Notes under the pieces: model-generated
Seen by the model: the letters and a program-made list of their open reading frames with translations, nothing else
Told to the model about the DNA's origin: nothing
Database searches by the model: none
Shown: in pieces, positions 1 to 64,000 of the stretch
Position numbering within the stretch: position 1 is the stretch's first letter
How the letters are laid out: each line of letters begins with the position of its first letter
From: a virus
DNA: 64,000 nucleotides
Reading direction: 5' to 3' (one strand)
Virus record (IMG/VR): IMGVR_UViG_3300045988_058615
Coordinates: 5,350 to 69,349 of that record
Translations under genes and position numbers: made by a program

Positions 1-3000
1 ATCAATATCAGCAGTTGTAGGATTAATCTATAGTGCTGCAGAAGCAAACGTATTAAGTTCAGAATCTGTTAAAGAAATTTCTCTATCAATTACTCCATTC
101 ACATATATTCTAACTAAGTTAATGCTAGTAGTAGGAGCTGCCTAATCAAAAGCACTCTAGAAGCTAGCTAGGAAGTTCGGATAGTAAATATCACTCTTAG
201 AGATAACAAAGCCTTTCTATACAGTTACTAATACATGAGTCTCTACCCCTTCTTGGAATTGAGCATTTCTAGCATTAAATAAATCGTTATCCTCAGTATT
301 CCAACAGAATTGAGTAGGTCTCAACTAGAAGTTTCCTATTGTAGCTATTGGTTTGCTCTCATCACTAATGTTATAAGTTTTAAATCCTAATTCAATAGTG
401 AAATTATTTCCTAATCCTAAACTTAGAGGTGATTTTAGTATAGGATTATCCTGTGCAGATACTTTAAATATTGTACGCCCATCTTCTTCCTACCATCCGT
501 CTGACGATTCCAAATCTGATATTACCGTAGCCGGATTTGAACCAGTGGCATATTCGTCAGTAACAAAAATATCATTTAAGTAGCCTTCAATCTAGTCAAA
601 GTTCTTAGAAGGAGCTATATCCTACGAATATATAAATTCTGGATTCACTGCCTCTACTCTCATAGTTTTGAAGTTGCTTGTATAGGCGGTAGTCTATCCT
701 AAACTATTAGTAAATACAGTATAGAACTTATAGTAAGTATCATCTACTTTAATTACTAAATATTTTTCAGAATCGCTACTATTTATCTCTATATATTTTT
801 TATACGAAGTGTCGTAGACTCCCTATTCATTGTAAGATGAAGCGCTAATAACTTCATACTTCATGATTTCAGTAGGATTCATACTTTCAGAGTCTGGCAT
901 TTCATTCTCTAGATAAGTAGTTATAGCCATAGAGCTATTATCTGGGCTAAATACAGTTAACTCATATAGAGTAGCTACGCCATTGTTCGCAATACCATTA
1001 CTTACTCCATTAATAGCAACGATTGTTTCTGCGCAATTATATGTATAAATAATATCTACATAAATATAGTCTGTATAAATAGAACTCTCAGTATTATGGA
1101 CTGCCTTTACAGCTAATTGATTAAGTCCTGAGGTTAAACTAGAATAATTCAATACCCCTCCACTTGTAGAAAATGCAGAGCCGTTATTAAATCCCTCTAA
1201 GTGATAATTGCTAGTTGTTCCTCCAGTTAGAGAGAAATTAACTAGGTTGTTACTTAAGACAACTTCCCCATTGTAATTAAGAGTGATTACTTCGGTAGTA
1301 ATTGGAAGGTCTAAAGTATCTTCTACTTCAGGGTCATCTATTACCTGAGCAGTAATTTTCTTAGCAGACTAAGTTTTAGTAAATAACTCAGTAATATCTA
1401 TCCAAGCTAGAGTATCAATTAATTCCTCTGATGATACATTAACTCCAGTAATTGCTCCAGTAGAAGGATCAATAATACACTAGTTATATTTAATATTGTT
1501 TACTCTAAATGTTCCAGATTGAGTTCCATAACTAATCTTAACATTGAAAGGTCCAATTCTATCTGTTGTTACAGAAGTAGTAGCAACGGCGTACATTGCA
1601 ATACCAACCTTAACATTTCTATCAGAGTTATATTGCATCAAAAGAGAACTATTAGCCTCAGTATAGATTTTGTCAGTCTTATTGTCTAACATTACTCCAT
1701 ACACCATAATACCATAAGAGTACGTGGGAGGAATAACTGATACTTCAGTTTCTACCTTATCTCCATTACTCTTAAGAAGAGTAAGGATGCTAGTAGAAGA
1801 ATCATACGATGCATCTACTATATCCTATCCCTCTGTCTTCTCTATTTTTCGGCTTATGAAATCCTCAACCTCCATTCCAGAATGTCCATCCCATTCTGTT
1901 GCTAAATCTGTAATCTGATTAGGTAAATTTTCAAATTTTGCCATTTTTACAAATCAATTATTTTTCCATGAATCATCTTTTAACCAAGGTCTATCTTGTA
2001 GCCAAGTTCCGCTACCAAAACAGCTTCTAACAGCATCATATACGGTAAGCCAGACTAACTACGACCCTTTATATATAGCTCCAATGTTTTTTTGTACTCT
2101 TTGCTATACTTGGTCTACAAGTTCTAGAATATCTTTCTATACCTATAGTATTAACTTTCCGTTTCTATATATCATACTTTCTAAACATATAAATTAACTA
2201 AGTCAGCTAAATTATGGTACACTGGTTGTCCTGTATCTCTAGTACATAGATATATTATATCATTTTGTATATAATATTTTCCATTAAATAACTCCATATT
2301 GTTGTTATATGGTATTGGGTCTTCTAAAGTTCCAGCATGATCTTCTACTATCTCCTCATAAAGAGCAGCAGTAGCAATTGAAGGCGGTTGGTTCTCCAAG
2401 ACCTGACTTATTGTCTATCGTACTTTATATAGATGTCCTTTATAAGTGATTTTATCATTCTCATTTAGGGATTTTCCTATATATGCATTCCAGGAAGGAT
2501 ATAACGATTTACACTATAATGCCTCCTAATCTGTAAGTGATGTAGTCTTAATTAGAATCTTAGTTAGGTTTGTAATGTCTCTTAATGAGGGTACTAACTC
2601 AGAATTAATTGTAGACTCGGATTCTATTTTAAAATCCAATTTAACTTTGGTTTGAATCTCAGATACTAGATTAACGTATTCTAGATAATCATTATATGCG
2701 TCTGAATCTTCACTTAAACCAATAAGGTATTTATTATACTTATTTATCAAAGATAACTCATCCTCAGAGGATAGATACTGTCTAATCACAGCCTAAATAC
2801 ATTTTTTATAATCTGGCTATCCTGCTAGAAGAACCTAAATAAAACTGTATAGAGTTTTTTTCTATTCTTCTAATTCTGAATCACTGATAACTTCTATCTC
2901 TTTTATGTCATAGTTATAGTAATAAGTACCGTTCCCAAGTTTTTGGATTGTCTGGGGCTAAACGTCCATTTGTATTCTATTCGGTTCTAACATAAGGTGT

Positions 3001-3130
3001 TACTTTAAAATTTATAGGAAATTTGTATCTAAGCAAAGAATAATGTAATTTCTTATTCTTGCTTTTAAAATAATAGGGTTTGTTGTTATACATAAAGTGC
3101 ACTCTAAAATGGCTATGATAATCAACTACC
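1..3130 (-). other. Unresolved block of TAG-recoded late/structural coding sequence. The six-frame fragments at 823-1152, 1480-1707, 2181-2399, 2526-2789 and 2977-3195 are pieces of longer genes.
   Basis: Continuous minus-strand coding potential is interrupted only by TAG (cta on the plus strand). Gene ends were not resolved by hand. Confidence 0.3.
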
Positions 3131-3131
3131 T

Positions 3132-4193
3132 CTATAATGTGAATATACTTATTATAAAACTTAGATATATTGACTTCCTTTCCATTCCATTCCAATTTGA
3201 GAACTTCAAACCAGTCAAAGTTTCTATCTTTTTCAACAAATTCTTAGAATTACAGAATTTCATCCATCCGAAATAAGATCTCATTCTTCTTTCCAATTCT
3301 TCTCTATCAATCTTATTTTGCTTATATAGATTTATAAGCTTAAACATTCTCATTTTTATAGATTTTCTTAATAGAACGTGAGTGTGGTAAAATTTGTAGC
3401 CTACAAAATCTACTCCTCTACTTTCTACTGGAAATATCTAGTAGTTAGGTTTTAATTCTAAATTAAGAACTTGTTTTAAATACAGTTTTATAGATACTAA
3501 TACATTTCTCAAATAATTCTTGTCATTACCAAGAATCACAATATCGTCAGCATATCGAAAGTAGTACTTACATTTTAACTCCTCTTTTATCCAGTGGTCA
3601 AAATATGTCAGATATAAATTTGCAAAGAACTATGATAGATAGTTCCCAATAGGAACTCCTTTGGCTGAATATATTATTTCCTTCAATAGACTTAACAGTT
3701 TCTTATCCTTTATTTTCTTCTACAACATCTCATACAGGATGTCATGTGTTATAGATGGATAAAATTTTCTTATATCCATTTTTAGGCAGTATTTAGTTTC
3801 ATCTGGGTATTTCTACAATACCTTGAATAAATCATACTCTACCTTATGAATCCCTCTATTTCTTATAGAGGAATATGTCTAATCTATAAAAATGCTGGTC
3901 CAGATAGGTTCCATAATATTCATTATAGCGTGATGAGTGATTCTATCAGGGTAATATGGAAGTCTAAAGATTAATCTTTCTTTAGGCTCATATATTATAA
4001 ATGTACTATATTCAGAAGTCTAATAGATTAGCTATTTTAATTTGTCTGATAATTCCTTATTTTCTTCTAATCTATTCTTATCATGCTACTTAATACCACA
4101 TCGAATTGACTTATTTCTTCTAGCCTTATCATCAGCTAATTCGATGTTTTTCAAATCATACACTCGTTCGTGCAAATATCCTACACGTTTCAA
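3132..4193 (-). CDS. DGR reverse transcriptase, 353 aa, with in-frame TAG read as Gln; probable TTG start
   Basis: YADD box: plus 3543-3554 atcgtcagcata is minus TAT GCT GAC GAT. Hand translation gives ...IYEPKERLIFRLPYYPDRITHHAIMNIMEPIW...MDIRKFYPSI...GVPIGNYLS[TAG=Q]FFANLYLTYFDHW...RYADDIVILG...GVDFVGYKF, the canonical DGR RT motifs. At least 7 in-frame TAG. The C-terminus matches ORF 3132..3353. Confidence 0.85.
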
Positions 4194-4337
4194 TTTTTAT
4201 ATATTTCATCGGAAGCTTTCGAGATTTAACCTACTAACACCCTTCATTTAACACTACGTTGTCTTTTGCCTAGAGGCAAGGATATCACTTAACAAACTAA
4301 AAAAAAAATAAAATAAATTGTTCTAAATATATAATAA

Positions 4338-4436
4338 CTCAACATTGGAATTGGCATTGCTGACGTCATTGTTAGAATTGAAATAGCTAAGACCTGCATT
4401 GCTACCATTATTCGCATTGCTGCCTACTAGCAGTTC
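4338..4436 (-). repeat. DGR template repeat (TR), rich in AAT/AAC codons on the sense (minus) strand
   Basis: It is about 100 nt and homologous to 4538-4636. About 17 of 18 mismatches lie where the TR plus strand has T, i.e. A on the sense strand. The sense translation is ...VGSNANNGSNAGLSYFNSNNDVSNANSNV. Confidence 0.8.
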
Positions 4437-4510
4437 TTTTTTGCCAACCAACGGTTTTCAGAAGTAATATCCCACGATTTATATCTAAATCGATTTCTAT
4501 ATTTTATATC

Positions 4511-6331
4511 TTAAGATACTCTGTTTAGAGTCCTGAACCCAACAGTGGAAGTGGCAGCGCCGACGTCATAGTTAGAATAGAAAAAGCCAAGACCCGCATA
4601 GCTACCATTATTCGCAACGCCGCCCACCCGCAGCGTGCGAAGCGCTGTAGAGCTAGCGTTGCAATAGTGGTAATCACACATATAAGTTGTAGTTGAAGCT
4701 CCAGTACAAGAAGATGGTATAATCTCTGCTGTCTCTCCCAAGTCAAACTCTTTAATGTATCCATCTTGTGCTACCTCATATCCTGCTATAGTCTTGTCGC
4801 CAATTACGTCAGTAAACTCTTCCTTGTTTGTAGTAGTATATACACTACTGATTTCATTTGCCGCAGTTCTTTGAATAACTACTCCATCTAGGTTTGTCCA
4901 AATATCTCCAAATGGATTATCAAAACCTCTCCATCTTGGAACTTTAAATGTCTTAGTCACTACTGTATCTGTTCCGTTTGTTGCAGTACATTCTGGAATA
5001 ACTAAATCTTTGATTCCAGTGAAGTTACCAATATCATTACAATAACCACATGGAGTAATAGGATAGGTTCCATTATATCCAGACCAACTTGTAGCAGAGT
5101 TACTCCAGTCTGTAACTCCAGGACCAAGTCCTCCTTGACGATAACCATCAGAAGTAAGCTCAGCATTATAGGCAGCCTGAGAGTTAAAGTTAGCGTATTC
5201 TATTACATAGTTCCAGTAGAATATCCATTTATAATATTCATAACACAATAATTCAGAGCCTGCATTTGTGGCATAAGTTCTCATATTAGCTCTAGAAACA
5301 TTAGTTCTAGGTTTTCCTAAATCGCTTCTAAAAGCATCTTTGGTATCAAGTTCAGTAGTTAGATACTCATCGAATTGTGCTCTATTTCCACCGCCTCTAA
5401 ATGCTTCTGTAGTATTGACCACGGACACAGCTTTAGGGGTTTCTGACACAGTATTGTCAACTGTATTTCTATATGCGTCAATTAATAGTTCTGGTATTTC
5501 TGCCCACGAATCATCAAGCTTTACTAGAGAAATTCTAACCCATCTTTTATTTCCATTAGAGCCTGATTTACCATAAAATTTAGGAGTGTGGACTCTTACA
5601 GTCCCGTCGGTTCCATCAAGCACAGAAGGAGTACTCCCATCTTCTTTGTAAGCCCAATCGTCCGGATATAAATAGTAATTTACCACACCGTTATTTGCTA
5701 CACATCCTCTGTAAGCAGACTAAATAGGAAGGGATTTATGTAACAGTGGGTTTCCTATTCTAGTAAGGATAGGAGAAGATACGGTAATATCCCATTCTAC
5801 CCCATAAGAGTATAAGTCTACGTTACTGCTTAACTCTGTGACTTGTTTGCTTAGACTCTATTGTTCTTTTTGTAATTCTTCCCAAGCAGTATTAAGAGCA
5901 TCAAATTGTTCCTCTAACTTAGTACTAGTATCTGCCCACTATGCAGTCCCATCTTCAGAAAAGGTTAAAATCTATCCAAGTGCTCCTCCAGCAGGTATGT
6001 GTTTATTTCCAGAAGTAGTTGGGTGTACATAATTATTTGCATTATCTGCAATACCACTAAGTTTCTGTTTTTCAGTTTCTGTGTAATTAGCTTCAGAAAG
6101 TCCTTTTCCTAATTCTTTATCTACCTTACTTTCCAACTCCGTTTTAGTAGCTAAACCACTTATATCCTAGTGTTCCTTTAAATAATTTTCATCATTCTAT
6201 AACTAAGACACTTTAGTTGGAATGGCACTAGATTTTGCATATGTCTAATCTATAACATTTCCAGAGCCATCATAGGTAGCCTTTAAGTCATATACGGTTT
6301 CTCCAACCTTTATAGATTTGATAGCTGCCAT
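4511..6331 (-). CDS. Tail-fibre / receptor-binding protein, DGR target, about 607 aa, TAG-recoded
   Basis: Read from the ATG at 6331-6329 through several in-frame TAG into ORF 4511..5686. The sequence runs MAAIKSIKVGETVYDLKATYDGSGNVIDQTY...KHIPAGGALGQILTFSEDGTAQWAD...NNGVVNYYLYPDD..., and VR1 lies in the last ~35 codons. Confidence 0.7.
4538..4636 (-). repeat. DGR variable repeat VR1 at the 3' end of the tail-fibre gene
   Basis: Aligned base-by-base against 4338-4436. It differs almost only at TR adenines and is GC-richer. It encodes ...GGVANNGSYAGLGFFYSNYDVGAATSTVGF, a C-type-lectin-like end. Confidence 0.8.
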
Positions 6332-6339
6332 ATTATTGT

Positions 6340-9300
6340 ATTATTAAAGTTTCTTCTTCTACATTATGATCTATTCTTTCTATGGAGGCAGTTAAGTCTT
6401 CAACAGCTTTCTACAGTTCAGCCTTGGTAGCGTAGTTCTTTAATGTATCTGGGTCTATTCCAGATCCTCCTATATTTCCTCCAACAACTTTTACTGGTTT
6501 TGCTGAGTTCTTAAACTACCCTTCAACCCAAATTGTTCCCATACTATTTAAAATATTAATTGTTCATTTTCTCCATCTACCTGTACGTTACCAGAACCAG
6601 GCTATATTGCATCTATTTTCTTCTACAATTCGTCTACAGCAGCCTTTATTAATCCTTCCACCTCAGCTTTTGTATAGTAACGTTCTGTCAGATATTCACT
6701 TCTGACATATCCTGTATCCTATATATCTTTTTCTCCGTAAGTACAATAGTACGTATCGTTCTCTGTCCTATTATTTTCAACTAGGTCATCATAATCTGTT
6801 TGTGGAAGACATACCAATTTAGGAACCTCTTCTGTAAGAGCAACTTGCTTTCCAGATGCTAATAATCTATCGTCTTCTGTAGTAAGTTTAACAGAACTTT
6901 CAATAGTCTGTTCAGTTGTTTCATCTTCTGAACTTTCTCCAGTTGTTCTCTATTGTACTTCTTTTTCGACAATTTTCTAAATAGTAATATCAGAAGTTTC
7001 TATAGAGGTTGATTTCAGAAGCTCTGTACTAAATTCCTTAGAAGCGGCATCCTAATCTTCCTAATATTTCTTCTAGGTAACAAATATAAAATCGTCATCA
7101 CCGGTTTCGGGAGAATCTCCTCTCAAACTTTCTTTTGTTACATACTCCTCTGCTATCTAATTGGAAAGGTCAGTTAATGACTATTGAGTGGCGTATGTAG
7201 ATTGAGCATTTTCTTTCGTAAGAAACTTTTCATCTACCTACGAACTAGTGTAGTATGCTTTAATATCTTCTGTAGTAACGTAGCTTCCTAGTTTCTATAA
7301 ACCAGAAACAATTTCATCAATCTATGTCTTTGAGTAATAATTAGTGGCAACCCAGGACTAATACTGATGTGTAGTATGGTAATTTTGATCTAAGTACTCC
7401 TTAGTAATATAGACTTTAGCATCATTTGTTACATCATACACATAGTAATATGTATCAGGTTCTATAGCTTCCTCTTCTACCAGTCTTAAATATTCCTCTT
7501 CAGTTAATGTAACCAGATTAGGAACATCTGACATCATGGCGAATCGGTCTTCTCCAACAAACAATCCATCAGATTTAACATCTACTACTAGCTAATCCTC
7601 TTCTTCTACTATTGGAGACTTTATCTATCCTACAGTAATACTTTCTAGGGAACCATCCCCATCTACCTTTAAAGTCTTATCTAGCTCATCTTGGATAGCC
7701 TATTGGTCTTCGTCATACTATTTCTTTGTAACAAAAACAAAATCATCTCCTTCCATTCCTTCTCCTCTAAGACTTTCTTTGGTAACAAATATGTCATCAG
7801 TTTCTTCCTTAGTGTAATGGTTAGATAAGGCTTTAGATAACAAAGATTCTGGGTTCTCTAAATCTAAATCAGTTTTAGGGGCATAATTCTCAGTTAACTC
7901 TTCAAGAGTAGCATACTTGGAAAGGTTAGAGATTGTCTAGTCTAAATCCATTCTAATCTATACTACAGTAGTATTTAGAGCTTTCTATTTCAACTATTCC
8001 TCTATCTTTTTACCCCATTCTGCTGATAAATAAAACTAATCATCATCTAGGCCGTCTTCATATATATAATAATATGTTTCTGCATGAAGATATGTTTTAC
8101 CTTCGTCTATAGGTTTAAAATCTTCTGTGGTATTTTCAGACCATTCCTTATATTCAGCCTCTGTACAGGTGATTATCTAAATAGATTCATAAGAAGCTTT
8201 CCAACCTTCTTTGTATTTAATCTTAGACTTATCTACTAGCATATAAATATTTCCGTTATCTATATTTGAAACGGTCATGCCTTGATAAGCATATTTCTCC
8301 GGAATAGAATATAATTCGTCTAAATTATCGACTACTGTTCTATTATCAAGAGGTTTAGGAGTTTCTACGGTTAAAGCAACACCTAATGTAGCATCACCTG
8401 TATATTTAAATGCCATTATTGTGATAAAGTAAAGTTAATTTGGTGGGGCAATGCTGAAGAATAAGTATCCTTCTTAGTCCATACCTTATAAGGAAATCCA
8501 TTTATCTATTCGGTAGAAGTTTCCCAGCCACTTAAATCAACATTTAAGTATCCTAGTCCTCCATCTACTGTAAATGAATTTAGCTAAGTATTACTTCCAG
8601 GTAATTTTATAATAGCCTTTCCACTTAATGAAAATGTAATAATTCCAGAAGATTGTCCAAATGGAACAAGACTCTATTTGATTAAACTATCTGTATTACC
8701 AGAATACCAAGGGTAGGTAGCAGTCACCTATGCTGTAGTTGATATTGAACCAGCTTCCACTCTCTTCTCTGTAACTTCTCCTTTATTGTTAATAAGATAT
8801 TCTCCAGCAGCATAATTTACAGTACCAGAATGTACATAAACACCGATAGAATCATATGTTTCAGATTCTACAGGAGAATCATTATAGGTAATAGTTTCTT
8901 CTCTATCAGTTTCCTCTCCAGCATCATTTTTTATAAATGTTAAAGTAGGGGTAAGTAAAGCGGATCCTACCTCCACAATCTAAGAGGTGAAACTATAATA
9001 CAACTAAGGATAAACCAAATCTCTAACAACAGTAGGAAATAATAGAGTATCTATAATCTCATTAAACGGCTTTCCTTTCAATTTTTCAACTGTAGTTCCT
9101 TGAATAACAGCAGAAGTAGTATCATCTGGAAGTTCAGTTTGATAAGTAGCTATAGTTTCTAAACTTGTCTATATATTTGTGATATTCTCAGTATTAGAAT
9201 CTACTTTAGAATCAGTGTTCTTCTAAGCTTCCTATACTCCCTTAACTTCTTCCTTTACCTCTGTTAGAGATGGTTCCAAGTCTTTTACATATATTCCAGG

Positions 9301-10900
9301 TAGGACTACTGTGGAAGGCTCTCCTTCCTCCTCTACTGGAGGAATTTCCTACTAAATAAGATGTATTGCGTTATCCTCCTACTAGGATAGAATTACTTCT
9401 AGAGTATTATCATCCTTTATTTCTATGGTTTTGGAGTTTCTTAGACTATTAGTTATCCAATTCTAGATGTTTTTGTCAACATCTATATTTTTGATAGACT
9501 CGTTAATATCCTCTATTGCCTCATTAATCTCGGTTATTTTCTCAGAAAGATTGTTTATGCCAGTTCTGTTAGATTCAATTTCTTCTTCAAGTTCTTTCTT
9601 AAGTACAGTAATAGAAGTTCTGATATTACTTATATCAACTTTTATTTCCTCTATTTCTTCTGTATTAGCTTCGTACTAACTTATAAAGAATAAAGCATAA
9701 TCTAAGGCATCTTTTACAGTATTGATATTCTCTGCAACATCACTAGTATAAGTCCATTTCTATTCTATGTACTATACTAAATCTTTCTAGGCTTCTATAG
9801 TTCCTTCTATATTTCCCCAAAGAAGACTCTACTCATCAGCAATACCTAGATTCTTTCTAACCTTAGCTCTTTCTAATTCAGTTCTATATTCTCCAAGATA
9901 GTTATTTCTTAGGAGAGGTATAGGTTCACTTTTTATTAAATGTCCTTTCTTTCCACAAGGCTTTATATCAGCATTGCTTACCGAAGTGTAAATAGGCTGT
10001 ATCATTATGATTCAATAATTGCTATTTAATAAATTCGTGATTATCTAATTTTACGGGTAGGTTAATAAAACAAATTAGATTCAAAATATCCTAATAATCT
10101 GGTCTATATCCCTTTCTAACCCTTTTAAGGAAATCCTCATACCTTTTAATAGCCTTTCTTTTAAGAGCATCCACAACCTATACGTTTATGTTCATGGTGA
10201 TTGTCACAGAATCCACCGCAAGTGCGGAACATTGCTAACAATCTTTCAGCTTCCATGAATTGTTTAAAGCCTATTAAATAATCTATAATATTAAGTGTCA
10301 TCCAGATAAAATCTCTTGCAAATATATCCGCATCATGTTCTCTAGTTAGACACTTATTTAATAAAGAGTCAAAGAGTTTCTTACAGTAGTTAATATAACA
10401 CTATTGCAGATTTCCTGTAAAGAACACATCTACCTTACATTTTTTGATAGTAGTTCCTTCTATATTCCTTTCAAGGATTTCTTTTACAGTACATTCCTCT
10501 AGCTCTCCATCTACTTCTTTATATAGTTTCTCTCCGTCAGTTATATAGATAGTTTCATAATACTCCTTGTATTCATCAGATGAATTTTCGTACCATTTCA
10601 TATTAGGAAGAATTATGTGGTCTACTACATAATATCCGTCTTCTTTTACTTTGAATGTACAAGAGTCTAAATCCTCTGTATGGTCATTGAGAAGTACGTC
10701 TATCAAAGTAGCATCTCCTATACTAACTTTTATGATGGTATTTAGAGTAGCACTTTCACTATACTTATAAGAATCATAGGAAGTTACTACCTCTAAATCT
10801 TCATCAATATACTATCCATATTCCTTTGAAAAGTCTTCAATAGTTATTTCCCCGTTAATCTGGGTATGTATATCAATACTAAATTCCATATTACAATAAT
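6340..10900 (-). other. Unresolved TAG-recoded structural genes (tail / capsid region)
   Basis: Dense minus-strand coding fragments (7358-7564, 8177-8416, 8728-8976, 10401-10706) are separated only by TAG codons. Confidence 0.3.
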
Positions 10901-11634
10901 TAAGACTCAGTAGTAGGCCATTGACCATATTGAGCAGGAGTAGAAAATGGTTTCCACTTACCTTCTTGTCGTATACGTCTAGACATAAAAACTGAACTAA
11001 ATGATAAACTAATATCTTGAGGATAGTCTGTCCATGTATATGACTAACCTTCAGGGGTCGGTGGTAGACTATTTAACTTACCAGCTGGTTCCCCATTCCA
11101 ATAATAATTATAGTCATATGCTTTAGTTGGAGTAACAGTCGTTGTTTCATGTCCTTCCGAATCTACATATAGAGGATTTCCATCCTCATCTGTTTTCTGC
11201 TTATATTCAATAACTGGAGTTATTCCTTCAGTTCTGGTATATATGTTCTAAATAACAGTAGAAACATCGCTTGCTACAATCTCATAAATAGTAGTTCCCT
11301 GAGATTCGTCAGCTCCCTAGAAAGTAAATTTAGTTCTTTTCCAGATGTATGGATTCTCTTCAGTTGGAAGTTCAAAAGTATCAGTCCACTATTTAGCGGA
11401 TAACTTTATTTCTGATTCTTCGGCAGTATCAGCAGGTAAGTAATGAATCTTAATAATAATATTATTTACCGCTTCACTAGAACCAGAAAGATCTGACACC
11501 TACTTAAATAGCTTCTTTAAATCATCTTCCACATTTGATTTGGAACCAGAAGCATTACTAATAATTACTGAACCATCTGAAATAGGATAAATCTATTGCT
11601 AATCCTTATTATATACAATTGTTCCAGTTGCCAT
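10901..11634 (-). CDS. Hypothetical structural protein of about 244 aa, TAG-recoded (approximate ends)
   Basis: Hand translation from the ATG 1 nt after the portal stop gives MATGTIVYNKDQQQIYPISDGSVIISNASGSK...QWPTTES and a TAA. Confidence 0.35.
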
Positions 11635-11635
11635 A

Positions 11636-13846
11636 TTAATGTATTTGTCTTATTTTGTCATTATATGGATTTCCATCATGAAGCTAAGCCAACTCTATTT
11701 CAGTTCTCTTTTCTTCTATATCCATTTGTCTATCTTTATATGTAGAATCAGATTGAGCTTTGAGCCAGTTAACCTTATATTCTAACTACATTTTCTGCTA
11801 TTCTAATCCTAATCTCTACTCATCCAAACTTTCTATCTTCTACTAAGCTTTCTATAGTTCTTGCTGTAACTGCTATGCCTATTGTGAAGTTTCTTCCAAT
11901 TTTTCCTATAGCTACTATAGCTAATTGTTTTCTTCTTTACGAATCTATACTGCTTTCTTAACCTTATATTTAAGGTCTGTAAGACTCTTAGCAGTTAGTG
12001 CTTCAAATATGATGTCAGGATCCATTTGCTGGCTTTTAACAAACTCTGGAATAATAGCTTTAATAGTTTGTAAATCTTCCATTACTTCAGAGCTAGAAGT
12101 TATATGGATATCATAGTCAGTAACCGTAAAATATTCTGGAAGCGCTGTAAATATCTGCTAGTATTTATCTCCAAGTATAATAGTACCAGTCAATCCTTTC
12201 TTATATGTTATTTTAGCCTAGTTTAGACTATCCAATAATATCTCACAGGTGATTAGGTCCATCTACTAGAAATAATGCTTGGTTACTATGTAAGAGTTAG
12301 TAACACCTTGCTTAATATTAGTTACAGCATCGTGAGTATCTATTCCATTTAATCTTTCTCTAAATACTCCAGTTATAGATGACGTAGTTTGTTCTACTGA
12401 TTGAATTGCTAATTCAATAGCCTATACAGCCTAAGCTTTTAAGGTATCATCAAATCCATTGTATATCTAGTTAGGTGCTTGCGCTCCATCATTTCTCCCT
12501 TCCTAAGTAGAATCAATCCACATGATACCACCCTTCTTGTATGCTAACCATTTCTATACTCTCTCCGGCCACTTTACGCCTAGGTTAGTAGGAAGTAACG
12601 ACATATCCATGATTACACCAGCGGTACCACTATTAGCTATTAGGTTGTCTCTATAATAGTTTAGTAGGTCATATCTATCCTATAGATGCGCACATTTTAA
12701 TATTAAGGAATATGGTTGTTGAGAACGATTTAAGAAATATACCCCATTCACAGATAGAGAACAGAAATTGGGATTGTCTTTTGACCTCATAACAGTCTTA
12801 TCTAGACCTCTAAGGATATATATCTCCTCCCCAATTCTAATTGTGTTATATCTCTGCATTACAAAATCGTCATCAGTTTCTATCCATTCTACGTCATAAA
12901 CTGGAATTAACTAAAATCTGTGAGCACTATATTCATTATCTGGGTATCCAGGAATGGTTTCATGATTCTAATCTTCATTTACTATGGTACAAGTGTCACC
13001 ATAAACTCTTCTATAAACTGCAGCAGAATCATCAGCTCTCCACTCATCTTTTAGTCTTTTCAAATCCTCTCTAGAGATTTCTTTCCCGTACTTAGCTAAT
13101 ATCTAGCTTTTACTCATCCATTTTCTAACTACTACTCTATAAGAATTTCTAACATATGGAGATTCTGGATTTCTATCTACGAAAGTATTCAGGGGATTTA
13201 AAACTTCTATTTCTATGTTAGTTCCAGAAGATGATGATTTTACTCTGAAAAATGTATATCCAGTAATTAATAAATCTGTAAGTAACTATCGGAGTTTAGT
13301 TATTAAATCGGTTTCTCTAGACTGCATAATATAATGAATAATATTCTATGCAGCTATCTCATATTGAGAAATAAAAGACTAATCAATATCTTGAATAATT
13401 TTATCTAACTAAGTCTTCACGGCTTTATCTGTAATATCTTTTCCATCGATAAATTTCAGAATAGAATTACTTAAATGGTCTCTAAGAAATTTAACTATTC
13501 CTTTAGTTATTTCTAACTATTTTTCTCTAGTGATATTACTAATGGTATCTGAATCCTTACAAGAAATCTTCGGAAGGATAGGGGTTCCTAGATATTCCCC
13601 TACTAGAGCATCTACATGCTTTTTTAGTAATGGTGTAAATTCTACAGAAGTAGGACTACCTATTCCGAAGTTTTCTTCCAGGTAACGAAACTATTCTGGG
13701 TCTCTCTTTCCGTTATAGTAATTATAAGCTTTCTATAATTCGTACTTATCATATACAAGCTCCGCAATAGCCTCGTTCGTCTTGTCTATCAGTTCTTTTT
13801 CTTTCATAACATAAATTATGCTGTTCTGGAGGAAGTTTAGTTGCAT
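11636..13846 (-). CDS. Putative portal protein, about 736 aa, TAG-recoded
   Basis: A long reading frame lies directly downstream of TerL. The N-terminus is MQLNFLQ.../MKEKELIDKTNEAIAELVYDKYELQKAYNYY. The C-terminus is a Gln-rich coiled coil, QQLQEKLEETSQQAQQLQQELQKAQQKIESLDEQ, in which every Q is a TAG, then ...HDGNPYNDKIRQIH and a TAA at 11636-11638. Confidence 0.45.
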
Positions 13847-14004
13847 TATAGTATTTAACTCTTTGTAACTTCCTACTTCTTAATTCTTCCTTTATAAATG
13901 GGAGAAATTCTTCATCAGGTAAATCAGCTATAATGACTAAAGGCATCTCTGACCTATCAAAGTTAAACGATACCTTATAACCAACTGGATCTAGGTTCTG
14001 AATT

Positions 14005-16365
14005 TCAAGCCCACCTACGTATTCCATTTTGTACAAGTCTCTCATATAACCTAGGATCACTTGTTTCAATTCTGTATGGGTCATCGTATTCATTTTTTTG
14101 TATGTTAGCTTCAAAAGTCTTAGAAGTTGGTATAACCCCAAATCTTTTGATTCCTCTCTCGTCATAATAATAACCATAATCTTGGAATTGTTCAACTTCT
14201 TTTTCAACAAGCACTGGCTATCTTCCTGACAATTCCTAGTCTGCCAATTCTGTCATTCCTACAGCGGCCACAATATCGAATTTACCTTTATTCTCATCAT
14301 TATATCCAGTAAATTGGTCTAACATTTCTTCAAACCATATAGTATGACAGAAATCCTCAATAAAGGCTGCCGTCAAATCAGTATGTTGTTCTATAATAGT
14401 TTTGGTAGCAGGTGTTCCATACTATTTAGTAGTTCCATTCTTGACGTCTGTTAGAGTAGCTCTAGGTCTTTTCATAAAATAGTTTAAACAGCCTTTTTCC
14501 CTAGCCCATGTAACCATACCCATACGAGTAGCTTCTATGTTTATTCTGCAATTATAGTATCTAGCTAAACACATAGCTATTTTATAGGCTTCTCTGATGT
14601 CGTTAGGTCTGTCTTTATACATAGCAACATACTACGGTTCGTTTAGACCAAATGCTCTTCTTTTTATAGTTATACAGAAATCAGAAGGGTCTCTTGTTTC
14701 TTTTGAAGTTTGACTAGCTCCTATATCAATACCGTCTATTCCTGCAACATATAAATCATGCATTTCTTTGTATGCTGGAGATTCAAATTCTTCTCCCCTT
14801 TCCTCAGCTTCCTATCTAAGTTTATCCATCTACTCTTTATACAAATCAGACCATACAGGATGTTCAAGTATTTTTACTTTTCCGTTAATATTAGGAATCC
14901 ATTTAAAACCATCTATATTATCCTAGGTATGTTTATTGTTTTTATAGAAGTAGTCTATGTATCCAGATTCTGGTCTTGGTCCTATTTTCTTAAGTCTTAT
15001 ATTAGCTAATTGGTCCGCAATAAGAATCTTGTTGAACTTGTTGACACCTTCAAGATTAAATGCTTCTTCCGCATTCCAACATCGTTCAGCACACTTCTTT
15101 AGATAGTCGTCTGGAACTGCTAATAAATTGTCACGCTCTTCCTATAGATACTTTTTATATTCTACTGTATTACATACACCTCTATGGTCCATGTATTCTG
15201 AATTTAGAGACTAGACAAAATATGGAATGAAGAATCCACTTTCAATAGTAGTTCCATCCTGTGTATAATTATGTCTAAACGGAAGAACCTTGTAAGCTTT
15301 TGGATTGTAATATATCTTCTTAAGACCTGCTAATGGAGCACCCATATCACCACCAGTACCTCCAAATAACATTGTTCCACGAGGTTTACCCTGAACTTCG
15401 CAAAGCTCTTGCCCCTGCACTACAGCAGTATCTAGTCCAGGCCAAGACCCTGCTTCATCATATATTAATAAGTCAACACGGTCTCCACGAATATTAGATG
15501 CCTTAGCTCCATTTATTCCAACTACTTCTGATTTAAATCCAACATCCTCAAACTGCCCGTTTACCTTAATCTGTTTACCAGACTTTTTTCTTAAGTCTTG
15601 GTCAATCAAACGTAGTTTGAAGAATCCTCCCCCTGTAGAAGTATTCAAGAATGTTAAAGCATTATCAAACTTACTAAAAGTACCTTTAAGGAAGGTATCA
15701 TTAAAACAAGTAATCATTACTCTGCTTCTTCTGATTACTGAATACATTCTTGCAGATAAGGATGCATTTATTTCAGAGAATCCAATAGAACGAGCTTTCA
15801 TAAGAGCTGCGTGTTTATGCAGAACTCTAGCCATCTACAGATAATGAAAGAACATATAATGAGATGCGAAAAATATAGGAAAGTCACTACTTGTTCCTTC
15901 TCCAGATGCCTTGTTATCATCAATAATAGGAAGCTAGTAGAAGTTTAGGAAGAAATAGTTATCTCCAGTAATTGTATAACCATTAACAGTCATTCCATAT
16001 TTACATCTTCTATACTATTCCTTCCAAAACTCATTATATCTCTTACTATCTTTTAGATATGGACAATACTTTCCAGTTTTTCTATATACTTCTCTGGTCT
16101 CAGTAAACCAATCTGGGTCGAAGTCAAGACCATGTGTTTCATCTATCGGTCTATATCCAGTTATTTCATAAGATAAAGTAGGGTCAAATACCTCTATCTT
16201 GTCTCCTCTTTTTACATCCCAATAATCAGCATTTTTGCCTCTTTCCTCTCTTATCTTCTATACTAGTTCTCTAGCTTCTTTGGCATCCTCTTTTTGTTCT
16301 TTCTCTCTTACCTAATCTACTATATTCTAGATTTCTTCAGGTAATATTTTTTTCTTTCTAGGCAT
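14005..16365 (-). CDS. terL: Terminase large subunit, 786 aa, about 14 in-frame TAG
   Basis: Hand translation runs from the ATG at 16365 to the TGA at 14005-14007. It joins ORF fragments 15211-15834, 14422-14622 and 14005-14214. Walker-B-like VDLLIYDEAG, nuclease-type VAGIDGIDIGASQ, MPRKKKILPEEIQNIV N-terminus. Length is a multiple of 3. Confidence 0.75.
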
Positions 16366-16367
16366 AA

Positions 16368-16928
16368 TTAAAAGTCTCCTGGGTCAAAGCCGTCTGTAGC
16401 TCCACCTCTTACAGTAGATTGTTCTGTAAGCTCTTTCTTAACCTGCTCTTCTAGTGTTACTAATTCTTCATGAACTTTATGAAGAGTAGCCATTTCTTTC
16501 ATTACCTTTTCAGCTTGAAAGACGGGTTTGCCATTATTATCACGTTCATTTAAATCTACTATAGTATCAAAATAATCAATAAACTAGTCAGCTGCTCTTT
16601 TAGCTGCTTCTAGAAGTTTTATTGATTTGTTAGAATCCTACAATGCCCGGTATTTTCTACAGGCTTCCCTGAATAACGGGTCATTGAACTCAGATTCAGA
16701 TAGTCCAGAGTCACTAATAGCTTCATCATGTCTTTCATGTTCTGAATATTGGCTATAGGGACTCTTCCAATCAATAGCTAGATAAATGTAAGATAATTCT
16801 CTAGTTACTCGTTCCTTGTCAACAGATTTGTCTCTCTGTATCAAAGCCTTAAATTCTTTAACTAGAAGAAGCTCTGGTTCATTTATTTCTAACTATTTAG
16901 TTAAAGTGTTATAATTAAATACATTCAT
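16368..16928 (-). CDS. Putative terminase small subunit, 186 aa, 4 in-frame TAG
   Basis: MNVFNYNTLTKQLEINEPELLLVKEFKALIQRDKSVDKERV...GGATDGFDPGDF. It stops 2 nt before the terL ATG. Position-based call. Confidence 0.4.
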
Positions 16929-16964
16929 ACCCATCAATCATTAACATTAACATCTTTAATCTTT

Positions 16965-17692
16965 TTATTTCATTTTAGAACCGCATTTACTTACTTTCAT
17001 TTTAGAACCACAAGCATCTTTCTTAGCATACTTTGTTCTATCTGGAACCCATTTTCCATTTTTAAAGTTTCCCTTATGTCCTTTATTTGCCATGACCTCC
17101 TAGTCATTATATTTGTTAATGGATACAGAATCTCTAGATGCTTCATCCTTTGCAGATTTCATATCCTTTTTATACTAAGCTCTTCCAGCCTTGAACTTAT
17201 CAACTTCATTAGCTTTCTTAGTAACCTTAGTTCCTTTCTATGCTTTTTGACAAGCTTTGCAGATTCTTCCTCCCTGTTTAAAATAAACAAGTTCCTCTCC
17301 TTCTGGGCATACTCCTTTTAATTTTTTATAGTACTCTAGTTTAGCTCCAAGTCTAGCCATAACTCCGCCTTGCATCTTCTACATAAATTCTTGATACTTG
17401 GCTTTGATTCCGTCTTCTCCAAGCTACTCAGCGTAAGCCTATAAATCTTGCTCTGATTGTAGTTGTATCCCTTGTGCTTGGGCATCTTGTATCAAGTATG
17501 CCACGAATGCCTTCTGTAATTCTTCCTAATTAGCCATTACTCTTCTACTTTAATTAAATCCTTTGTATTAAATACTGCTTCCTGCATTAATCCAGAATCA
17601 GTAAACCATCTACATCTTAGTCCTCGTAATCCTTGGTTATCTTTAAATAAAGCTGCTTCTCTTCTTAGAACAAGCATAACTGGAGAGTGCAT
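16965..17692 (-). CDS. Hypothetical zinc-ribbon protein, TAG-recoded. The frame is uncertain and the C-terminus ends in a tandem CGSKMKVSKCGSKMK.
   Basis: Hand translation gives MHSPVMLVLRREAALFKDNQGL...CPEGEELVYFKQGGRICKACQKA... The length is not a multiple of 3, so there is a hand-reading error somewhere. Confidence 0.25.
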
Positions 17693-17747
17693 TACTTTAC
17701 ACTACCGTAAAGTAACACAATCCCCAGGCTTAAAATAAACTTTTTCA

Positions 17748-18350
17748 TCAATTGTTTCCATGCTTCAATTCGTCTCTTCTTTCAGTTAGTTTCTCATTAA
17801 CTACAGCCATGATTCTATTCTCATTAACTACTACAAATCCTAGTTTATAGAATGGAACCATACATTCGCTAGCTATTGTATAAAATACAATATCTCCAGG
17901 CTTCAAGAACTCACACTTGTGTCCTACTTCTATCACAGTTCCTACTTTAATAAATTGTTGTTCTTCTTCAATTTCTCCAGTTTCATTAGATTTATAAGTA
18001 GGAGTAAATCCACCTAAATCAGTAATAAGACCGCTTTTAGTAGTTTTTATTTTTTGGAATGGGTTTTGTTCAAAAGGTTTAATTAATGCATACCCATACA
18101 TCGGCATAATTTCAAGTCCATTCATATCGTTAGATAATGACTTAGCGTAATCCTCTAGTGCCTGATTATGTTTAGAGAATTTATCTTCTAACTCATCTAC
18201 TGAGGTATTAAACTTCTCTTGTTTTTCTCTTAATAATGTTTGGTCTGCAGCCTCTCCATTTAAAATAAAATGTTCTCCCGTACCTTCCATTCCAGTTAAT
18301 GATAGTGCTAGTTTTTCGTTACTGTTTAATTCTGTTCTCAAAGTTTCCAT
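17748..18350 (-). CDS. Co-chaperonin GroES (Cpn10)-like domain protein, 200 aa
   Basis: The C-terminal ~90 aa, ALIKPFEQNPFQKIKTTKSGLI...KVGTVIEVGHKCEFLKPGDIVFYT...NENRIMAVVNE, aligns with the GroES/gp31 pattern (mobile loop, VKVGD, IL.IVEA). No TAG. Confidence 0.5.
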   Translation of the reverse strand: METLRTELNSNEKLALSLTGMEGTGEHFILNGEAADQTLLREKQEKFNTSVDELEDKFSKHNQALEDYAKSLSNDMNGLEIMPMYGYALIKPFEQNPFQKIKTTKSGLITDLGGFTPTYKSNETGEIEEEQQFIKVGTVIEVGHKCEFLKPGDIVFYTIASECMVPFYKLGFVVVNENRIMAVVNEKLTERRDELKHGNN

Positions 18351-18358
18351 AATTCATT

Positions 18359-18592
18359 TTACCATTTACATAAATCACAATGTTCATCTTCAATTCTTGT
18401 TTTATTCTCTAATATACAACCACATTCATCGCACACTTCCCCAACAGATGTTTGTAATTTATGGGAACAAGCGTCACAAATCTTTAATCTTTTGGTTGCC
18501 AAATCTTGATTTATTCCGAATATATTGAAATATATACTTTTCAATATTGTTAAAGGTTTAGTAAATATTGCTTTAATCCATTTCCATATCAT
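18359..18592 (-). CDS. Small Cys-rich zinc-ribbon protein, 77 aa
   Basis: CDACSHK...CDECGC...CDLCKW. It is a paralog of 18675-18890; both end in C..CKW/GKW. Confidence 0.5.
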   Translation of the reverse strand: MIWKWIKAIFTKPLTILKSIYFNIFGINQDLATKRLKICDACSHKLQTSVGEVCDECGCILENKTRIEDEHCDLCKW

Positions 18593-18674
18593 ATCTTTTC
18601 CTCCTTTGTTTCCCTATTTATGACAGTAAGTATATAATGCTTATCTGGTTTATATAATATAGGAGTTCCATAAA

Positions 18675-18890
18675 TTACCATTTCCCTGCTGGGCAATGTT
18701 TCTTTTCGTTTGGAATTTTCTTCTCTAATAGACATCCACATCCCTTTATATATCCTTCTTTAGGGCTTATACTTATATCGTTATTCTTTGGATTTAGATA
18801 CAAATGCCCATTACATAATCCATTATCTTGGTCACATATTGGGCAGTGCCTACATATCTCAAATCTTTCTTCTATTTCCTCTAGTGTCAT
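18675..18890 (-). CDS. Small Cys-rich zinc-ribbon protein, 71 aa, paralog
   Basis: CRHCPIC...CNGH...CGC...HCPAGKW. Confidence 0.5.
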   Translation of the reverse strand: MTLEEIEERFEICRHCPICDQDNGLCNGHLYLNPKNNDISISPKEGYIKGCGCLLEKKIPNEKKHCPAGKW

Positions 18891-18892
18891 AA

Positions 18893-19807
18893 TTAATATT
18901 CAATACGTTGACGTTTTCTTTTATTTTCTGCTAATATAGATTCCTTCTTATAGAAGGCTAGCATTTTTATAACCTCATCTTTTAGATATGGCAAATGATA
19001 TACTGTCATATTGTCATTATGGTCGAAATGTACTAAAACCAAATCCTCTATTTCAAACTCTGGATTTTTCTTTTGAATCATCCAAGCGTAAGTACTTAAT
19101 TGTAAAGTATAGTGCCAGTAATTAACATCATCTAAATTATTTAGAGGATATTTCATCTTAACAGAAGTTTTGGTTTTGGAATTGAAGAAACTCTTAGTTT
19201 CTATTTTCTTATTGGTCTTCCAGTCTCCTATAATTATCTTATTTCCTCTTTTAACTAATAAGTCAATCTGTCCTGCTATTCTTAGCTTTCCATCATCCGA
19301 TACTCTAGATATTAAATACTCAGGATATACACCATTCTCTAAGTCTAATTCATTATGGTCTTTTATACACTCGAACTTGCCACCTATTTGATATTTACTA
19401 AGGTCTATGTTCTGTTTCTTTTTATAGAAGGAGTTTTCCAAATCTGCATGGATTTTAGTTCCTCTCTCGCATGAGTTTCTATTCTCTAAATCCCAAGCAT
19501 CTAAGATAGCTTGTTGCTCTTTATTAAACTCGTCTTCTGTAATGTTATGAAGTTCAAGTAGAACTTTATCAAATTTCTTAGTGTTCAACAAAGACTTTTT
19601 TTCTATAGCCCAATCTTCTTTAGGTAAGAGTTTCTCTAGTGCTTTATATGCTGACCAGAACTCCTTATCAAATGGTTGGGTGAAAGAATGAATTAAAGTC
19701 GTTACAGATATAAACTTCTGTTCTGGCTTTGTAACATCATAATAAATATGGGCTTCTTCCTCAAAAGCTATGTTCCCATTTTGTTTTGTAATTTTACTTT
19801 TGTCCAT
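18893..19807 (-). CDS. Putative PD-(D/E)xK-type nuclease, 304 aa
   Basis: D...D...(Q)IDLLVK arrangement (ISRVSDDGKLRIAGQIDLLVKRGN) and His-rich HFDHND. No TAG. The call is weak. Confidence 0.4.
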   Translation of the reverse strand: MDKSKITKQNGNIAFEEEAHIYYDVTKPEQKFISVTTLIHSFTQPFDKEFWSAYKALEKLLPKEDWAIEKKSLLNTKKFDKVLLELHNITEDEFNKEQQAILDAWDLENRNSCERGTKIHADLENSFYKKKQNIDLSKYQIGGKFECIKDHNELDLENGVYPEYLISRVSDDGKLRIAGQIDLLVKRGNKIIIGDWKTNKKIETKSFFNSKTKTSVKMKYPLNNLDDVNYWHYTLQLSTYAWMIQKKNPEFEIEDLVLVHFDHNDNMTVYHLPYLKDEVIKMLAFYKKESILAENKRKRQRIEY

Positions 19808-19921
19808 TAGTCATAATTCATTTAATCATTTATCACATTTATCTATATTTATTTGATACTTTTCAAGTATATTAATATTCTTTGTAAGATACAAATCAAT
19901 AAATAATACATTATATTAAAA

Positions 19922-20263
19922 ATGTCTAACAGTAAGAAAATTACAACATTTGGGTGTCCAATTTTCAAAAATGGGTCGGGCATCCACATTAAAGAGAAGA
20001 ACAGAGGCAAATTTACAGCATCTGCCAAGGCAGCAGGAGAATCTGTACAAGAACACGCTAAGCACGTACTAAACAATCCTAACGCTACCCCTCTTTAGAA
20101 GAAGCGAGCTAATTTTGCTAGAAATGCTTCTAAATGGAAACACGAAGATGGGGCTAAGATACATAAACCGAGTGGGCATAGGTCTATATTAGATAATGGA
20201 TGGATTCCTACTACTAGATTAAAGAAAGGAAATTATGGATTTATTAAAACTAAGAAACGATGA
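19922..20263 (+). CDS. Basic small protein of 113 aa with one in-frame TAG, on the plus strand
   Basis: MSNSKKITTFGCPIFKNGSGIHIKEKNRGKFTASAKAAGESVQEHAKHVLNNPNATPL[TAG]KKRANFARNASKWKHEDGAKIHKPSGHRSILDNGWIPTTRLKKGNYGFIKTKKR and a TGA. Confidence 0.5.
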
Positions 20264-20338
20264 AAAACATTATTAAGTGCATTAAAGAGATTGTATTGAG
20301 AATATATCTGTATTTACTATTTATATTTAAAAAGTAAC

Positions 20339-20530
20339 ATGGACTATAACAAAGCAACTTTACATGCAGCTACTGGTCGTACTCTACTACTTCCAGGCTG
20401 GAAGGGATATTTTTATTGGGATTATAATAAATAGGAATTGAACTTTAGAAACGGAGATTATCATCTAGATAATAAATAGCTTAAAGAAAAAGGAGTCATG
20501 GAGAGAACTGATTGGTACTATATTATATAA
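20339..20530 (+). CDS. Small protein of 63 aa with two in-frame TAG, on the plus strand
   Basis: MDYNKATLHAATGRTLLLPGWKGYFYWDYNK[TAG]ELNFRNGDYHLDNK[TAG]LKEKGVMERTDWYYII and a TAA. Confidence 0.45.
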
Positions 20531-20533
20531 CAA

Positions 20534-20570
20534 AATAGGCGAGCCTAGAGATTAGGTTCGCCTATTTTTA
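20534..20570. terminator. Bidirectional intrinsic terminator-like hairpin
   Basis: AATAGGCGA-loop-TCGCCTATT (9-bp stem) followed by TTTTA. It lies between convergent plus-strand and minus-strand genes. Confidence 0.5.
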
Positions 20571-20783
20571 TTTAACATTATACTTTGTATCATAAGTACA
20601 AGTGATTCTATTTATACCATCCTCCCACCAAGGTTTGTCTGATGGCTATCTAATACCACTTGGGATGGTTATTGTAGGGGTAGAAGTTTCTACTATGGCA
20701 TCTACTATTTTAAATAATGTATCCAAGTCAAACTCTGGAAACTCATTATGTAAGTTTGTTAATGTCTTTTTAAAGTCTATCAT
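20568..20783 (-). CDS. Small protein of 71 aa, one TAG
   Basis: MIDFKKTLTNLHNEFPEFDLDTLFKIVDAIVETSTPTITIPSGIR[Q]PSDKPWWEDGINRITCTYDTKYNVK. Confidence 0.4.
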
Positions 20784-21006
20784 ATCCTTCAAATGTATTA
20801 TCAATTATTGCTTTTTCTAGTGTAGTATCTTTATATAACCCGTTCTTAATTAGATTTCTAACCTAATTATCAACTACATTCCATATATCAATTAGTAATG
20901 ATTTATTCTCTGGAACGCTTTTAAGTGTGCTTTCTAAATAGTCAGCTTTTACCATGTTTACTAGTTGACCGTTGATAAAGACTTCAAATTTAAATTCTTT
21001 ACTCAT
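20770..21006 (-). CDS. Small protein of 78 aa, one TAG
   Basis: MSKEFKFEVFINGQLVNMVKADYLESTLKSVPENKSLLIDIWNVVDN[Q]VRNLIKNGLYKDTTLEKAIIDNTFEGYDRL. Confidence 0.45.
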
Positions 21007-21173
21007 ATATTTAGTATATTACACTTAGTCTATTTAATTCATCTAGGTAATCTAGAAACCATTGTTCATTTTGTTTTCCTTCTTCTGCAACAGCTTCTAT
21101 TAAAGATTCTGCTGCTAGGAGTATAGTTTCAGATAACTCTTTTAAGTTTGGCTTAGTTAGTTCATTGTATTTA

Positions 21174-21488
21174 TCAGTCAAGTTTAACATAATCCATCCA
21201 GTCTTTTATATAATTCTTACAATCTTCTAAGTCTGGATAGATACTTGCTATAGTGCAACCTGTTTTTGGATTTCTAAAATGATGAAGTTTTGCTTCTTCA
21301 TTTTTCTCTTCTTCTATATTTCTATTTAATGTTCTATTCCAGTAGTTGTATTTCTCATCTAGCATTTCCTTATCACACTCTTCCAATATTTTCATATTGG
21401 GATTACTCATTATTTTGTCATACTTTCTTTTTAAATTAGAAACTTTGACAACATCATTACCATTCAATACGACTGCACACTGTTTCAT
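21174..21488 (-). CDS. Hypothetical protein, 104 aa
   Basis: ORF track: MKQCAVVLNGNDVVKVSNLKRKYDKIMSNPNMKILEECDKEMLDEKYNYWNRTLNRNIEEEKNEEAKLHHFRNPKTGCTIASIYPDLEDCKNYIKDWMDYVKLD. Coding-like and without TAG. Confidence 0.5.
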   Translation of the reverse strand: MKQCAVVLNGNDVVKVSNLKRKYDKIMSNPNMKILEECDKEMLDEKYNYWNRTLNRNIEEEKNEEAKLHHFRNPKTGCTIASIYPDLEDCKNYIKDWMDYVKLD

Positions 21489-21712
21489 TTCACTACTTTA
21501 TAAGTACATATCTTACCTATCTGCTTTCCTTGAATACTTATTTGTGGAAGAAAGTAGCAGGCTTGATTCTCAAATTCTTGAGGTACAAATATATAATCAA
21601 ATCTACATCCAACTACCTTATCGCAAACTTTATTCCAATCATCTCCCTCTTCAATAATAAGGGTTTTAGCTCCTATTGGAGTTACAGCATAATTCTCATT
21701 TAACTTTATCAT
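21485..21712 (-). CDS. Hypothetical protein, 75 aa
   Basis: MIKLNENYAVTPIGAKTLIIEEGDDWNKVCDKVVGCRFDYIFVPQEFENQACYFLPQISIQGKQIGKICTYKVVK. An ATGA overlap joins it to the next gene. Confidence 0.45.
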   Translation of the reverse strand: MIKLNENYAVTPIGAKTLIIEEGDDWNKVCDKVVGCRFDYIFVPQEFENQACYFLPQISIQGKQIGKICTYKVVK

Positions 21713-21729
21713 AACTATTAATTTTGGCG

Positions 21730-21801
21730 TTGCCCTACTAGGATTCGAACCCAGACTAAATGATTTAGAGTCATCTGTGCTGACCATTACACCATAGGGC
21801 A
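21730..21801 (-). tRNA. Amber-suppressor tRNA(CUA), derived from tRNA-Gln
   Basis: Minus-strand sequence TGCCCTA-TG-GTGT-AATGGTCA-GCAC-A-GATGA-CTCTAAA-TCATT-TAGTC-CTGGG-TTCGAAT-CCTAG-TAGGGCA-A. The acceptor has 7 perfect base pairs, the anticodon loop is CU-CUA-AA, and the D and T arms are nearly identical to tRNA-Gln(UUG) at 33778-33848. Confidence 0.85.
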
Positions 21802-21938
21802 GTATTTATTTCTCTTTTAGAGATTTATTCTCCGCTGCCAATTTCTCTAGTTCTTTCCTTAGCTGTTCGTTTTCGTGAAATAAAGCCTACATAGTTGCAT
21901 TTACATTAGCAAGAAGTATTCTTATTTGAGCTATTTGT

Positions 21939-22340
21939 TCATACATACGCTTTCAGTTGTTCTATTTTCATAGTTACCACATTAGATAATGCCATTCTGA
22001 ATTTAGCAATTCCAGCTCTTACTGATTCTAATTTTTCACTTTCCAAACATTCTTGGATTTTATTCAGTTCGGACTCCCCTAGATATTCGCAGACATCTAT
22101 AAATAAATCATCATCTAAAGATTCTAAGTATTTCTGGAATTTGCCTACTTCTTCATTAGCTAGACAGCTTTCCTCTTTCTATCTCTCATAAGATATTAAT
22201 AAGAATAAAGAATCATCTGTGGATTCTGCTTTAATGGTTAGACCATTACTTGATAGATAATACTCCTAGTTCTTATTAATTGCATCAACGAGATTCTTAA
22301 ACTCGTCCTAATTTAGTAATGTTTCTAAGTCTGTAATCAT
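21939..22340 (-). CDS. First gene of the late (TAG-recoded) operon, 133 aa, 3 TAG
   Basis: MITDLETLLN[Q]DEFKNLVDAINKN[Q]EYYLSSNGLTIKAESTDDSLFLLISYER[Q]KEESCLANEEVGKFQKYLESLDDDLFIDVCEYLGESELNKIQECLESEKLESVRAGIAKFRMALSNVVTMKIEQLKAYV and a TGA at 21939-21941. Length is a multiple of 3. Confidence 0.5.
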
Positions 22341-22658
22341 AATTGTTTCTTTTTTAGTTATATACAACAATACCTTCTGAGAAGTTAAATACAAAGTTAA
22401 AAAATTCTAATTCTAATATTATACATATTTCATTTAGTTATCCGTAAATGGGTACAGGTACTTTATATAAATAGCCCCCTGGGGGTTTAATAAATTCGGA
22501 ATTTATATACAGATGAAAATTACCTAGATTCCGAAAATTATATGAGAGACTGTTATGGCGGTCCACAACCCCTTTAGTCCCCCCCTGTATATTGATATAA
22601 AACTAAAACTAAAACAAAAGTAACTCACAGTATTAACAAATTAAAAATTTTTAGTATT
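22341..22658. promoter_or_regulatory. Divergent early/late control region
   Basis: 318-nt gap between divergent operons. It contains a perfect palindrome CCCCCTGGGGG (22475-22485), an inverted repeat TTCGGAAT (22495-22502) / ATTCCGAA (22528-22535), and a GGTCCACAACCCC...CCCCCCC tract. Confidence 0.4.
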
Positions 22659-23102
22659 ATGACACTCGAAGAATTAAAAAACAGTAATCTCAGCGTAGAA
22701 GAACGTGCTAAATCAGTGGTAAATTCATTAGGTTTGGAAGGTAACGAACGTTCGGTTGTCGTCGGCCTGAAGAAGGGCGATAAGTTCCAGATTGTTGCTA
22801 TGAACAAAATGGAATTGAACGGCACACAAAGGGAAGGGCAAGCACGATTTGTGCCTATCACTTTCACAACTGACAGTGGTGCATCAATCGGAGCTAAACA
22901 TTTCGCTGGCGTGACTATCGACGACGAAGCTCCTGCTATTGGTTCTACTCCTTTGGAAAATGCAAATTTCCTTGTTTGGTGCATAGACCACAAAGTAACA
23001 TTTGTGGTTAAAAGTATCACCTCTGAGGACGTCGAAGCGCACGGGGAAGTTCCGGCTTATACCAAAAGAACTTACAAACTTGAGGTTGAGGACTACGAGT
23101 AA
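22659..23102 (+). CDS. Hypothetical early protein, 147 aa
   Basis: Intact ORF with standard stop usage; first gene of the plus-strand module. Confidence 0.55.
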   Translation: MTLEELKNSNLSVEERAKSVVNSLGLEGNERSVVVGLKKGDKFQIVAMNKMELNGTQREGQARFVPITFTTDSGASIGAKHFAGVTIDDEAPAIGSTPLENANFLVWCIDHKVTFVVKSITSEDVEAHGEVPAYTKRTYKLEVEDYE

Positions 23103-23153
23103 AAGATTGGGGAGAAATCCCCTTTCTTTTATATACAAATAATCTTTGTAGTT

Positions 23154-23348
23154 ATGGACACGAGAAAAAAGTTCAGAACGAAAAAGTGTTTGTATAACTG
23201 GGGAGCAATCTATGACCCAAAGACTGGAGAAAAGTTAAATCTCAAAGCGGACAGAGTTTATTGTAAAACTTCTGAAGCATGGATTATGACTTATCAAAAG
23301 TCAGAAGAAGACATTCCAAAAGTAATAAGAATTGTCTTTGTAGATTAA
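23154..23348 (+). CDS. Hypothetical small protein, 64 aa
   Basis: ORF track: MDTRKKFRTKKCLYNWGAIYDPKTGEKLNLKADRVYCKTSEAWIMTYQKSEEDIPKVIRIVFVD. It is followed by the hairpin CACGA-CTCTC-TCGTG at 23350-23364. Confidence 0.4.
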   Translation: MDTRKKFRTKKCLYNWGAIYDPKTGEKLNLKADRVYCKTSEAWIMTYQKSEEDIPKVIRIVFVD

Positions 23349-31016: not shown

Positions 31017-32990
31017 ATGACAACAGGAACTCTTATTGTAGCAGGTGTTATTGTATTACTCGTAGTTTTAACCTTTATCGGACTTTTGTCACGGTATCGC
31101 AAATGTGCCAGTGATGAAATTCTGGTTGTGTTTGGTAAGGCTGGTAAGAAGAAGGTAGTTAACGAGAAGACTGGAAAGTCGGAGGAAGTTATTCTGCCGT
31201 CCAAAATCATTCATGGTGGAGGTACATTCGTAATGCCGGTAATCCAGGACTGGGCTAAAATGTCCTTGAAACCTATCCAAATTCAAGTAAATGTTACTGG
31301 TGTTTCCAGTCAAATGATTAAGGTAACTATTCCTGTAACATTGACCACTGGTATTGGGACCACTCAAACATTGATGCAAAATGCTGCAAGTAGATTCTTA
31401 ACAGCTAAAACTTCTGAAATCTCAGACCAAATCAAGGATATTCTCATTGGTGAAGTGAGAAGCTTGATGGCTACGATGACAATTGAGGAAATTAACGCTG
31501 ATAGAATCAAGTTTATCGGCAAAGCTAAAGAGAATATTGAGACCGAGTTGAATAAAGTAGGTTTCAGTATTATCAACATTAACAATGCTGATATTTCGGA
31601 TGATGCAAACTATATCAAGAATCTAGGTCAGAAAGCTGCAACTAAAGCTCTTGCTCAGGCACAGGCTGACATTGCGGAAGAGAAAAAGAAAGGAGATATC
31701 CAGATTGCAGAAACCAACAAGCAGCGCGAGATTGCTGTAGCAGACGCTGAGAAAGAGCGTGAAACTACTGTTGCCCAGACTAGACAAGAGCAAGAGGTTC
31801 GTGTGGCAGAGATTAACCAGGAGAAGGAAATCAAACTTGCAGAAGCTGAGAAGAATAAGCAATCAGGTATTGCTAATCAGAAAGCTGAGCAAGCTGCTAA
31901 TATTGCTAAAGCTAATACTGCAGCGGAATCGGAGAAAGCTAAAGCAGAAGCTGAGAAAATTTCAGCTATAGCTAAAGCTCAAGCAGAAGCCGATTCTAAT
32001 AGAGCAGAGTCTGAATCACTGGCTGAGGCTAATGTAGCCAGGGCTAAAGCAGAAGCTGACTCTAAGAAGGCAGAAGCAGAAGCAGAGAAACAAACTCGTA
32101 TTGCTCAGGCCAAACAGAGGCAGGAAGCCGAGACGCAAAAGGCAATTAACGAACAGGAAGCTGCAGTTGCTAAGTATGAGTCAGACAAGCGTGTAAAGGC
32201 AGCTGAAGCTGATAAGATTGCAGGAGTGGCAGAACAAAATGCCACAATTGAAGTCTCTAAAGCTAAGGGAGAAGCTGAGAAAGCTAAGGCTGAAGCTGAA
32301 AAGGTAGCAGGAACTTCTAAAGTAGAAGCTCAGATGACTATCGAAAAGACCAAGCAAGAAAAGCAACTAGAGGTGAATGAGGCAGCTGCATTGGCTATGG
32401 AAGCTAAGCTTCATGCTGAAACGATTGTTCCCGCTCAAAAAGAAAAGGAACGTATCACGATTGAAGCAGAAGCTGTAAAGCAGAAAGCTGTGCTTGAAGC
32501 AGAAGCTAAGGCTGCTGAGATACTGAAAGAAGCAGAAGCTAAGGCAAATGCTACTAAGTTACAGTTAGAAGCAGAAGCAGAAGGTACTAGAAAGAAACTG
32601 CTTGCTGAAGCAGAGGGTAAGAGAGCATCTTTGATGGCTGAGGCTGACAAGGTTCAGGCTATTGAAATGGCTCCTGCTCTGGCAGTCCAGAAGATGATTG
32701 AATCCGGCTTGACTCCAGAAATGGTGGTTCAGTACAAGACAGTTGATCAATTGACCGGTATTGCTGAAGCATCTGCTCAGATGTTTGAACACGTTCACCT
32801 TGGACAGGTTACTGTTTATGGTAACGAGAACACCGCTGGTAACTTTATGGCTAAAACTGCCGAGAACTTGAATCCTGCGTTCGACTTGCTTCGCTCTATA
32901 CCTTTTGCCGATACACTGAAAAGTATTCTCGGTAAGAAAGGGTTGGAGGAGAAGAAAGCCGAAACAACTGAGTTTGAAGAAGTGAAGTAA
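31017..32990 (+). CDS. Flotillin-like SPFH/band-7 protein (YqiK/FloA-like), 657 aa
   Basis: N-terminal transmembrane helix, an SPFH domain (ILVVFGKAGKKKVV...IQIQVNVTGVSSQMIKVTIPVTL), and about 350 aa of EA-rich coiled coil (AEAEKAKAEAEK repeats). Confidence 0.7.
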   Translation: MTTGTLIVAGVIVLLVVLTFIGLLSRYRKCASDEILVVFGKAGKKKVVNEKTGKSEEVILPSKIIHGGGTFVMPVIQDWAKMSLKPIQIQVNVTGVSSQMIKVTIPVTLTTGIGTTQTLMQNAASRFLTAKTSEISDQIKDILIGEVRSLMATMTIEEINADRIKFIGKAKENIETELNKVGFSIININNADISDDANYIKNLGQKAATKALAQAQADIAEEKKKGDIQIAETNKQREIAVADAEKERETTVAQTRQEQEVRVAEINQEKEIKLAEAEKNKQSGIANQKAEQAANIAKANTAAESEKAKAEAEKISAIAKAQAEADSNRAESESLAEANVARAKAEADSKKAEAEAEKQTRIAQAKQRQEAETQKAINEQEAAVAKYESDKRVKAAEADKIAGVAEQNATIEVSKAKGEAEKAKAEAEKVAGTSKVEAQMTIEKTKQEKQLEVNEAAALAMEAKLHAETIVPAQKEKERITIEAEAVKQKAVLEAEAKAAEILKEAEAKANATKLQLEAEAEGTRKKLLAEAEGKRASLMAEADKVQAIEMAPALAVQKMIESGLTPEMVVQYKTVDQLTGIAEASAQMFEHVHLGQVTVYGNENTAGNFMAKTAENLNPAFDLLRSIPFADTLKSILGKKGLEEKKAETTEFEEVK

Positions 32991-32997
32991 TTCACAG

Positions 32998-33046
32998 CGA
33001 AGGGGCTTTACAATTTCAATAGTAAAGTATAACAAAAGCCCCTTCG
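32998..33046 (+). terminator. Long hairpin downstream of the flotillin gene
   Basis: CGAAGGGGCTTT...AAAGCCCCTTCG: 12-bp stem with a ~25-nt loop. Confidence 0.4.
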
Positions 33047-33052
33047 CAATTT

Positions 33053-33137
33053 GGAGGTATGGGTGAGTGGCTTAAACCACCGTCCTGCTAAGACGGAGGG
33101 CCTTCGGGTCCCGCTGGTTCGAATCCAGCTGCCTCCG
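33053..33137 (+). tRNA. tRNA-Ser(GCT)
   Basis: GGAGGTA...CCGTC-CTGCTAA-GACGG; variable arm AGGGCCTTCGGGTCCC; GCTGG-TTCGAAT-CCAGC-TGCCTCC-G. Confidence 0.8.
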
Positions 33138-33153
33138 CTTAATAAAACATACT

Positions 33154-33390
33154 ATGGAAGAAAGAATTGAAATATTTAAGTCTCTTCATAAGCCATTTCT
33201 TGATATGCTTATGGATGATACTTGGTTAATGGAAGAGCCTATTGATGTAGCTGAAACAGAAGCTTGCTGGAGATGGGCAATAAAATTAGGAGATGAAACT
33301 GTTCCAGTAGAGAGATTTGAAGAAGAGTTTAAGTTTTCTTTGCAAGATTTAACTAACTGGTGGAACAAAAAAGTATTAAATTTACAATGA
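33154..33390 (+). CDS. Hypothetical acidic protein, 78 aa
   Basis: ORF. Confidence 0.4.
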   Translation: MEERIEIFKSLHKPFLDMLMDDTWLMEEPIDVAETEACWRWAIKLGDETVPVERFEEEFKFSLQDLTNWWNKKVLNLQ

Positions 33391-33634
33391 TAGCTGAAAG
33401 TGCACAGAGTAGGCTATTGACTGCGTAGACCCCTTACGTCAGTATATTAGTACGTTGGTTGAGGGAGGGTCCAACAAAACACTACTAGTAGTACGTAATG
33501 CTGGTAGTCATAAGTCCGTTGAAGTCGCTTTAATATGTGCGTAACATAAACAGTATAACTTGCTTTGGGACTCTTTTCATAGAATGAAGGTTTTATCCGT
33601 TTACTTCTTCTATGCCTATATATTAAACGGACAT

Positions 33635-33709
33635 GGGAATGTGGTGTAGGTGGTTGTTGCACGAGGGTCTGAAAAACCCCAGGCTTGAGTTCAATTCTCA
33701 GCGTTCCCA
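33635..33709 (+). tRNA. tRNA-Phe(GAA)
   Basis: GGGAATG-TG-GTGT-AGGTGGTTGTT-GCAC...GGGT-CTGAAAA-ACCC (A27·C43 mismatch)...CTTGAGT-TCAATTC-TCAGC-GTTCCCA. Confidence 0.65.
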
Positions 33710-33777
33710 CGCATTGTGTGTTTTTTTTTCATGGTAAATATGAGCTTGACGGTTCGGGAGAGTAGTTAAGCTAAATT

Positions 33778-33848
33778 GGGCTATGGTGTAATGGTTAGCA
33801 CTACAGATTTTGATTCTGTCAGTCTAGGTTCGAGTCCTAGTAGCCCAA
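33778..33848 (+). tRNA. tRNA-Gln(TTG)
   Basis: GGGCTAT-GG-TGTAATGGTTAGCAC-TACAGA-TTTTGAT-TCTGTC...CTAGG-TTCGAGT-CCTAG-TAGCCCA-A. Confidence 0.85.
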
Positions 33849-34396
33849 CTAAATACAGTCGTTGAGGAGACTCGACCTTGCATACCTAGAGTCGGTAAAG
33901 TCAGCTGAATAAATCCGATGCGGTATTATCCACGAATAATCAAACAGACGTCTACAGAATAGTGGAAGCGAGAGCGCAGAAAGGCTGTATTTTTAATAAT
34001 AAGTATTATCGGTAAGACTATAATATTTAAGTGTCAATCAATAAGTGCTTATGCTTAATATAACTTCTTTCAACATTGGAGAGATAACTAGTAAAGTATC
34101 TCTAAATACTCCCAGTAGCGGAATAATCCAGAGGTCTCATCCTAGAAGTAAATTCGTAAGATTTCATTCTAGGTCTTCTATGTCAGAATATGCATTCTCT
34201 AGCAGGCCAAGACTAGGTAAGGATGAACCGGAAATTGTGGTGTTGCAGATTATGGTATTTGGCAATGATGAATTGCTAGTTGAATATGTCTGCAAACAGG
34301 AACTAACAGTAGAATAGGTTATTAGACCGGTAAATAACCTTCCGTAGCCAGTCGGACGTTGGAAGCTTATAGTCCTACGATAGTGAGACTAAATCT

Positions 34397-34470
34397 GGGC
34401 ATGTAGCTCAGTTGGTCAGAGCACGAATCTGATACGTTCGGGGTCGGAGGTTCGAGTCTTCCCATGCCCA
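34397..34470 (+). tRNA. tRNA-Ile(GAT)
   Basis: GGGCATG-TA-GCTC-AGTTGGTCA-GAGC-A-CGAAT-CTGATAC-GTTCG-GGGTC-GGAGG-TTCGAGT-CTTCC-CATGCCC-A. Confidence 0.8.
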
Positions 34471-34854
34471 CCGATAGGGCCTAGGAACGTCACCTAGGAA
34501 AGACAGAGTTATGGCGGATATATTTAGTTTAATCAATAGACGGAAGAGCCATAGAAATTTGAAAACGAGAATGATACTCTGTTAAGTATCTCGGAAGTAA
34601 AATGAAGGAATGGATTTCGCGTGAGTGGGGTAGTTCAATAGCAAACCCAACAAACCTACAAACACCGCGCGTCAGAGATAGTGCAATAAAATTAAAGGTT
34701 GGTCAGAACTTGTTTTGATTGTCGAAATTAAAACGTGACATTTAGGTGTCAACGAAAACAAGTCCAAGTGATTAGCTCACAGGGTCGAGTGCATTAGGGT
34801 TTAGGCTTGTTTACACGCGCACGGATCTTATAATTGAAAACAGTTCTGTTTTAC

Positions 34855-34928
34855 GGACCTATAGCTCAGTCGGTCAGAGCAGCAGACTCATAATCTGAAG
34901 GTCGGGGGTTCAAGGCCCTCTAGGTCCA
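34855..34928 (+). tRNA. tRNA-Met(CAT), elongator type
   Basis: GGACCTA-TA-GCTC-AGTCGGTCA-GAGC-A-GCAGA-CTCATAA-TCTGA...GGGGG-TTCAAGG-CCCTC-TAGGTCC-A. Confidence 0.75.
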
Positions 34929-35132
34929 CTTGGAGTGTACTAGAAATAAACGGAAATCTAGAGCAGGTATACTGAAAATAAAGGGTAAACAATACTAGTT
35001 CAGTTTACTAACATCGAAAGATAGAAAATAAACACCTGTGTATGTGAATATGGGTAAAATAATAGCATACATTCAGTTCGAATCTGAATACACTCCCACA
35101 ATTTAGAATTACTAACATTAAATTTATAAAAT

Positions 35133-35540
35133 ATGGGTTACCAGTATTTTGGATTGTTTTTAAATGAACATAATAGGAATGAGCTTATGAAAATCATTTT
35201 TGCTAATCCTATTATAGCTAATCTGGTCCTTCAAAGAGGAAGTACTTTATATCTAGACCATTGTACTCTACTCCACAAAAATCAAAACGACAAAGAGATA
35301 TATGACTCTCTTATAAAGAAGATTGATGAATCATGGATGATAGAAGTAAATGGAATAGGTTTCTCTAACAAAGCAATAGCTTTTAGAGTTACTATACCAG
35401 ACTTGCCTTGTGCAAATGCAAAACCACATATTACTATTTGCACAATCAATGGAGGAAAACCAGTTGATAGCAATGGGATATGTGAGTGGATTCCTATTCC
35501 TAAACTCAACATTTGTTGTGAACTAAAATTAGTGAAATAA
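35133..35540 (+). CDS. 2H phosphoesterase superfamily protein (LigT-like 2',3'-cyclic phosphodiesterase / RNA-repair type), 135 aa
   Basis: Two H-x-T-x motifs, LDHCTLLH and KPHITICT, in the characteristic tandem arrangement. Confidence 0.5.
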   Translation: MGYQYFGLFLNEHNRNELMKIIFANPIIANLVLQRGSTLYLDHCTLLHKNQNDKEIYDSLIKKIDESWMIEVNGIGFSNKAIAFRVTIPDLPCANAKPHITICTINGGKPVDSNGICEWIPIPKLNICCELKLVK

Positions 35541-35989
35541 TGTGGTCAAGAGAAAGTCCAATGAAAGAATATGCCAGGAAGCATCCTGGCTGTTCTCTTC
35601 AAGAGTATTGTGAATATTTAGACAGTATTGCTAGGGAGGAAGCAGAAAGAAGAAGACTAAAAGAAGAAGAAAATAATCAACTTCTAAAAAGTTTTGAGGG
35701 AAAATGCTTTCAAATAAACTTCAATGGGCAATCATTTGGTTATTTTAAGATAACTAAAGATGTTACTACCTTTAGAGAAGATGTTAGAGAGGATTTTTAT
35801 GAGGTCTTCATAGACAATAATACAACTAGAATAGGTCTTGAAAAGAAGAGAATGATAAGTCGTCAGTGGCTTCCTGGGCAGGGAAGTGAAAAGTGTACAA
35901 TAGTTCCTGAAGAATTGTTCAATAAAGTAGTCAAGTATTATCAAGAAATGTGTACTATGGCTGAGAAAATAAGAGACGGGGAATTGTAA
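35540..35989 (+). CDS. Hypothetical protein, 149 aa
   Basis: ORF coupled by an ATGA overlap. Confidence 0.45.
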   Translation: MWSRESPMKEYARKHPGCSLQEYCEYLDSIAREEAERRRLKEEENNQLLKSFEGKCFQINFNGQSFGYFKITKDVTTFREDVREDFYEVFIDNNTTRIGLEKKRMISRQWLPGQGSEKCTIVPEELFNKVVKYYQEMCTMAEKIRDGEL

Positions 35990-35993
35990 CCTT

Positions 35994-36075
35994 GGGGTAG
36001 TGGCGGAATTGGTAGACGCGCTAGACTTAGGATCTAGTACAGAAATGTGTGAGGGTTCGAGTCCCTCCTACCCTA
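35994..36075 (+). tRNA. tRNA-Leu(TAG)
   Basis: GGGGTAG-TG-GCGGAATTGGTAGACGC-G-CTAGA-CTTAGGA-TCTAG; variable arm TACAGAAATGTGT; GAGGG-TTCGAGT-CCCTC-CTACCCT-A (G1·U72). Confidence 0.75.
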
Positions 36076-36091
36076 CAAATTTTATTCGATT

Positions 36092-36250
36092 ATGAAAGAG
36101 TTAAGTGAAATTATTCAAGAATTAGTAGTCAGTAGCAATTCCATGAATCAAATTGATTCAAAAACTGCTATACAGTATGTTGTGGAGGCTTACGAAGCTG
36201 GAATGGATAAGGCTAAAGAACTTACCAAATACAGTGGAGAACTTTATTAA
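36092..36250 (+). CDS. Small protein, 52 aa
   Basis: MKELSEIIQELVVSSNSMNQIDSKTAIQYVVEAYEAGMDKAKELTKYSGELY, followed by a terminator hairpin. Confidence 0.35.
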   Translation: MKELSEIIQELVVSSNSMNQIDSKTAIQYVVEAYEAGMDKAKELTKYSGELY

Positions 36251-36251
36251 C

Positions 36252-36275
36252 TGAATGTTCAGAACATTCATATTA
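36252..36275 (+). terminator. Intrinsic terminator-like hairpin
   Basis: TGAATGTT-CAGA-AACATTCA followed by TATT. Confidence 0.5.
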
Positions 36276-36297
36276 AATAACAATTAAAAATAAAGAA

Positions 36298-37482
36298 ATG
36301 AACAAAGTTTGGATGTGTTCTGAGTCTACATACACCCAAGTAGGCTCAGGTTACAAGGTTTCGGAATCTCTTCCGGTTGGTATTTACAGTATTAGTCTGA
36401 CAAGGACAGGTTATCACCTGGATAGGTATGCAGACAAGTTCGTATTTCCGTACAAGATGTATGGACTGCAGGAAGATTTTATAGACCATGTAATCAAAAC
36501 TTATAATAACACAGAAGGAAACTTGGGAATCATGCTTACTGGTACAAAAGGTACTGGAAAGACTGTCACGGCTAAAGAATTAGCTAATAAGTTGAACCTT
36601 CCTGTTATTATCGTGAAGGATATGGGAGACCATAATCAATCCATGATTGAGTTTCTTTCTGGCATTGAGGGAGACTGTATTCTCTTCCTAGACGAGTTTG
36701 AAAAGAACTTCAACGAATCAGATTCTACAATCCTCCAAATTATGGATGGAGTTTATAACTCTAAGTATCGTAAGGTATTCTTGTTGACTACCAATGCAAT
36801 GTCCGTCAACGAGAATATGGTAGGACGTCCATCTAGAATCCGCTACGTCAAGAAGTTCGAAAATCTCGATTTGAAGGTTGTAAACGAATATCTAGACGAT
36901 GCCTTGGAGGTTCCGGAAGCACGTCAAGATCTGCTTGACTTCATTGATTCTTTGACTATATCAACCATTGATATTCTCAAAACTATAGTTAATGAAGTTA
37001 ACATTCATGGAATTGAGGGTTTGAGAAAGGCTAAGAGTTTCTTCAACGTAGTAACTAATGAGTATGAGTATTCTTGCATCAGAGGTTATGCTTACACTGG
37101 GGAAATTGAACACGACAAGAATAAGTTCTCTATTGGAAACTTCTTCAAGGCTGTTGAGAGATTTAATAATCCTATACCTAAGCCTATTGTTGACGATGAG
37201 GATAACTGTACTATAGAGGAAAGAAAAGCCCTCAACGAATACTATGAGTATCGTCGTCATAGCTTCCACAGCTTGTCGTATACCTTTATCTATTCTTCTA
37301 CCAAGTTCAGCAATCTTAAGGTAGGAGACGATTTCTACAATGATGAGATTATCGCTATTGACAAGAAGTTGAATGTTATTGTTACTAAGGACGGTAGCGA
37401 AATTAACTACTATTGGATTAAAGATCCTAACAGTAAACCCTCTCTGTATCGTACAGGAAGATACGATTCTTTGGTACTTTAA
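36298..37482 (+). CDS. AAA+ ATPase, 394 aa
   Basis: Walker A GTKGTGKT and Walker B ILFLDEFE. Confidence 0.7.
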   Translation: MNKVWMCSESTYTQVGSGYKVSESLPVGIYSISLTRTGYHLDRYADKFVFPYKMYGLQEDFIDHVIKTYNNTEGNLGIMLTGTKGTGKTVTAKELANKLNLPVIIVKDMGDHNQSMIEFLSGIEGDCILFLDEFEKNFNESDSTILQIMDGVYNSKYRKVFLLTTNAMSVNENMVGRPSRIRYVKKFENLDLKVVNEYLDDALEVPEARQDLLDFIDSLTISTIDILKTIVNEVNIHGIEGLRKAKSFFNVVTNEYEYSCIRGYAYTGEIEHDKNKFSIGNFFKAVERFNNPIPKPIVDDEDNCTIEERKALNEYYEYRRHSFHSLSYTFIYSSTKFSNLKVGDDFYNDEIIAIDKKLNVIVTKDGSEINYYWIKDPNSKPSLYRTGRYDSLVL

Positions 37483-37509
37483 AAACTGGGGAGCTAGTCT
37501 CCCCTTTAT

Positions 37510-37583
37510 GTCTGGATGCCCGAGTGGTCTAAGGGGACGGTCTGCAAAACCGTGTTTCGTGGGTTCGAATCCCACTCCAGATT
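37510..37583 (+). tRNA. tRNA-Cys(GCA)
   Basis: GTCTGGA-TG-CCC-GAGTGGTCTAA-GGG-G-ACGGT-CTGCAAA-ACCGT-GTTTC-GTGGG-TTCGAAT-CCCAC-TCCAGAT. Confidence 0.7.
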
Positions 37584-37598
37584 CTATACTAATCTTAT

Positions 37599-38033
37599 TT
37601 GCCTATGGATAGAAAATTAAGAAGAGAGCTTTCTAAGAGAAAATGGATTTCTAGAGCTAAGAAAGTTTATAATTCTTGTGGTAAATTTTATGTACCAGTT
37701 GCTGGAATTAAAGCTAATGTGAGATATAATGTTCCTATTTATAGGAATAAAGCATTAAAAGTATGCGAGTCTATTACCGACTTTTTGGATAGTTCGAAGT
37801 TTGCAAAGATACTTAAAAATTGCACCTCTCCGTATAGAACTAGAATGATGCAATATGAATACAAGAAAGAGAATAGAAAAGAGAGATATAAAGCTAAGAA
37901 AGATATTCAAGAAGGTATTCAGGAATATGAATCTAGAGATAATCTTTCATGTTCGTCATGTGTATTCTATGATAAAGGTCTTTGTGAGAAAGGATTACTA
38001 ATGGCAGAAAACTGTCCAGAATATTGGGATTAA
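37599..38033 (+). CDS. Hypothetical basic protein, 144 aa
   Basis: ORF; Cys pairs near the C-terminus. Confidence 0.45.
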   Translation: MPMDRKLRRELSKRKWISRAKKVYNSCGKFYVPVAGIKANVRYNVPIYRNKALKVCESITDFLDSSKFAKILKNCTSPYRTRMMQYEYKKENRKERYKAKKDIQEGIQEYESRDNLSCSSCVFYDKGLCEKGLLMAENCPEYWD

Positions 38034-38395
38034 TTATGGATAAATACATTAACGGAAATTTAATAAGGAGGATACTAGTTTTTAAAACTAGAAAACATCC
38101 AGAATGGAAGCATAAAATAGCAGACACTAAATTCTTATTCTGGAAAAGACATATTGACTATTGGTATCTTCTAGACCCATGCTTTGGGACTTACTCTGAG
38201 AAAGGGATGCTCGAATCAATTAGTAAGAGAGAATCTTTCTACAAGGATGGAATAGTGTACCAGAAGCCGCATATTATTCTAGAGTTTTCGGAGAGACATG
38301 ATGAGTCTATCTATTTTGATAGTGATGAAGAAATGGAAGGCTGGTTTGAGTCTTTCAAGCAAGAATTTGGAAAACCATTTATTTATATAGAATAA
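38024..38395 (+). CDS. Hypothetical protein, 123 aa
   Basis: ORF. Confidence 0.45.
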   Translation: MGLIMDKYINGNLIRRILVFKTRKHPEWKHKIADTKFLFWKRHIDYWYLLDPCFGTYSEKGMLESISKRESFYKDGIVYQKPHIILEFSERHDESIYFDSDEEMEGWFESFKQEFGKPFIYIE

Positions 38396-38497
38396 TACCT
38401 TTATCCCAGTTTAGAGCTTAGCTCAAGTAGTGAAGAACAGTAGCTATTGGTTAAAACGAGGTGGAGTGCCAGACGAAAGACTGGAATTAACATAGTT

Positions 38498-38505
38498 TAA
38501 CTTTG
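38498..38505 (+). promoter_or_regulatory. Bacteroidota sigma-A -7-like element TAnnTTTG (TAACTTTG)
   Basis: The motif GTTTAACTTTGAAT lies 12 nt upstream of the ATG at 38517. The same 13-mer recurs at 48350-48364. Confidence 0.3.
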
Positions 38506-38516
38506 AATCTCCGACT

Positions 38517-38858
38517 ATGCGGAGTATTATTATGGCAGAATTGATTTTCTTACCTAATGGAAAATGCGATTTGAAATTTCATGCTAACATCAAAAACTAT
38601 AAAAGAGTTGAGATTGTGAAGCATAAGAAGAACTTCTTCAAGGTCTATGTGGACCGCAACGATAGCGTTTATGACGTGAAACGGTGCGAAGTCATCGCTT
38701 GGAAGACCATAGAGAGAGGGAAAAGAAAGGTGAATGTTCCTGACAAGGTTGACGAGGTACGCGATGTACATCTGTTTGACAAAACTAAAGGAAATCCGTT
38801 CAAGATTGCGGTTACTAAAATAATCGGCGAGATGGAGGCACAGGAACTACTATCTTAA
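38517..38858 (+). CDS. Hypothetical protein, 113 aa
   Basis: ORF. Confidence 0.45.
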   Translation: MRSIIMAELIFLPNGKCDLKFHANIKNYKRVEIVKHKKNFFKVYVDRNDSVYDVKRCEVIAWKTIERGKRKVNVPDKVDEVRDVHLFDKTKGNPFKIAVTKIIGEMEAQELLS

Positions 38859-38895
38859 GACAGCGTTTTGGAGGGTATCGTACAACCCTCCTTAT

Positions 38896-38970
38896 GCAGA
38901 TGTGGTGTTAATGGTTTGAGCACGTCAGACTTCCAATCTGAAGGGGAGAGTTCGAGTCTCTCTATCTGCA
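38896..38970 (+). tRNA. tRNA-Gly(TCC)
   Basis: GCAGATG-TG-GTGT-TAATGGTTTGA-GCAC-G-TCAGA-CTTCCAA-TCTGA-AGGGG-AGAGT-TCGAGTC...TATCTGC-A. Confidence 0.75.
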
Positions 38971-38975
38971 CATTT

Positions 38976-39047
38976 GTAGGTATAGCACAATGGTTAGTGC
39001 ATCGGCTTGCCATGCCGAGGATGTGAGTTCAATTCTCATTACCTACT
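38976..39047 (+). tRNA. tRNA-Gly(GCC)
   Basis: GTAGGTA-TA-GCAC-AATGGTTA-GTGC-A-TCGGC-TTGCCAT-GCCGA-GGAT-GTGAG-TTCAATT-CTCAT-TACCTAC. Confidence 0.75.
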
Positions 39048-39053
39048 CTATAT

Positions 39054-39138
39054 TCCGATTTAGCTCAGCTGGCAGAGCGCCCACAGCTATAATAATTACA
39101 TCGGTGGGAGGTCAGGGGTTCAAATCCTTTAATCGGAA
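39054..39138 (+). tRNA. tRNA-like gene with a 19-nt anticodon loop (identity unknown; expanded loop or mini-insertion)
   Basis: Acceptor TCCGATT/AATCGGA is perfect, the D arm GCTC-AGCTGGCA-GAGC is canonical, and the T arm is AGGGG-TTCAAAT-CCTTT. The anticodon stem CCCAC/GTGGG encloses AGCTATAATAATTACATCG. Confidence 0.4.
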
Positions 39139-39144
39139 CAAATC

Positions 39145-39215
39145 TCGGTGTACCAGAGTGGTTTAATGGCTAGGACTGCAAATCCTTAGTTCGTGTCTCA
39201 CTGGTAAGAGAGCAT
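39145..39215 (+). pseudogene. Degenerate tRNA-Cys-like element
   Basis: CCAGAGTGGTTTAATGG-C-TAGGA-CTGCAAA-TCCTT mirrors the 5' half of tRNA-Cys at 37510, but there is no proper T arm or acceptor 3' strand. Confidence 0.3.
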
Positions 39216-39243
39216 CCCTGGGTAGTAAAGTAGCTACCAATAT

Positions 39244-39322
39244 CGTGGAGTAGAGAAGTGGTCATCTCGCTAGGCTCATAACCTAGAAATCGTCATAAAC
39301 GGTTCGAATCCTACCTCCGCAA
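39244..39322 (+). tRNA. tRNA-Met(CAT) with initiator-like C1·A72; the T arm is atypical
   Basis: CGTGGAG-TA-GAGA-AGTGGTCA-TCTC-G-CTAGG-CTCATAA-CCTAG...GGTTCGAATCC...CTCCGCA-A. The acceptor pairs 6 of 7 with a terminal C·A, as in the bacterial initiator. The T stem could not be paired cleanly. Confidence 0.45.
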
Positions 39323-39564
39323 CGAAAACTCCTTTTGTGGCTCTGAATTAGATTAATTATTAACAATTTTAAACTTTGATGTTATGAAAAAGGTAATTAA
39401 TGTTGTGAAGAAAGCTGCTAAGTGGTATTTTGAACAAAGTTCTAAGAGCTACATATGGTTAGTTTCTGGAACTATTCCACCTCCCTATAGAGGTCTTGAG
39501 TGAGAAATACTACTAAAAGGTAAGTACCAAAGGGGTACTTATCTACGCCTGTGGAGAAAATTAA

Positions 39565-39651
39565 TTGTATGGTTAGCCAAGTGGCCGACGGCAGCGGGCT
39601 GTTAACCCGTCGTGAGAAATCCCATCGCAGGTTCGAATCCTGCACCATACG
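39565..39651 (+). tRNA. tRNA-like with GTT anticodon (Asn?) and an unusually long 16-nt variable region
   Basis: GTATGGT/ACCATAC acceptor, GCAGG-TTCGAAT-CCTGC T arm, GCGGG-CTGTTAA-CCCGT anticodon arm, and an unpaired 16-nt stretch CGTGAGAAATCCCATC. Confidence 0.4.
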
Positions 39652-40311
39652 CCTTTTTGCTGAACCCTCCTTGTAATATTAATCCAGCAAATTCCAAGTC
39701 GATGTGAGGAAGAGAGTAACTTGGACGGTAGCTAGCACTGTAGTACGCAATAGTGGGATAGAAACGGCTAGCACCCACTAACTTTTAAATACTAGATTAT
39801 GCATCAGTGTGATTATTGTTGTTGGTATTACAATGGAAATTGCGATTGTCCATATGTAATGAAGAAACAAGCGTGTGAAAACGCTTTGAAAACTAAAGAG
39901 AGAAATGAAAGACCTATTAGAAAAGTACAAAATGTTTCAGACTCCGAAACTAGCTAATGAGACTTCATGGAAAGACATGAAGGAATTTAACTCTTATATG
40001 AAAGAAGTAGTTCGTGATTATAAGATTAAACAGGCTAAATCAATTCAGAGTGCTAGAAACGTAATAATATCCTGACCTGGCAAGGTAAAAATCCATTCGG
40101 GGTTTAAGTTGAAGCCAGTCCCTGCGGAATCATAAAGACCTTTTCTGACACGAGAACCGATAGTCGATGAACTGAGAGAGTAGTATGGTTGCGGACTTAT
40201 GCTACTAGAACATGATTCAAACAAAAAACTTATCTGGTGTTGTTAAGTTGTGGAATCTTAACAGTGGAAATTTATGGGTATGTCACCAATTAAAAAGAAA
40301 ATCCCAAAAAT

Positions 40312-40384
40312 GGGCCGTTAGCTCAAATGGCTAGAGCGCTGGTTTTGCACACCGGAAGATAGGGTTCGAGTCCCTGCGTGTCCA
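40312..40384 (+). tRNA. tRNA-Ala(TGC)-like with poorly paired acceptor stem (possible pseudogene)
   Basis: GCTC-AAATGGCTA-GAGC-G-CTGGT-TTTGCAC-ACCGG...TAGGG-TTCGAGT-CCCTG. Acceptor GGGCCGT vs CGTGTCC pairs only 4 of 7. Confidence 0.35.
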
Positions 40385-40404
40385 CAAACTTTATTTAAAA
40401 AATT

Positions 40405-40590
40405 ATGAAAGTATATGTAGTTGTAGTAAATCATCACCCAGCTAACGCTCCTCAAAATTATGAAACTGATTGTCAAATCTTCTTAGACAAGAAACAGGCA
40501 GAGAAGTATAAAGAGGCTAAGGAAAAAGAGTTTCCTATTAGATGGGGAGGAGAGTATAATCATTGTAAACTAATTAAAAAGCATTTGTAA
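40405..40590 (+). CDS. Small protein, 61 aa
   Basis: ORF. Confidence 0.35.
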   Translation: MKVYVVVVNHHPANAPQNYETDCQIFLDKKQAEKYKEAKEKEFPIRWGGEYNHCKLIKKHL

Positions 40591-40593
40591 TAT

Positions 40594-40666
40594 CGCGGGA
40601 TGATAGCAGAGGTAGCTAGTCAGGCTCATAACCTGAAGGTCGTCGGTTCGAATCCGACTCCCGCTA
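40594..40666 (+). tRNA. tRNA-Met / Ile2(CAT)
   Basis: CGCGGGA...TCAGG-CTCATAA-CCTGA-AGGTC-GTCGG-TTCGAAT-CCGAC-TCCCGCT-A. Confidence 0.65.
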
Positions 40667-40697
40667 CTAAGTTATTTTTAACAATTAAAATTAGATT

Positions 40698-41123
40698 ATG
40701 AATTTCAAGAATCTTACAAAGGAATCTCTTCCGAAAGAATTTCAGGAGAGAATTGAACGTTTCAATCGTTTGTTCGTTGAAGCTGGTGATGGTACATTTG
40801 AAGAAAATGACCTATTCGATTATGAAATGGCTTGTATAAAGCAAGCCCTATCATTCTCTGAGTTTTTCAAAGAAATGAGTCTGGAGGAATGTAAAGCCTT
40901 CTATGAGAAATATCCTAGCTTATTTGAGCTGATTGAGGCCATTAAAGATAAACTTCCATACTTTGATAACGGTCATAGTGGAAACTCCATGAGCATGAGT
41001 TGGATGCTATACAGATGTTATAAGGAGAAACCTGAGCTTGTTCCTTATATGCACGGTTGTTTGGCTCAACTTGTTGGGGACGAAGGCTATCATGACAACC
41101 GTTCTGATGTTCCAAAACTATGA
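40698..41123 (+). CDS. Hypothetical protein, 141 aa
   Basis: ORF, followed by the hairpin CCCGTC-TAATT-GACGGG at 41132-41148. Confidence 0.45.
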   Translation: MNFKNLTKESLPKEFQERIERFNRLFVEAGDGTFEENDLFDYEMACIKQALSFSEFFKEMSLEECKAFYEKYPSLFELIEAIKDKLPYFDNGHSGNSMSMSWMLYRCYKEKPELVPYMHGCLAQLVGDEGYHDNRSDVPKL

Positions 41124-41154
41124 GTGTAAACTCCCGTCTAATTGACGGGAATAT

Positions 41155-41701
41155 GGGCCTACTTGGATTTGACAGGCGATTACAAATTATAAGGACGTGT
41201 AGAGCGCAATCTCTTTAAACGACGAAAACAAATAACTGCAGAAATTGCACCTGTAAGAATGGCAGCCTAAGCTGCTGGCTTATTAATAGACACTATTAAT
41301 CAAGTCGGGTTACTGGAGAGACCTAGAAACAGAAGAGGTTAGGTGTATCGCTAATGGCGTGCGGACGATAATCCGTGGTATATCTTTAATCAGAACACTC
41401 TAAGAGTTAGTAAGACTGAATCTCCATTGTCTTTAAACAGAAGGGATGCGTGGTTGACTCACCACAAACACTCGTTTTCCTACTTTAGCGTTAAAAAGTA
41501 GGTGGTGGAAGAATGACTTCGGTCAGCCCCTAGTTTGGTGGTTTGTAAACTAGTTTCTGGAACTCCGATAGTGTAGTTTAGAGTAAGTCTAGTAAAACTA
41601 TCTAAATGCTAGAACTCACTAGCTGATGTAATAAAAATGAGACGCACGTTATCCTTGTAATAAGGGTTGTTTGGACACGGGTTCGACTCCCGTTAGGTCC
41701 A
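41155..41701 (+). ncRNA. ssrA: tmRNA-like (ssrA) gene, about 547 nt
   Basis: The 5' end GGGCCTACTTGGATTTGACAGGCGATT matches the E. coli pattern GGGGCTGATTCTGGATTCGACGGGATT. The 3' end GGAC-ACGGG-TTCGACT-CCCGT-TAGGTCC-A matches GGAC-GCGGG-TTCAACT-CCCGC-CAGCTCC-A. The acceptor GGGCCTA/TAGGTCC carries G3·U70. Internally, TAGAGC-GCA-ATC...AAACGACGAAAAC matches the E. coli TAGTC-GCA-AACGACGAAAAC resume region. Confidence 0.75.
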
Positions 41702-41789
41702 CACTCTTTGTAGCAATTCCTGGCACGGGAAGTGTCCTGATATAAAGACGCTTGTAAATGTGCACTTGCATGGTGATACAAAGAGAAAT

Positions 41790-41863
41790 AGGGCTATAGC
41801 TCAACTGGTTAGAGCACCACACTGATAATGTGGAGGTTATCAGTTCAAGTCTGATTAGCCCTA
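41790..41863 (+). tRNA. tRNA-Ile(GAT), second copy
   Basis: AGGGCTA-TA-GCTC-AACTGGTTA-GAGC-A-CCACA-CTGATAA-TGTGG-AGGTT-ATCAG-TTCAAGT-CTGAT-TAGCCCT-A. Confidence 0.8.
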
Positions 41864-42031
41864 CTTAAATGACATATTATGAGTTACAGAAAGAAGTGGT
41901 TTAAAAAGTTAGAAGGAAAATATCTATGAGACTTGCCATGAGTAGAGAAATATGGTACTGGGATTAAATATCGAGGCTGTGGTGTAATGGCTTGCATATC
42001 ACACTGTCATTAAAATTAATTAAACTTATCT

Positions 42032-42583
42032 GTGAATAGAGAACAATCTCTTAAATTGTATTATGAGAATCCTAACCACTGTAAGGAATGTGGTAAGGTA
42101 ATCGAAGTACTAGATAATCAGAGGGTCGCAGATGTAAGGAAGAAACAATTTTGTAGTCATTCGTGTGCTGCTTCCTATAATAACAAAGGTAGAACAAAAC
42201 ACGATGAAAACAAGATATGTCCTAGATGTGGTAAACCTAAGCACAAAGATTCAGAAATGTGTCGTAGTTGCTGGGAAGAACTTAATGGGATTGGCAACAA
42301 AACATTAGGTTATTATACATCTGGTCAGAAGTACTTATCATCTAAATGTCAAGAAATAAGGACTAATGCTCGTAAAGTATTAGAAAGTTCCGAACGTGAG
42401 AAAGTATGTCAATATTGTCATAATCACGAATTTGATGCAATACTTGAAGTACACCATCTTAAAGGAATACTAGAGTTTGACGAAGACACTCTTATTAAAG
42501 AGATTAACAATGAGAATAATTTAGTATGGTTATGTCCTAATCACCATATTATGTTAGAGAAAGGTTTAATTAGTCTGGAGTAA
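42032..42583 (+). CDS. HNH homing endonuclease with N-terminal zinc fingers, 183 aa
   Basis: ...EVHHLKG...NLVWLCPNHH (HNH motif) and several CxxC pairs. Confidence 0.7.
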   Translation: MNREQSLKLYYENPNHCKECGKVIEVLDNQRVADVRKKQFCSHSCAASYNNKGRTKHDENKICPRCGKPKHKDSEMCRSCWEELNGIGNKTLGYYTSGQKYLSSKCQEIRTNARKVLESSEREKVCQYCHNHEFDAILEVHHLKGILEFDEDTLIKEINNENNLVWLCPNHHIMLEKGLISLE

Positions 42584-42594
42584 TCCAGTTACAC

Positions 42595-42666
42595 CGAGGG
42601 TTAGTTCAGTGGTAGAATAGCACACTGTCTATGCGAAGGTCACCAGTTCGAATCTGGTACTCTCGG
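42595..42666 (+). tRNA. tRNA-Asp(GTC) with a weak anticodon stem
   Basis: CGAGGGT-TA-GTTC-AGTGGTA-GAAT-A-GCACA-CTGTCTA-TGCGA-AGGTC-ACCAG-TTCGAAT-CTGGT-ACTCTCG-G. Only 3 of 5 anticodon-stem pairs form. Confidence 0.55.
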
Positions 42667-42705
42667 CACTGTGAAGGTTGGGGTTCGAATCCCCCAGTCT
42701 CGGCA
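42667..42705 (+). repeat. Direct duplicate of a tRNA 3' half (variable region, T arm and acceptor 3' strand) immediately after tRNA-Asp
   Basis: GTGAAGGT-TGGGG-TTCGAAT-CCCCCA-GTCTCGG-CA parallels GCGAAGGT-CACCAG-TTCGAAT-CTGGT-ACTCTCG-GCA. The 3' strand GTCTCGG can also pair with the tRNA-Asp 5' strand CCGAGG. Confidence 0.5.
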
Positions 42706-42846
42706 AGGCTTCTGGATGGATAAGGATGCGGTCCCCGACAGTAAGCACAAGGTTAATGGTTCCCGAAGTAAAACCTAGAAACTTTTACTAATGAGTATAT
42801 TCCCGCAGAGGTTAGAATTAGTAAATAGTGGAAATCTCCACTATAT

Positions 42847-42919
42847 TCCCCTGTAGTTTAGTTGGTCAGAACACTAGATTTGTAATCTTGTGACCTCGGT
42901 TCGAATCCGAGTGGGGGAT
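42847..42919 (+). tRNA. tRNA-Thr(TGT)
   Basis: TCCCCTG-TA-GTTT-AGTTGGTCA-GAAC-A-CTAGA-TTTGTAA-TCTTG-TGAC-CTCGG-TTCGAAT-CCGAG-TGGGGGA. Confidence 0.7.
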
Positions 42920-42947
42920 CTTTGATAATTTAATAGATTAATTATTT

Positions 42948-43619
42948 ATGACTAGATTAGAAAAGTATTTAATAGCAACAGCTTCTGAAATTATAGAAGC
43001 AGAAACTACAGTTTCTCGTTATTTTGTTATAGGTAACGTAAAGATAAGGGTTTCAGATCACTGGGGAAAGAACAGTGATGCAGATTTGCACGTTCTTGTT
43101 CCTTATAATGGAGGAACTAAGTATATCGTAACTATCAAGGATAGTCCAGGAAAATTCCTTATCTGGAACGCTAATCAAATTAAAGAGTTCATTCCGTCAT
43201 TGCAGATAATGAAAGGACTTAAAGAGGCCATAACCACCTCTCCAAAGCCGAAAGATTCTGCTGTACAAAAAATTCAATTAGCTCTGAATAACACATCAAC
43301 TGATGGAAGCTCTTTGGAGTTTGACGGAACTATTATCGAATCCAGATTGAAGGAAAAGCAACTTACCTCTAAACAAAGAGAAGTTCTAAGAAGACCTAAA
43401 TCAACCTGGGATATTTCTCAGATTGGAACATTACCTAGTATGGTTAAGGTAGATTTAGGATTAAGTAATGGTTCAATAAACGAAGATGTACAAATTTTCC
43501 TGACTTGTACTTCTTTGACTTATGCCGAGTTTTTGAACATTTATAAGATAATAGTGGTAGATAATCATAAAACTCCTACCATTAAGTTATTGCAAGAGGC
43601 TCATAGTCTAATTGCATAG
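42948..43619 (+). CDS. Hypothetical protein, 223 aa
   Basis: ORF. Confidence 0.5.
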   Translation: MTRLEKYLIATASEIIEAETTVSRYFVIGNVKIRVSDHWGKNSDADLHVLVPYNGGTKYIVTIKDSPGKFLIWNANQIKEFIPSLQIMKGLKEAITTSPKPKDSAVQKIQLALNNTSTDGSSLEFDGTIIESRLKEKQLTSKQREVLRRPKSTWDISQIGTLPSMVKVDLGLSNGSINEDVQIFLTCTSLTYAEFLNIYKIIVVDNHKTPTIKLLQEAHSLIA

Positions 43620-43626
43620 CTATGAT

Positions 43627-43698
43627 AGCGCCATCATCTAAGGGTTAGGATACAAGATTTTCATTCTTGGCATACGGGTTCGAATCCCGTTGGCGTTA
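43627..43698 (+). tRNA. tRNA-Glu(TTC)
   Basis: AGCGCCA...CAAGA-TTTTCAT-TCTTG-GCAT-ACGGG-TTCGAAT-CCCGT-TGGCGTT-A. Confidence 0.7.
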
Positions 43699-43758
43699 CT
43701 ATGTACCCCAGCAGCGAAAGTTGTTGGGGTATTTTTTGTTTAATTTAATCCGTGTTTA

Positions 43759-44076
43759 ATGAGAAAGACATTTGAATTTGTAAAAGTAGGAGGAGTCTGG
43801 TTTTATTGGTGGCCGGATTTTGATGGAGACCCTGGAGAGCTAGCTATGGTTGGTGGGGCTGATGATCTTCTTGATTCTCTTGATAACAAATTTGTTAGAT
43901 TACAGACGGTTGACCCTTCTGTAGCCAAGATTATTTTGTCTAAGATTGAAGAAGATGAGAGCGGAGCTACTTACCTATGTAAAAGTAAGGACTATAATGA
44001 TAGAGTTTGGATTTGTCCAGTGACTCTATTAGTATTCAACGAATATCCTCAAAACATTTATTTGACTAAATTATAA
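43759..44076 (+). CDS. Hypothetical protein, 105 aa
   Basis: ORF. Confidence 0.45.
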   Translation: MRKTFEFVKVGGVWFYWWPDFDGDPGELAMVGGADDLLDSLDNKFVRLQTVDPSVAKIILSKIEEDESGATYLCKSKDYNDRVWICPVTLLVFNEYPQNIYLTKL

Positions 44077-44528
44077 TGAAAACATTAGATGAAATCGTAA
44101 ACAATTACAAAGAATGGTCTGTAGTTCTTGACGACAGATTCGGAGCTAGATTAGCTCAATTTCTAACGCAAGAACAGTTAGAGAAAATAGGCTTTGAGTG
44201 GAATAGTGATGAACCGTATCCAAAGCCTAAGGAATGGACCAGAGAGAACATCCTTTCTCAATTAGAAAGAGATGTGGAGTTTGGTTTTGAAAAAGCTCTT
44301 GATAAAAGAGGAATTTCTGCCGGTCTCATGTTCGAAGTGGTTCGCAGATGGAACAAGGTTCTTGAAGAAGGTTTGGAGAATTTTCCAGAGGATAACTATG
44401 CTATGTATGGATTACCATTATTCAAGGCTACTGCTGAGAAGTATGGTTGGGAGAATCCTATTGGAGATGATAGTGGAAGCGAGGACTATTACAACGAAGA
44501 GTATGATGAAGGATTGTACTGCGATTAA
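44076..44528 (+). CDS. Hypothetical acidic protein, 150 aa
   Basis: ORF. Confidence 0.5.
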   Translation: MKTLDEIVNNYKEWSVVLDDRFGARLAQFLTQEQLEKIGFEWNSDEPYPKPKEWTRENILSQLERDVEFGFEKALDKRGISAGLMFEVVRRWNKVLEEGLENFPEDNYAMYGLPLFKATAEKYGWENPIGDDSGSEDYYNEEYDEGLYCD

Positions 44529-44694
44529 AGTCATTACTGAAGCTCTGGAGGAATACGAAAATAATTTCAACCATAAGATAAGTATCTTAGAAAGCAAAAT
44601 TATTCTTTATGAAAAGGAGAGAAAAGCTATTATAAGACATCTTAAGGAAGGGAATATAGAATTATTAAAGAGTTATTTTGGAATTGAAAAATGA
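44503..44694 (+). CDS. Small protein, about 63 aa
   Basis: MMKDCTAIKVITEALEEYENNFNHKISILESKIILYEKERKAIIRHLKEGNIELLKSYFGIEK. This is the in-frame tail of ORF 44272..44694 that extends past the 44076..44528 gene. Confidence 0.35.
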   Translation: MMKDCTAIKVITEALEEYENNFNHKISILESKIILYEKERKAIIRHLKEGNIELLKSYFGIEK

Positions 44695-44858
44695 AGGAAT
44701 ACTACCTGATTAAGTGTAGGAATAATATCCCATTCATTATAGGTCAGTATGATACTGAAGAAGATGCTAGGAAAGCGAAAAATCGTGAAAATCCTAATTC
44801 CGAGCTTATGATAGTAGTTAACATAGAAAAGGATAAGCCTGGGAAAACATCATGATTA
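44691..44858 (+). CDS. Small protein, 55 aa
   Basis: MKEYYLIKCRNNIPFIIGQYDTEEDARKAKNRENPNSELMIVVNIEKDKPGKTS. Confidence 0.3.
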
Positions 44859-44959
44859 CTAAGATTTCATATGATAGGGATTTATTAGGAAATAAGGTAC
44901 GAATACTTCTTACTGGGACAGGCATGTCACGATGCTAGATTTATTAATTTTATTGAGAT

Positions 44960-45457
44960 ATGAAAAAGAAGGTTTTAGTTATTTTAATGATTAGTATCGT
45001 ATTTGGTTTTGCAACTGGCTATTCCTTGCATCACTGGATACATTCTTCTAGGTTTCCAGAGGAGAAAATTATGCTTATGCCCGAACATCCGTTCTACTTG
45101 ATGGAGGAGGTAAATGAGGAAGTGTTATACAACACTCTTAAGCATTATGACTTCCCAAGTCCAGCTATTATAACAGCTCAGGCTGTTCTGGAATCTGGTA
45201 ACTTTAAATCAAAACTTTGTAAGGACAACAATAATCTGTTCGGATTATATAATTCCAGAACTATGTCCTACTTCAAGTTTGATAGTTGGATAAGCTGTGT
45301 ATTTGCTTATAAGCAATTTATTCTAAGTAGGTACGATCCAGAAGAGGATTATTACAGATTCTTAGATAGGATTGGGTATGCTGAGGATTCTCTATATGAG
45401 AGTAAGGTTAAAAAATTGGAGTTAGATATTATTAACAAGTATGGAAGCTCAGATTGA
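44960..45457 (+). CDS. Membrane-anchored N-acetylglucosaminidase-domain peptidoglycan hydrolase, 165 aa
   Basis: N-terminal transmembrane helix plus AQAVLESGNFKS...NNLFGLY, the glucosaminidase (FlgJ-type) signature. Confidence 0.6.
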   Translation: MKKKVLVILMISIVFGFATGYSLHHWIHSSRFPEEKIMLMPEHPFYLMEEVNEEVLYNTLKHYDFPSPAIITAQAVLESGNFKSKLCKDNNNLFGLYNSRTMSYFKFDSWISCVFAYKQFILSRYDPEEDYYRFLDRIGYAEDSLYESKVKKLELDIINKYGSSD

Positions 45458-45662
45458 AAAAGCTATTAAGCTTAGAAAACAGGCTAACTTCAAGATTTTA
45501 ACTAGACTAGCTCAAATCATAGAATGTAGTCCACATTTGCGATTCCAGCAAATATTATCTAATTACAAAGTCTGTGAATTAGGTAAGGATAAGTTCTATG
45601 AAGAGAGTATAGAAACTCTTAGGAATTTAGAGGGAGAAATGAACAAAAAGTTGAACACTTAA
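45441..45662 (+). CDS. Small protein, 73 aa
   Basis: ORF. Confidence 0.35.
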   Translation: MEAQIEKAIKLRKQANFKILTRLAQIIECSPHLRFQQILSNYKVCELGKDKFYEESIETLRNLEGEMNKKLNT

Positions 45663-45672
45663 TAGATTTAAA

Positions 45673-47688
45673 ATGGAATTTAAGAATTTTAAGAAAGATG
45701 TAGAAGCTGCTTTCAATAATATGATTGCAGAAAACCTGTTTGTTGCTAATGTTGATAAAGACCTCCTTTGGATGGGCTACCTTCTGTCGTTTGAAGATGA
45801 AACTATTAGACAAGACCATAACTGCAATGCCTGTAAATCTTTTATCCGGCATTATGGTAAAGTTGTAGCGATTGACCCTCAAACGTATGAGATTAAAACA
45901 TTCTGGGATGATGTGCATACTCCTGGATATGAGAAAACGGCACAGGCTCTAGCTAAATTAGTTAAGGAAGCTGGAATAGGAGACATCTTTATTCAAGATG
46001 TGAACGAATTTCATGGTTGTGACCATAATGTTCAACTACTTCCTGATGGAACAACTAGAACTTGGACGCATCTGTATGTAACTATTCCGAATAACTTCAA
46101 GTTCAACAAACGAGTTCATGGTTTTGACTCTGCTGCTGGTTACAGAGGAGACGTTAGAGCAAGAGCTGGGGTATTTGAACGCTCTATTAGCGAGCTTAAG
46201 CTGGAGGCAGTTGAAACTGTTATTGAGCTTATAGAGGGAAACAATCTCTATAGAGGTGCGGAGTTCTTGAAGAGTTTGGAGGAATTTAGAAGAACATTGG
46301 TTGCTGCTCAAACTCTGAGTCCAGAAGTAAGAACTAACTATTGCTGGTTAAACTTTAAGTCTCCTATAGCTAAGATTAGAAATACAGCTATGGGAACCTT
46401 ACTTATTGACCTAAGTAATGGTATAGATTTGGAGAAAGCGGTAAAAGCATACGAGAACATCATGGCTCCTGCCAACTATAAGAGACCTACTGCTATCATT
46501 ACTAAGAAGCAAATTGAAGCTGCTCAGAAGAAAGTAGAAGAGCTAGGTCTTACTGATGCGCTTCCTCGTCGTCACGCTCACGTAGAAGATATTTCTGTGA
46601 ATGATGTTCTATTCGTAAATAGAGACACTAGAGCAAAGATGAAGGGAGGAATGTTTGATATGCTCTCCGAAACTTCTACAGTAAATCCGAAAGAGTTTAC
46701 CAAAGCCCAAGAGGTTTCTGCTGACGCCTTTGTCAAGAACATACTTCCAGGAGCTAAGGAGGTTTCTATCTTGGTAGAGAACAGACATATTCCCAACTTT
46801 GTTACTCTGACTGCTCCTGAAAATCCGGATGCTGGGCAGTTGTTTAAGTGGAATAACAACTTTGCTTGGGTTTATAATGGTTCTGTAGCTGATTCTTTTA
46901 AAGAGAAGGTAAAGGCAGCTGGTGGTAATGTTGATGGGTTCATGAGATGCTCCCTTCACTGGTTTAACTATGATGATCTTGACCTTCATGTAACTGAGCC
47001 TGGTGGAAGAGAAATCTATTTTGGAGTCAAAACTGGAGCTACTGGAGGAACTCTTGATGTTGATATGAACGCAGGTTCTGGAAAAACTAGAGATGCTGTT
47101 GAGAATATTATCTGGACGAATCCTAGTAGACTCAGACCTGGAGATTATGTAGTAAGAGTGCATAACTTTTGTAAGAGAGAGAATATAGACTTTGGCTTTG
47201 AGATGGAAATCGAAATTAATGGAGAGCTTCACAAGTTCAATTATGAAAATCGAGTTCCAGATCGGGAATTTATTGAAGTTGCCCGTATCAGCGTAGATAG
47301 ACAAGGAAATATCTCTCTAGTTCCTACTATTAAAGAAGGTTCTACATCTTTCAAATCCACAAACGAGTGGGGAATTGATACGATGAAATTTCAGAAGGTT
47401 TCTTGCATTATGTTCTCTCCTAACCACTGGGAAGGTAACGCAATAGGAAACAAACATCTGTTCTTTATGATAGACGGATGTAAGAATCCAGACCCTGTTA
47501 GAGGTTTCTTTAATGAATATTTGAGAGCTGACCTCGAAAAAGAGCACAAAAGAGTGTTTGAAGCACTAGGTTCTAGAGCGAAAGCTGAGTACAGTGACGA
47601 CCAATTAAGTGGATTGGGATTTTCTAGCACATCACATAATGATGTTGTTGTAAAAGTTGATAATAAATCATTTAAAATCGTTTTCTAA
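45673..47688 (+). CDS. Large hypothetical protein, 671 aa
   Basis: Intact ORF; no family recognised by eye. Confidence 0.55.
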   Translation: MEFKNFKKDVEAAFNNMIAENLFVANVDKDLLWMGYLLSFEDETIRQDHNCNACKSFIRHYGKVVAIDPQTYEIKTFWDDVHTPGYEKTAQALAKLVKEAGIGDIFIQDVNEFHGCDHNVQLLPDGTTRTWTHLYVTIPNNFKFNKRVHGFDSAAGYRGDVRARAGVFERSISELKLEAVETVIELIEGNNLYRGAEFLKSLEEFRRTLVAAQTLSPEVRTNYCWLNFKSPIAKIRNTAMGTLLIDLSNGIDLEKAVKAYENIMAPANYKRPTAIITKKQIEAAQKKVEELGLTDALPRRHAHVEDISVNDVLFVNRDTRAKMKGGMFDMLSETSTVNPKEFTKAQEVSADAFVKNILPGAKEVSILVENRHIPNFVTLTAPENPDAGQLFKWNNNFAWVYNGSVADSFKEKVKAAGGNVDGFMRCSLHWFNYDDLDLHVTEPGGREIYFGVKTGATGGTLDVDMNAGSGKTRDAVENIIWTNPSRLRPGDYVVRVHNFCKRENIDFGFEMEIEINGELHKFNYENRVPDREFIEVARISVDRQGNISLVPTIKEGSTSFKSTNEWGIDTMKFQKVSCIMFSPNHWEGNAIGNKHLFFMIDGCKNPDPVRGFFNEYLRADLEKEHKRVFEALGSRAKAEYSDDQLSGLGFSSTSHNDVVVKVDNKSFKIVF

Positions 47689-47690
47689 TT

Positions 47691-48065
47691 ATGTTTAAAC
47701 AAGCATCAAAAATGAAGTTGCGCTTTGCAACTAGCAAAGGTAATCTGAGTGTAGAAGATTTGTGGGACTTGAGCCTGCCAGTATTGGATAAATTAGCTGT
47801 TTCTTATGATGAGGAACTAGCTAAAAGTCCGAGAAAATCCTTTATAACTAATGATGCTCCCAGCAATACTGAACTTGAGTTAAAGTTCAATATTGTGAAG
47901 GAGATTATAACCGATAAGCTGAAGGAGAAAGCTGACAGAGAAGCGGCTAAGAATAAGGCTGTTGAGAAGGCCCGCCTAACGGAACTGTTAGCTAAGAAAC
48001 AATCTGAGAAATTGGAAAGCTTATCTGAAGATGAAATCAAACGGAGACTCGCCGAACTTGGGTAA
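47691..48065 (+). CDS. Hypothetical K/E-rich protein, 124 aa
   Basis: ORF immediately after the 671-aa gene. Confidence 0.45.
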   Translation: MFKQASKMKLRFATSKGNLSVEDLWDLSLPVLDKLAVSYDEELAKSPRKSFITNDAPSNTELELKFNIVKEIITDKLKEKADREAAKNKAVEKARLTELLAKKQSEKLESLSEDEIKRRLAELG

Positions 48066-48342
48066 GTGTGTAGTATTAAAGACTGTTAGTCCGCAAATCT
48101 TAGATAAACTGAGAGAAAGTGGATTAACAGTTTGTATTTGTTGTGAGTTTGAAGGGACAGCCTGGTTAGTATTTAGACCTGGCTTATCCTTTGATGTTCA
48201 TGGAGAGGGTTACGATTTTGAAGAGCTTGGGTTAATTGGTACAGAAGCTAATCTAAAATACTTTGAAGAAGTTACCCCTAACTATATTGATTGTGGAACT
48301 GATGTTGATAAGTTTATTAACACCTGTCTACAGTTTAAGTAA
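48031..48342 (+). CDS. Hypothetical protein, 103 aa (start uncertain)
   Basis: ORF overlapping the previous gene end. Confidence 0.3.
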   Translation: MKSNGDSPNLGKCVVLKTVSPQILDKLRESGLTVCICCEFEGTAWLVFRPGLSFDVHGEGYDFEELGLIGTEANLKYFEEVTPNYIDCGTDVDKFINTCLQFK

Positions 48343-48354
48343 GTTAACAGTTTT

Positions 48355-48362
48355 TAACTTTG
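48355..48362 (+). promoter_or_regulatory. TAnnTTTG -7-like element (TAACTTTG), second copy of the 13-mer TTTAACTTTGAAT
   Basis: Same motif as at 38496-38508. It lies about 95 nt upstream of tRNA-Leu(TAA). Confidence 0.3.
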
Positions 48363-48457
48363 AATTTAACAATTCGGAGACTAATCTAGTAAGAAGATAG
48401 AAAAATGATACTTTAGGGTTATCTCTCGGTAGCGGTTCGTGAGAATAGCTACCATAT

Positions 48458-48542
48458 GCCCGGATGGTGGAATTGGTAGACACGTCAGATTTAAGCTCTG
48501 ATGCCCATTGAGGGCGTGTGGGTTCGAGTCCCACTTCGGGTA
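48458..48542 (+). tRNA. tRNA-Leu(TAA)
   Basis: GCCCGGA-TG-GTGGAATTGGTAGACAC-G-TCAGA-TTTAAGC-TCTGA; variable arm TGCCCATTGAGGGCGT; GTGGG-TTCGAGT-CCCAC-TTCGGGT-A. Confidence 0.8.
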
Positions 48543-48629
48543 GAAGCACAAGATTGAAACCTCCACGTGGTGTGTTTTGGGTAAAGCTAATTCAATCAAT
48601 TATTAATAATGTTATAAACAGTTTGTGAT

Positions 48630-49265
48630 ATGGGATATATCTATTGCATTACAAATATTATCAACAATAAAAGATACGTTGGTAAAACCCTCTTTACTAT
48701 ATAGGAAAGATTTTAGGAACACTGCAAGGATTCTCAAAAAGAGAGATGTGATAAAAGACCTCTCTATGATGCTATGAATAAATATGGAGTTGAAAACTTT
48801 ATAGTAGAGGAATTAGAATATGTAAAGGACGAAAACATACTCTCAGAAAGAGAGGTATATTGGATAAAAGAGTTGGAAACTTATGGCTCCAAAGGCTATA
48901 ATGCTACTAAGGGTGGGGACGGAACATAGTTATATGATTATCAAGAGATAATCGAACTGTACAATATGGGATATACTTGCAAAAAAGTTGCAGAGAAAGT
49001 GGGATGTAGTGATGATACTGTAAGAAAAGTATTGAAAGCTCATGACATTAAAATCAGAGGCGGGTCTGCTAAGAAAATCGATCAATTTGATATGGCTGGC
49101 AATTATATATAGCACTTCTGGGGAAGAGAGGAAGCAGCTCAATGGCTTGTAGATAATGGTCTAGCAAGAACTGTTAATTGCAAAAGACATATCACTGATT
49201 GTTGCAATCATAAAATAACCCATGCTTATGGCTACATATGGAAGTATGCCGTACTTCCAGAGTAA
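48630..49265 (+). CDS. GIY-YIG homing endonuclease, 211 aa, with 4 in-frame TAG
   Basis: MGYIYCITNIINNKRYVGKTLFTI[Q]ERF[Q]EHC...YDAMNKYGVENFIVEELEYV...REVYWIKELETYGSKGYNATKGGDGT[Q]LYDYQEIIELYNMGYTCKKVAEKVGCSDDTVRKVLK...AGNYI[Q]HFWG...THAYGYIWKYAVLPE and a TAA. GIY-YIG core plus a C-terminal DNA-binding region. Length is a multiple of 3. Confidence 0.65.
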
Positions 49266-49284
49266 TGCCACTTCGGGTACTATA

Positions 49285-49461
49285 AAATGTTTTGATATGG
49301 AAAGATACATAAAAGAACTAGTAGAGATTTATACTAGCAATACTCTTAAGTCAAAAGAGGAGCTAGAAGGTTTGAAAAAACTTATTATGAACGCTCATAG
49401 AGCTGGTTTCATAGCTGGAGAAGAATCTGTAGTAAATGTAATTGATAAGTTAACAAAATGA
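49285..49461 (+). CDS. Small protein, about 58 aa
   Basis: MERYIKELVEIYTSNTLKSKEELEGLKKLIMNAHRAGFIAGEESVVNVIDKLTK. The internal start was chosen because ORF 49222.. overlaps the GIY-YIG end. Confidence 0.35.
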   Translation, partial: KCFDMERYIKELVEIYTSNTLKSKEELEGLKKLIMNAHRAGFIAGEESVVNVIDKLTK

Positions 49462-50372
49462 AAGAAAGTGTATTTTTTGGAAACGAAGGATTGACTTCTA
49501 CATCTGCTAACTATTATGCTAATGTTGCGCAGGAAATGATTCAGGCTGCTACTGAGCGTCTGAATGGTGTGAAGTTCTATCAAGTATCTGTAGCCTCCAT
49601 AGGAGGTGGAGAGAAGCAACTAATGACAGTAGGTCAAACTTCCCTAGACTTTATTAAGGACGACTTAGAAAAGTCTGCGGAAATGAATAGCTTCTGTGCT
49701 TGGGTACGAGAGGCCATTAAGAAAAAGGAGGAATTGATTTCCTGTATTACTGCTTGCCCTATCGAAAAATGGGCTAGAGAAAACAATGTCGAGATTCCAG
49801 AACAACCTCAATATCCTGATTCACCTATTAAGGCGGATGAGAAAGAGGTAATGGGTTCATGGGATGCCAATAAGAGAAACAAGTACCTAAGACTTGAAGC
49901 GTTTGCTTCTACTTATGGGAAATATATTCACCCAAAAGGAGCTTTTAGCAAAGCTAGAAAAGATGTTCATGCTGCTAAAAACTGCCCAATCTACAAGGAA
50001 GGAACTGGTAGAGACTTAATCCTCTATTACCAAGACCCCACTATTAAGGTAGAGGACGTTGATACGATGTTTATGTCTCTTCAAGATACGTATCGTTCTT
50101 ATGAAAAAGAACTAAACGCTATGAAGGCAGAACTTAAAGAGACTGTAAATAAACTTGATATGACTAGAGAAAGGGAATATCAAGACAGAGTGGCAGAATT
50201 TAAGGCTGACTATGAGAGATATAATTCTAAAATGCAAGAGTTTAGAAGTCAGTTCAATAACTGGAGGACATCTGAACAGGAGCGCATTTCTCAACTAAAG
50301 ATTACCTTGCCAACGAATCTTCTAGGAATTTTCGAAGAGATTAGGAAACAAGGTGATCCTTCCTCTAAGTAA
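49458..50372 (+). CDS. Hypothetical protein, 304 aa
   Basis: ORF. Confidence 0.55.
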   Translation: MKESVFFGNEGLTSTSANYYANVAQEMIQAATERLNGVKFYQVSVASIGGGEKQLMTVGQTSLDFIKDDLEKSAEMNSFCAWVREAIKKKEELISCITACPIEKWARENNVEIPEQPQYPDSPIKADEKEVMGSWDANKRNKYLRLEAFASTYGKYIHPKGAFSKARKDVHAAKNCPIYKEGTGRDLILYYQDPTIKVEDVDTMFMSLQDTYRSYEKELNAMKAELKETVNKLDMTREREYQDRVAEFKADYERYNSKMQEFRSQFNNWRTSEQERISQLKITLPTNLLGIFEEIRKQGDPSSK

Positions 50373-50830
50373 TTAGAGGAATTTTTCTGTAGGAAGCTAA
50401 CAATTTATATATACGTTAGGAATAATATATGAATCTTTATTTGGAAATCTAAGGATTTCTGACTTACATATTCGCTGGTCTCACAAAAATCTTGAAATTA
50501 CTCTCTTATTGAGAGTCTTTGTCTTAGTCTTCGCTAGTGTGGCCAGGTCTTTGACTTTGATTTCATCTTTGCCTGCGTGTTAGCTTCCTACTATAGCTCA
50601 CCAACCAAGTTGTTGGAGGAGTTACGAGGCCCTGTTAAGGGTTTCAGTATTTGCTTCAGTTACAAGTAATCTTTAAACTTGGTGACTATTATCCCAAATT
50701 CTCAACAAGATGAAGAGGGAGGTTGGCCGACCTAATAACGGTACAAGCTCTTCGGAGTGATAGGAGTGGGGAAAGTATCTGAGAAGCACAGATACTGGAA
50801 CCACTCTTTTTTTTTTGATAGATAAAATGT
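50373..50830 (+). ncRNA. ORF-free 460-nt region ending in a T10 tract; candidate structured ncRNA
   Basis: No ORF above 40 codons. GC-richer than the surroundings. It ends GGAACCACTCTTTTTTTTTTGATAG. Confidence 0.2.
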
Positions 50831-50863
50831 TTAACTAATTAAAAATTATTAAAATGAAGAAGT

Positions 50864-51010
50864 TACTATTGCTTTTTGTGTTAGTTGCTGCTATGTCGGC
50901 TTGCACACACAAGACTCAACCAGCAACTGCAGAGGACTCTGTTGTAGTCGTTGAGAATGTTGTAGACACTATGGCTGTCGATTCTATAGTATCTAACGAT
51001 AGTATTCAGT
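50864..51010 (+). CDS. Small lipoprotein, 48 aa
   Basis: MKKLLLLFVLVAAMSAC (lipobox) ... Confidence 0.4.
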
Positions 51011-51014
51011 AAGT

Positions 51015-51332
51015 ATGGATTTCATCGCAACTAGAGTCAGTGAACTCTTAGAAAAGGTTTCACCCATTAGACGATGGCTTATTTCCGATGTTGCGAATGA
51101 ATACTACCGTGAAGGTTATCAAGATGGTCAGAAGCTAGTCTATAGAAATGTATTGAAAGGTAACGCATTGAAAGAGTTTATCGAAATTCTTAATCATTGC
51201 GGAATCAAATTGAGTTACAATCTGCGGAAAGGGGGTTTAATTGTCAGTGTGAGATCTGACAAACTTCCCAATCTGCAACGTCTCGTTGAATGTTATAAAA
51301 ATGAAAGTAAAGAAGACAAGAAATTTCAGTGA
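51015..51332 (+). CDS. Hypothetical protein, 105 aa
   Basis: ORF. Confidence 0.45.
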   Translation: MDFIATRVSELLEKVSPIRRWLISDVANEYYREGYQDGQKLVYRNVLKGNALKEFIEILNHCGIKLSYNLRKGGLIVSVRSDKLPNLQRLVECYKNESKEDKKFQ

Positions 51333-51675
51333 TGCCCCACCTCTTGATGTTCAGTATAACTACATCATGGAGAACTTTGACTTTGACAAGGTTCTAGAGT
51401 ATATGAGCTGGGACAAGAGTCATAGAATATATGACGATGATGGGAAATGTGTAGGAAAGTCTCCCTGGAGGATGTATATAAGTCCTGAAGAGTATAAAGT
51501 TCCATCTATTTCTGACCTGAGAGCACTAGCTAGAGACTTACTTACGCAAGTAATAAGGAATTATAGAAACAGCAAATCAACATTTGTTTATATATCTACT
51601 GGACCATTTAAGGCTATGTGTAGATATGGTATGCTAGAGTTGATTGGTGTTATAGAATCTTGGAGCGATGATTGA
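51286..51675 (+). CDS. Hypothetical protein, 129 aa
   Basis: ORF. Confidence 0.45.
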   Translation: MNVIKMKVKKTRNFSDAPPLDVQYNYIMENFDFDKVLEYMSWDKSHRIYDDDGKCVGKSPWRMYISPEEYKVPSISDLRALARDLLTQVIRNYRNSKSTFVYISTGPFKAMCRYGMLELIGVIESWSDD

Positions 51676-52063
51676 GTTTAATGAAGTGTTCTGTTTAGAT
51701 TTAAAAGATGATTTTGAGGAATTGGGAAGGCATGAGAGAAATTTTGAGCTAGACGAGTTCATTCAGAAGGATTTGAGTAGAGCTTTTGCTTTTGGTTATT
51801 GTCACTTGGATTGGATAAAAGAAAAAATGTGGTTTCCAGTCTCTATTAGAAAAGCCTTGAGGCATCTTGGAGATAATTTGGAGGACTTCATTCCACAAAT
51901 TAAGTGGCTTAATGAGAAGTATGGAGCTGTAGGAAAGAGAGTTAGAATAAGCGATTACGCAAACTATATTTTGGATAATATATTTTGTGATAATCAAGAT
52001 GACCTGCTAAAGATAGCAATACTACTAGGAACTAATCTCAGGACTAATACTCAGGATGAGTAA
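51668..52063 (+). CDS. Hypothetical protein, 131 aa
   Basis: ORF. Confidence 0.45.
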   Translation: MIEFNEVFCLDLKDDFEELGRHERNFELDEFIQKDLSRAFAFGYCHLDWIKEKMWFPVSIRKALRHLGDNLEDFIPQIKWLNEKYGAVGKRVRISDYANYILDNIFCDNQDDLLKIAILLGTNLRTNTQDE

Positions 52064-52517
52064 TTTAGAGGTCTTTACCGATGGAGCTTTTAGTTCGTCT
52101 AGAAATACAGGAGGAGTAGGAGTTGTATTCGTAATTGATGGGAAAAAATCCTATGAATTTAGCAAGATGATTCCAAATACTACTAACAACAAATGTGAGT
52201 TGCTAGCTGTAATATATGCTCTCAATGCAGTAAGTCGTAAAATAGAATCTCTTACTATCTATTCAGATTCTCAGTATGTCATAGGATGTGCTACAAAAGG
52301 ATGGAAAAGAAAAAAGAATGTAGAGTTGTGGAATTTGTATGATAAAGTTTTTGTTAAGGCAAGCCAGTTTTGCTCTGACATAAAATTTTGTTGGGTTAAG
52401 GGACATACTTCAAATTCTGATTTCTTTTCTGAGATGAATAATTTAGCAGATAAATTAGCAGTTGAAGCAAGTCAAGAATATGAAACTAAGAAAGAACAAA
52501 AACAAGAGACTCATTAA
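52056..52517 (+). CDS. rnhA: Ribonuclease HI, 153 aa
   Basis: EVFTDGA...GGVGVVFV...NNKCELLAVIYAL...IYSDSQYV...GW...WVKGH...NNLADKLA carries the RNase H catalytic signature. Confidence 0.75.
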   Translation: MSNLEVFTDGAFSSSRNTGGVGVVFVIDGKKSYEFSKMIPNTTNNKCELLAVIYALNAVSRKIESLTIYSDSQYVIGCATKGWKRKKNVELWNLYDKVFVKASQFCSDIKFCWVKGHTSNSDFFSEMNNLADKLAVEASQEYETKKEQKQETH

Positions 52518-52896
52518 AGAGGCTATGAAGTTCTATCCGTTTGATTATGGTTTTGTTCTCTCCCTAGAGAAACAAGCTTTAATTAGAATGTATGAATACT
52601 TCAAAGTGTCTAGAATTGCTGAAGGTAATGAAGTTGTTGAAAAGAATCTAAAACTTGCACTAAAACTTTTAGACATTGTGCTAGAGATAGATTCTGCATA
52701 TCATTGTGATTTCAGACCTGGGTCTGAAGGATTCGTAGATAGGCACATAAACATTAAGAACTGGAAGCGATTCTGTCCTAAAGCTGCTGACCTTAATTGG
52801 GATGCCCCAATTCTCAAGGATTATCTAAGAAGAGAAAAAGCCTGGTACTTGTACAATAAACTTAGGTTTGAACGTATGAGAGCTTGGTGGGATTAA
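52462..52896 (+). CDS. Hypothetical protein, 144 aa
   Basis: ORF. Confidence 0.45.
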   Translation: MKQVKNMKLRKNKNKRLIKEAMKFYPFDYGFVLSLEKQALIRMYEYFKVSRIAEGNEVVEKNLKLALKLLDIVLEIDSAYHCDFRPGSEGFVDRHINIKNWKRFCPKAADLNWDAPILKDYLRREKAWYLYNKLRFERMRAWWD

Positions 52897-52912
52897 TTTA
52901 ACTAATTTAATT

Positions 52913-53929
52913 ATGAAGAGAATTTTTAGTATTATTTGTTTGTGTTTGATGTGTGCATTTGCTAGCGCACAAGTTGTTGAGACTGGAAGTATGAAGGATA
53001 ACTGGTATATTTCTGGTAATGTTGGAACTACTATTTGGGATAACCATAGAAGTTGGGCAGAACCAAATGATGTACTAGTAAACATTGCTATTGGTAAGGA
53101 GATTACTCCTATCTTTGGCTTGGAGTTAGACATGATGGCTGGAATGAACCAAGGAAATAAAACATTCTTTGATTCACATAATTTGACAGCTAACGTTACT
53201 ACCAATCTTACTAACCTGATATGTGGATATAACGGAGATAGACGTCTGTTTGAGCCTATATTAATCGTTGGTGCTGGTTGGTATCATACTTATGGAGATG
53301 TCTATAATAATGTATCCGCCCGTGGAGCCGTTAGATGTAACTTTAATATCTCTAATAAATGGGCATTAAATGTTACTCCTGAATATATGTTACTTCCCAA
53401 GACTTCCCCTCTGAATCATGAGTTTAACGTCTATATTGGTGCTACCTATCGCTTTAAGTCTAGTAAGGGAGACTTTCCAATTATGAAGTTGTATAGTGAT
53501 GCCGAGGTTGAAAGCCTAAACGCTTCTATTAATGAGTTGAGAGCCAAGAATGAGGAACTTATAGCCCGTAAACCAGTAGAAATTGTTAAGACGGACACAA
53601 TCGAAATTACTAAAGTAGAGCTTTTGACTCCAAAAATTCAATTCCTTCAAAATTCTTCAGAGATTTCTAAAACTTCCAATGTGGCTGTCTCAGAACTAGC
53701 TTCCTATATTTCTAATAGTGGGAAAACTTATGTGATTGAGGGATATGCTTCGGAAGAAGGCCCAGAAGAGTTTAATAATAACCTTGCTGTAGCTAGAGCA
53801 GAATCTATGAAGAAGGCTCTGATTAGCTATGGTGCTCCAGAGGATAAATTGGTTGTTAAGGGATGCGGAATTACCACTGAATTTGGAGATAATGAATTTA
53901 ACCGTATCGTAATAATTTCCGAACAATGA
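52913..53929 (+). CDS. OmpA-family outer-membrane protein: signal peptide, beta-barrel-like N-domain and OmpA C-domain; 338 aa
   Basis: MKRIFSIICLCLMCAFASAQ signal peptide. The C-terminus TYVIEGYASEEGPEEFNNNLAVARAESMKKALISYGAPEDKLVVKGCGITTEFGDNEFNRIVII matches the OmpA/MotB peptidoglycan-binding pattern. Confidence 0.6.
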   Translation: MKRIFSIICLCLMCAFASAQVVETGSMKDNWYISGNVGTTIWDNHRSWAEPNDVLVNIAIGKEITPIFGLELDMMAGMNQGNKTFFDSHNLTANVTTNLTNLICGYNGDRRLFEPILIVGAGWYHTYGDVYNNVSARGAVRCNFNISNKWALNVTPEYMLLPKTSPLNHEFNVYIGATYRFKSSKGDFPIMKLYSDAEVESLNASINELRAKNEELIARKPVEIVKTDTIEITKVELLTPKIQFLQNSSEISKTSNVAVSELASYISNSGKTYVIEGYASEEGPEEFNNNLAVARAESMKKALISYGAPEDKLVVKGCGITTEFGDNEFNRIVIISEQ

Positions 53930-54170
53930 AGTACAAGAAGAAAGTAGCTTGGTTAAAATCAAAGCAAGCATGGTGGGATAAACAAGGTAAAGATTTTCAG
54001 GCCGCAACTACTAGACCTGGGTCTATTAAAACTCGATAAGTCATGGTTGCATTTATAATTGTGTGCGTAATATTCGTTGCATATATTTATTATGACCCAT
54101 ATGTAGACATTACAGAAGACAATGTGTTACTATGGTATAATAAAAGCGGCAACAGAGGATATATTATTCT

Positions 54171-54383
54171 ATGGTCGAGAAAAACTTAATCAAGGCATTC
54201 ATTGCCGTTCTGTTAATCGTTGTGATTTACAACGTCAGCTTATGGTTATTATCCGAATCATTATATGCTGCAAATATCTTGGGGTTGTTACTATTATTAG
54301 TGGCAATCCCAAGTTTAGTTTATAGGATATTCAAGTATATTAAGAAACATTATTTAAATAAGGAAAATGAAGACAATTATTAA
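54171..54383 (+). CDS. Small membrane protein, 70 aa
   Basis: Two hydrophobic helices. Confidence 0.4.
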   Translation: MVEKNLIKAFIAVLLIVVIYNVSLWLLSESLYAANILGLLLLLVAIPSLVYRIFKYIKKHYLNKENEDNY

Positions 54384-54386
54384 GCT

Positions 54387-55202
54387 TTTGTGTGTATTAA
54401 CTTTGGTGTTTGGCTTGTCTAGCTGTGGCTATGAGAGAAATTGATGCTGGTTACGAAGGCATTAAGGTGAATCTGTACGGAGACGGTAAGGGAGTGGACG
54501 ATGTGTCTCTTGTTACTGGTTGCTGTGTGGTATAATCCTGTTACCACAGCTGTCTACGAATATCCAACATTTGTGCAGACTGTGGATTATCCTCCTTTTA
54601 GTATTAATGCCAAGGATGGTTCGTCATTTACTGTAGACCCCACGATTTCTTTAAAGATTGTTGATGGAAAGTCTCCGAGGTATTTAAGAAGTATAGAAAG
54701 GAAGACATCGTAGAAGTAATCAATACTACTCTCTATAATTATGTAAAAAATGCTTTTCGTATTTCAGCTGAATAACTATACTACTGATGAACTTAGTAAG
54801 TAAAACGTGAGGAGTTCGAGAAATCTATAGAGGATAGATTGTCAAAGGAACTCTTAGCAGAAAACTTTCAGCTTGAACAAATGACTTTCTGGTCTTCAAT
54901 ATCCGCAGACGCTAGTCAATTCTATTGATGCTAAGAATGCTGCAATTCAACAGGCTTTTGAAGGCAGAGAATGAAGTTAAGACTATTTGAGGCAGAGGCT
55001 AAAAAGAAAGTTAGCAGCTGCGCAAGGAGAAGCAGAAGCTCTTAAAATTAAGGGTGATGCAGAAGCTGAATATAATAGAAAGATTTCAGCATCTTTGTCA
55101 GTTCTCATAGTTCAACAGGATATGATTAAGAAGTGGGATGGAAAACTTCCTATTTATGGTCAGGTTCCCACCTTATTTAAAGACGTAGCTAATAACAAAT
55201 GA
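54387..55202 (+). pseudogene. SPFH/band-7 (HflC/prohibitin-like) lipoprotein gene disrupted by several frameshifts and stops
   Basis: Begins MKTIIKLLCVLTLVFGLSSCGY (lipobox). SPFH-like segments lie in three different frames: GIKVNLYGDG..., YEYPTFVQTVDYPPFSINAKDGSSFTVDPTISLKIVDG..., KEDIVEVINTTLYNYVKNAFRISAE.... The C-terminus is AAAQGEAEALKIKGDAEAEYNRKISASL...IKKWDGKLPIYGQVPTLFKDV. Confidence 0.5.
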
Positions 55203-55337
55203 TATATCTAGTAATATGCACTGTGATGGTAATCATCACGGTGCTTATCTTGAAAGATACCCATGTAACCGTTTATTACAATGGGTATAGCAGAAGTGTG
55301 GCACTTATAAAAAAAAGACTATGACCTTAAAGTTCCA

Positions 55338-55547
55338 GTGTGGCTAGTTTTAGTGATACTAATTCTAGGATTTATCCCAGTACTGAACATTATACTATAC
55401 ACAGTAGGATATTTATTCTATATAGTTCATGCTGTGTGGAATCCAGATAAGTTGTCTGGATATACACATAAGTTCAATCTAAGAGGAAATAATTTTCTAA
55501 CTAGAATAGTGAAGAAGATATGGAAATTCTTAAATGTATGTGTATAA
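55338..55547 (+). CDS. Small membrane protein, 69 aa
   Basis: Hydrophobic N-terminus. Confidence 0.4.
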   Translation: MWLVLVILILGFIPVLNIILYTVGYLFYIVHAVWNPDKLSGYTHKFNLRGNNFLTRIVKKIWKFLNVCV

Positions 55548-56044
55548 CACTTAAACATCTTAGGCGAATACTTAGACATAAGTTTTGGGTAGCTTACTAC
55601 TGCTTTCAGTTAGGTCTATACAAACAGGGTATCTTGCATGACTTATCTAAATTCGGATGGTATGAGTTCTCTCGTTCTGTAAAATTTTATGATGACGACA
55701 CATCTCCCTTAAACAAGGAGAAAGAAATTCTAGGATATTCTAGGTCTTATTTACATCACAGAGGAAGAAATCCACACCATTATGAGTACTGGGTAACTAA
55801 GCTAGACACTGGAGGTGTTCCAGTGAAGATGCCTAAAGAGTATGCTCTAGAGTTGGTATGCGATTATCTAGCTGCTGGTAAAGTGTATAATGGTAATAGT
55901 TTTCAAGGAGAATATAACTGGTGGATTAAGTATATAAGTTCTCCTAGAGCTATCCATCCAGAAACGAAGGAATTTATCACTCAGTGTTTTAAGAATTTAG
56001 CTAGTGGTAAAGGCATGAAGAGTTTATTAACAATTAGCTATTAA
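55520..56044 (+). CDS. Hypothetical protein, 174 aa
   Basis: ORF. Confidence 0.45.
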   Translation: MEILKCMCITLKHLRRILRHKFWVAYYCFQLGLYKQGILHDLSKFGWYEFSRSVKFYDDDTSPLNKEKEILGYSRSYLHHRGRNPHHYEYWVTKLDTGGVPVKMPKEYALELVCDYLAAGKVYNGNSFQGEYNWWIKYISSPRAIHPETKEFITQCFKNLASGKGMKSLLTISY

Positions 56045-56055
56045 ATAATTTTAGA

Positions 56056-57618
56056 ATGGAAATAATTAATGCAACAGATGGATATAAATTAGGCCATCAC
56101 AGAATGTATCCAGAAGGTACTGAACAGGTTTATAGTAACTGGACTCCTAGAAGTAACAAATACTTTCCAGAAGCCACTGAAGGTTCTGTAGTATTCGGAA
56201 TCCAATATTTAATTAAGAAGTATCTGATTGATGAATTTAATCAGAATTTCTTTGGATTACCTAAAGAAAAGGCTATAGAAATGTTTTATCGGAGAGTCCA
56301 TAATTTCGTGGGAATTGAATCTGTAGGATATAGACATATTGAAGCTCTATATGATTTGGGTTATCTTCCCATTCGCATTAAAGCATTGCCAGAAGGTTCA
56401 GTATGTCCTATTAGGGTTCCCATGATGACTATTACTAATACAAAATCAGAGTTCTTTTGGTTAACTAATTATCTAGAAACTTTAATTAGTTGCACTCTGT
56501 GGATGCCCTGTACTTCTGCTACTAGAGCAAGACTCTATAAGAAAGAACTTAAGAGACATGCAATACGTACCGGATTTCCAGAAGACGTTAATTTGGATTT
56601 CTTGTGCCATGACTTCTCTATGAGGGGAATGGCTGGTTTGGAGGCTGCTATCATCTCTGGCATGGCACATATGACGTCATTTGTTGGGAGTGAGACCATT
56701 CCAGCTATTGCTGCTCTAGAAGAGTATTATGGTGCAAATTCTGACAATGAATTAATTGCTGCTACTGTTCCGGCTACAGAACATTCTGTAATGTGTGCAG
56801 GCGGGGAAGAAGATGAACTTCAAACCTTCAAACGATTGATTAATGAATTGTATCCATCTGGCTTCGTTTCTATAGTTTCTGATACTTGGGACTTCTGGAA
56901 TGTTATCGAGAACTTCCTTCCCAAATTAAAGAAGGATATTATGGCACGTGATGGGCGTGTAGTTATTCGTCCAGATAGCGGAGACCCTGTTGATATTATT
57001 TGTGGTTTGAGAACTAATCCTCATTTCCACACTAGAATGAAAGAGGGTAAATATTATTGTTGCTATGCCCCATTTAATGATGATGCTGAGTATGTAGAAG
57101 TTTCAGAAGGTCAATACTATGGTGCTTATTATATGCTCGGTAAGATTTTTGGATGGAATACTACTTCCAAGGATTATCGCTATCCTAGCACTAAAATAGG
57201 TTTGTTGTACGGAGATTCCATCACTCTGGAAAGACAGAAGCAGATCTATTTGAGACTTGAGAATGCTCATATGGCCGCTTGTAATCTTGTTCTTGGTGTT
57301 GGCTCATTTTCATATCAATATGCAAGTAGAGATAGCTTAGGCTTTGCAATCAAAGCTACTGCCTGTGTGGTTAATGGAGAATTGAAAGAAATATTCAAAC
57401 ATCCTAAAACAGATGATGGAACTAAAAATTCTCTTAAAGGTCTAATTGCTGTCTATCAGGACGTTAATGGCGTTTACTATGCTGAAGACCAGGTAACTCC
57501 TGAGGTAGAAAGTGGAGGCTGTTTAGAGACTGTGTTCGAAGATGGTGTCCTTAAAAAGGAGTACACTCTTAAAGAAATTAGACAGCGGATTAATGAAGGG
57601 CTTTATGGAAAGTTTTAA
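56056..57618 (+). CDS. nadV: Nicotinamide phosphoribosyltransferase (NadV/NAMPT), 520 aa
   Basis: The NAMPT signature is co-linear: TDGYKLGHH...IKALPEGSV...FFWLTNYLETL...LCHDFSMRG...TVPATEHSVM...VSIVSDTWDFWN...IRPDSGDP...LYGDSIT. Confidence 0.8.
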   Translation: MEIINATDGYKLGHHRMYPEGTEQVYSNWTPRSNKYFPEATEGSVVFGIQYLIKKYLIDEFNQNFFGLPKEKAIEMFYRRVHNFVGIESVGYRHIEALYDLGYLPIRIKALPEGSVCPIRVPMMTITNTKSEFFWLTNYLETLISCTLWMPCTSATRARLYKKELKRHAIRTGFPEDVNLDFLCHDFSMRGMAGLEAAIISGMAHMTSFVGSETIPAIAALEEYYGANSDNELIAATVPATEHSVMCAGGEEDELQTFKRLINELYPSGFVSIVSDTWDFWNVIENFLPKLKKDIMARDGRVVIRPDSGDPVDIICGLRTNPHFHTRMKEGKYYCCYAPFNDDAEYVEVSEGQYYGAYYMLGKIFGWNTTSKDYRYPSTKIGLLYGDSITLERQKQIYLRLENAHMAACNLVLGVGSFSYQYASRDSLGFAIKATACVVNGELKEIFKHPKTDDGTKNSLKGLIAVYQDVNGVYYAEDQVTPEVESGGCLETVFEDGVLKKEYTLKEIRQRINEGLYGKF

Positions 57619-58033
57619 CCATCCATTTGGAAAAGAGGCTTGCAAGAAGCGATTATTAGAAGAGTACAAGAAATATGGAAAGCTAATAGTCGCTTTCGAT
57701 TATGATAACACTATTTTTGACTACCATAATAATGGAGGAGACTATAGTTGTGTTATTAACCTATTGAGGCGCTGTACTATGTTGGGTTTTGAAATGATTT
57801 TATTCTCTACTGAGGAAGATGAAGATAAAATTATAGAAAAACAAGTGGAGTGTGTTCAAATGAGAATAGGAAACCTTGTTAATGGCATGATTATACCTCC
57901 TTTTACAAGCAGTAGGCTATTTCCAAATTCTAAAAAGTCTTATTATAATATCCTATTGGATGATAGAGCGGGCTTGGAAGAAAGTTACGAAATTTTAAAA
58001 TATGTTGTAGATGAAATTATTAAACTTAATTAA
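57609..58033 (+). CDS. HAD-family hydrolase, about 141 aa (internal start chosen)
   Basis: MESFNHPFGK...LIVAFDYDNTIFD carries the DxDxT motif I. ORF 57542.. overlaps the nadV end. Confidence 0.45.
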
Positions 58034-58823
58034 CTTGGACAAGAGTGAGATTAAGTATAACCTCACTAGATTTCCTGATGGAGAACCTCAGGTAAGTTTT
58101 CCTGACGAATTTGATAGGAAAGATTCAGTAAAGGTTATATGTAGAATTACTTCTGCTGAAGAATTATTTATTCTAACTCAAGTCGGAGACATTCTTGATA
58201 GACAAGAGATTGAGTGGGATTTGTTTATTAGCTATCTAATGTCTATGCGTATGGATAGAGTAATGAGCTTTAACCGCCCGTTTTCTCTAAAGGTGGTTTG
58301 TAGTATCTTGAATACTATGAACTATCGTTGTGTTATGATTTTGGAACCCCATTCGGAAAGAACTAAGGGATTGTTAGGAACTAGATGTTGCCCTCAAAAG
58401 TTTAACTTTGAATCGCATCTGGATATTCAATCTAATGTTGTATTCCCAGATGCTGGGGCTTACCAAAGGTACAAAAGTCTCTCTAATAATTGGGGACATA
58501 TTACATTCAATAAGGTGAGAGATTTGGAGACTGGTAAGATTAAAGAATTTTCCATTGGAAGAGAGGTTAATTGTTATTATCCGACCTTTACTTTTATTGA
58601 TGATTTGTGCGATGCTGGAGGAACGTTTCTTGGAGAGCTTAAAGTTCTTAAAGAAAGATATCCTGATGCTAAGTACGAGATTATGGTTTGTCATGCTGTA
58701 AATATTAAAGGTTTGGTAAACCTATGTAACAATTTTGATCGTGTTATAATAACTAATTCGTATTGTGATTACGGATATAAGCCTAGTAATAATAATTTAA
58801 CAGTGATAGATGTATGTGGATAG
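58011..58823 (+). CDS. prs: Ribose-phosphate pyrophosphokinase (PRPP synthetase), 270 aa
   Basis: RFPDGEPQV..., VFPDAGA..R and IDDLCDAGGT are the Prs signatures. Confidence 0.65.
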   Translation: MKLLNLINLDKSEIKYNLTRFPDGEPQVSFPDEFDRKDSVKVICRITSAEELFILTQVGDILDRQEIEWDLFISYLMSMRMDRVMSFNRPFSLKVVCSILNTMNYRCVMILEPHSERTKGLLGTRCCPQKFNFESHLDIQSNVVFPDAGAYQRYKSLSNNWGHITFNKVRDLETGKIKEFSIGREVNCYYPTFTFIDDLCDAGGTFLGELKVLKERYPDAKYEIMVCHAVNIKGLVNLCNNFDRVIITNSYCDYGYKPSNNNLTVIDVCG

Positions 58824-58838
58824 TAATTCAAAAAAGAG

Positions 58839-59141
58839 ATGGTAATTGAAGGCCCATTTTACAGGTTAACCCCAATTAACGATTCATCTCCTCGTTTCGA
58901 CTTGGAGTTGTTGTGCGACATTGGTGGTAAAAATCCGAGAAAAGAGTTCAAGGTAGTAGGATATGGATTCCTGCTAGAGTCTGCGGTGGAGAGATGTACC
59001 CACTATGCAGTTAGAAGAAAATTCGGAAAAGATGAAGTTGTAACTTTAGGTAAGTACTTGGATGAGTTTAAAAAAGCAAAGGAGGAGATTGAACTCCAAA
59101 TCTACGGAAATACAAGAAATTCTAGCGGAGAGGCTGAATAA
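58839..59141 (+). CDS. Hypothetical protein, 100 aa
   Basis: ORF. Confidence 0.4.
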   Translation: MVIEGPFYRLTPINDSSPRFDLELLCDIGGKNPRKEFKVVGYGFLLESAVERCTHYAVRRKFGKDEVVTLGKYLDEFKKAKEEIELQIYGNTRNSSGEAE

Positions 59142-59535
59142 ACTTTGTAGGTTTCTAGATGAAGAGTACGATATTAATGCTGGAGGGTGCTGCTATGTAG
59201 CATATTGCCTGGCAAAACTTCTTAGTAAGGACAAATTCAAGTTTAGAGTAATAATATACGAAGATTGTGAGTTAGAAGATAGATTTAGTGAAATTTCTAA
59301 AAGCCATTATCATTACGCTATTGGCATCGGAAATTATACAATAAATTCTGCTGGATGTGATAAGGACGAAAGTTTTTGCAGGAATATATATTATAATGTA
59401 AGAGCTTCCGAAATTCTAGACCACTACAAAAATTGTAGCTGGAACGAATATTACAATTCAGCAAAGAATAAGTTTATCTTTAGAACTATTCAAGTATTTT
59501 ATGACGACCTTACGGAAGACTTACGAGAAGGATAA
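59062..59535 (+). CDS. Hypothetical protein, 157 aa (start uncertain)
   Basis: ORF overlapping the upstream gene. Confidence 0.3.
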   Translation: MSLKKQRRRLNSKSTEIQEILAERLNKLCRFLDEEYDINAGGCCYVAYCLAKLLSKDKFKFRVIIYEDCELEDRFSEISKSHYHYAIGIGNYTINSAGCDKDESFCRNIYYNVRASEILDHYKNCSWNEYYNSAKNKFIFRTIQVFYDDLTEDLREG

Positions 59536-59788
59536 ACAGATTGTATATACACATGATAAGTTTATCTACTGTAGTTCGGTTTATCAAACGTGGGGATGGG
59601 GAGCAGCCCTCATGGAGGAGAAGTATTATTCCTCTGATAAACCTATTACACTTAAAAAGAAAAATTTAATTTCTGTAAAGAGAAAGAACTATTCACTGCA
59701 TAGGTTTTTCGAATTACAGTTTGCTCCAGAAGAATATTTAATTAATAACGGTTTTAAAATTGTAGAAAATGAAACAGGATGTAGCTGA
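59501..59788 (+). CDS. Hypothetical protein, 95 aa
   Basis: ORF. Confidence 0.35.
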   Translation: MTTLRKTYEKDKQIVYTHDKFIYCSSVYQTWGWGAALMEEKYYSSDKPITLKKKNLISVKRKNYSLHRFFELQFAPEEYLINNGFKIVENETGCS

Positions 59789-60359
59789 GTATTTGATTGA
59801 CTCGTTTGTAGACTTTAAGGGTGAGGAACACAAAATTGTAGCGTGTGCTTTAAGCCAATCTCCAGAAGAGAGTGAGGATGGTTGCAAACTTGCGGTAGGT
59901 TGGGTAAACGAAATGGACGAATTTGTCTGTGTGGACGATCCAGATTACGCAGAGGTTTGCAGAGTCGTATCTGTTGGCATCAGTGTATGTCACCCGACTG
60001 ATACGTTTGACAAGGAGAGAGGTAAAGCTAATGCCTACAATAAAGCTTTGCACGACCCTAAATGTCCTACTATCTATACTAGAGATAGAGGAGTAGCTAG
60101 TAAGACCTTGGTAAAGGCTTTCTTGAAACAAGAGGTTAATTTCCTTAAAGAGAATCCAGAGAGAATTATCAAGGGTTACAATCAGATGAAAGCCCGTTTT
60201 GACAAAAAGCAAGCTCTAAAAGCTAAAGTGGAAGGTCTCTCTGACAATGAGAAACTTGTTGTAAAACTGGCAATGAAGGAAGGTGTAGATGTAGTCGGAT
60301 GCGTTAAGCTCGCAGAGGAGGCTAAGGCTGCAGGTATTGAGATAAATGAACAAGACTAA
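59769..60359 (+). CDS. Hypothetical protein, 196 aa
   Basis: ORF. Confidence 0.5.
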   Translation: MKQDVAEYLIDSFVDFKGEEHKIVACALSQSPEESEDGCKLAVGWVNEMDEFVCVDDPDYAEVCRVVSVGISVCHPTDTFDKERGKANAYNKALHDPKCPTIYTRDRGVASKTLVKAFLKQEVNFLKENPERIIKGYNQMKARFDKKQALKAKVEGLSDNEKLVVKLAMKEGVDVVGCVKLAEEAKAAGIEINEQD

Positions 60360-60651
60360 GTTTTGCTATATTTTAATTGTCATAATGGGATTAATAATTA
60401 TATACTTGTCTGTCCCTAAGAGAGATAGTAATCCTAGCACTCCTAATGTGCAAGAGATTGTGAGGGACTCTATCATTAGAGATAGCATTTATATAGTTAA
60501 TGATTCCATTGTTGAGAAAATTAAATATATAGACAAGGAGTATGATGAGAAAGTGTCTACTATTATGTCTAGTTCTGATAGCATCAATTTGTGCTTTTTC
60601 TCAGAATACATCGACCGTTACAATAACCAGCGAACAGTTAAGGACAACTAA
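60346..60651 (+). CDS. Membrane protein, 101 aa
   Basis: N-terminal transmembrane helix. Confidence 0.4.
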   Translation: MNKTKFCYILIVIMGLIIIYLSVPKRDSNPSTPNVQEIVRDSIIRDSIYIVNDSIVEKIKYIDKEYDEKVSTIMSSSDSINLCFFSEYIDRYNNQRTVKDN

Positions 60652-60916
60652 TTTGATATTTGCTGAACATCAGAAGTTGTCTGAAACTGTTCCTTTATTG
60701 AAGAGCCAAATAACTAATTTAGAACTTATAAACAAAAGTTGGGAGAAAACGGATTCTGTTCGCAGAGTCCAGTTACTGTATTATGGAAACATAATTGAAG
60801 ATAAAAATAGATCAATTGAAGGTCTTAATAAGTCTTTAAAGAAGAAGCAGAACGTAATCAAATATGGAGCTGCTGGCTCATGTGTATTAATATTATTATG
60901 CCTATTACTGAAGTAA
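60542..60916 (+). CDS. Signal-peptide coiled-coil protein, 124 aa
   Basis: MMRKCLLLCLVLIASICAFSQ and a C-terminal hydrophobic anchor. Confidence 0.4.
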   Translation: MMRKCLLLCLVLIASICAFSQNTSTVTITSEQLRTTNLIFAEHQKLSETVPLLKSQITNLELINKSWEKTDSVRRVQLLYYGNIIEDKNRSIEGLNKSLKKKQNVIKYGAAGSCVLILLCLLLK

Positions 60917-61089
60917 TGTTTAAGGACAAAGATGGTTTTCACTATAAACATCCTGAACGTAGCTGTACTAGGTGTAAGAACTATCCCTGTTTGCCAAATA
61001 TGGACAAACTACAAGGGGACTTTGCCTCTTATGGTTGCAGGAAGTTCGAGGATATTAATACCTTTGAGGTGTGGAAACCAAAGAAGTAA
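60880..61089 (+). CDS. Small Cys-containing protein, 69 aa
   Basis: CTRCKNYPC...C. Confidence 0.35.
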   Translation: MCINIIMPITEVMFKDKDGFHYKHPERSCTRCKNYPCLPNMDKLQGDFASYGCRKFEDINTFEVWKPKK

Positions 61090-61394
61090 CTTACCATGTT
61101 AAGTTTGTAGCTGAATGTGAGGACGGAATGGGTTATGCAAATTATGTCTTTGAACGTCTAGAATATGATAATCTAGATTACAAAGACATAATGTGTGTTC
61201 GATTTCCGAATTGGAACCAGTGTTCTATGAAATTAGGTGATGTTGGATATGTATCTCTGAGATATGTAGAAGAAGGCATCGATAAATGGTACGATGGTAC
61301 AGATTTCGTTCCATATAAGGAGACGAATATAATTTTCCTGAAATTTATTCATGAAAAACCGTCTCTAGAATGTGGACAAATATTATTAGATTAA
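61071..61394 (+). CDS. Hypothetical protein, 107 aa
   Basis: ORF. Confidence 0.45.
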   Translation: METKEVTYHVKFVAECEDGMGYANYVFERLEYDNLDYKDIMCVRFPNWNQCSMKLGDVGYVSLRYVEEGIDKWYDGTDFVPYKETNIIFLKFIHEKPSLECGQILLD

Positions 61395-61438
61395 CATTAA
61401 AATTAGATGAACTATGAAGTATTTTTAAAGAATAATTT

Positions 61439-62302
61439 ATGACTGTATTAGGAGATAAGCTGAGAGAGGCTTTGAATGATAAAGCAAACGATGTTAATAG
61501 CTATGTATGGAAAGGACCTAAAGTAAATGGAGTCCAGGAGGAAATAAAGTTAGTGGATGCTGATTATGACCAGCTGAAGCGCTTCTATAACCACTGTGAA
61601 CAAATGTTGTACAACTCGGATACCAAGAATCCGGGTCGTTTAACATTACTCGATATAGTGTCCGACCAAATACAGAGATGTCGAGCAGAGCTTCTTATTA
61701 GATGGCTTAGAGCTGAGAAACAATACACAAACACTCGCTGTTTAGAAGACCTGAGAATTACCATCAAGAATAATAAAGAGATTTTGACCAATGAGGCTAT
61801 TAAAGTTTATCCTATTGGAAATATTCTTAATGGTATCCCTGTAGAATTTAGAGAAGTACCTGTAAGTCTAGTTATGGATGCTTGTCTTGATTCTCTAGGA
61901 TTGTTTGATAACTCTCATTTGACATTGAATTTTATTGTCAAGATGGGACTTTGGTTTACACAGCAGGAAATGCAAAAAGATTTGTATCGCAAAGACCCTG
62001 TAACAGGCAAGGCTGTTAATAGACTTTTGGTGGTAAGTAAGGAACTTCGTTTGAACCCTTCTATTTCTCTTAAAATCTGTGATACTGGATTAAGTTATGC
62101 TGAATTTAGATCGATGTGTAGACTAAAACGAGATAAATATGCGAACTTAACTAGTGATCAGTTGAGACTATTGTCAAGCAAAGTTCTTTATCGCTTCCAG
62201 AACCAATGTGAAAGCCAGGCTAAACAGTGGAAGGACAAAATGGAAGAAATTAAGAAAGTTGCTGAACTTAAAGGTTGGGACATCACTAGAAATATAGACT
62301 AA
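61439..62302 (+). CDS. Hypothetical protein, 287 aa
   Basis: ORF. Confidence 0.55.
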   Translation: MTVLGDKLREALNDKANDVNSYVWKGPKVNGVQEEIKLVDADYDQLKRFYNHCEQMLYNSDTKNPGRLTLLDIVSDQIQRCRAELLIRWLRAEKQYTNTRCLEDLRITIKNNKEILTNEAIKVYPIGNILNGIPVEFREVPVSLVMDACLDSLGLFDNSHLTLNFIVKMGLWFTQQEMQKDLYRKDPVTGKAVNRLLVVSKELRLNPSISLKICDTGLSYAEFRSMCRLKRDKYANLTSDQLRLLSSKVLYRFQNQCESQAKQWKDKMEEIKKVAELKGWDITRNID

Positions 62303-63579
62303 TGAAGGACCTTTTTACTCCTGTCACTCGTGATGAGCGGCAGGAGGAGTCCGTCAAGAAGTGGATTAAGTCCAAGGGAAGAGGTACAATAGTTGCTTGT
62401 ACTGGATATGGAAAGACTAGAGTTGCTACTATTATTATAGGAAAACTTATTTCTAAGTATCCTTCTATCAGGGTATTAGTAGTCGTTCCAAATTCTACTT
62501 TGCAAGAACAATGGTCTGGAATCCTAGATAATTTAGGATATGGATTAAATGTCGAAGTTGGAATTATTAATTCCATGGCAAAGAACGGGTATGATTGTGA
62601 CCTTCTAATTCTGGATGAAATTCACAGATGTCCTGCTGATACTTTCTCTTCTGTATTTACTAAGGTAAAATATAAACTTATTCTCGGCTTAACTGCTACT
62701 ATAGAGAGGCTCGATGGAAAGCACAGTATCATAGAAAAATACTGTCCAGAGATTGATAATATCTCTATAGAAGTAGCTAAAGCCAATGGTTGGGTATCAA
62801 ACTTTTCAGAATATCAAGTTATAATAACGGTGGATGACATAGACTTGTATAGAAAATATAACAAGGAGTTTGTTCAACATTTTGAATATTTTAACTTTGA
62901 TTTTGGCTTAGTTATGAGTATGTTAGGTCCAAACGGATTTGTCAATAGGGCTAAGTATAGGGACGAACTATGTAGCCGAAACAGCAAGCTGGATAGGAAA
63001 GAAGTTTTCAAAGAAATTACTTTTCATGCTACGGCATTTATGAGAGCTTTGCAGAGTAGGAAAAAGTTCATATACAATCATGCTAAGAAGCTAGAAGTAG
63101 CCAAGGAGATAATCAAGTATAGGTCTGATAAGAAAATCATTACCTTTTCAGCTAATGTGAAAATGGCTGAAAGCATAGGTATAGGATACGTTTATACTGG
63201 AAGAGAGAGTAAAAAGAAAAACAGAATAACTATAGAGGAATTTTCCACACTTAGCTCCGGAGTGCTTAATAGCGTCCAGTTAGCTAATGAGGGTTTAGAC
63301 TGTAAGGGTTTATCTGTTGGTATTGTTCTTGGTTTAGATTCCAGTCCTATAAAGAGTAAGCAGAGAACTGGTAGGGTAATACGAAAGGAAGAACCTACTA
63401 AGTATGCCGAAATGTTCACAATTGTTATTGAGAACACTGTAGAGTGTGAATGGTACAAGAAATCACACGAAGGAGTGAATTATATAACTATTGATGAAGA
63501 GAATCTTATGAAAGTTCTAAGGGGAGAACCCTATGAGCCTTATAAGAAGAAAATACAAAATTTTACTTATCGTTTTTAA
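62302..63579 (+). CDS. Superfamily-2 DEAD/DEAH-box helicase, 425 aa
   Basis: Motif I ACTGYGKT, motif II LILDEIH, motif III GLTAT, motif VI QRTGRVIR. Confidence 0.75.
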   Translation: MKDLFTPVTRDERQEESVKKWIKSKGRGTIVACTGYGKTRVATIIIGKLISKYPSIRVLVVVPNSTLQEQWSGILDNLGYGLNVEVGIINSMAKNGYDCDLLILDEIHRCPADTFSSVFTKVKYKLILGLTATIERLDGKHSIIEKYCPEIDNISIEVAKANGWVSNFSEYQVIITVDDIDLYRKYNKEFVQHFEYFNFDFGLVMSMLGPNGFVNRAKYRDELCSRNSKLDRKEVFKEITFHATAFMRALQSRKKFIYNHAKKLEVAKEIIKYRSDKKIITFSANVKMAESIGIGYVYTGRESKKKNRITIEEFSTLSSGVLNSVQLANEGLDCKGLSVGIVLGLDSSPIKSKQRTGRVIRKEEPTKYAEMFTIVIENTVECEWYKKSHEGVNYITIDEENLMKVLRGEPYEPYKKKIQNFTYRF

Positions 63580-63582
63580 TTA

Positions 63583-63750
63583 TGGAAACTTATTACACTA
63601 AGAAAGAGTATAATGAGATGAAATCCGCACTTACTAAGAAATGTAAGTCGCTAGAAACTAAAGTTAGTAAACTGACATCTGAGTTGAAGAAATTAAAGAA
63701 GGATTACGCAATACTTCTTGAAACCGCCAACGAAAAGGTTGAGGACTAAA
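63583..63750 (+). CDS. Small coiled-coil protein, 55 aa
   Basis: METYYTKKEYNEMKSALTKKCKSLETKVSKLTSELKKLKKDYAILLETANEKVED. Confidence 0.35.
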
Positions 63751-64000
63751 GTTTATCACGTAACTAAGTTTTAACACCTTAACAGGTAAACTAGACTTAG
63801 TGTATAGATTAGTAGAAAATCTATTAATTTGTACACGTGAGAAATCTTGAATTGAAACAACAGCTTCTGTTTTGTGAGAAATATAGTATAAATCCGAGCG
63901 AGTTGTTGTTGTTAGAAATTATTCTTATTGCCCAAGAAGGCGACGAACCAGAAATTGTCCATGAGTATTTCTCTTCCAGAGTATGTGCTCGTGGTTTTAC

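Follow-up and report, generated by a model that had tools for sequence, protein, structure and literature searches.

Diversity-generating retroelements (DGRs) that have a target gene followed by TR and RT and are without avd have been known from crAss-like phages since 2020 (PMC7290462), and Zeta crAss-like phages of ~180 kb were reported in 2025 to carry DGRs with amber-suppressed RTs, no AVD and CLec fibres (PMC12386605). Lineage 3 was likewise described as being without avd, and about 20% of RTs as having C-terminal extensions (PMC5758913); the RT of crAssphage LMMB was placed in this lineage by its authors (PMC7290462). As this class was already described between 2020 and 2025, our finding is confirmatory. 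On the RNA side, the paper in which the RT-17 motif was discovered tied only RT-10 to a DGR and left the role of RT-17 open (Weinberg et al. 2017, PMC5737381).

In a stretch of viral DNA of 64,000 nucleotides, analysed as a whole and called here the window, we have identified a locus that is almost certainly a DGR of the Avd-less target-VR/TR/RT order, located in the late block of a TAG-recoded, crAss-related gut phage of ~185-190 kb, most likely a Zeta phage, and having its RT split in this copy (Table 1). The same cassette is found in most of 84 related metagenomic loci, referred to below as the relatives, and variation in VR and TR was counted over 19 close relatives. The original prediction of a DGR made of an RT, a TR and a tail-fibre VR is thus supported by the adenine bias of the repeats, a Brt-like RT and a CLec target.

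Table 1. Features of the DGR locus and its suppressor tRNA (positions in the window)
Feature	Position	Strand	Details
Displaced RT C-terminal domain	2914..3189	(-)	91 codons + stop, 1 TAG; small, beta-rich
5-nt tandem duplication AATGG-AATGG	3182..3191	(-)	DNA alignment with L001-L004
RT core, about 334 aa	3192..4193	(-)	TTG start 4191-4193; 8 in-frame TAG
Structured RNA in TR-RT spacer, divergent RT-17-class motif (probable)	4195..4291	(-)	RNAalifold, covariance model
TR	4336..4433	(-)	non-coding; 30 adenines; 9 AAT/AAC codons in VR register
Hairpin CGATTTA-GATA-TAAATCG	4475..4492	(-)	between target stop and TR
DGR target gene, tail-fibre protein, 606 aa	4511..6331	(-)	ATG 6331, TAA 4511-4513
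Small hairpin ACTCT-AAAC-AGAGT	4518..4531	(-)	just 3' of VR, in target's last codons
VR	4536..4633	(-)	codon phase 0; end 8 codons ahead of target stop
Suppressor tRNA, anticodon CTA	21729..21801	(-)	ARAGORN; Rfam tRNA 66.3 bits

The two repeats were recovered by a repeat search of the window as a direct repeat of 98 nt with an offset of 200 nt, so that the predicted pair is real, yet its positions are those of Table 1 and not 4338-4436 and 4538-4636. In a computed per-base tabulation on the coding (minus) strand, TR and VR differ at 18 positions, 17 of which are adenines of the AT-rich copy (TR), and this enrichment (30 A among the 98 TR bases) has a hypergeometric P of 4e-10, in agreement with the adenine-specific mismatches that had been proposed; the lone exception is a T>G at 4429. 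The claimed abundance of AAT/AAC codons in TR was also confirmed. TR lies 142 nt upstream of the RT on the same strand. Among the 19 close relatives all VRs are distinct, even between genomes with RTs 98-99% identical, while TR is the same in most of them. Variable VR sites fall on 27 of the 30 TR adenines as compared with 11 of the 68 other bases, and 407 of 428 TR-VR mismatches in these relatives are at A. The TR of the window is that of L021 and has four differences, all non-adenine, from the TR common to most other close relatives. At their 3' ends the repeats read GTTGGGTT (VR) and GTTGAGTT (TR), i.e. GTTG(G/A)GTT, the G/A difference being fixed in 19/19 relatives. A canonical GC-rich IMH was not evident, with no GC-rich 14-mer at the repeat 3' end, and a search for a second VR across the 64-kb window returned none.

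The target ends in a C-type-lectin-fold (CLec) domain, and VR occupies this C-terminus, inside the last 41 codons of the ORF. A tail-fibre-like target with its VR in a C-type-lectin-like end had been foreseen correctly, apart from a length given as 607 aa. Its 8 in-frame TAG codons (= Gln) are all within the N-terminal third. Two hairpins accompany the target's 3' end. The small one next to VR might possibly serve as a target-recognition hairpin: its stem is preserved with another loop in close relatives and is weak in relatives of ~72% identity, with coding constraint as a confounding factor. The hairpin between the target stop and TR has two compensatory base-pair changes in L019 (CAGTTTA/TAAACTG); perhaps it acts as a terminator or as a processing site of the TR transcript. 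A sigma-70 promoter and terminator scan of positions 2800-6700 was uninformative, because 18 promoter-like sites were found against 17.1 expected; Bacteroidota and phage promoters are outside its models.

When TAG was read through, as had been advised for an HMM check, the RT ORF matched RVT_1 in a Pfam search (E 1.8e-18), and it matched PHROG 1423 with an E of 1e-112. The best solved structure is 8ub7_A, the Brt of BPP-1 (E 5e-58, profile positions 2-329), and the next RT class, retron-type or group II, follows at 6e-21, 37 orders of magnitude behind. The RT core is co-linear with the whole of Brt, which shows 34% identity (E 6e-46) to the homologous RT P0001 and ends at residue ~335 of it. 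The motifs named in the original prediction are all present, namely YADD (3543-3554), the conserved N-terminal block IYEPKERLIFRLPYYPDRITHHAIMN and IGNYLS-Q with its Q encoded by TAG (3630-3632). The SQ with its TAG codon therefore stands, although calling this motif catalytic was loose wording: [LIV]GxxxSQ is the DGR-RT signature of motif 4, while the catalytic residues are the YADD aspartates. The TTG proposed as start codon is probably the true one, as it aligns with the Met of homologs that begin MKRIGYLHE. RT homologs are 400-430 aa long, and the closest relatives of the window RT are P0001 and L021 (92% identity), from metagenomic contigs. A megablast of positions 2100-8500 against 50,697 phage records, a collection evidently without the named Zeta crAss genomes, found no match.

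TAG codons account for 9 of the 11 Gln codons of the RT, which is the most TAG-dependent gene in the window; at least 7 had been claimed, and we count 8 in the core and one in the C-terminal domain. Their positions align with CAA/CAG in the relatives, where 146 of 191 TAG substitutions are to these two codons. Of the window tRNAs, the one closest to the CTA suppressor is the phage's tRNA-Gln(TTG) at 33777-33849, with 78% identity. From these comparisons TAG is evidently read as glutamine in the late genes, and the suppressor is a tRNA-Gln derivative required for translating the RT, the target and other late genes. The DGR was moreover found in the late (structural) block and its RT needs TAG as Gln, including in the SQ motif, in line with the claim of a TAG-recoded late module. 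We also came across a public 100-aa "uncharacterized protein" of virus sp. ctML55 that is a fragment of an amber-recoded RT left by standard-code annotation.

In the window the RT is broken. After residue ~334 the tandem duplication shifts the frame, 56 junk codons follow as far as TAA 3012-3014, and tblastn splits the window RT into two frames. An RT of 353 aa ending at 3132 had been predicted; this could not be upheld, because 3132-3134 is a TAG, which is sense here and is out of frame behind the duplication. The exact duplicated junction has no match in viral and metagenome contig collections, and the unduplicated junction occurs in 10 contigs. Of the intact RT ORF looked for in a DGR, the Brt-equivalent core is thus preserved here and the clade-specific C-terminal domain is displaced. 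This domain corresponds to the ORF at 2917-3195 that had been flagged as a candidate Avd-like ORF, an identity that we reject: PF05635 does not match it, it is beta-rich, and intact homologous RTs end in a sequence 90% identical to it. Pfam searches with the C-terminal domain, with the VR region and with the small ORFs nearby returned nothing, and BFVD returned for the C-terminal domain only an annotation fragment and RTs. A programmed frameshift was likewise rejected, as the relatives are without the extra 5 nt and a conserved slippery site is lacking. RT frameshifts are also present in two other relatives, L037 and L044.

The spacer between TR and RT contains a structured RNA composed of a P1 hairpin (4266-4279), an invariant A-rich tract, P2 (4237-4242 with 4211-4216) and then GAA, where P2 encloses an invariant UURGUA box (4230-4240) and an inner hairpin P3. 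RNAalifold found 8 compensatory pairs out of 10; pairing was 94.9%, as against 36-58% when the structure was slid, and over 50 distinct sequences it was 95.4%, with 91 double-sided changes. A covariance model built for this RNA (R1) matches the window at 4184-4291, all 84 metagenomic relatives at the same place and five annotated phages, and a search of BPP-1 gave no match. Rfam RT-17 (RF03020) matches the window over its full length with 29.7 bits (E 9e-4), which is below the gathering score of 40.4, while in the relatives L073 (57.7) and L066 (42.6) it scores above gathering at the TR-RT spacer. Since R1 joins the window, L073 and L066 in one covarying family, the spacer RNA is probably a divergent RT-17 member that works like RT-17, even though it fails Rfam's own cut-off. 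Neither at gathering nor at E <= 10 does Rfam Phage_DGR (RF03022) match the window; in BPP-1 itself it fills the same TR-RT slot with 104.7 bits.

No avd separates VR from TR, as had been stated, and PF05635 (Avd) has no match at E <= 10 in any neighbouring ORF of the window or of L001. Avd proteins are basic four-helix bundles of ~110-130 aa, encoded next to TR. The clade's RTs have, in place of Avd, a conserved beta-rich domain of ~90 aa at their C-terminus, which may take over its role. Of the 84 relatives, 61 have this domain, 19 have a standalone ~100-aa ORF instead and none has the two together; in hmmsearch and hhalign, matches between the fused domain and the standalone family are collinear but no more than weak. 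The CH1 accessory gene of Wu et al. (160-169 aa, acidic) was considered for the ~100-aa ORF and rejected, and a survey of Bacteroides DGRs (bioRxiv 2024.11.15.621889) makes no mention of the module. We put forward, as a tentative idea that may well prove wrong, that the RNP of the Avd-less clade is unlike that of BPP-1, with an RT-17-class RNA and a small beta-barrel (OB-like) module replacing Avd and the Phage_DGR RNA. The module would then be either fused to the RT C-terminus, as in crAss-like phages, the one of the window among them, or a separate ~100-aa protein whose gene takes the place of avd or overlaps the RT stop, and RNA and module would act in template recruitment and priming. Under such an arrangement, the 5-nt duplication in the window would be a natural "fission" of the module at the domain boundary.

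A mechanism may be outlined in which the TR copy, the TR RNA and RT translation are taken from sequence signatures, and copying, homing and diversification from the BPP-1 paradigm. TR is a copy, non-coding and rich in adenine, of the ~33 codons with which the tail-fibre gene ends, and an RNA would be made that comprises TR and the downstream structured spacer with its RT-17-class motif. Because of its many TAG codons, the RT would be translated only when the CTA suppressor tRNA is present, so that its production would be linked to the late, recoded phase. The RT would copy TR into cDNA with misincorporation opposite adenines; recruitment of the RT and priming would presumably fall to the spacer RNA, just as they do in BPP-1 to the unrelated Phage_DGR RNA. 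The cDNA would then replace VR, and at the fibre's tip, on the ligand-binding face of its C-type-lectin fold, about 10 residues encoded by AAY would be randomised, altering host recognition.

That the locus is not a DGR at all, and is instead a chance or recombinational repeat beside a retron or group-II-intron-type RT, has a negligible probability in our view. It is true that RVT_1 alone cannot tell RT classes apart and that PHROG and GenBank labels of the relatives include "retron-type". Nevertheless, the adenine-specific mismatches are seen again in dozens of relatives, Brt surpasses retron-type and group II RTs by far as the best structural relative, and the GxxxSQ motif is combined with a CLec target; the adenine bias, the Brt match and the CLec target already refute this reading. 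The state of the element leaves more room for debate. It was clearly active in the recent past, and its present activity is uncertain; since the RT is not intact as encoded, with its conserved C-terminal domain in another frame, the element may be dead in this genome. It could thus be a recently inactivated fossil, at something under an even chance, in which a real 5-nt duplication has removed an essential domain of the RT and VR is now frozen. The frameshift is unambiguous against the 84 relatives, 5-nt tandem duplications are typical of replication slippage, L037 and L044 are frameshifted too, and incomplete or silent DGR cassettes were reported to be common in crAss-like phages (PMC7290462, PMC12386605). 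Moreover, the domain is kept in 61 of the 84 relatives and all but four of the loci without it have the separate ~100-aa ORF, which suggests that the C-terminal module matters. However, VR shows no decay and its single non-A difference is a polymorphism common to other relatives, so any inactivation would be very recent. Similarly, the duplication is not a fixed trait of the lineage, since its junction recurs nowhere in two large contig collections, and the retained core is co-linear with a Brt that is complete and active in BPP-1.

The privacy of the duplication, the ten contigs having its exact flanks without it, and a cassette that is otherwise intact and evidently constrained could also speak for an error of assembly or sequencing, or for a minority allele that the assembler picked; the RT of the real phage would then be intact, at 430 aa, and its DGR fully active. 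We consider this unlikely, if still worth weighing, and a clean 5-nt tandem duplication outside a homopolymer is atypical of base-calling error. A functional split RT, with its core and C-terminal module translated as separate chains, for instance from a start at TTG 3193-3195 (M-EWNGKEVNISKF...), is a distinctly improbable explanation. The break coincides exactly with the end of Brt, at the domain boundary, and the arrangement mimics relatives whose ~100-aa protein comes from its own ORF that overlaps the stop of the RT. Short RTs go with a separate ~100-aa ORF, beside RT or TR, in 19 relatives, and in no relative do the fused and the separate form occur together. In vir525 the separate ORF matches the standalone profile at 4e-18 and the fused-domain profile at 11.0 bits (0/2916 shuffles as high), and a frameshifted yet apparently active DGR RT was proposed for Quimbyvirus (PMC8008677). 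On the other hand, the fused domain and the standalone family reach an hhalign probability of only 17-25%, initiation at this TTG is hypothetical, and the 56 junk codons behind the core could misfold; there is also no conserved slippery site, and the relatives do not have the arrangement.

For the Avd-less DGR that remains our preferred reading of the locus, the by-products may be weightier than the element itself, that is, a covarying RT-17-class RNA and a fused-or-separate module of strictly complementary distribution. Such an RNA was found between TR and RT in all the Avd-less relatives examined, crAss-like phages, a Bacillota phage and a methanogen virus among them. Wu et al. (2018) asked how lineage-3 DGRs can function when Avd is absent, and RNA and module together would provide a concrete answer. 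That the RT is the most TAG-dependent gene supports the idea of recoding as a gate on late functions, among which is here the mutagenesis of the receptor-binding protein. A caution of practical value is that standard-code annotation shreds amber-recoded RTs, so that DGR surveys under-count them.

Among known systems, BPP-1 differs in that its avd lies between mtd and TR and its spacer is RF03022, whereas the locus described here has no Avd and an RNA that is probably of the RT-17 class; the RT clade of the window has in addition the extra ~90-aa C-terminal domain, and the genes of this locus need TAG suppression. With Rfam RT-17 the spacer RNA shares its location immediately 5' of the RT gene and a full-length model match. 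Quimbyvirus (PMC8008677) resembles the window in being a gut Bacteroidota phage with a multi-frame RT and a VR still diversified at adenines, but its multi-frame RT is genus-wide with two proposed programmed frameshifts, unlike the simple tandem duplication of one sequence seen here. By its architecture, target-TR-RT without avd, the DGR of the window may belong to lineage 3. CrAssphage LMMB and lineage 3 have in common with it the TG-VR-TR-RT order without avd and a tail-fibre CLec target (PMC7290462, PMC5758913). The LMMB RT is the nearest named one, with 57% identity over 94% of the length, C-terminal domain included, and LMMB has the same spacer RNA motif (R1, 92.8 bits). It differs in being a ~98-kb member of the Intestiviridae that uses the standard code, and its IMH and IMH* were reported to be identical, while the repeat 3' end of the window differs at one A>G. 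The TerL of the window, whose GC content is 35.6%, matches crAss-like phages only, at 26-28% identity. The 414-aa RTs linked to the description of the Zeta crAss-like phages (PMC12386605), P0012 and P0014, share no more than about 72-74% identity with the window RT, whose frameshift is moreover private. The contig size of the relatives, the 27 tRNAs plus CTA suppressor, the GC content, the amber recoding and the TerL matches all fit Table 1 of PMC12386605. The likeness to these phages extends to relatives of 183-193 kb, to about 27 tRNAs plus the CTA suppressor and amber late genes, to the tail-fibre(VR)-TR-RT order, to a GxxxSQ RT with in-frame amber codons and no AVD, to a target with one C-terminal C-type-lectin domain, and to RTs of about 414 aa with variable C-termini. 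Taken with the RT similarity and the distant TerL matches, these genome features indicate that the phage of the window is most likely a Zeta crAss-like phage.

The element is a genuine DGR of a kind already described, and the central observation of the original prediction is upheld. A repeat search across 2500-7500 gave only one strong direct repeat, two 98-nt copies with 82% identity at an offset of exactly 200 nt; the pair had been described correctly, with coordinates 2-3 nt off. On the minus (coding) strand, 17 of the 18 mismatches fall at adenines of the AT-rich copy (TR) and the other is a T>G at 4429. With 30 A in the 98 nt of TR, at least 17 of 18 mismatches on A has a hypergeometric P of 4e-10, and this tabulation, the check that the prediction itself had named, bears out the adenine-specific TR-to-VR signature. 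The GC-richer copy (VR), the only one within the 64 kb, starts in codon phase 0 inside the final 41 codons of a long ORF; TR is non-coding and, as had been claimed, rich in AAT/AAC, with nine such codons in the VR register. The 3′ ends of VR and TR differ by only one base. A 7-bp hairpin lies between the stop codon of the target and TR; in one relative (L019), two of its base pairs show compensatory changes.

Loci of 84 relatives were retrieved for comparison. In most of those with enough upstream sequence, RT is preceded at 140-230 nt by a TR/VR pair, and 84-100% of the mismatches in the relatives' pairs are at TR adenines. Among 19 close relatives, TR hardly varies, and VR is different in all 19; polymorphic sites comprise 27 of the 30 TR-A positions (mean 3.3 alleles) versus 11 of the 68 others, and adenines account for 407 of the 428 TR-VR mismatches. 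VRs differ even between genomes with RTs 98-99% identical. In three relatives, TR itself has several of its adenine positions changed to another base (A>N), and the changes are not copied from the VR of the same genome; they could come from mutagenic homing that occasionally hits TR, or from assemblies in which TR and VR reads were joined.

The stop-to-stop ORF 3012-4196 matched RVT_1 and PHROG 1423 "reverse transcriptase" (E 1e-112), in agreement with its predicted identity. Its final ~55 residues look like translated junk, and the overlapping frame 2914-3243 looks like protein. With the two frames joined as a query, the database search returned thousands of homologues of 400-430 aa at 96-100% query coverage, the closest of which (P0001, 92% identity) comes from a 184-kb contig. 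DNA alignment with four related loci placed the cause of the frameshift in a 5-nt tandem duplication (window TGG-AATGG-AATGG-AAAGG, relatives TGG-AATGG-AAAAG), and in tblastn with TAG as Q, residues 6-344 of the window RT lie in one frame and residues 340-430 in another. Because the duplication shifts the frame, the RT end at 3132, a TAG, was wrongly assigned, and the candidate Avd-like ORF at 2917-3195 was rejected, since it is the C-terminal domain of RT itself. This domain has 90% identity to a public entry of 100 aa, "uncharacterized protein" (BFVD A0A8S5RJI1, virus sp. ctML55), whose length matches that from Met(MRSYFGW...) through the TAG after ...PYVRTE; the entry is therefore a fragment from standard-code annotation of a recoded relative. 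The proposed TTG start held, lining up with the Met of homologues beginning MKRIGYLHE. The poly-A tract upstream of it, A5 in the window and A6 or A7 in the relatives L001-L004, merely sets whether gene callers choose an upstream ATG: in A7 genomes this ATG is in frame, giving a 430-aa gene call, and in A6 genomes an internal Met is taken, giving a 334-aa "protein" (P0008, 2,073 members).

That the duplication is a real and recent inactivation of the DGR is a tentative possibility, although the window VR shows no decay, since the only mismatch outside TR adenines is a polymorphism that other relatives share. An artefact or a minority allele appears somewhat unlikely; it would accord with a duplication private to the window: no contig of the viral and metagenome collections has the duplicated junction, and ten contigs of 106-193 kb have the same flanks without the duplication. 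That the frameshifted RT is a still-functional split enzyme is improbable. Among the 84 relatives, only two have a frameshifted RT (L037, L044), each at another site.

Coordinates of features in the window and in related loci
Feature	Locus	Position	Strand
TR	window	4336-4433	-
VR	window	4536-4633	-
Hairpin	window	4475-4492	-
RT core	window	3192-4193	-
RT C-terminal domain	window	2914-3189	-
5-nt tandem duplication	window	3182-3191	
TTG start of RT	window	4191-4193	
Poly-A tract	window	4196-4209	
TAG of IGNYLS-Q	window	3630-3632	
R1 match	window	4184-4291	
ORF downstream of RT	window	2172-2999	-
tRNA, anticodon CTA	window	21729-21801	
RAGATH-14 RNA	window	23975-24170	+
tRNA-like gene	window	24202-24274	+
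tRNA array	window	26455-48543	+
tmRNA match	window	41155-41704	+
Altered TR	L003	9490-9587	
Altered TR	L007	4768-4865	
Altered TR	L038	4765-4862	
Separate ~96-117-aa ORF (L063-L084)	L071	5953-6258	
Separate ~96-117-aa ORF (L063-L084)	L066	3777-4112	
Separate ~96-117-aa ORF	L099	3992-4279	

Read with the standard code, the minus strand breaks into fragments across 1-17.5 kb; with TAG as sense, long-ORF sequence nearly doubles, from 41.9 to 77.3 kb, giving contiguous terminase, portal, tail and fibre genes. Sequence comparison indicates that TAG is Gln, because the CTA tRNA is closest to the phage's own tRNA-Gln(TTG) (78% identity, best match among window tRNAs) and because, in codon-level alignments with nine relatives, CAA or CAG stands in 146 of the 191 cases where the relative has a codon other than TAG at a window TAG. 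In late genes 37-76% of Gln codons are TAG; beyond 17.7 kb no examined gene uses it for Gln. The RT is the extreme case, with TAG for 8 of 10 Gln codons in its core and for the only one in its C-terminal domain. The Q of the RT motif IGNYLS-Q is indeed a TAG, as had been read, aligned with CAA or CAG in relatives and with TAG also in the closest subclade. The recoding boundary is sharp and on the same strand (~17550-17750): the ORFs up to 16965-17549 have the late-gene share of TAG, and 17748-18353 and 18893-19810 have none.

The gap between VR and TR is 102 nt and contains no ORF, so that avd is absent from it as predicted, and no Avd match was found among the neighbouring ORFs of the window or of L001, one of the compared loci. 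Avd absence is a known state for such DGRs. Lineage 3 of Wu et al. is without avd, and ~20% of DGR RTs carry uncharacterised C-terminal extensions (PMC5758913). The RTs of the 84 relatives are either long (402-437 aa, with the C-terminal domain) or short and Brt-sized (322-347 aa), and short-RT loci have a separate ORF of ~96-117 aa on the same strand, which either overlaps the stop codon of RT or occupies the place of avd, between target and TR. The fused domain alone occurs in 61, the separate ORF alone in 19, both in 0 and neither in 4, counts that are not phylogenetically independent. The separate-ORF family comprises at least 1,362 database clusters, without Pfam domain and labelled "hypothetical", and is also found in a virus of Methanosarcinales; its assignment to one of the four accessory classes of Wu et al. 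was rejected, as size and charge do not fit. By hhalign the fused domain and the standalone family are collinear over 65 columns (P ~1e-3, probability 17-25%). A 95-aa ORF of the methanogen virus vir525 scores 4e-18 with the standalone profile and 11.0 bits with the fused-domain profile (0 of 2,916 shuffles as high), and the window domain reaches a P of only ~0.013 against the standalone profile. Judged on these profile comparisons, direct homology of fused domain and separate ORF is not proven.

Sequence conservation is higher in the TR-RT spacer than in the coding sequence that flanks it. The consensus of 26 diverse spacers has a hairpin P1, a helix P2 around an invariant UURGUA box and an inner hairpin P3, with 8 of 10 pairs compensatory; in a 12-pair version, 94.9% of cells are paired versus 36-58% with the partner slid, and double-sided changes number 35 versus at most 7. 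For each of the 84 relatives, the covariance model of this RNA (R1) gave exactly one strong match (E <= 0.002), in every case directly adjoining the RT start, as in the window. Across 50 distinct sequences 95.4% are paired, with 91 double-sided changes versus at most 17, in an alignment fitted to R1 and so biased towards it. R1 also lies just upstream of RT in crAssphage LMMB (92.8 bits), Psychrobacillus phage Perkons (46.7), cr130_1 (34.8), vir525 (26.4) and Bacteroides phage Versailles (20.7), all with the order tail protein-gap-RT and without annotated avd. At a permissive threshold, the window spacer matches Rfam RT-17 (RF03020) over its full length (29.7 bits, E 9e-4, below the 40.4 gathering) and RT-18 at 23.7 bits; RT-17 is above gathering at the same place in L073 and L066.

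TerL and portal have crAss-type PHROG matches, TerL matching crAss-like phages only (26-28% identity). The window holds 27 tRNAs and a CTA suppressor at 35.6% GC, and relatives' contigs are 183-193 kb. The tRNA array, of ~26 or more genes for most amino acids, lies where the genome is not recoded. An Rfam tmRNA match in a tRNA-rich region (74.6 bits, gathering 47) spans 550 nt versus a 374-position model and was not called by ARAGORN; it looks like a phage tmRNA-like gene, possibly with an insertion. A RAGATH-14 RNA match (150.7 bits, just over the 149.1 gathering) is directly followed by a tRNA-like gene in which ARAGORN reads a 4-base anticodon, gcag. The ORF downstream of RT has 273 aa in the window versus 117 + 73 aa in relatives, the ~450-600 nt extra encoding a CBM5/12-like end (weak Pfam, E 0.011; PHROGs 30034, 27545).

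The window phage is probably a Zeta crAss-like phage. Its features and the contig sizes of its relatives match those of the amber-recoded, DGR-positive Zeta phages ctoVY1, cthgQ11 and 3717_85572 (182-189 kb, 24-27 tRNAs, 414-aa RTs; PMC12386605). Zeta DGRs have RTs with GxxxSQ and CLec tail fibres as targets, AVD is absent from all genomes but two, Lera and ct1yV3, and seven Zeta RT genes need amber suppression (PMC12386605). LMMB, whose RT is 57% identical to that of the window, has the order TG-VR-TR-RT without avd and was assigned to lineage 3 of Wu et al. (PMC7290462). The RT family profile hits 8ub7_A, the Brt of BPP-1, at E 5e-58, the next RT classes (retron-type, group II) being at 6e-21 or worse. 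Brt (from NC_005357) is 34% identical to P0001 (E 6e-46) and its C-terminus falls at P0001 residue ~335; the window RT upstream of the frameshift is therefore co-linear with a complete Brt, which lacks the ~90 aa that the window RT family has as an addition beyond that site. The most interesting leads are, as candidate Avd-independent machinery, the RNA of RT-17 class and the small module that is either fused or separate. R1 has no match in BPP-1, even with filters off, and the TR-RT slot there holds Rfam Phage_DGR (RF03022, 104.7 bits), whereas that of the window holds an RT-17-like RNA. In BPP-1, Weinberg et al. located their RT-10 motif in this TR-RT slot, and they speculated that DGRs elsewhere are served by further motifs of the RT series (PMC5737381); RT-17 in the window slot agrees with this prediction.

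Follow-up and report, generated by a model that had tools for sequence, protein, structure and literature searches.

Three tRNA-like elements with apparently separate histories in a recombination-prone stretch of a human-gut phage tRNA array

Results

The tRNA array and its non-standard genes

The window (the whole 64,000-nt stretch of DNA that was analysed) derives from a ~185-kb human-gut phage with a long tRNA array; genes for a terminase and a portal protein are also present. TAG is a sense codon in the late genes of this phage, those on the minus strand carrying many in-frame TAGs, and a Gln-like suppressor tRNA(CTA) is encoded. The features considered here are:

35133-35540, + strand: 2H phosphoesterase (cyclic phosphodiesterase type) within the tRNA array; Pfam PF08302, E=1.6e-7, above the curated cut-off
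37510-37584, + strand: first tRNA-Cys(GCA), intact; ARAGORN and Rfam
38976-39048, + strand: tRNA-Gly(GCC), canonical, 5 nt upstream of element (a); ARAGORN, Rfam 69.3 bits
39054-39138, + strand: element (a), canonical tRNA core with an oversized anticodon loop that appears to be non-decoding; Rfam tRNA 48.9 bits, E=2e-7 for the whole window
39085-39103, + strand: 19-nt anticodon loop of element (a), AGCTATAATAATTACATCG, with TATAAT at 39088-39093
39144-39194, + strand: first half of element (b), matching the initial ~48 nt (5' end) of a second tRNA-Cys(GCA) and comprising the 5' acceptor strand with the D and anticodon arms
39195-39243, + strand: second half of element (b), a 3' remnant of spacer RNA "E" including its terminal hairpin GGTAG...CTACC
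39244-39322, + strand: element (c), initiator-like tRNA(CAU) with the 5' strand of the T stem missing; Rfam 39.2 bits, ARAGORN Met(CAT)
39567-39651, + strand: tRNA-Asn(GUU) with a 16-nt variable region (Asn87); Rfam 55.9 bits
40312-40384, + strand: Ala-like tRNA(UGC) with G3.U70; Rfam 39.5 bits
40594-40667, + strand: canonical-shaped initiator-type tRNA(CAU) with C1.U72, the regular initiator copy of the phage; ARAGORN and alignment with the E. coli initiator
48630-49265, + strand: GIY-YIG (Seg-like) homing endonuclease gene adjoining tRNA-Leu(UAA); Pfam GIY-YIG, E=1.9e-11

The translated 2H phosphoesterase shows two HxTx motifs; the gene provides a context for RNA end-healing, and a search of the window for an RNA ligase or a splicing endonuclease returned nothing beyond this gene. 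Related loci were anchored with an exact 39-nt pattern from tRNA-Gly(GCC), which retrieved 48 loci from IMG/VR.

A previous reading of the window, made from the letters alone (the sequence-only reading), had called the region a hotspot of non-standard tRNAs, a label that is fair because five of the approximately seven non-standard tRNA-like genes of the window fall within 39.0-40.7 kb. The threshold of the Rfam RF00005 family (29 bits) is exceeded by element (a), element (c), the Ala-like gene and Asn87, and not by element (b); the covariance models recovered no canonical structure for elements (a) and (c), and the refutation that the sequence-only reading had tied to such a recovery does not apply to these two. 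The GTT-anticodon gene with its 16-nt variable region is present as described, and its family (86-88 nt) displays compensatory changes at five pairs; Asn87 is a genuine, conserved variant. The poor acceptor stem that had been noted in the Ala-like gene was likewise found, with three mismatches at its base. This gene is identical (100%) in nine of ten lineages; for the sequence on either side of it, identity to the most distant lineages is 76-82%.

Element (a) carries an oversized anticodon loop on a canonical tRNA body

Element (a) possesses a 7-bp acceptor stem, a 4-bp D stem and the anticodon stem CCCAC/GTGGG, and direct reading of its core nucleotides identified U8, A14, G15:C48, G18G19, T54T55C56 and A58, all of which are present. 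The acceptor, D and T arms had been described as perfect; all are fully paired, although the T stem (AGGGG/CCUUU) is not strictly perfect, as two of its pairs are G.U. The 19-nt loop with its TATAAT hexamer is present in the sequence as described, and ARAGORN with default settings misses the gene.

Six alleles of element (a) were identified in approximately 40 related loci, with loops of 13, 14, 15, 15, 15 and 19 nt, and an alignment of these alleles demonstrated that all 21 stem pairs are maintained in each. The changes comprise one A-U to G-C and two C-G to U.G replacements in the anticodon stem and one G.U to A-U replacement in the T stem, and no stem-breaking point substitution was found in any allele. 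Structural selection, as suggested by these alleles, rests on one double compensatory change and three pairing-neutral transitions. The loops share A1, C3, A5 and a 3' C-A-T-Y-R, and none of the homologues has a 7-nt anticodon loop with U33 and purine 37, the loop measuring 13-19 nt in all of them. The suggestion of a recent 12-nt insertion is thus not borne out and was discarded. No antisense target of the loop was found in the window within three mismatches, and a mini-tmRNA reading of the loop (a sense codon followed by UAA) was rejected because a stop codon in register is lacking from two of the five loop types.

In about half of the related genomes element (a) and the second tRNA-Cys gene (Cys#2) are exchanged for another cassette, which contains a zinc-ribbon ORF, an 86-nt tRNA-Cys and an endonuclease gene. 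Furthermore, a 7-nt deletion that removes the 5' strand of the T stem of element (a) is present in ten carriers and in two different allele backgrounds. Element (a) is dispensable. Comparison with 272 distinct tRNAs, drawn from the window and from related loci, identified no close paralogue that might indicate its ancestral isotype; a tRNA-Thr(TGT) in locus L073 shares its acceptor stem on a contig that is otherwise unrelated. A search of 185,579 bacterial and archaeal genomes returned no sequence homologue and one unrelated match. Element (a) is an inherited, apparently non-decoding tRNA-shaped gene rather than a fresh insertion, an intron-containing gene or a promoter.

Element (b) is the product of a private deletion

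The Cys-like fragment, previously placed at 39145-39215, indeed lacks a T arm; its start lies at 39144. It also lacks the 3' strand of the acceptor stem and therefore the full set of four arms, and it yields no match to the Rfam tRNA model even at E<=10. The description of the fragment as a copy of the 5' half of the phage tRNA-Cys was correct as to the part of the gene and not as to its source: the fragment is only ~67% identical to the window's own tRNA-Cys (37510-37584), and it corresponds to the second, 75-nt tRNA-Cys gene, which is complete in relatives. Pairwise alignment against these relatives revealed a 104-nt gap, with the junction AGTTCGT at 39188-39194. This junction has no other occurrence in IMG/VR, and the architecture is found in the window only (1 of 66 loci). 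This microhomology deletion between the near-repeats AGTTCGT and AGTCCGT removed the T arm and the acceptor 3' strand of Cys#2 together with most of the structured spacer E. Having been made by a private 104-nt deletion, element (b) (39144-39243) is a plain pseudogene and a dead remnant, an outcome that the sequence-only reading had named as a refutation; the truncated copy is redundant since the first tRNA-Cys is intact.

In relatives, spacer E is 138 nt long and follows the complete tRNA-Cys, its terminal hairpin covaries (G-C/A-U), and its presence or absence represents a precise indel. It has no Rfam match at the gathering threshold or at E<=10, and on this basis, and given the precise indel after a complete tRNA-Cys, its identification as a known RNA, as the 3' half of a group I intron or as an HDV-like theta ribozyme was rejected. 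As a separate observation, Cys#2 of locus L009 carries an 8-nt deletion in its D loop, an example of the small microhomology deletions that are frequent here.

Element (c) resembles an initiator tRNA without a T stem

For element (c), the sequence-only reading was confirmed in each of its points, namely the anticodon arm CTAGG-CTCATAA-CCTAG, the C1.A72 mismatch and a T stem that could not be paired. The initiator hallmarks extend to the D stem (GAGA/UCUC, giving A11:U24), and the CUCAUAA loop is canonical (7 nt with U33 and a purine at position 37). The run of three G-C pairs is incomplete, however, with A29-U41, G30-C40 and G31-C39 providing two of the three. In the T stem only G52-C62 and G53-C61 are able to pair, and RNAfold replaces the T arm with another hairpin. 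Variation in element (c) is limited to nucleotide 1, where C is replaced by A in L026-type alleles (A1.A72, thus retaining the 1.72 mismatch), and to positions 16/17 of the D loop.

Sister clades possess an 87-nt version of this gene with a long variable arm and an intact T arm, the stem of which covaries (GTAAG/CTTAC, GCAAG/CTTGC and ACAAG/CTTGT). Element (c) would represent the form taken in this clade by a second initiator-type tRNA(CAU), from which ~7 nt including the 5' strand of the T stem have apparently been lost, the gene nonetheless being essentially invariant. The canonical-shaped gene at 40594-40667, which was aligned with the E. coli initiator, is the regular copy.

Homing endonuclease genes come and go within the array

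The GIY-YIG gene at 48630-49265, which contains four in-frame TAG codons, is homologous to endonuclease genes that flank element (c) in relatives. In L001-type genomes GIY-YIG ORFs (Pfam E=6e-13 for that of L001) flank spacer E and element (c), while they are absent from other genomes; these ORFs thus lie between tRNA genes and are variably present at homologous loci, as at Seg-type loci. In L001 the endonuclease cassette is positioned exactly at the 3' end of element (c), with a 15-bp duplication of ATCCTACCTCCGCAA. SegB of phage T4 recognises the T-arm motif GGTTCRANTCC, cuts at the 3' ends of tRNA genes and drives replacement of the tRNA region with co-conversion of the flanks (PMC2330249). 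The lesions in the 5' strand of the T stem in element (c), in element (b) and in the 7-nt-deletion alleles of element (a) were considered as scars of repair after SegB-like cleavage, a proposal that is not supported, as the T4 enzyme cuts at the gene 3' end, downstream of the T-loop motif (PMC2330249).

The misshapen genes are conserved above background

Relative to lineages L004 and L035, ORFs are 70-85% and intergenic DNA ~80% identical, while identities reach 97-100% for the halves of element (a), 99% for element (c), 100% for the Ala-like gene and 99-100% for Asn87; the canonical Gly and initiator genes are 91-95% identical. Across ten of the ten lineages compared, element (c) is 99-100% identical. 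The misshapen genes are thus constrained rather than decaying, given 97-100% identity against 70-85% for the flanking ORFs. Conservation in related phages had been proposed as a check and random decay as a refutation: with 97-100% identity between lineages, neither elements (a) and (c) nor the Ala-like gene fit random decay, while element (b) does. Most of the odd genes, judged by these alignments, would not be randomly decaying pseudogenes.

Gene conversion at conserved tRNA sequences in mosaic genomes could inflate these identities. Compensatory changes were found in element (a), Cys#2, Asn87 and the 87-nt CAU family, and these indicate RNA-level selection in the array; for element (c) and the Ala-like gene, RNA- and DNA-level constraint are inseparable because both genes are invariant.

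Discussion

Alternative explanations

Element (a) had also been suggested to be intron-like. On such a reading it would be a pre-tRNA with a short intervening sequence in its anticodon loop, the removal of which by cleavage and ligation, possibly via the phage 2H phosphoesterase and an RNA ligase, would yield a CAU- or CUA-reading tRNA. The location of the 2H phosphoesterase gene inside the array is consistent with this proposal, as is the enrichment of RNA ligases among related recoded gut phages (PMC10879173). The intron option of ARAGORN models a 12-nt intron that leaves Met(CAT), and all alleles keep CAT towards the 3' side of the loop and C-N-A towards its 5' side. However, this same option assigns anticodons that differ by allele (Met(cat), Asn(att), Trp(cca) and Pyl(cta)), and enumeration of all 5'/3' splits of the five loop types placed U33 in at most one type (position 33 being G, A, A, C or U), such that no split provides U33 and purine 37 in all alleles and no consistent excision restores a canonical loop. 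Additionally, no bulge-helix-bulge helix is predicted in the fold, and the extra sequence of 6-12 nt is far below the size of a group I intron (core >200 nt). We know of no bacterial enzyme that splices inserts of such a kind, and we regard an intervening sequence as very improbable. A promoter in the expanded loop that drives downstream genes is scarcely credible and was discarded: although TATAAT is present at 39088-39093, and a promoter scan reports an overlapping but different site (CTGGCA, 16-nt spacer, AATAAT, 39069-39096) matching at 9 of 12 positions, such sites occur at chance level (9 observed against 7.0 +/- 2.6 expected), the other alleles have CTAAAG, CAATAA or CCAAAA in place of the hexamer, and element (a) lies mid-operon with tRNAs 5 nt away on both sides.

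A further, unlikely explanation is neutral drift: the three elements, together with the Ala-like gene, would be ordinary tRNA pseudogenes in a part of the array that the phage can do without, and their similarity across genomes would reflect recent common ancestry only. Element (b) is demonstrably such a deletion remnant, element (a) is missing from about half of the related genomes and has recurrently lost 7 nt of its T stem, and small microhomology deletions are common here, as in Cys#2 of L009. Against drift of the others stands the identity of elements (a), (c) and the Ala-like gene, which exceeds that of adjacent ORFs and spacers (97-100% versus 70-85%) and is at least that of the canonical tRNAs alongside, together with the lack of any allele of element (a) with a stem-breaking point substitution and the placement of variation at classic variable tRNA positions. 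The same identity could be maintained at the DNA level, with elements (a), (c) and the Ala-like gene, as the most conserved sequences in a mosaic genome, serving as recombination linkers and homing-endonuclease targets that are homogenised by gene conversion and require no RNA function. Segment identities do change partners between lineages, as expected of mosaicism, and the L001 cassette with its 15-bp duplication at the very 3' end of element (c) agrees with the T-arm targeting, 3'-end cleavage and flank co-conversion of T4 SegB (PMC2330249). The conserved islands nevertheless match the boundaries of RNA genes, as illustrated by the invariant Ala-like gene between flanks of 76-82% identity, and the compensatory changes in element (a), Cys#2, Asn87 and the 87-nt CAU family point to RNA-level selection; a purely DNA-level explanation is considered rather doubtful.

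Elements (a) and (c) as putative tRNA mimics

On balance, we favour the view that the locus is an accessory, recombination-prone stretch of a polycistronic tRNA array in which Seg-like GIY-YIG genes come and go, that its three elements have three histories, and that elements (a) and (c) are most likely tRNA mimics. The anatomy and homologies of the elements, the deletion and the conservation above background are shown by the sequence comparisons; the mimic role is what we infer for the two genes because they are held as tightly as working tRNAs yet are unfit for normal decoding, and both probably do something besides ordinary decoding. Element (a) would be a clade-specific tRNA-shaped RNA gene, the loop of which was already oversized (13-19 nt) before the known alleles diverged; it is presumably excised from the precursor as its neighbours, 5 nt away on each side, are, and would be unable to read a codon. 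In a conflict over tRNAs between phage and host, factors that bind or cleave tRNAs may take elements (a) and (c) as substrates or be drawn off by them as sponges or decoys; a role as decoys had been suggested in the sequence-only reading.

A more speculative extension, to which we assign a low probability, groups elements (a), (c) and the Ala-like gene as a set of "disabled" tRNA mimics that act as decoys, sponges or inhibitors under strong purifying selection, with host tRNA-targeting immunity or other tRNA-binding factors as their targets. Each would keep a different subset of modules: element (a) everything except a usable anticodon loop; element (c) the acceptor, the D arm and the initiator-like anticodon arm with no T stem; and the Ala-like gene G3.U70 and the anticodon arm with a weakened acceptor stem. 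If true, this set would constitute a phage counter-defence RNA class that is so far undescribed.

Phage tRNA genes are now viewed as weapons against bacterial immune nucleases that cut tRNAs. Annotation pipelines omit misshapen tRNA genes or label them as ordinary, as default ARAGORN did here by missing element (a) and reporting element (c) as a plain tRNA-Met, and such genes are among the most conserved sequences of this neighbourhood in an abundant kind of human-gut phage. If they are mimics, the tRNA arms race would widen from "resistant tRNAs" to "non-decoding tRNA decoys", and concrete RNAs would be available for testing against defence systems of Bacteroidota. If they are functionless, the locus would still be a clear example of homing endonucleases and microhomology deletions reshaping tRNA arrays.

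Comparison with known systems

A literature search revealed no family in which a canonical tRNA body is combined with an anticodon loop of 13-19 nt. The closest parallels to the locus include the T4/T2 tRNA region (with SegB and RNA species I and II), similarly a compact phage tRNA operon with non-tRNA stable RNAs, where a free-standing GIY-YIG gene lies among the tRNA genes and close relatives differ in whether they carry this gene and entire tRNA cassettes (PMC2330249, PMC13096335). The endonuclease there is targeted to the T arm and 3' end of a tRNA gene, and the L001 cassette at the 3' end of element (c) is a candidate for homing of this type. In contrast, the present phage is a TAG-recoded gut phage of ~185 kb with another host and lineage, and each of its odd RNAs is a full tRNA cloverleaf in which a single module is disabled.

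SegB genes are associated with tRNA genes, and the sites at which defence nucleases cut tRNAs include the anticodon loop, the variable loop, the anticodon arm and the tail (cited jointly: PMC13096335, PMC10264068, PMC12445682, PMC12851939). Phage tRNAs altered to escape tRNA-targeting defences carry their changes mainly in the anticodon arm or variable region, the remainder of the molecule being constant (PMC10264068, PMC11464382, PMC11555353, PMC13096335); examples are the anticodon-loop variants of T5 and mycobacteriophages, the T5 tRNA-Lys that acts against PARIS, and the tRNA-Tyr that acts against retron-Eco7 and Septu. Similarly, the anticodon stems of element (a), Cys#2 and Asn87 vary with compensation in bodies that are otherwise identical. 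Those escape tRNAs are, however, canonical decoders with 7-nt loops, while element (a) appears to be non-decoding and element (c) has no T stem. Allo-tRNAs, with 8/4 or 9/3 acceptor/T stems, are likewise natural, conserved tRNA-shaped genes that depart from the 7/5 architecture (PMC5389517). Unlike element (a), they retain a 7-nt anticodon loop and the 12-bp acceptor/T stack.

Element (c) resembles tRNA-fMet in its CAU within a CUCAUAA loop, C1.A72, A11:U24, A73 and ...CCGCAA 3' end, and differs from it in having two of the three G-C pairs at 29-31/39-41, in lacking the 5' strand of the T stem, in having relatives with a long variable arm and in coexisting with the separate canonical-shaped copy at 40594-40667; to our knowledge, no initiator tRNA with a long variable arm has been described. 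Finally, tRNA-Other of Bacillus cereus is a conserved, non-decoding tRNA-like RNA and, in common with the elements described here, a conserved tRNA-shaped gene that departs from normal decoding.

The phage and its tRNA array

The window derives from a large phage, with minus-strand genes for terminase, portal and tail-like proteins (~2–17.5 kb of the window) and a plus-strand tRNA array (26.4–48.5 kb), in which small ORFs and a tmRNA are interspersed. In-frame TAG codons number up to 34 per gene in the former and almost never occur in plus-strand genes from ~24.6 kb onward; TAG is a sense codon in the late structural genes (2000–17500, minus strand). In GenBank, the only relative is a human-faecal fragment of 7 kb. 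Relatives were collected with a 39-nt exact pattern of tRNA-Gly(GCC), yielding 48 loci on IMG/VR contigs of 95–270 kb (mostly 100–193 kb), and a pattern for element (a) matched 23 loci in metagenomes, almost all of human-gut origin. A Gram-negative host, probably one of the Bacteroidota, is suggested by an OmpA/beta-barrel gene and by what has been published on comparable recoded gut phages (PMC10879173).

Features of the window
3012–3923: reverse transcriptase gene
21729–21801, minus strand: suppressor tRNA(CTA), Gln-like, closely resembling the phage tRNA-Gln(UUG) at 33777–33849
35133–35540: ORF of 135 aa within the tRNA array, PF08302 (cyclic phosphodiesterase domain of tRNA ligase, E=1.6e-7), two HxTx motifs
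39054–39138: element (a), tRNA-shaped gene with a 19-nt anticodon loop
39144–39243: element (b), Cys-like fragment and spacer remnant
39244–39322: element (c), initiator-like CAU gene
40594–40667: separate initiator-type gene of canonical shape
41155–41704: phage-encoded tmRNA (74.6 bits)
48630–49265: GIY-YIG gene adjoining tRNA-Leu(UAA), homologous to those flanking (c) in relatives, with four in-frame TAG codons

The 135-aa product could heal 2',3'-cyclic phosphate ends generated by ribozymes or nucleases. At 550 nt, compared with 374 positions in the model, the tmRNA contains large insertions; in relatives its length is 518–599 nt.

Element (a) carries an ancestral oversized loop

Element (a) aligns end to end with the Rfam tRNA model (48.9 bits), 19 nt being treated as an anticodon-loop insertion. 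Direct reading gives acceptor stem UCCGAUU/AAUCGGA, D stem GCUC/GAGC, anticodon stem CCCAC/GUGGG and T stem AGGGG/CCUUU (including two G·U pairs), together with a complete set of tertiary-core nucleotides (U8, A14, G15:C48, G18G19, T54T55C56 and A58). The sequence-only reading had left open a 12-nt insertion or an expanded loop, and had suggested a search of related phages. Some 40 related loci indeed have a homologue in this position, 5 nt beyond tRNA-Gly(GCC). They represent no more than six alleles, whose loops measure 13, 14, 15, 15, 15 and 19 nt; all known copies thus descend from a form with an oversized loop, and a fresh 12-nt insertion is rejected. Pairing is kept at every stem position: on an alignment of the six alleles (a tally including an unrelated tRNA-Thr was not used for the count), A-U is replaced by G-C once in the anticodon stem, a double compensatory change, and C-G becomes U·G there twice; in the T stem, one G·U has become A-U. 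Within the loop, A1, C3, A5 and a 3' C-A-U-Y-R are kept, length and sequence being otherwise variable. A scan of the window together with the 76 fetched loci revealed no other oversized-loop gene in the clade, and a search of 185,579 genomes of bacteria and archaea gave no homologue of (a).

A spliced mini-intron is a competing explanation of the loop. Default ARAGORN overlooks (a) and, with introns allowed, reports Met(CAT) with a 12-nt intron, leaving the non-canonical loop UACAUCG; no base removal yields a normal loop across all alleles, position 33 is U solely in the L026-type allele, and the ARAGORN isotype differs between alleles (Met, Asn, Trp or Pyl). The TATAAT hexamer was rejected as a promoter, being confined to the window's allele, with promoter-like sites at chance level. 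No complement to the loop was found elsewhere within the window.

Element (b) is a deletion remnant

In relatives, 5 nt separate (a) from a canonical, full-length tRNA-Cys(GCA) of 75 nt whose discriminator is U73 (Cys#2); a 138-nt spacer (E) comes next, and then (c). In an alignment with the related locus L017, 104 nt are missing from the window, from the tRNA-Cys T-stem 5' strand into E, the junction lying within the near-repeat AGTTCGT/AGTCCGT (39188–39194). This junction sequence is absent from all IMG/VR contigs, and the architecture was found in the window only (one of 66 loci). The segment 39145–39215 had been taken as a copy of the 5' half of the phage tRNA-Cys without a T arm; the missing arm is borne out by the 104-nt gap, but the source is Cys#2, identity to the window's tRNA-Cys (37510–37584) being only ~67%. 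As the latter is intact, loss of the second copy is tolerable, and (b) is accordingly a dead fusion remnant.

Spacer E is structured, with a covarying terminal hairpin; it has no Rfam match and is missing from some genomes as a precise indel. Two more unannotated, structured-looking spacer RNAs without Rfam matches were observed, one of ~260 nt directly after tRNA-Gly(GCC) in distant relatives (L002, L012, L013, L029 and others) and one of ~85 nt between (a) and tRNA-Cys in L004-type genomes.

Element (c) derives from a second initiator-type tRNA

Element (c) has C1·A72 followed by six acceptor pairs, D stem GAGA/UCUC giving A11:U24, anticodon arm CUAGG-CUCAUAA-CCUAG, a retained T loop GGUUCGAAUCC and a 3' end ...CCGCAA, as in the E. 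coli initiator, to which (c) was aligned. The T-stem 3' strand CCUAC is unpartnered beyond two G-C pairs, and RNAfold predicts an alternative hairpin AAUCGU/ACGGUU that uses up part of the T loop; the arm, terminal mismatch and unpairable T stem had all been correctly recognised by eye. A syntenic 87-nt gene in more distant relatives (L002, L007, L012, L021, L029 and L045) shares C1·A72, the D arm and loop CUCAUAA, and has an extra 4–5-bp variable arm and an intact, covarying T stem (GUAAG/CUUAC, GCAAG/CUUGC, ACAAG/CUUGU), folding as a clean class-II-like cloverleaf (z = -3.1). Element (c) is therefore a second initiator-type tRNA in the derived form of this clade, with ~7 nt lost around the variable arm/T stem junction.

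Conservation and decay

The window was compared segment by segment with ten lineages.

Identity of window segments to L004 and L035
ORFs: 70–85%
Longer intergenic stretches: about 80%
tRNA-Gly genes: 93–95%
Regular initiator, 40594–40667: 91%
(a) halves: 97–100%
(c): 99%
tRNA-Asn with long variable region: 99–100%
Ala-like gene: 100%

The edges of the conserved islands coincide with RNA gene boundaries, and (c) varies only at nucleotide 1 (C to A, mismatch kept) and at D-loop positions 16/17, classic variable positions in tRNAs. With the caveat that the related genomes are mosaic, the identity pattern of (a) and (c) reads as a footprint of constraint, not neutral decay. Two rivals bear on it. 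DNA-level homogenisation would draw on the same mosaicism, set beside islands that end at RNA gene boundaries. Neutral pseudogenes would accord with the swapping of (a) and Cys#2 for a different cassette in about half of genomes and with the 7-nt T-stem deletion that recurs in (a) (ten carriers), set against identities above those of the surrounding ORFs and spacers; (a), at least, is thus accessory. The replacement cassette comprises a zinc-ribbon ORF, an 86-nt tRNA-Cys(GCA) that has U73 and a variable arm of 5 bp (L001 1898–1983; 17 loci) and a GIY-YIG gene.

Other unusual tRNAs and RNAs

A tRNA-Asn(GUU) of 86–88 nt with a 16–18-nt variable region (window 39567–39651; also L002, L004, L007 and L038) is conserved between divergent relatives, and its acceptor, anticodon and T stems all show compensatory changes; it is therefore a true class-II-like tRNA-Asn. 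In some genomes (L001) an ordinary 73-nt tRNA-Asn takes its place. The Ala-like tRNA(UGC) at 40312–40384 has G3·U70 and an acceptor stem whose base contains either three mismatches or a single bulged U, and is 100% identical in nine of ten lineages, with flanks down to 76–82%.

Within 23975–24474, an odd tRNA (24202–24274; Rfam 38.3 bits; 4-base anticodon 'gcag' by ARAGORN) is directly preceded by a RAGATH-14 RNA (150.7 bits) and followed by a sub-threshold hammerhead-like match (24388–24474; 33.6 bits, threshold 56.3). In a 229-kb relative (L046), Val-like and Pro-like tRNA genes (3448–3563 and 11794–11909, both minus strand) carry 43–45-nt anticodon-arm insertions with the common motif GAA(A)YGAACAGCAASTWAAA, which may represent a family of short intervening sequences; no further tRNA gene among the loci compared contains the motif, whose two other matches (L021, L041) fall outside tRNA genes. 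A second non-decoding tRNA-like family (91–94 nt, acceptor stem AAGGGRA, anticodon-arm loop of only 4–6 nt, covarying stems, long variable arm) lies near tRNA-Gly(UCC) in more distant relatives (L012 8204–8296; L041 7111–7204; L048 4090–4183; also L007, L020 and L021). Additionally, the conserved tRNA body AGGGGGTTAGCTTAA... (L002, L007, L013, L020, L041, L045 and L048) carries loop CTTTCAT, CGTTTAA or CGGTTAA by genome (anticodons TTC, TTT, GTT), with G at position 33 in two of the three; anticodons appear to switch on a fixed body.

Possible function and comparison with known systems

Anatomy, ancestry, deletion and above-background conservation are shown by the sequences. Presumably (a) and (c) are transcribed as part of the array and freed from it in the manner of tRNAs, (a) being unable to decode and (c) to adopt a normal elbow. 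Anticodon loops, variable loops, anticodon arms and 3' tails of tRNAs are all known targets of cleavage by bacterial defences, which phage tRNAs counteract (PMC10264068, PMC11464382, PMC11555353, PMC12445682, PMC12851939, PMC13096335); the same array contains compensated anticodon-stem variation among otherwise identical tRNAs. Tying these together, tRNA mimicry, as decoy, sponge or acceptor-end substrate, is the most economical functional reading of (a) and (c), and we hold it with moderate confidence.

Our literature search found no described conserved tRNA body with a 13–19-nt anticodon loop and no described invariant initiator-like gene without a T stem; defence-evading phage tRNAs and Seg-associated mosaic tRNA regions are already known. 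The window's GIY-YIG gene is exceptional in its TAG codons, the early region being otherwise TAG-free. Within the span 48457–49265, a sub-threshold HDV-like ribozyme match (48543–48597; 28.5 bits, threshold 44) lies immediately after tRNA-Leu(UAA) and before this gene; the 'theta ribozymes' known from recoded gut phages (PMC10879173) typically occupy such a position. L001-type genomes have a GIY-YIG ORF (Pfam E=6e-13) on either side of the segment formed by E and (c), and their downstream cassette is inserted exactly past the 3' end of (c) with the last 15 bp of (c) repeated; one or both ORFs are missing in other genomes. The arrangement is a close parallel to T4 SegB. That enzyme recognises the motif GGTTCRANTCC in the T arm, cleaves at the 3' ends of tRNA genes and substitutes the tRNA region in related phages (PMC2330249); across phages, SegB genes are associated with tRNAs (PMC13096335).

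Follow-up and report, generated by a model that had tools for sequence, protein, structure and literature searches.

A complete one-piece tmRNA (ssrA) gene was confirmed at positions 41155-41701 on the plus strand of the window (the whole 64-kb stretch of viral DNA that was analyzed), and comparison with its relatives shows that the sequence features defining the tRNA-like and mRNA-like halves of a one-piece tmRNA, all of which it has, are held by selection across a family of large human-gut phages. The source is a large human-gut phage, a distant relative of Crassvirales whose late arm is TAG-recoded. The preliminary description, made from the sequence alone, had proposed a phage tmRNA gene inside the tRNA array with the coordinates that proved correct here, and the proposal is borne out by the covariance score, the global fold, compensatory changes, the tag frame, and synteny. 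Phage tmRNAs as such are already known; what is new is a structural variant, which at 514-574 nt without an intron appears to exceed ordinary standard-form tmRNAs in length. The features of the gene and its surroundings are listed in Table 1.

Table 1. Features of the tmRNA gene and of its surroundings, with positions in the window.
Feature	Position	Strand	Remarks
Amber-suppressor tRNA(CUA)	21729..21801	-	Recoding device of the phage; 19 kb from the tmRNA
Upstream hairpin, 7 bp	41132..41150	+	Ends 4 nt before the mature 5′ end
One-piece tmRNA (ssrA) gene	41155..41701	+	547 nt, discriminator A last; RF00023 and 62 complete homologues
Acceptor stem, 5′ strand GGGCCUA	41155..41161	+	Pairs with 41694-41700
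P2 (long connecting helix), 5′ strand	41173..41200	+	Segments 41173-41181, 41187-41195, 41196-41200
P3 hairpin AGAG-CGCAAU-CUCU	41201..41214	+	At the place of pseudoknot 1 (PK1); 4 bp
Resume and tag region	41232..41270	+	AUAACU 41232-41237; GCA 41238-41240; stop TAA 41268-41270
Stop-codon hairpin GCAGC-CUAA-GCUGC	41262..41275	+	Stop codon in loop
Helix 5-like hairpin after the tag	41277..41306	+	Three compensatory pairs
Pseudoknot stem 1	41307..41324	+	GGGUU 41307-41311 with GACCU 41320-41324
Long-range pseudoknot helix	Loop UGGAGA 41314-41319 with UCUCCA 41421..41426	+	6 bp
Variable stem-loop module V1	41339..41385	+	Within the long loop of the pseudoknot
Conserved block	41473..41525	+	Hairpin CCUACUUU/AAAGUAGG (41479-41486 with 41495-41502); UUCG-loop hairpin 41514-41525
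Long arm with variable tip V3	41532..41607	+	Followed by terminal hairpin GCUAG-AACUCA-CUAGC 41608-41623
P2, 3′ strand	41644..41673	+	Segments 41644-41648, 41652-41660, 41665-41673
T arm ACGGG-UUCGACU-CCCGU, acceptor 3′ strand UAGGUCC, and discriminator A	41677..41701	+	
tRNA-Ile(GAU), conserved downstream neighbor	41790..41864	+	Starts 7 nt after the tmRNA in many relatives

Identification and Extent of the Gene

The Rfam covariance model for tmRNA (RF00023), one of the checks that the preliminary description had proposed, matches positions 41155-41704 (+) of the window with 74.6 bits (E 4e-27) against a gathering score of 47, and the match spans model positions 1-374, i.e., the full model. 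The minimum free energy (MFE) fold of the gene alone, with a z-score of -2.66 relative to dinucleotide shuffles, pairs nucleotides 1-7 with 540-546; the T arm is also formed, as is P2, the long helix. The 3′-terminal CCA is absent from the gene, which ends in the context ...GGUCCA|CAC; the A|CAC boundary is common to the neighboring phage tRNAs.

A further proposed check, a search using ARAGORN, gave the opposite outcome, as no tmRNA was called on the window or on the region. The program called the gene, with the tag AEIAPVRMAA, only once 150 nt of the middle had been deleted, and lowered thresholds produced spurious or “permuted” calls only. ARAGORN misses the gene because its pseudoknot domain is approximately twice the usual size; the earlier remark on its unusual length was right (547 nt, ~170 nt above the usual) and explains why standard tools miss it. 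Among 48 flanked copies from the family, 43 received no call and five were assigned a wrong tag. Phage tmRNAs have been counted almost entirely with ARAGORN (PMC7162821, PMC12291355); since the program was correct for 0/48 family copies, tmRNA carriage in gut phages is underestimated, and a covariance-model pass is needed.

Other assignments were rejected. A sub-threshold Rfam match to wcaG inside the gene (25.6 bits versus 42) was taken as chance, as were partial matches of ~20 bits to the permuted (two-piece) tmRNA model RF04321 (threshold 47), the gene being collinear. An ssrA 3′ fragment at an att site was likewise dismissed, because the gene has its two halves as well as the tag and lies in the interior of a 64-kb phage window, whereas the 3′-fragment cases found on other contigs lack the 5′ half.

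The tRNA-Like Domain and P2

The two ends of the gene read as previously described, GGGCCUA-CUUGGAUUUGAC and GGAC-ACGGG-UUCGACU-CCCGU-UAGGUCC-A. The alanine identity pair G3·U70, which had also been pointed out, corresponds to G41157·U41698 and is invariant in 26/26 aligned sequences, in all of which 7/7 pairs of the acceptor stem are kept, with pair 7 changing from A-U to G-C in the relative L042. The 5-bp T stem contains two compensatory pairs (ACGGG/CCCGU to GAGGG/CCCUC) and closes a continuous, canonical 7-nt T loop, GGGUUCGACUCCC. P2 consists of 23 pairs in three segments with 100% of cells paired, and compensatory change was observed in four of the nine pairs of its middle segment. Over the whole core structure in 26 relatives, 98.5% of cells are paired, and 12 compensatory pairs were counted, compared with 4.2 +/- 1.3 in shuffles (0/500) and 0-3 in slid controls. 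The acceptor stem, G3·U, the T arm, and P2 are maintained across relatives through compensatory changes.

The Tag Reading Frame

Two candidate tag frames had been put forward, of which that ending in ...APVRMAA is correct and that giving AISLNDENK is wrong. The tag AEIAPVRMAA is encoded by 41238-41267, with GCA at 41238 as the resume codon; the Rfam alignment and ARAGORN, when run on the shortened gene, each arrived at this frame independently. Five tag variants occur in frame in the family (AEIAPVRMAA, ATYSEVRMAA, AAYSEVRMAA, AEIDYNRMAA, and GNTTYRMAA), each ending in RMAA, and the tag stops are TAA or TGA in 62/62 copies and TAG in none. U(-5), A(-4), and U(-1) before the resume codon are invariant in the family and match the E. 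coli resume context AAUAGUC|GCA, while the frame upstream of the resume codon is broken by indels in relatives.

The AISLNDENK frame starts inside the P3 hairpin, runs into an A-rich linker, and is broken by 1-nt indels in relatives. The segment GCA-AUC-UCU...AAC-GAC-GAA-AAC, which had been likened to the E. coli resume region, is instead the 3′ part of the P3 hairpin followed by this linker, where the same kind of 1-nt indel is found. The stop codon of the correct frame lies in a hairpin that is 100% paired without variation and is thus uninformative as to covariation; three relatives have the loop GUGA with the stop TGA. The conserved end of the tag overlaps this conserved hairpin, so that RNA-level and peptide-level constraints are inseparable there.

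The Middle Domain and the Extra Length

PK1 appears to be reduced to a hairpin. At the position of P3, two relatives (L036 and L042) have a 7-bp hairpin with a 4-nt loop, which is too small for a pseudoknot, and no convincing or covarying second stem of PK1 was found, the downstream candidate partner varying without compensation. PK1 is the pseudoknot most important in E. coli; it is not universal among tmRNAs, and in E. coli it can be replaced by a hairpin. A missing PK1 is not taken to exclude membership in the one-piece class.

One long-range pseudoknot downstream of the tag is well supported by covariation: its loop-to-distal helix forms without a mismatch over 6 bp in 43/43 distinct sequences, which use seven sequence combinations. 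In L042, Rfam aligns the homologue of the preceding helix 5-like hairpin to model helix P5. The other candidates for PK2-PK4 between the tag and the P2 3′ strand showed little or no covariation. Within the conserved block, relatives have CUCCA/UGGAG or CUUCA/UGAAG at the CCUACUUU/AAAGUAGG site and covarying stems at the site of the UUCG-loop hairpin. The base helix of the long arm is 98% paired, with one pair occurring as G-C, G·U, or A-U, and its inner helix covaries.

At the V1 site, a stem-loop of 30-76 nt is present in each of the subfamilies, and the 5-11 bp that close it are unrelated in sequence. Single-sequence MFE folds of the 330-nt middle domain disagree between subfamilies, and a column-based search for covarying helices in this domain was noisy because the subfamilies swap non-homologous modules. 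At least three modules of the pseudoknot domain contribute to the extra length. An intron origin of this length was rejected, given that the T loop is intact, no Intron_gpI match was obtained at E <= 1, and the length is distributed over several modules. We infer that the ~170 extra nucleotides represent a pseudoknot domain expanded by variable stem-loop modules, with no intron. With PK1 reduced and its stem-loop modules interchangeable, the family tests how far the pseudoknot ring is dispensable or expandable.

Phage Genome Context and Distribution

The window contains a TAG-recoded structural arm (1-22.5 kb) with portal and terminase genes and with matches to phage protein families; by its terminase the phage comes closest to Crassvirales, and it carries a gene for an OmpA-type outer-membrane protein. 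A Bacteroidota host is plausible, with indirect support from the terminase, the OmpA-type gene, and the resemblance of the tRNA-like domain and the tag GNTTYRMAA to Bacteroides ssrA. The tmRNA gene lies in the standard-code arm among roughly 28 phage tRNA genes, and its placement inside the tRNA array, already noted in the preliminary description, holds in every related locus checked, between tRNA-Met and the tRNA-Ile, Asp, Thr, and Glu genes. The suggestion that it adjoins the recoding machinery does not stand, the amber-suppressor tRNA gene being 19 kb off on the opposite strand.

In most relatives, a hairpin is found 4-5 nt before the gene in at least three unrelated sequence versions, and it is possibly a terminator or a processing element of the precursor. 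No sigma-70-like promoter was detected directly upstream of the gene, and the Bacteroidota promoter TTTG-N17-23-TAnnTTTG was not enriched (4 versus 3.06 expected). A tblastn search using E. coli SmpB as the query gave no match within the 64-kb window or the flanks of the family loci, and an SmpB search of viral contigs was swamped by E. coli-type prophage ends, which made up all the matches listed. An open reading frame of 141 amino acids at 40698-41123 was considered as SmpB; neither Pfam nor PHROG gave a match, many of its residues are acidic, and it was judged unlike SmpB. In relatives it lies anywhere between 31 nt and over 1 kb away from the tmRNA, and hence no functional link was seen.

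Human-gut phage contigs of ~186-194 kb yielded 62 complete copies of the gene, 514-574 nt in length, of which 43 are distinct. Their RF00023 scores are 55-96 bits, with divergent relatives scoring 91-96 bits, and the 43 distinct sequences, at identities down to ~75%, do not differ in G3·U, in the T loop, or at the end of the tag. In two independent assemblies (L038 and L114), the acceptor stem of the copy is destroyed, which indicates that the gene can be lost. One family member occurs in a metagenome-assembled genome (MAG) labeled Clostridium. A scan of 185,579 species genomes with a 19-nt 5′ signature returned five matches, of which one, on a phage-like contig, was true; the other four had no tmRNA and equal the approximately four chance matches calculated for a 19-mer in 596 Gb.

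Proposed Function and Alternative Explanations

Judging from these sequence features, 41155-41701 probably encodes a working phage tmRNA with an expanded middle domain that would rescue ribosomes together with host SmpB. It would be transcribed together with the tRNA array and, like the neighboring tRNAs, would be cut by RNase P at the 5′ end, trimmed at the 3′ end, and provided with CCA. Host alanyl-tRNA synthetase (AlaRS) would then charge it with alanine via G3·U70, and with host SmpB and EF-Tu it would enter ribosomes stalled at broken or stop-less mRNA ends. Translation is predicted to resume at GCA 41238, append (A)AEIAPVRMAA, and end at UAA, whereby the ribosome would be released and the product marked for proteolysis. 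The benefit may be that ribosomes are kept available in infection while host mRNA decays or host defenses cleave RNA; a possible further benefit concerns read-through of UAG stops to mRNA 3′ ends by the amber suppressor. Suppressor tRNAs are documented to generate substrates of trans-translation by causing read-through (Ueda et al., 2002, as cited in PMC3985003).

A more specific role, which we regard as rather unlikely, is that the tmRNA forms part of a code-switching kit of the phage and clears stop-less complexes after amber-suppressor read-through. Expression of the suppressor would lead to UAG read-through in host and early mRNAs, and stop-less complexes would flood the cell; the tmRNA would be made from the standard-code arm, with a tag of its own that never ends in UAG. 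The non-host tag ending (...RMAA versus ...ALAA) may give the products another fate than host tagging, and the enlarged modular pseudoknot domain could suit phage-modified ribosomes or shield the RNA from host nucleases. Competition between rescue and TAG read-through, as raised in the preliminary description, is speculation.

Three other explanations of the gene were weighed against a working tmRNA. In the first, the RNA would be a decoy that captures host SmpB or AlaRS and weakens trans-translation by the host, whose tagging could otherwise destroy phage proteins stalled at TAG codons while suppression is not yet established. A decoy would need the tRNA-like domain alone, whereas conservation across 43 distinct sequences extends to the context of the resume codon, to an in-frame tag 9-10 codons long, to its AA terminus, and to a non-TAG stop. 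Such a role is considered improbable, although a tmRNA-like molecule consisting of the tRNA-like domain (TLD) only, that of mycobacteriophage DS6A, reportedly works in this way and inhibits tmRNA, possibly through titration of SmpB (PMC4131195), phage propagation in recoded E. coli is blocked when tmRNA tags proteins at unassigned UAG (PMC6207430), and no phage SmpB was found in the 64-kb window or in the relatives' flanks. In the second, the gene would be a decaying relic, a host ssrA captured long ago that has fallen out of use and drifts. The copies without an acceptor stem in L038 and L114, the reduced PK1, and an interior that cannot be aligned to Bacteroides ssrA would suit decay of this kind; however, a drifting gene would lose its frame and stop, whereas here the helices are kept through compensatory changes and the 43 sequences, even at ~75% identity, are uniform in G3·U, in the T loop, and at the tag end, which makes a relic very improbable.

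It is extremely improbable that the gene is bacterial, either on a misassembled or host-derived stretch or as an att-site fragment from integration into ssrA. It is full length, lies deep within a phage tRNA array, and has the same neighbors in ~60 independent assemblies, some of them contigs of 191.8-194.3 kb, and the single true signature match among the species genomes is on a phage-like contig; these observations outweigh the fact that many IMG/VR contigs sharing the T arm are prophage ends with ssrA 3′ fragments or carry host ssrA and smpB, as well as the Clostridium label of one member. As a working tmRNA, the gene places a ribosome-rescue RNA in a stop-codon-reassigning phage lineage, where read-through and rescue interact directly, and offers a concrete case in which to study the way recoding phages handle the side effects of suppression.

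Comparison with Known tmRNAs

Comparison with a Bacteroidota ssrA had been suggested in order to distinguish a captured host gene from a divergent phage version. A Bacteroides gene (L226:8181-8574, 394 nt, tag GETNYALAA) was recovered by a degenerate tag pattern, a pattern based on a synthetic construct having given no matches; in the global alignment the tRNA-like ends align, whereas the interior does not. Both RNAs have an acceptor stem with G3·U70, a T arm, a stemless D region with GGAUUUGAC, and a long P2, followed by UA(A/G)NU before a resume codon starting with G, a tag of 9-10 codons with Ala-Ala at its end, and a hairpin that holds the stop codon, and in both CCA is unencoded. The similarity is closest in L042, whose 3′ tRNA-like half differs from that of Bacteroides at 2/33 positions and whose tag GNTTYRMAA has 5/9 residues in common with GETNYALAA. 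Unlike the 394-nt Bacteroides RNA, the members of the phage family are 514-574 nt long, with a hairpin for PK1, an unalignable interior, and a roughly doubled pseudoknot domain of interchangeable stem-loop modules; in addition, their tags end in RMAA rather than ALAA, and they are phage-encoded with smpB not adjacent.

Phage tmRNAs are known from Bxz1-group mycobacteriophages and Bacillus phage G (PMC4131195) and from huge phages (PMC7162821), and a literature search found no tmRNA report for the TAG-recoded, Crassvirales-related gut lineage. As in those phages, a complete tmRNA is carried by a large lytic-type phage rich in tRNA genes and is presumed to rescue ribosomes at the time of infection. 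The known examples were found by ARAGORN and are of ordinary size, and the other IMG/VR phage tmRNAs encountered in the analysis measure 337-417 nt, whereas members of the present family are longer and are missed or mis-tagged by that program. Intron-form tmRNA genes have a group I intron in the T loop, and a recent database paper singled out these forms by combining a score cut-off with one of 500 bp in length (PMC11915505); the gene described here resembles them in exceeding 500 bp and differs from them in its uninterrupted T loop. The TLD-only tmRNA-like RNA of mycobacteriophage DS6A, an inhibitor, has little beyond the tRNA-like domain (PMC4131195). The trait common to the two is that of a phage-borne tmRNA relative; unlike the DS6A RNA, the present gene contains a full tag reading frame.

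Identification of the tmRNA gene and its family

The preliminary description placed a phage tmRNA (ssrA) gene of 547 nt inside a tRNA array, and direct reading of the sequence agreed with its account. The Rfam tmRNA model RF00023 (gathering score, 47 bits) matches the plus strand from 41155 to 41704 with 74.6 bits (E-value 4e-27), covering model positions 1–374. In a global fold, bases 1–7 pair with 540–546, and the T arm forms, as does the long connecting helix (P2); the minimum-energy fold of the lone 547-nt sequence has a z-score of −2.66 against 100 dinucleotide shuffles. The unusual length was also borne out, since the Rfam consensus has 374 positions and a Bacteroides-type ssrA used for comparison (L226; tag GETNYALAA, 147.9 bits) has 394 nt. 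An intron was rejected as the source of this length, because the T loop is intact and the gene matches none of the group I intron models.

ARAGORN, the tool used in surveys of huge phages (PMC7162821) and gut viral genomes (PMC12291355), made no tmRNA call in the window or the region. This miss is due to the length of the gene and does not contradict its identity: when tmRNA positions 181–330 were removed, leaving 400 nt, a standard tmRNA with the tag AEIAPVRMAA was called, while a copy shortened to 450 nt still gave no call. Among 48 distinct flanked family copies, 43 gave no call and five, the 515-nt copies, a wrong tag (VQQKDD...). This oversized tmRNA family is invisible to routine annotation.

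Exact-pattern scans of three collections for both gene ends recovered a total of 62 complete copies (43 distinct sequences, 514–574 nt), whose identity to the window gene in the 5′ and 3′ parts ranges from 96% down to about 75%. Copies in IMG/VR lie on contigs of mostly 95–192 kb, those from human-gut metagenomes include apparently complete contigs of 191.8–194.3 kb, and one occurs in a MAG contig labelled ‘uncultured Clostridium sp.’ that bears the same phage tRNA array. The described placement is kept in relatives, with tRNA-Met on one side and tRNA-Ile, Asp, Thr and Glu on the other, and in many of them tRNA-Ile starts 7 nt past the tmRNA end. The spacing of these conserved neighbors varies, which might reflect insertions of HNH-endonuclease-type elements. 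An HNH endonuclease ORF lies within the array of the window, and two further segments are tRNA-like by Rfam and absent from the ARAGORN output. Two independent assemblies (L038 and L114) hold a common copy in which the 3′ acceptor strand is swapped for TGGCGTT, suspected to have arisen by T-arm recombination with another tRNA-like gene; the gene can therefore decay and be lost.

Tag reading frame

Two candidate tags had been proposed, and the frame ending in ...APVRMAA is the correct one: the Rfam alignment identifies its GCA resume codon, and ARAGORN read the identical peptide, terminated by TAA, from the shortened gene. The 62 copies encode AEIAPVRMAA (28), ATYSEVRMAA (25), AEIDYNRMAA (5), AAYSEVRMAA (2) and GNTTYRMAA (2), all in frame and all ending in RMAA, with TAA as the stop in 56 copies, TGA in six and TAG in none. 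The resume codon is preceded by AAUAACU, AAUAAAU, AAUAAUU, AAUAGUU or UUUAAGU, and U(−5), A(−4) and U(−1) are therefore invariant; these bases match those that set the frame in E. coli tmRNA, AAUAGUC before GCA. The other proposed frame (GCA AUC UCU ... AAA UAA) starts inside the loop of P3, the hairpin at the place of PK1, and was rejected because the linker that it traverses has 1-nt indels among relatives; its likeness to the E. coli tag codons is a coincidence. The tag has 10 residues, the most frequent length among tmRNAs (PMC11915505).

Conserved core and modular middle domain

Base pairs were counted in the acceptor stem, the T stem, three P2 segments and six further helices of a 26-sequence alignment. 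Paired cells make up 98.5% in the core helices, compared with 29–47% when partners were slid by 1–3 columns, and compensatory change occurs in 12 pairs, compared with 4.2 ± 1.3 in shuffles (0 of 500 reach 12) and 0–3 in the slid controls. Among them are four pairs in mid-P2, three in the hairpin that follows the tag, two in the T stem and one in the acceptor stem; the G3·U pair never varies. CCA is not encoded at the 3′-end (…GGUCCA followed by CAC), nor in the 25 neighboring tRNA genes, suggesting a common 3′ maturation pathway.

The surplus nucleotides follow the tag and precede the 3′ strand of P2, in a region where conserved blocks are interleaved with three modules (V1, V2 and V3) that form a stem-loop in every subfamily with unrelated sequences. 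Relatives differ in which modules occur together and with which 5′ tag half, AEIAP or ATYSE (columns 90–105 and 195–530 of the family alignment A2), as in L007, a locus joining the window-type tag to the body of another subfamily; this indicates recombination within the gene. The place of PK1 holds only a hairpin (AGAG/CUCU here; 7 bp with a 4-nt loop in the relatives L036 and L042), and a search of the window gene and relatives for a second PK1 stem found none. A single pseudoknot in the middle domain is well supported by sequence comparison: all 43 distinct sequences keep the predicted 6-bp helix from hairpin loop to distal strand without a mismatch, using seven strand combinations (GGGAGA/UCUCCU, UGGAGA/UCUCCG, UGGAGA/UCUCCA, GGAGAA/UUCUCC, UGGGGA/UCUCCA, AGGAGA/UCUCCU and GGAAGG/CCUUUC).

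Judged from its sequence, the tmRNA gene is genuine, and the comparisons show all the predicted sequence determinants of a tmRNA to be present, with selection apparently acting on them.

Coordinates of the tmRNA gene, its elements and other features (window positions unless a locus is named)
Feature	Position	Strand	Remark
Portal frame	11636–13879	minus	34 in-frame TAGs
Terminase frame	14005–16383	minus	15 in-frame TAGs
Amber-suppressor tRNA(CUA)	21729–21801	minus	
RAGATH-14 RNA (RF03145)	within 23975–24274	plus	150.7 bits
tRNA-like gene	24202–24274	plus	Rfam tRNA, 38.3 bits
SPFH/Band-7 protein	31017–32990	plus	657 aa
tRNA-like segment	39054–39138	plus	48.9 bits
tRNA-like segment	40312–40384	plus	39.5 bits
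Upstream hairpin	41132–41150	plus	
tmRNA gene	41155–41701	plus	547 nt
Resume codon GCA	41238–41240		
Tag stop TAA	41268–41270		
Pseudoknot hairpin GGGUU/GACCU	41307–41311 with 41320–41324	plus	
Pseudoknot loop-to-distal helix UGGAGA/UCUCCA	41314–41319 (hairpin loop) with 41421–41426	plus	
HNH endonuclease ORF	42032–42583	plus	
OmpA-family protein	52913–53929	plus	
Nicotinamide phosphoribosyltransferase	56056–57618	plus	PHROG 448, E 2.5e-182
Acceptor-less tmRNA copy, L038	7390–7958		Terminator-like hairpin follows TGGCGTT
Acceptor-less tmRNA copy, L114	about 8151–8700	reverse	Terminator-like hairpin follows TGGCGTT

Genomic context and possible function

The window is phage DNA. In the tail, portal and terminase genes of its minus-strand arm (1–22.5 kb), the frames stay open only with TAG as sense, and long frames there increase from 1,469 to 6,120 codons once TAG is so counted. 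At about 22 kb, gene orientation and GC skew change sign at tRNA(CUA), the boundary between the recoded and standard-code arms. The plus-strand arm, which holds both the tRNA array and the tmRNA, uses the standard code from about 22.5 kb, with zero or one in-frame TAG in large ORFs and TAA, TGA and TAG as stops in 26, 7 and 2 cases. Among classified phages the terminase is closest to Crassvirales (26–29% identity) with Bacteroides, Flavobacterium and Azobacteroides hosts. An OmpA-family outer-membrane protein with outer-membrane beta-barrel and OmpA domains suggests a diderm host, whose envelope it possibly remodels. The early arm also encodes a nicotinamide phosphoribosyltransferase and an SPFH/Band-7 protein. 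A RAGATH-14 RNA narrowly passes its threshold (149.1 bits), and 31 nt downstream lies a tRNA-like gene to which ARAGORN gives a four-base anticodon, ‘gcag’; in the divergent relatives L036, L039 and L042, RAGATH-34 RNAs lie about 1.5–2 kb or less from the tmRNA.

No promoter-like site was found just upstream of the tmRNA in the window. A hairpin precedes the gene there and in most relatives, where it ends 4–5 nt before the tmRNA 5′-end; its sequence comes in three or more unrelated versions, and TATAAT-like boxes lie some 50 nt upstream in many relatives. The tmRNA would be transcribed jointly with the tRNAs, processed by RNase P and at its 3′-end, given CCA and alanylated by a host enzyme. 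With host SmpB (no smpB was seen in the 64-kb window), it would then enter stalled ribosomes and its tag be translated, the likely benefit being that ribosomes are kept free in infection. Read-through by suppressor tRNAs has been documented to supply substrates for trans-translation (Ueda et al., 2002, as cited in PMC3985003), and tmRNA resolves stalls at unassigned UAG codons, where phage propagation is strongly affected (PMC6207430). Amber suppression itself could conceivably generate stop-less complexes; a link between the tmRNA and TAG recoding is an attractive speculation.

Origin and comparison with known tmRNAs

Among 185,579 species genomes, five contigs contain the 19-nt 5′ signature of the gene, and just one of these, a phage-like contig, holds a tmRNA; the other four fit the roughly four chance hits computed for a 19-mer in 596 Gb. 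The alignment with the Bacteroides ssrA is confined to the tRNA-like ends. These ends resemble each other closely: both genes have GGAUUUGAC. In L042, the 3′ half differs from the Bacteroides ssrA at 2 of 33 positions, and the tag GNTTYRMAA shares five of nine residues with the native Bacteroides degron GETNYALAA (bioRxiv 10.1101/2025.03.18.644028). These few characters suggest that a Bacteroidota-type ssrA was acquired long ago and has since diverged extensively in phages, rather than that a host gene was captured recently.

Mycobacteriophages and Bacillus phage G are established carriers of tmRNAs (PMC4131195; see also PMC1475703); tmRNAs are likewise known from huge phages (PMC7162821), and among 788 gut viral genomes 7 had one (PMC12291355). 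tmRNA is unmentioned in a preprint on phage stop-codon recoding and a paper on zeta crAss-like phages, and no report of a crAss-like phage tmRNA is apparent from titles and abstracts, an incomplete coverage that makes an earlier description possible. Six IMG/VR contigs of 134–252 kb (L054, L064, L083, L055, L060 and L080) carry tmRNA genes of ordinary length (371–417 nt), some within tRNA arrays, with unusual tags including DEVEYRLAA, DTNTVVLHPAFSAACARAAA and GNGYEYDYGFSGNRAAALLAA. The present family is of a known kind and unusual build: it is oversized, its PK1 is reduced, and its pseudoknot domain is modular.

Follow-up and report, generated by a model that had tools for sequence, protein, structure and literature searches.

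A TAG-recoded phage carries, directly behind a tRNA-Leu gene, what we take (with a probability of about 0.7) to be a mobile cassette, in which a minimal HDV-like ribozyme of the "theta" kind is followed by a free-standing endonuclease of the GIY-YIG family (I-TevI/SegB type) and by a second, 12-nt copy of the tRNA end. The open reading frame (ORF) of the endonuclease is intact, is under purifying selection, and can be translated in full only if TAG stands for an amino acid (Gln). The cassette lies in a window of 64,000 nucleotides, by which the whole stretch of DNA analysed is meant. The host genome is that of a TAG-to-Gln recoded phage, probably distantly crAss-like and of the Zeta group: its TerL is 26–29% identical to crAss-like terminases, the PHROG terminase and portal families are matched, and the relatives are 183–193 kb, traits that fit the Zeta table in PMC12386605.

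Organization of the tRNA-Leu locus

The features of the window referred to in the text are the following.

21729..21801, minus strand: amber suppressor tRNA(CUA), at the head of the minus-strand module (ARAGORN and Rfam)
42032..42583, plus strand: HNH endonuclease ORF with a GTG start (HNH_2, 21.9 bits against a cut-off of 21)
48458..48542, plus strand: tRNA-Leu(UAA), intact, without an encoded CCA (Rfam tRNA, 54.5 bits; ARAGORN)
48531..48542, plus strand: left 12-nt direct repeat CCACTTCGGGTA, the 3' end of tRNA-Leu
48543..48597, plus strand: minimal HDV-like theta ribozyme (Rfam RF02682, segment parse, covariation, published descriptor)
48598..48629, plus strand: AT-rich 32-nt leader of the endonuclease mRNA
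48630..49265, plus strand: GIY-YIG homing endonuclease ORF of 211 codons (ATG at 48630, TAA at 49263–49265)
49268..49279, plus strand: right 12-nt direct repeat CCACTTCGGGTA, directly after which the empty-site sequence CTATAAAATG... resumes
49297..49461, plus strand: small ORF of 54 aa (MERYIKELVE...), the original neighbor of the tRNA, beginning 17 nt past the repeat

The cassette (ribozyme and ORF) comprises 737 bp, is inserted at the last base of tRNA-Leu(UAA), 48542, and is bordered on both sides by the duplicated 12 nt from the tRNA 3' end. The tRNA gene is 100% identical to that of two relatives with an empty site (L076 and L077), and the 12-nt sequence is present only once in the empty-site genomes. 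The endonuclease ORF is intergenic, separated from tRNA-Leu by 86 nt; the tRNA is uninterrupted, and no group I intron is detected at the locus by Rfam, even at permissive thresholds. A scan for promoters of the sigma-70 type (as opposed to those of the Bacteroidota and crAss types) and for intrinsic terminators gives no promoter- or terminator-like site between the tRNA and the ATG. Minimum free energy folding of 48543–48640, in which pseudoknots are not representable, gives no significant hairpin over the endonuclease AUG (z-score of 0.53). The interval 48458–49265, given for the endonuclease in the first-pass annotation, does contain it, but its first position, 48458, opens the tRNA-Leu(UAA) gene, and the ORF begins only at 48630. 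The ribozyme in the spacer and the 12-nt duplication had been missed in that reading of the locus.

The endonuclease reading frame

The translated protein consists of a GIY-YIG domain (residues 1–91), a helix-turn-helix (HTH) region (~103–137), and a conserved C-terminal region ending in ..AYGYIWKY. Four in-frame TAG triplets are found, at 48702–48704, 48714–48716, 48927–48929 and 49110–49112 (codons 25, 29, 100, and 161, respectively), while TAA and TGA are absent over the 211 codons. A frame free of TAA and TGA was kept in none of 100,000 shuffles of the ORF, and the probability that all four stops are TAG is ~0.008. With TAG translated as Gln, the protein is matched by the Pfam GIY-YIG family (PF01541; E of 1.9e-11, 44.5 bits against a cut-off of 22.6), and the alignment covers codons 25 and 29. 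The C-terminal DNA-binding module (residues 103–137) is matched by both HTH_28 (26.5 bits, cut-off 25) and HTH_7 (25.2 bits, cut-off 23.8), and the PHROG 314 family "homing endonuclease" aligns to residues 1–206, spanning all four TAG codons. Among solved structures the best match is I-TevI, whose catalytic domain (1mk0/1ln0) is matched with an E of 3.5e-9; the aligned catalytic positions Y5 and Y16 (the GIY/YVG tyrosines), R27, H31, E75, and N91 are identical. The presence of this catalytic domain requires TAG to be read as an amino acid. A GIY-YIG endonuclease with four in-frame TAG codons, as first annotated from the sequence, is thus borne out by profile and structure matches that cross these codons.

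The same TAG triplets could be true stops in a decaying remnant without a product, and it is the case that homing endonuclease genes decay often, that truncated or frameshifted copies exist among the relatives (L011, L032, L038, and L132), and that the ORF falls into five pieces under the standard code. We regard this as very improbable. All the interruptions are TAG, though in the genome (36% GC) the TAA trinucleotide is more abundant, with 1,973 occurrences in all frames as compared to 1,324 of TAG. The dN/dS ratio is 0.09–0.25 over the whole frame in five related same-site copies, all with the same four TAG, and the catalytic residues are intact. Paralogues are also interrupted by TAG only, at other positions and with exchange between TAG and Gln, and the late genes of the genome use TAG alike.

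Reading of TAG and the codon regime of the neighborhood

Comparison within the family indicates that TAG in the endonuclease is Gln. The paralogues (50–64% identity) carry 2–6 TAG codons at other positions and show Gln opposite those of the window copy. In the alignment of the endonuclease family, to which the figures are limited, the share of Gln in the TAG columns is 10.2% as compared to 2.5% overall (e.g., columns 227 and 237). The suppressor tRNA(CUA) is closest to the phage's own tRNA-Gln(UUG).

The genes around the cassette had been described as early genes in the standard code, and the counts agree: 38 plus-strand ORFs (7,986 codons) contain a single TAG, located three codons from an ORF end. 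Within the 38-kb plus-strand block, internal TAG codons occur in no gene other than the endonuclease. Expressed as a share of TAG+CAA+CAG, the use of TAG is 0.50 (4/8) in the endonuclease and 0.56 in the minus-strand late genes, while it is 0.005 in the 38 surrounding genes; the late genes, including the terminase and portal, have 148 TAG among 5,379 codons. Six other plus-strand frames (23836–24216, 27451–27735, 34051–34386, 38247–38858, 40185–40445, and 54092–54343) were considered as recoded genes and rejected, having either a non-gene-like translation or the TAG upstream of the likely start. In the ORFs 42948–43625 and 58002–58826 the TAG is closely followed by TAA, and it is therefore probably a true stop. 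At the paralogue loci, the TAG density of neighbor genes is 0.41 versus 1.58 per 100 codons, a noisy comparison that counts as weak support, with mechanically called ORFs including spurious frames.

The HNH endonuclease at 42032–42583, also pointed out in the first-pass annotation, is real but weak by its HNH_2 match. It has 6 Gln codons and no in-frame TAG, so that recoding, or late gating, is not general to the endonucleases of the array.

The theta ribozyme

The ribozyme consists of the 5' segments P1 (GAAGCAC), J1/2 (AA), P2 (GATTGAA), P3 (ACC), L3 (TCCACGT), and P3' (GGT), and the 3' segments P1' (GTGTTTT), P1.1 (GG), P4 (GTAAAG), J4/2 (CTAA), and P2' (TTCAATC). The presumed catalytic C is 48587, the first position of J4/2. 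Cleavage is predicted between 48542 and 48543, which coincides with the end of the Rfam tRNA model (48542) and the start of the ribozyme (48543). The layout equals the published theta descriptor segment for segment, including ACC|T|CC|ACGT|GGT, CTAA, and the G1•U pair. The full-length match to RF02682, with P4 deleted, reaches 28.5 bits and falls short of the gathering score (44) as a result of the reduction of P4 from 15 nt to 1; no theta-named family is present among the Rfam matches. The element is for these reasons classified by descriptor and covariation and not by Rfam membership.

The nested double pseudoknot (P1, P2, P3, P1.1, and a short P4) pairs in 18/18 parsed copies. Covariation was evaluated on anchored fixed-length segments, since a full MAFFT alignment misaligned the helices and was dropped. 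Among 87 distinct relatives, 98.7% of the cells are paired, as compared to 58.8% in shuffles and 38–50% in slid controls, with registers partly chosen by complementarity. Double changes occur at 13 of the 16 pairs (the same 87 sequences and partly fitted registers), and the G1•U closing pair is present in 66/87. A perfect 6-bp P2 arises by chance in 20% of shuffled 3' tails and is observed in 86%.

This is the only HDV-like element in the window, which has ~30 tRNA genes, and none is found behind the suppressor tRNA(CUA); the ribozyme is here, consequently, a part of the cassette and not of tRNA genes generally. In a sample ascertained by ribozyme sequence, a GIY-YIG ORF of the family follows directly after 30 of the 108 ribozymes (23 of the 59 adjacent to a tRNA). 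As 72% of the sampled ribozymes of the subtype (78/108) have no endonuclease, the ribozyme does not belong exclusively to the cassette and may have been captured by it. The same proportion would fit two independent parts, the ribozyme being a device for tRNA 3' processing, as has been proposed for theta ribozymes, and the endonuclease having landed behind a pre-existing tRNA-ribozyme unit, and the self-cleavage in vitro and general tRNA association of theta ribozymes (Kienbeck et al., PMC10879173) point in the same direction. We consider this unlikely, given that every empty-site relative lacks both ribozyme and ORF with breakpoints at the tRNA end and the 12-nt repeat, that the flanking repeats enclose the two parts jointly, that the window has one ribozyme against its many tRNA genes, and that the unit of ribozyme plus ORF is found again behind 8 or more different tRNAs and the tmRNA.

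Mobility and paralogous cassettes

Presence and absence among related genomes show that the insertion is mobile. At least 10 relatives have an empty site, in which tRNA-Leu is joined directly to the downstream ORF without a cassette; in L076 and L077 the flanks of the empty site are 96–100% identical to the window. In the more diverged, cassette-bearing genomes, on the other hand, the cassette shows 96–97% identity versus 72–85% for the flanks. Among the relatives, the ribozyme, the ORF, and the repeat come and go as one unit. A chimeric metagenome assembly, joining the cassette across a conserved tRNA, would also place the left junction within tRNA sequence common to strains, as is seen here, but is hardly credible as the cause: the right junction shares 12 nt only, which is too short to mislead an assembler, several independent contigs have the cassette at the same site, and the window copy has substitutions of its own (~20 with respect to the copies in L001, L004, and L005, and 21–22 with respect to L006 and L007).

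Paralogues occur immediately behind the tRNAs for Leu, Met, Pro, Thr, and Cys, behind suppressor tRNAs, and behind the tmRNA. Family members without a ribozyme also exist (the tRNA-Cys +19 and tRNA-Met +18 types). The proposal that the tRNA array is a target zone of endonucleases is supported by this distribution, and tRNA clusters are already known as such targets from SegB of phage T4. Flanking repeats were found in 7/19 cassettes with an endonuclease and in 0/73 without one. Classical double-strand-break homing does not predict these duplications of 12–17 nt; an RNA-mediated or transposase-like origin was considered and rejected, as no reverse transcriptase or transposase is present.

Proposed mechanism and the question of timing

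In the mechanism that we propose, the cassette would have no promoter of its own and would be transcribed together with the tRNA. Cleavage by the ribozyme between A48542 and G48543 would give the tRNA its 3' end and release the endonuclease mRNA, and the insertion would thereby be harmless to the tRNA. Translation in the standard code would stop at codon 25, and the resulting peptide of 24 residues would lack the catalytic R27 and E75, so that active enzyme would be made only while the suppressor tRNA(CUA) works, and the endonuclease would share the translational regime of the late structural genes. During mixed infection, tRNA loci that lack the endonuclease would be cut by it, probably within or close to the T-arm, by analogy with T4 SegB. 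Repair would then insert a copy of the cassette, for which the repeat of the tRNA 3' end may supply a short right-hand homology.

The late expression through timing of the genetic code, claimed in the first-pass annotation, stands in part. That the full-length endonuclease needs the suppressor follows logically from the reading frame, whereas its TAG codons are only suggested, by their placement in the sequence, to be an evolved timing device. TAG occurs within the first 36 codons in 16 of the 17 TAG patterns of the family, as compared to 7.9 expected, a figure inflated by shared ancestry and corresponding to ~7 independent N-terminal sites. The idea of late timing is plausible and not new, having been put forward by Borges et al. 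for a TGA-recoded intron endonuclease.

The TAG codons may instead be neutrally tolerated, having arisen by drift from CAG/CAA and being kept since the enzyme is useful only with replicating DNA and the suppressor at hand, with no selected regulation. This is quite possible, though we lean against it. It accords with the variable TAG positions among the paralogues, with the TAG share of Gln-type codons (0.44–0.50), which is near the 0.56 of the late genes as at mutational equilibrium, with the recoded state of all close relatives, with the nearby HNH endonuclease free of TAG, and with the standard-code relatives, which have no TAG and function without it. It accounts less well for the position of TAG before or inside the catalytic core in nearly all family patterns, and for the 38 neighbors that have purged TAG under the same mutation pressure, which implies that the contrast is maintained by selection on the time of expression. 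The other origin offered at first, acquisition from a recoded relative, did take place, but it does not exclude timing, as the cassette also has late-type codon usage.

Comparison with known systems

SegB of T4 is a GIY-YIG enzyme encoded in a tRNA cluster, and its recognition site in tRNA genes is the conserved T-psi-C stem-loop (Brok-Volchanskaya et al. 2008, PMC2330249). The window endonuclease resembles it in family and setting, being free-standing and intergenic in a phage tRNA array and absent from close relatives. In correspondence to the site recognized by SegB, the duplicated segments here start in the T-loop, with insertions at the 3' ends of tRNAs and tmRNA. SegB is without a ribozyme, a flanking duplication of the tRNA end, and recoded codons, whereas the window cassette has all three. 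In T4 the endonucleases have early or middle transcripts and late translation, the translation of I-TevI being restricted to late times, and for SegB late translation is attributed to the arrangement of the promoter and a hairpin at the ribosome binding site (PMC2988022). As in I-TevI and its group I intron, an endonuclease with a homologous catalytic domain is combined with a ribozyme that would spare the host gene at the RNA level; here, in contrast, there is no splicing or exon ligation, the insertion is after the gene and not inside it, and the ribozyme would only cleave.

The study of recoded phages by Borges et al. was reportedly published in Nat Microbiol in 2022. In its preprint (bioRxiv 10.1101/2021.08.26.457843), the TGA-recoded endonuclease of a group I intron in the Agate phages is proposed to be blocked until late infection. 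Both are homing endonucleases of an early region with in-frame reassigned stops. In Agate, however, the reassignment is TGA-to-Trp and the endonuclease is intron-encoded in an early gene, with a group I ribozyme, while in the window it is TAG-to-Gln, the endonuclease is free-standing behind a tRNA and accompanied by an HDV-like ribozyme, and a whole family occupies multiple sites.

Theta ribozymes are minimal HDV-like ribozymes that adjoin phage tRNAs (single ones adjoin tRNAs of up to 13 isotypes) and self-cleave in vitro; they were interpreted as processors of tRNA 3' trailers with a link to the code switch, above all where the tRNA is a suppressor (Kienbeck et al. 2024, PMC10879173). The published hits associated with a tRNA number 13,257. 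The window ribozyme agrees with them in the segment layout, conserved nucleotides, cleavage site at tRNA +1, and host (a gut Caudoviricetes phage with code 15). It differs in its setting, since the suppressor of the window has no ribozyme and the sole ribozyme is part of a mobile endonuclease cassette. The exact ribozyme of the window was not found in the portions of the Kienbeck supplement that were searched, and we found no publication that connects theta ribozymes with homing endonucleases. Endonucleases, homing, and GIY-YIG are not mentioned in the main text of that study, in which ORFs were called with code 11 (PMC10879173). Gene calling with code 11 hides TAG-recoded endonucleases, and studies of what surrounds ribozymes in recoded phages have for this reason probably scored such ORFs as non-coding.

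A further combination of an HDV-like ribozyme with a mobile element is known in eukaryotes. R2 elements insert site-specifically in a structural RNA gene and are co-transcribed with it, and the HDV-like ribozyme at the 5' junction frees the RNA of the element. Other retrotransposons reportedly carry 5' HDV-like ribozymes as well as R2, in work said to be by Eickbush and Eickbush in 2010 and Ruminski et al. in 2011. R2 is a retroelement with a reverse transcriptase, while the window cassette has none, and its mobility is presumably a DNA-based homing.

Implications

A single 737-bp element joins the clock of stop-codon recoding, a homing endonuclease of a tRNA cluster, and a theta ribozyme adjacent to a tRNA. 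Beyond this locus, and tentatively, at somewhat less than even odds, theta ribozymes may at least in part be the 5' module of a selfish cassette targeting the 3' ends of tRNAs and tmRNA, in which the ribozyme would correspond to the group I intron of I-TevI, the tRNA tail to a homology arm, and the amber codons to a late lock. This, if true, would recast the proposed role of theta ribozymes in the code switch. If the cassette is what we propose, it would offer a natural test case of a single code-gated gene in an early-type context free of TAG, its mobility would explain both the tRNA association and the isotype promiscuity of theta ribozymes, and it would represent a third independent alliance of a ribozyme with a mobile element, after the group I/II introns and the R2-type HDV ribozymes.

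Reading frame of the endonuclease

The principal features, in window coordinates, are the following.

11636-13846, minus strand, portal gene, in the TAG-rich block
14005-16365, minus strand, large terminase gene, in the TAG-rich block
21729-21801, minus strand, amber suppressor tRNA(CUA) (ARAGORN, Rfam)
41155-41704, plus strand, tmRNA (Rfam, 74.6 bits)
48458-48542, plus strand, tRNA-Leu(UAA) (Rfam)
48630-49265, plus strand, endonuclease ORF, with ATG at 48630, stop TAA at 49263-49265 and TAG at codons 25, 29, 100 and 161

The endonuclease ORF contains no TAA or TGA within its 211 codons, a state reached by 0 of 100,000 base shuffles, and the probability that four in-frame stops are all TAG is ~0.008. 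Translated with TAG as Gln, it matches the Pfam GIY-YIG profile across residues 1-91, two TAG codons included, with 44.5 bits (cut-off 22.6); two HTH families lie above cut-off at residues 103-137, and residues 1-206 align with PHROG 314 ('homing endonuclease'). Among solved structures, the I-TevI catalytic domain comes nearest (E 3.5e-9), with identical residues at R27, E75, the GIY/YVG tyrosines, H31 and N91 (R27 and E75 are the positions mutated in the matched I-TevI crystal forms). The first-pass annotation, which described a GIY-YIG endonuclease intact only with four TAG read as sense, was thus correct in its observation, except that it started the ORF at 48458, the first base of tRNA-Leu(UAA). 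In an MFE fold, AUGUUAUAAA pairs with UUUGUGAUAU at 48609-48632 (plus strand) and masks the first two bases of the start codon; the fold recalls the hairpins sequestering start regions of T4 endonucleases and is without statistical support (z-score 0.53).

The same gene, with the same four TAG codons, occupies the same site in five related genomes, and its pairwise dN/dS is 0.09-0.25 for the informative pairs, over a frame almost wholly 3' of the first TAG. A large paralogue family is present in IMG/VR, from related genomes of 183-193 kb. Paralogues at 50-64% identity contain 2-6 in-frame TAG at varying positions. Neither TAA nor TGA interrupts any of them, apart from three visibly decayed copies (loci L011, L032 and L038). 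CAA or CAG is found in paralogues at the TAG sites of the window gene, and TAG at its Gln sites. In TAG-containing columns of the family alignment the Gln share is 10.2%, versus 2.5% overall, and the remaining residues are chiefly Glu, Lys and Arg. Relatives on standard-code contigs are without TAG, and the closest match of the suppressor tRNA(CUA) is the phage's own tRNA-Gln(UUG). The dN/dS values, the TAG-only paralogues, the exchange of TAG with Gln codons and the likeness of the suppressor therefore make it very unlikely that the ORF is a pseudogene with the TAG codons as true stops.

Genome setting

The window has a GC content of 35.6%. In-frame TAG abounds in the minus-strand block (1-17.5 kb) and is nearly missing from the plus-strand block (about 25-64 kb). 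Almost all of the about 30 tRNA genes found by ARAGORN and Rfam (27 by ARAGORN) lie within the plus-strand block. Two extra tRNA genes, at 39054-39138 and 40312-40384 (plus strand), are called by Rfam and not by ARAGORN.

TAG usage in the window (group; codons; TAG codons; TAG share of TAG+CAA+CAG)
Late genes, minus strand; 5,379; 148; 0.56
Curated plus-strand ORFs (38); 7,986; 1; 0.005
Endonuclease; 211; 4; 0.50

The surrounding genes indeed use the standard code, as first annotated; the lone TAG of the 38 plus-strand ORFs, three codons ahead of TAA, is probably a real stop. With a TAG share close to that of the late genes and far from that of its neighbours, the endonuclease follows late-gene coding inside a code-neutral block. 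At 42032-42583 (plus strand), an HNH ORF that only barely passes the Pfam HNH_2 cut-off has six Gln codons and no TAG; recoding is therefore not common to all endonucleases of the tRNA array.

At two plus-strand gene ends (43616-43625 and 58818-58826) TAG is followed by TAA at once or two codons later. These are back-up stops, leaving the protein nearly unchanged under either code, a habit also described for Zeta crAss-like phages (PMC12386605). The genome is probably of this group, in line with its TerL (26-29% identical to crAss terminases), its relatives of 183-193 kb, its 27 tRNAs (ARAGORN) and its amber suppression (PMC12386605); near-identical genomes of the group are reported to vary in endonuclease content. 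The plus-strand block also holds an auxiliary NAD-salvage gene at 56056-57618 (plus strand), a nicotinamide phosphoribosyltransferase homologue (PHROG 448, E 2.5e-182).

Mobility of the cassette

Related IMG/VR loci (L numbers) were fetched through the downstream 304-aa protein, and segments were compared by blastn. At least ten genomes are cassette-free (L076, L077, L078, L082, L085, L092-L095, L097), with the upstream 103-aa ORF, tRNA-Leu, a small downstream ORF and the 304-aa ORF in this order and nothing between. The window flanks are 96-100% identical to those of L076 and L077, and the tRNA 100%. In the insertion carriers (L001, L087, L088, L090, L091) the flanks are only 72-85% identical to the window, whereas the 86-nt spacer and ORF are 96-97% identical; L080 shows recombination at the element and has a frameshift in the ORF. 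The comparison of presence and absence proposed in the first-pass annotation yields the pattern, and the flanks and insert the conservation signature, that would be expected for a homing element; the cassette of the window seems to have been gained recently, on an L076-type background.

Junction alignments place the left junction directly 3' of the final 12 tRNA nucleotides, CCACTTCGGGTA (48531-48542). A second copy of these 12 nt is located at 49268-49279, two bases past the endonuclease stop codon, and beyond 49279 the sequence is that of the empty sites, without a mismatch. In all, 737 bp (48543-49279) are inserted.

Decayed forms of the cassette are seen at L054:6001-7146, L011/L098 and L132:8282. 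They comprise an in-frame fusion of the endonuclease to the downstream 225-aa gene, a copy cut off at codon 147 that runs into the middle of the 304-aa gene, and a remnant of ribozyme, last ~31 codons and 17-nt repeat.

A predicted ribozyme in the spacer

The spacer between tRNA and ORF contains a predicted ribozyme, overlooked in the first-pass annotation. Among paralogue loci the first ~55 nt 3' of the tRNA keep their pattern and not their sequence: two 7-nt helices with compensatory changes make up a pseudoknot about an invariant core, ACCUCCACGUGG, and the GGGUAAnGCUAA motif. Over its full length the Rfam HDV-F-prausnitzii model aligns to 48543-48597, beginning one base past the tRNA and with P4 as a stub; its 28.5 bits (E 0.005 in local search) fall short of the gathering score, 44.

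For 87 distinct sequences from a core-motif scan of IMG/VR, 98.7% of the P1+P2+P3 cells are paired, versus 58.8% in shuffles and 38-50% in slid registers, the helix registers having in part been picked by complementarity. Double substitutions occur in 12 of 13 P1 and P2 pairs, and a perfect 6-bp P2 is observed in 86%, versus 20% in shuffled tails. The first pair is G.U, an HDV hallmark, in 66 of the 87 sequences, and P1 starts at the independently predicted tRNA end in 59 copies. The segment layout (P1-AA-P2-ACC-T-CC-ACGT-GGT-P1'-GG-GTAACG-CTAA-P2') is that of the theta ribozymes, minimal HDV-like ribozymes next to phage tRNAs, four representatives of which self-cleave in vitro (Kienbeck et al. 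2024, PMC10879173).

Elsewhere in the window, a RAGATH-14 RNA at 23975-24170 (plus strand; 150.7, just over the gathering score of 149.1) is adjoined by a tRNA-like gene at 24202-24274 (plus strand; ARAGORN anticodon of 4 nt, gcag). Hammerhead matches below threshold lie at 24388-24474 (plus strand; RAGATH-1-hammerhead 33.6 bits, Hammerhead_3 26.6 bits). The segment 23975-24474 may be a second ribozyme-associated locus, between the minus-strand and plus-strand gene blocks.

Linkage and insertion sites

The theta-type ribozyme is the only one in the window among about 30 tRNA genes, and none was found behind the window suppressor tRNA (21729-21801, minus strand). Among phage genomes with suppressor-associated theta ribozymes collected by Kienbeck et al., 85% of suppressor tRNAs have one behind them (PMC10879173).

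Endonuclease paralogues are positioned 72-88 nt 3' of tRNAs Leu-UAA, Leu-UAG, Met, Pro, Thr and Cys, with one behind a suppressor tRNA at +147 and a few at +18 or +19. In L007, L014, L030 and L031 the cassette is directly 3' of the tRNA-like end of the tmRNA, before tRNA-Ile, with an overlap of about 12-16 nt between the flanking matches; this site is empty in the window (41704-41790). Paralogous cassettes behind many tRNAs and the tmRNA of relatives bear out the earlier description of the tRNA region as an endonuclease target zone. Other empty window sites (plus strand) are short gaps after tRNA-Pro(UGG) at 26761-26971, tRNA-Leu(UAG) at 36076-36298 and tRNA-Met(CAU) at 39323-39567, filled by paralogous cassettes in L025/L039, L008-L012 and L002/L015, respectively.

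Ribozyme and ORF are absent together at all empty sites. In a sample ascertained by ribozyme sequence, a family GIY-YIG ORF directly follows the ribozyme in 30/108 cases overall, 23/59 tRNA-adjacent cases and 17/82 unique ribozyme sequences. Many theta ribozymes stand alone and a few endonuclease family members are without one; the link is strong, not exclusive. A downstream repeat of the 11-17 nt preceding the cleavage site is found at 7 of 19 unique endonuclease-bearing loci versus 0 of 73 ribozyme-only loci, with no matches in the reversed-sequence control; in the deletion derivative L132 the repeat is at +195. At L047:7332 (plus strand) a different, TAG-free ORF of 189 aa with CxxC zinc-finger-like motifs comes after the theta ribozyme of a tRNA-Pro, so the slot may host other endonuclease types.

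Proposed mechanism

The cassette is probably transcribed together with the tRNA, since no site resembling a sigma-70 promoter or an intrinsic terminator was found between tRNA-Leu and the ATG, a space taken up by the ribozyme and an AT-rich leader of 32 nt; promoters are likewise missing from the T4 seg and mob cassettes (PMC2988022). On ribozyme cleavage, the discriminator base would become the tRNA 3' end and carry a 2',3'-cyclic phosphate, and the endonuclease mRNA would be freed with a 5'-OH. The insertion would then be harmless to the tRNA, as the group I intron is to T4 td. A 135-aa ORF in the tRNA array (35133-35537, plus strand) matches the fungal tRNA ligase 2',3'-cyclic phosphodiesterase domain (PF08302, E 1.6e-7, above cut-off), and its product could remove the cyclic phosphate left on a tRNA 3' end by HDV-like cleavage.

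The SegB site of T4 comprises 27 bp and includes the T-psi-C stem-loop (PMC2330249), and the duplicated segments of the cassettes begin in the T-loop, which by analogy suggests cleavage in or near the T-arm. We speculate that the repeat serves as a short right-hand annealing site in synthesis-dependent repair, which the sharp window junctions would fit.

In a standard-code host, translation of the endonuclease would halt at codon 25, ahead of R27 and E75, so that active nuclease would require the suppressor tRNA. This TAG dependence would match, by other means, the late restriction that T4 obtains for I-TevI and SegB from RBS hairpins (PMC2988022). The late expression through code timing claimed earlier is plausible. 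Dependence on the suppressor as such is close to certain; that the TAG codons were selected as a lock is roughly an even bet. A TAG falls within the first 36 codons in 16 of 17 distinct family patterns, versus 7.9 expected from uniform placement, with at least seven N-terminal positions used; an early stop prevents a nuclease domain from being made without its DNA-binding domain, and the neighbours are purged of TAG despite the same mutation pressure. However, the patterns are not phylogenetically independent, the TAG share simply resembles that of late genes, and the HNH neighbour does without TAG.

Relation to known systems

The core interpretation of the first-pass annotation is reasonable and has a precedent in the code-gated production proposed for an Agate phage endonuclease, which is TGA-recoded and encoded in a group I intron (Borges et al., bioRxiv 10.1101/2021.08.26.457843). 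For T4 SegB, the targeting of tRNA clusters by a GIY-YIG enzyme is established (PMC2330249), and the theta ribozymes with their tRNA and code 15 associations have been published (Kienbeck et al. 2024, PMC10879173). The main text of the latter mentions neither endonucleases, homing nor GIY-YIG; its genes were called with code 11, which would fragment TAG-recoded endonuclease ORFs. In the literature searched, 'HDV-like ribozyme' and 'homing endonuclease' occur together in one paper only, on R2 retrotransposons. Single theta ribozymes are reported to adjoin tRNAs of as many as 13 isotypes (PMC10879173), the outcome that a mobile cassette would give. The anatomy, mobility signature, codon regime and covariation demonstrated here add a composite element, in which the 3' end of a tRNA is joined by a theta ribozyme, a GIY-YIG endonuclease with an amber lock and a duplication of the target, the functional steps of which are predicted from sequence.
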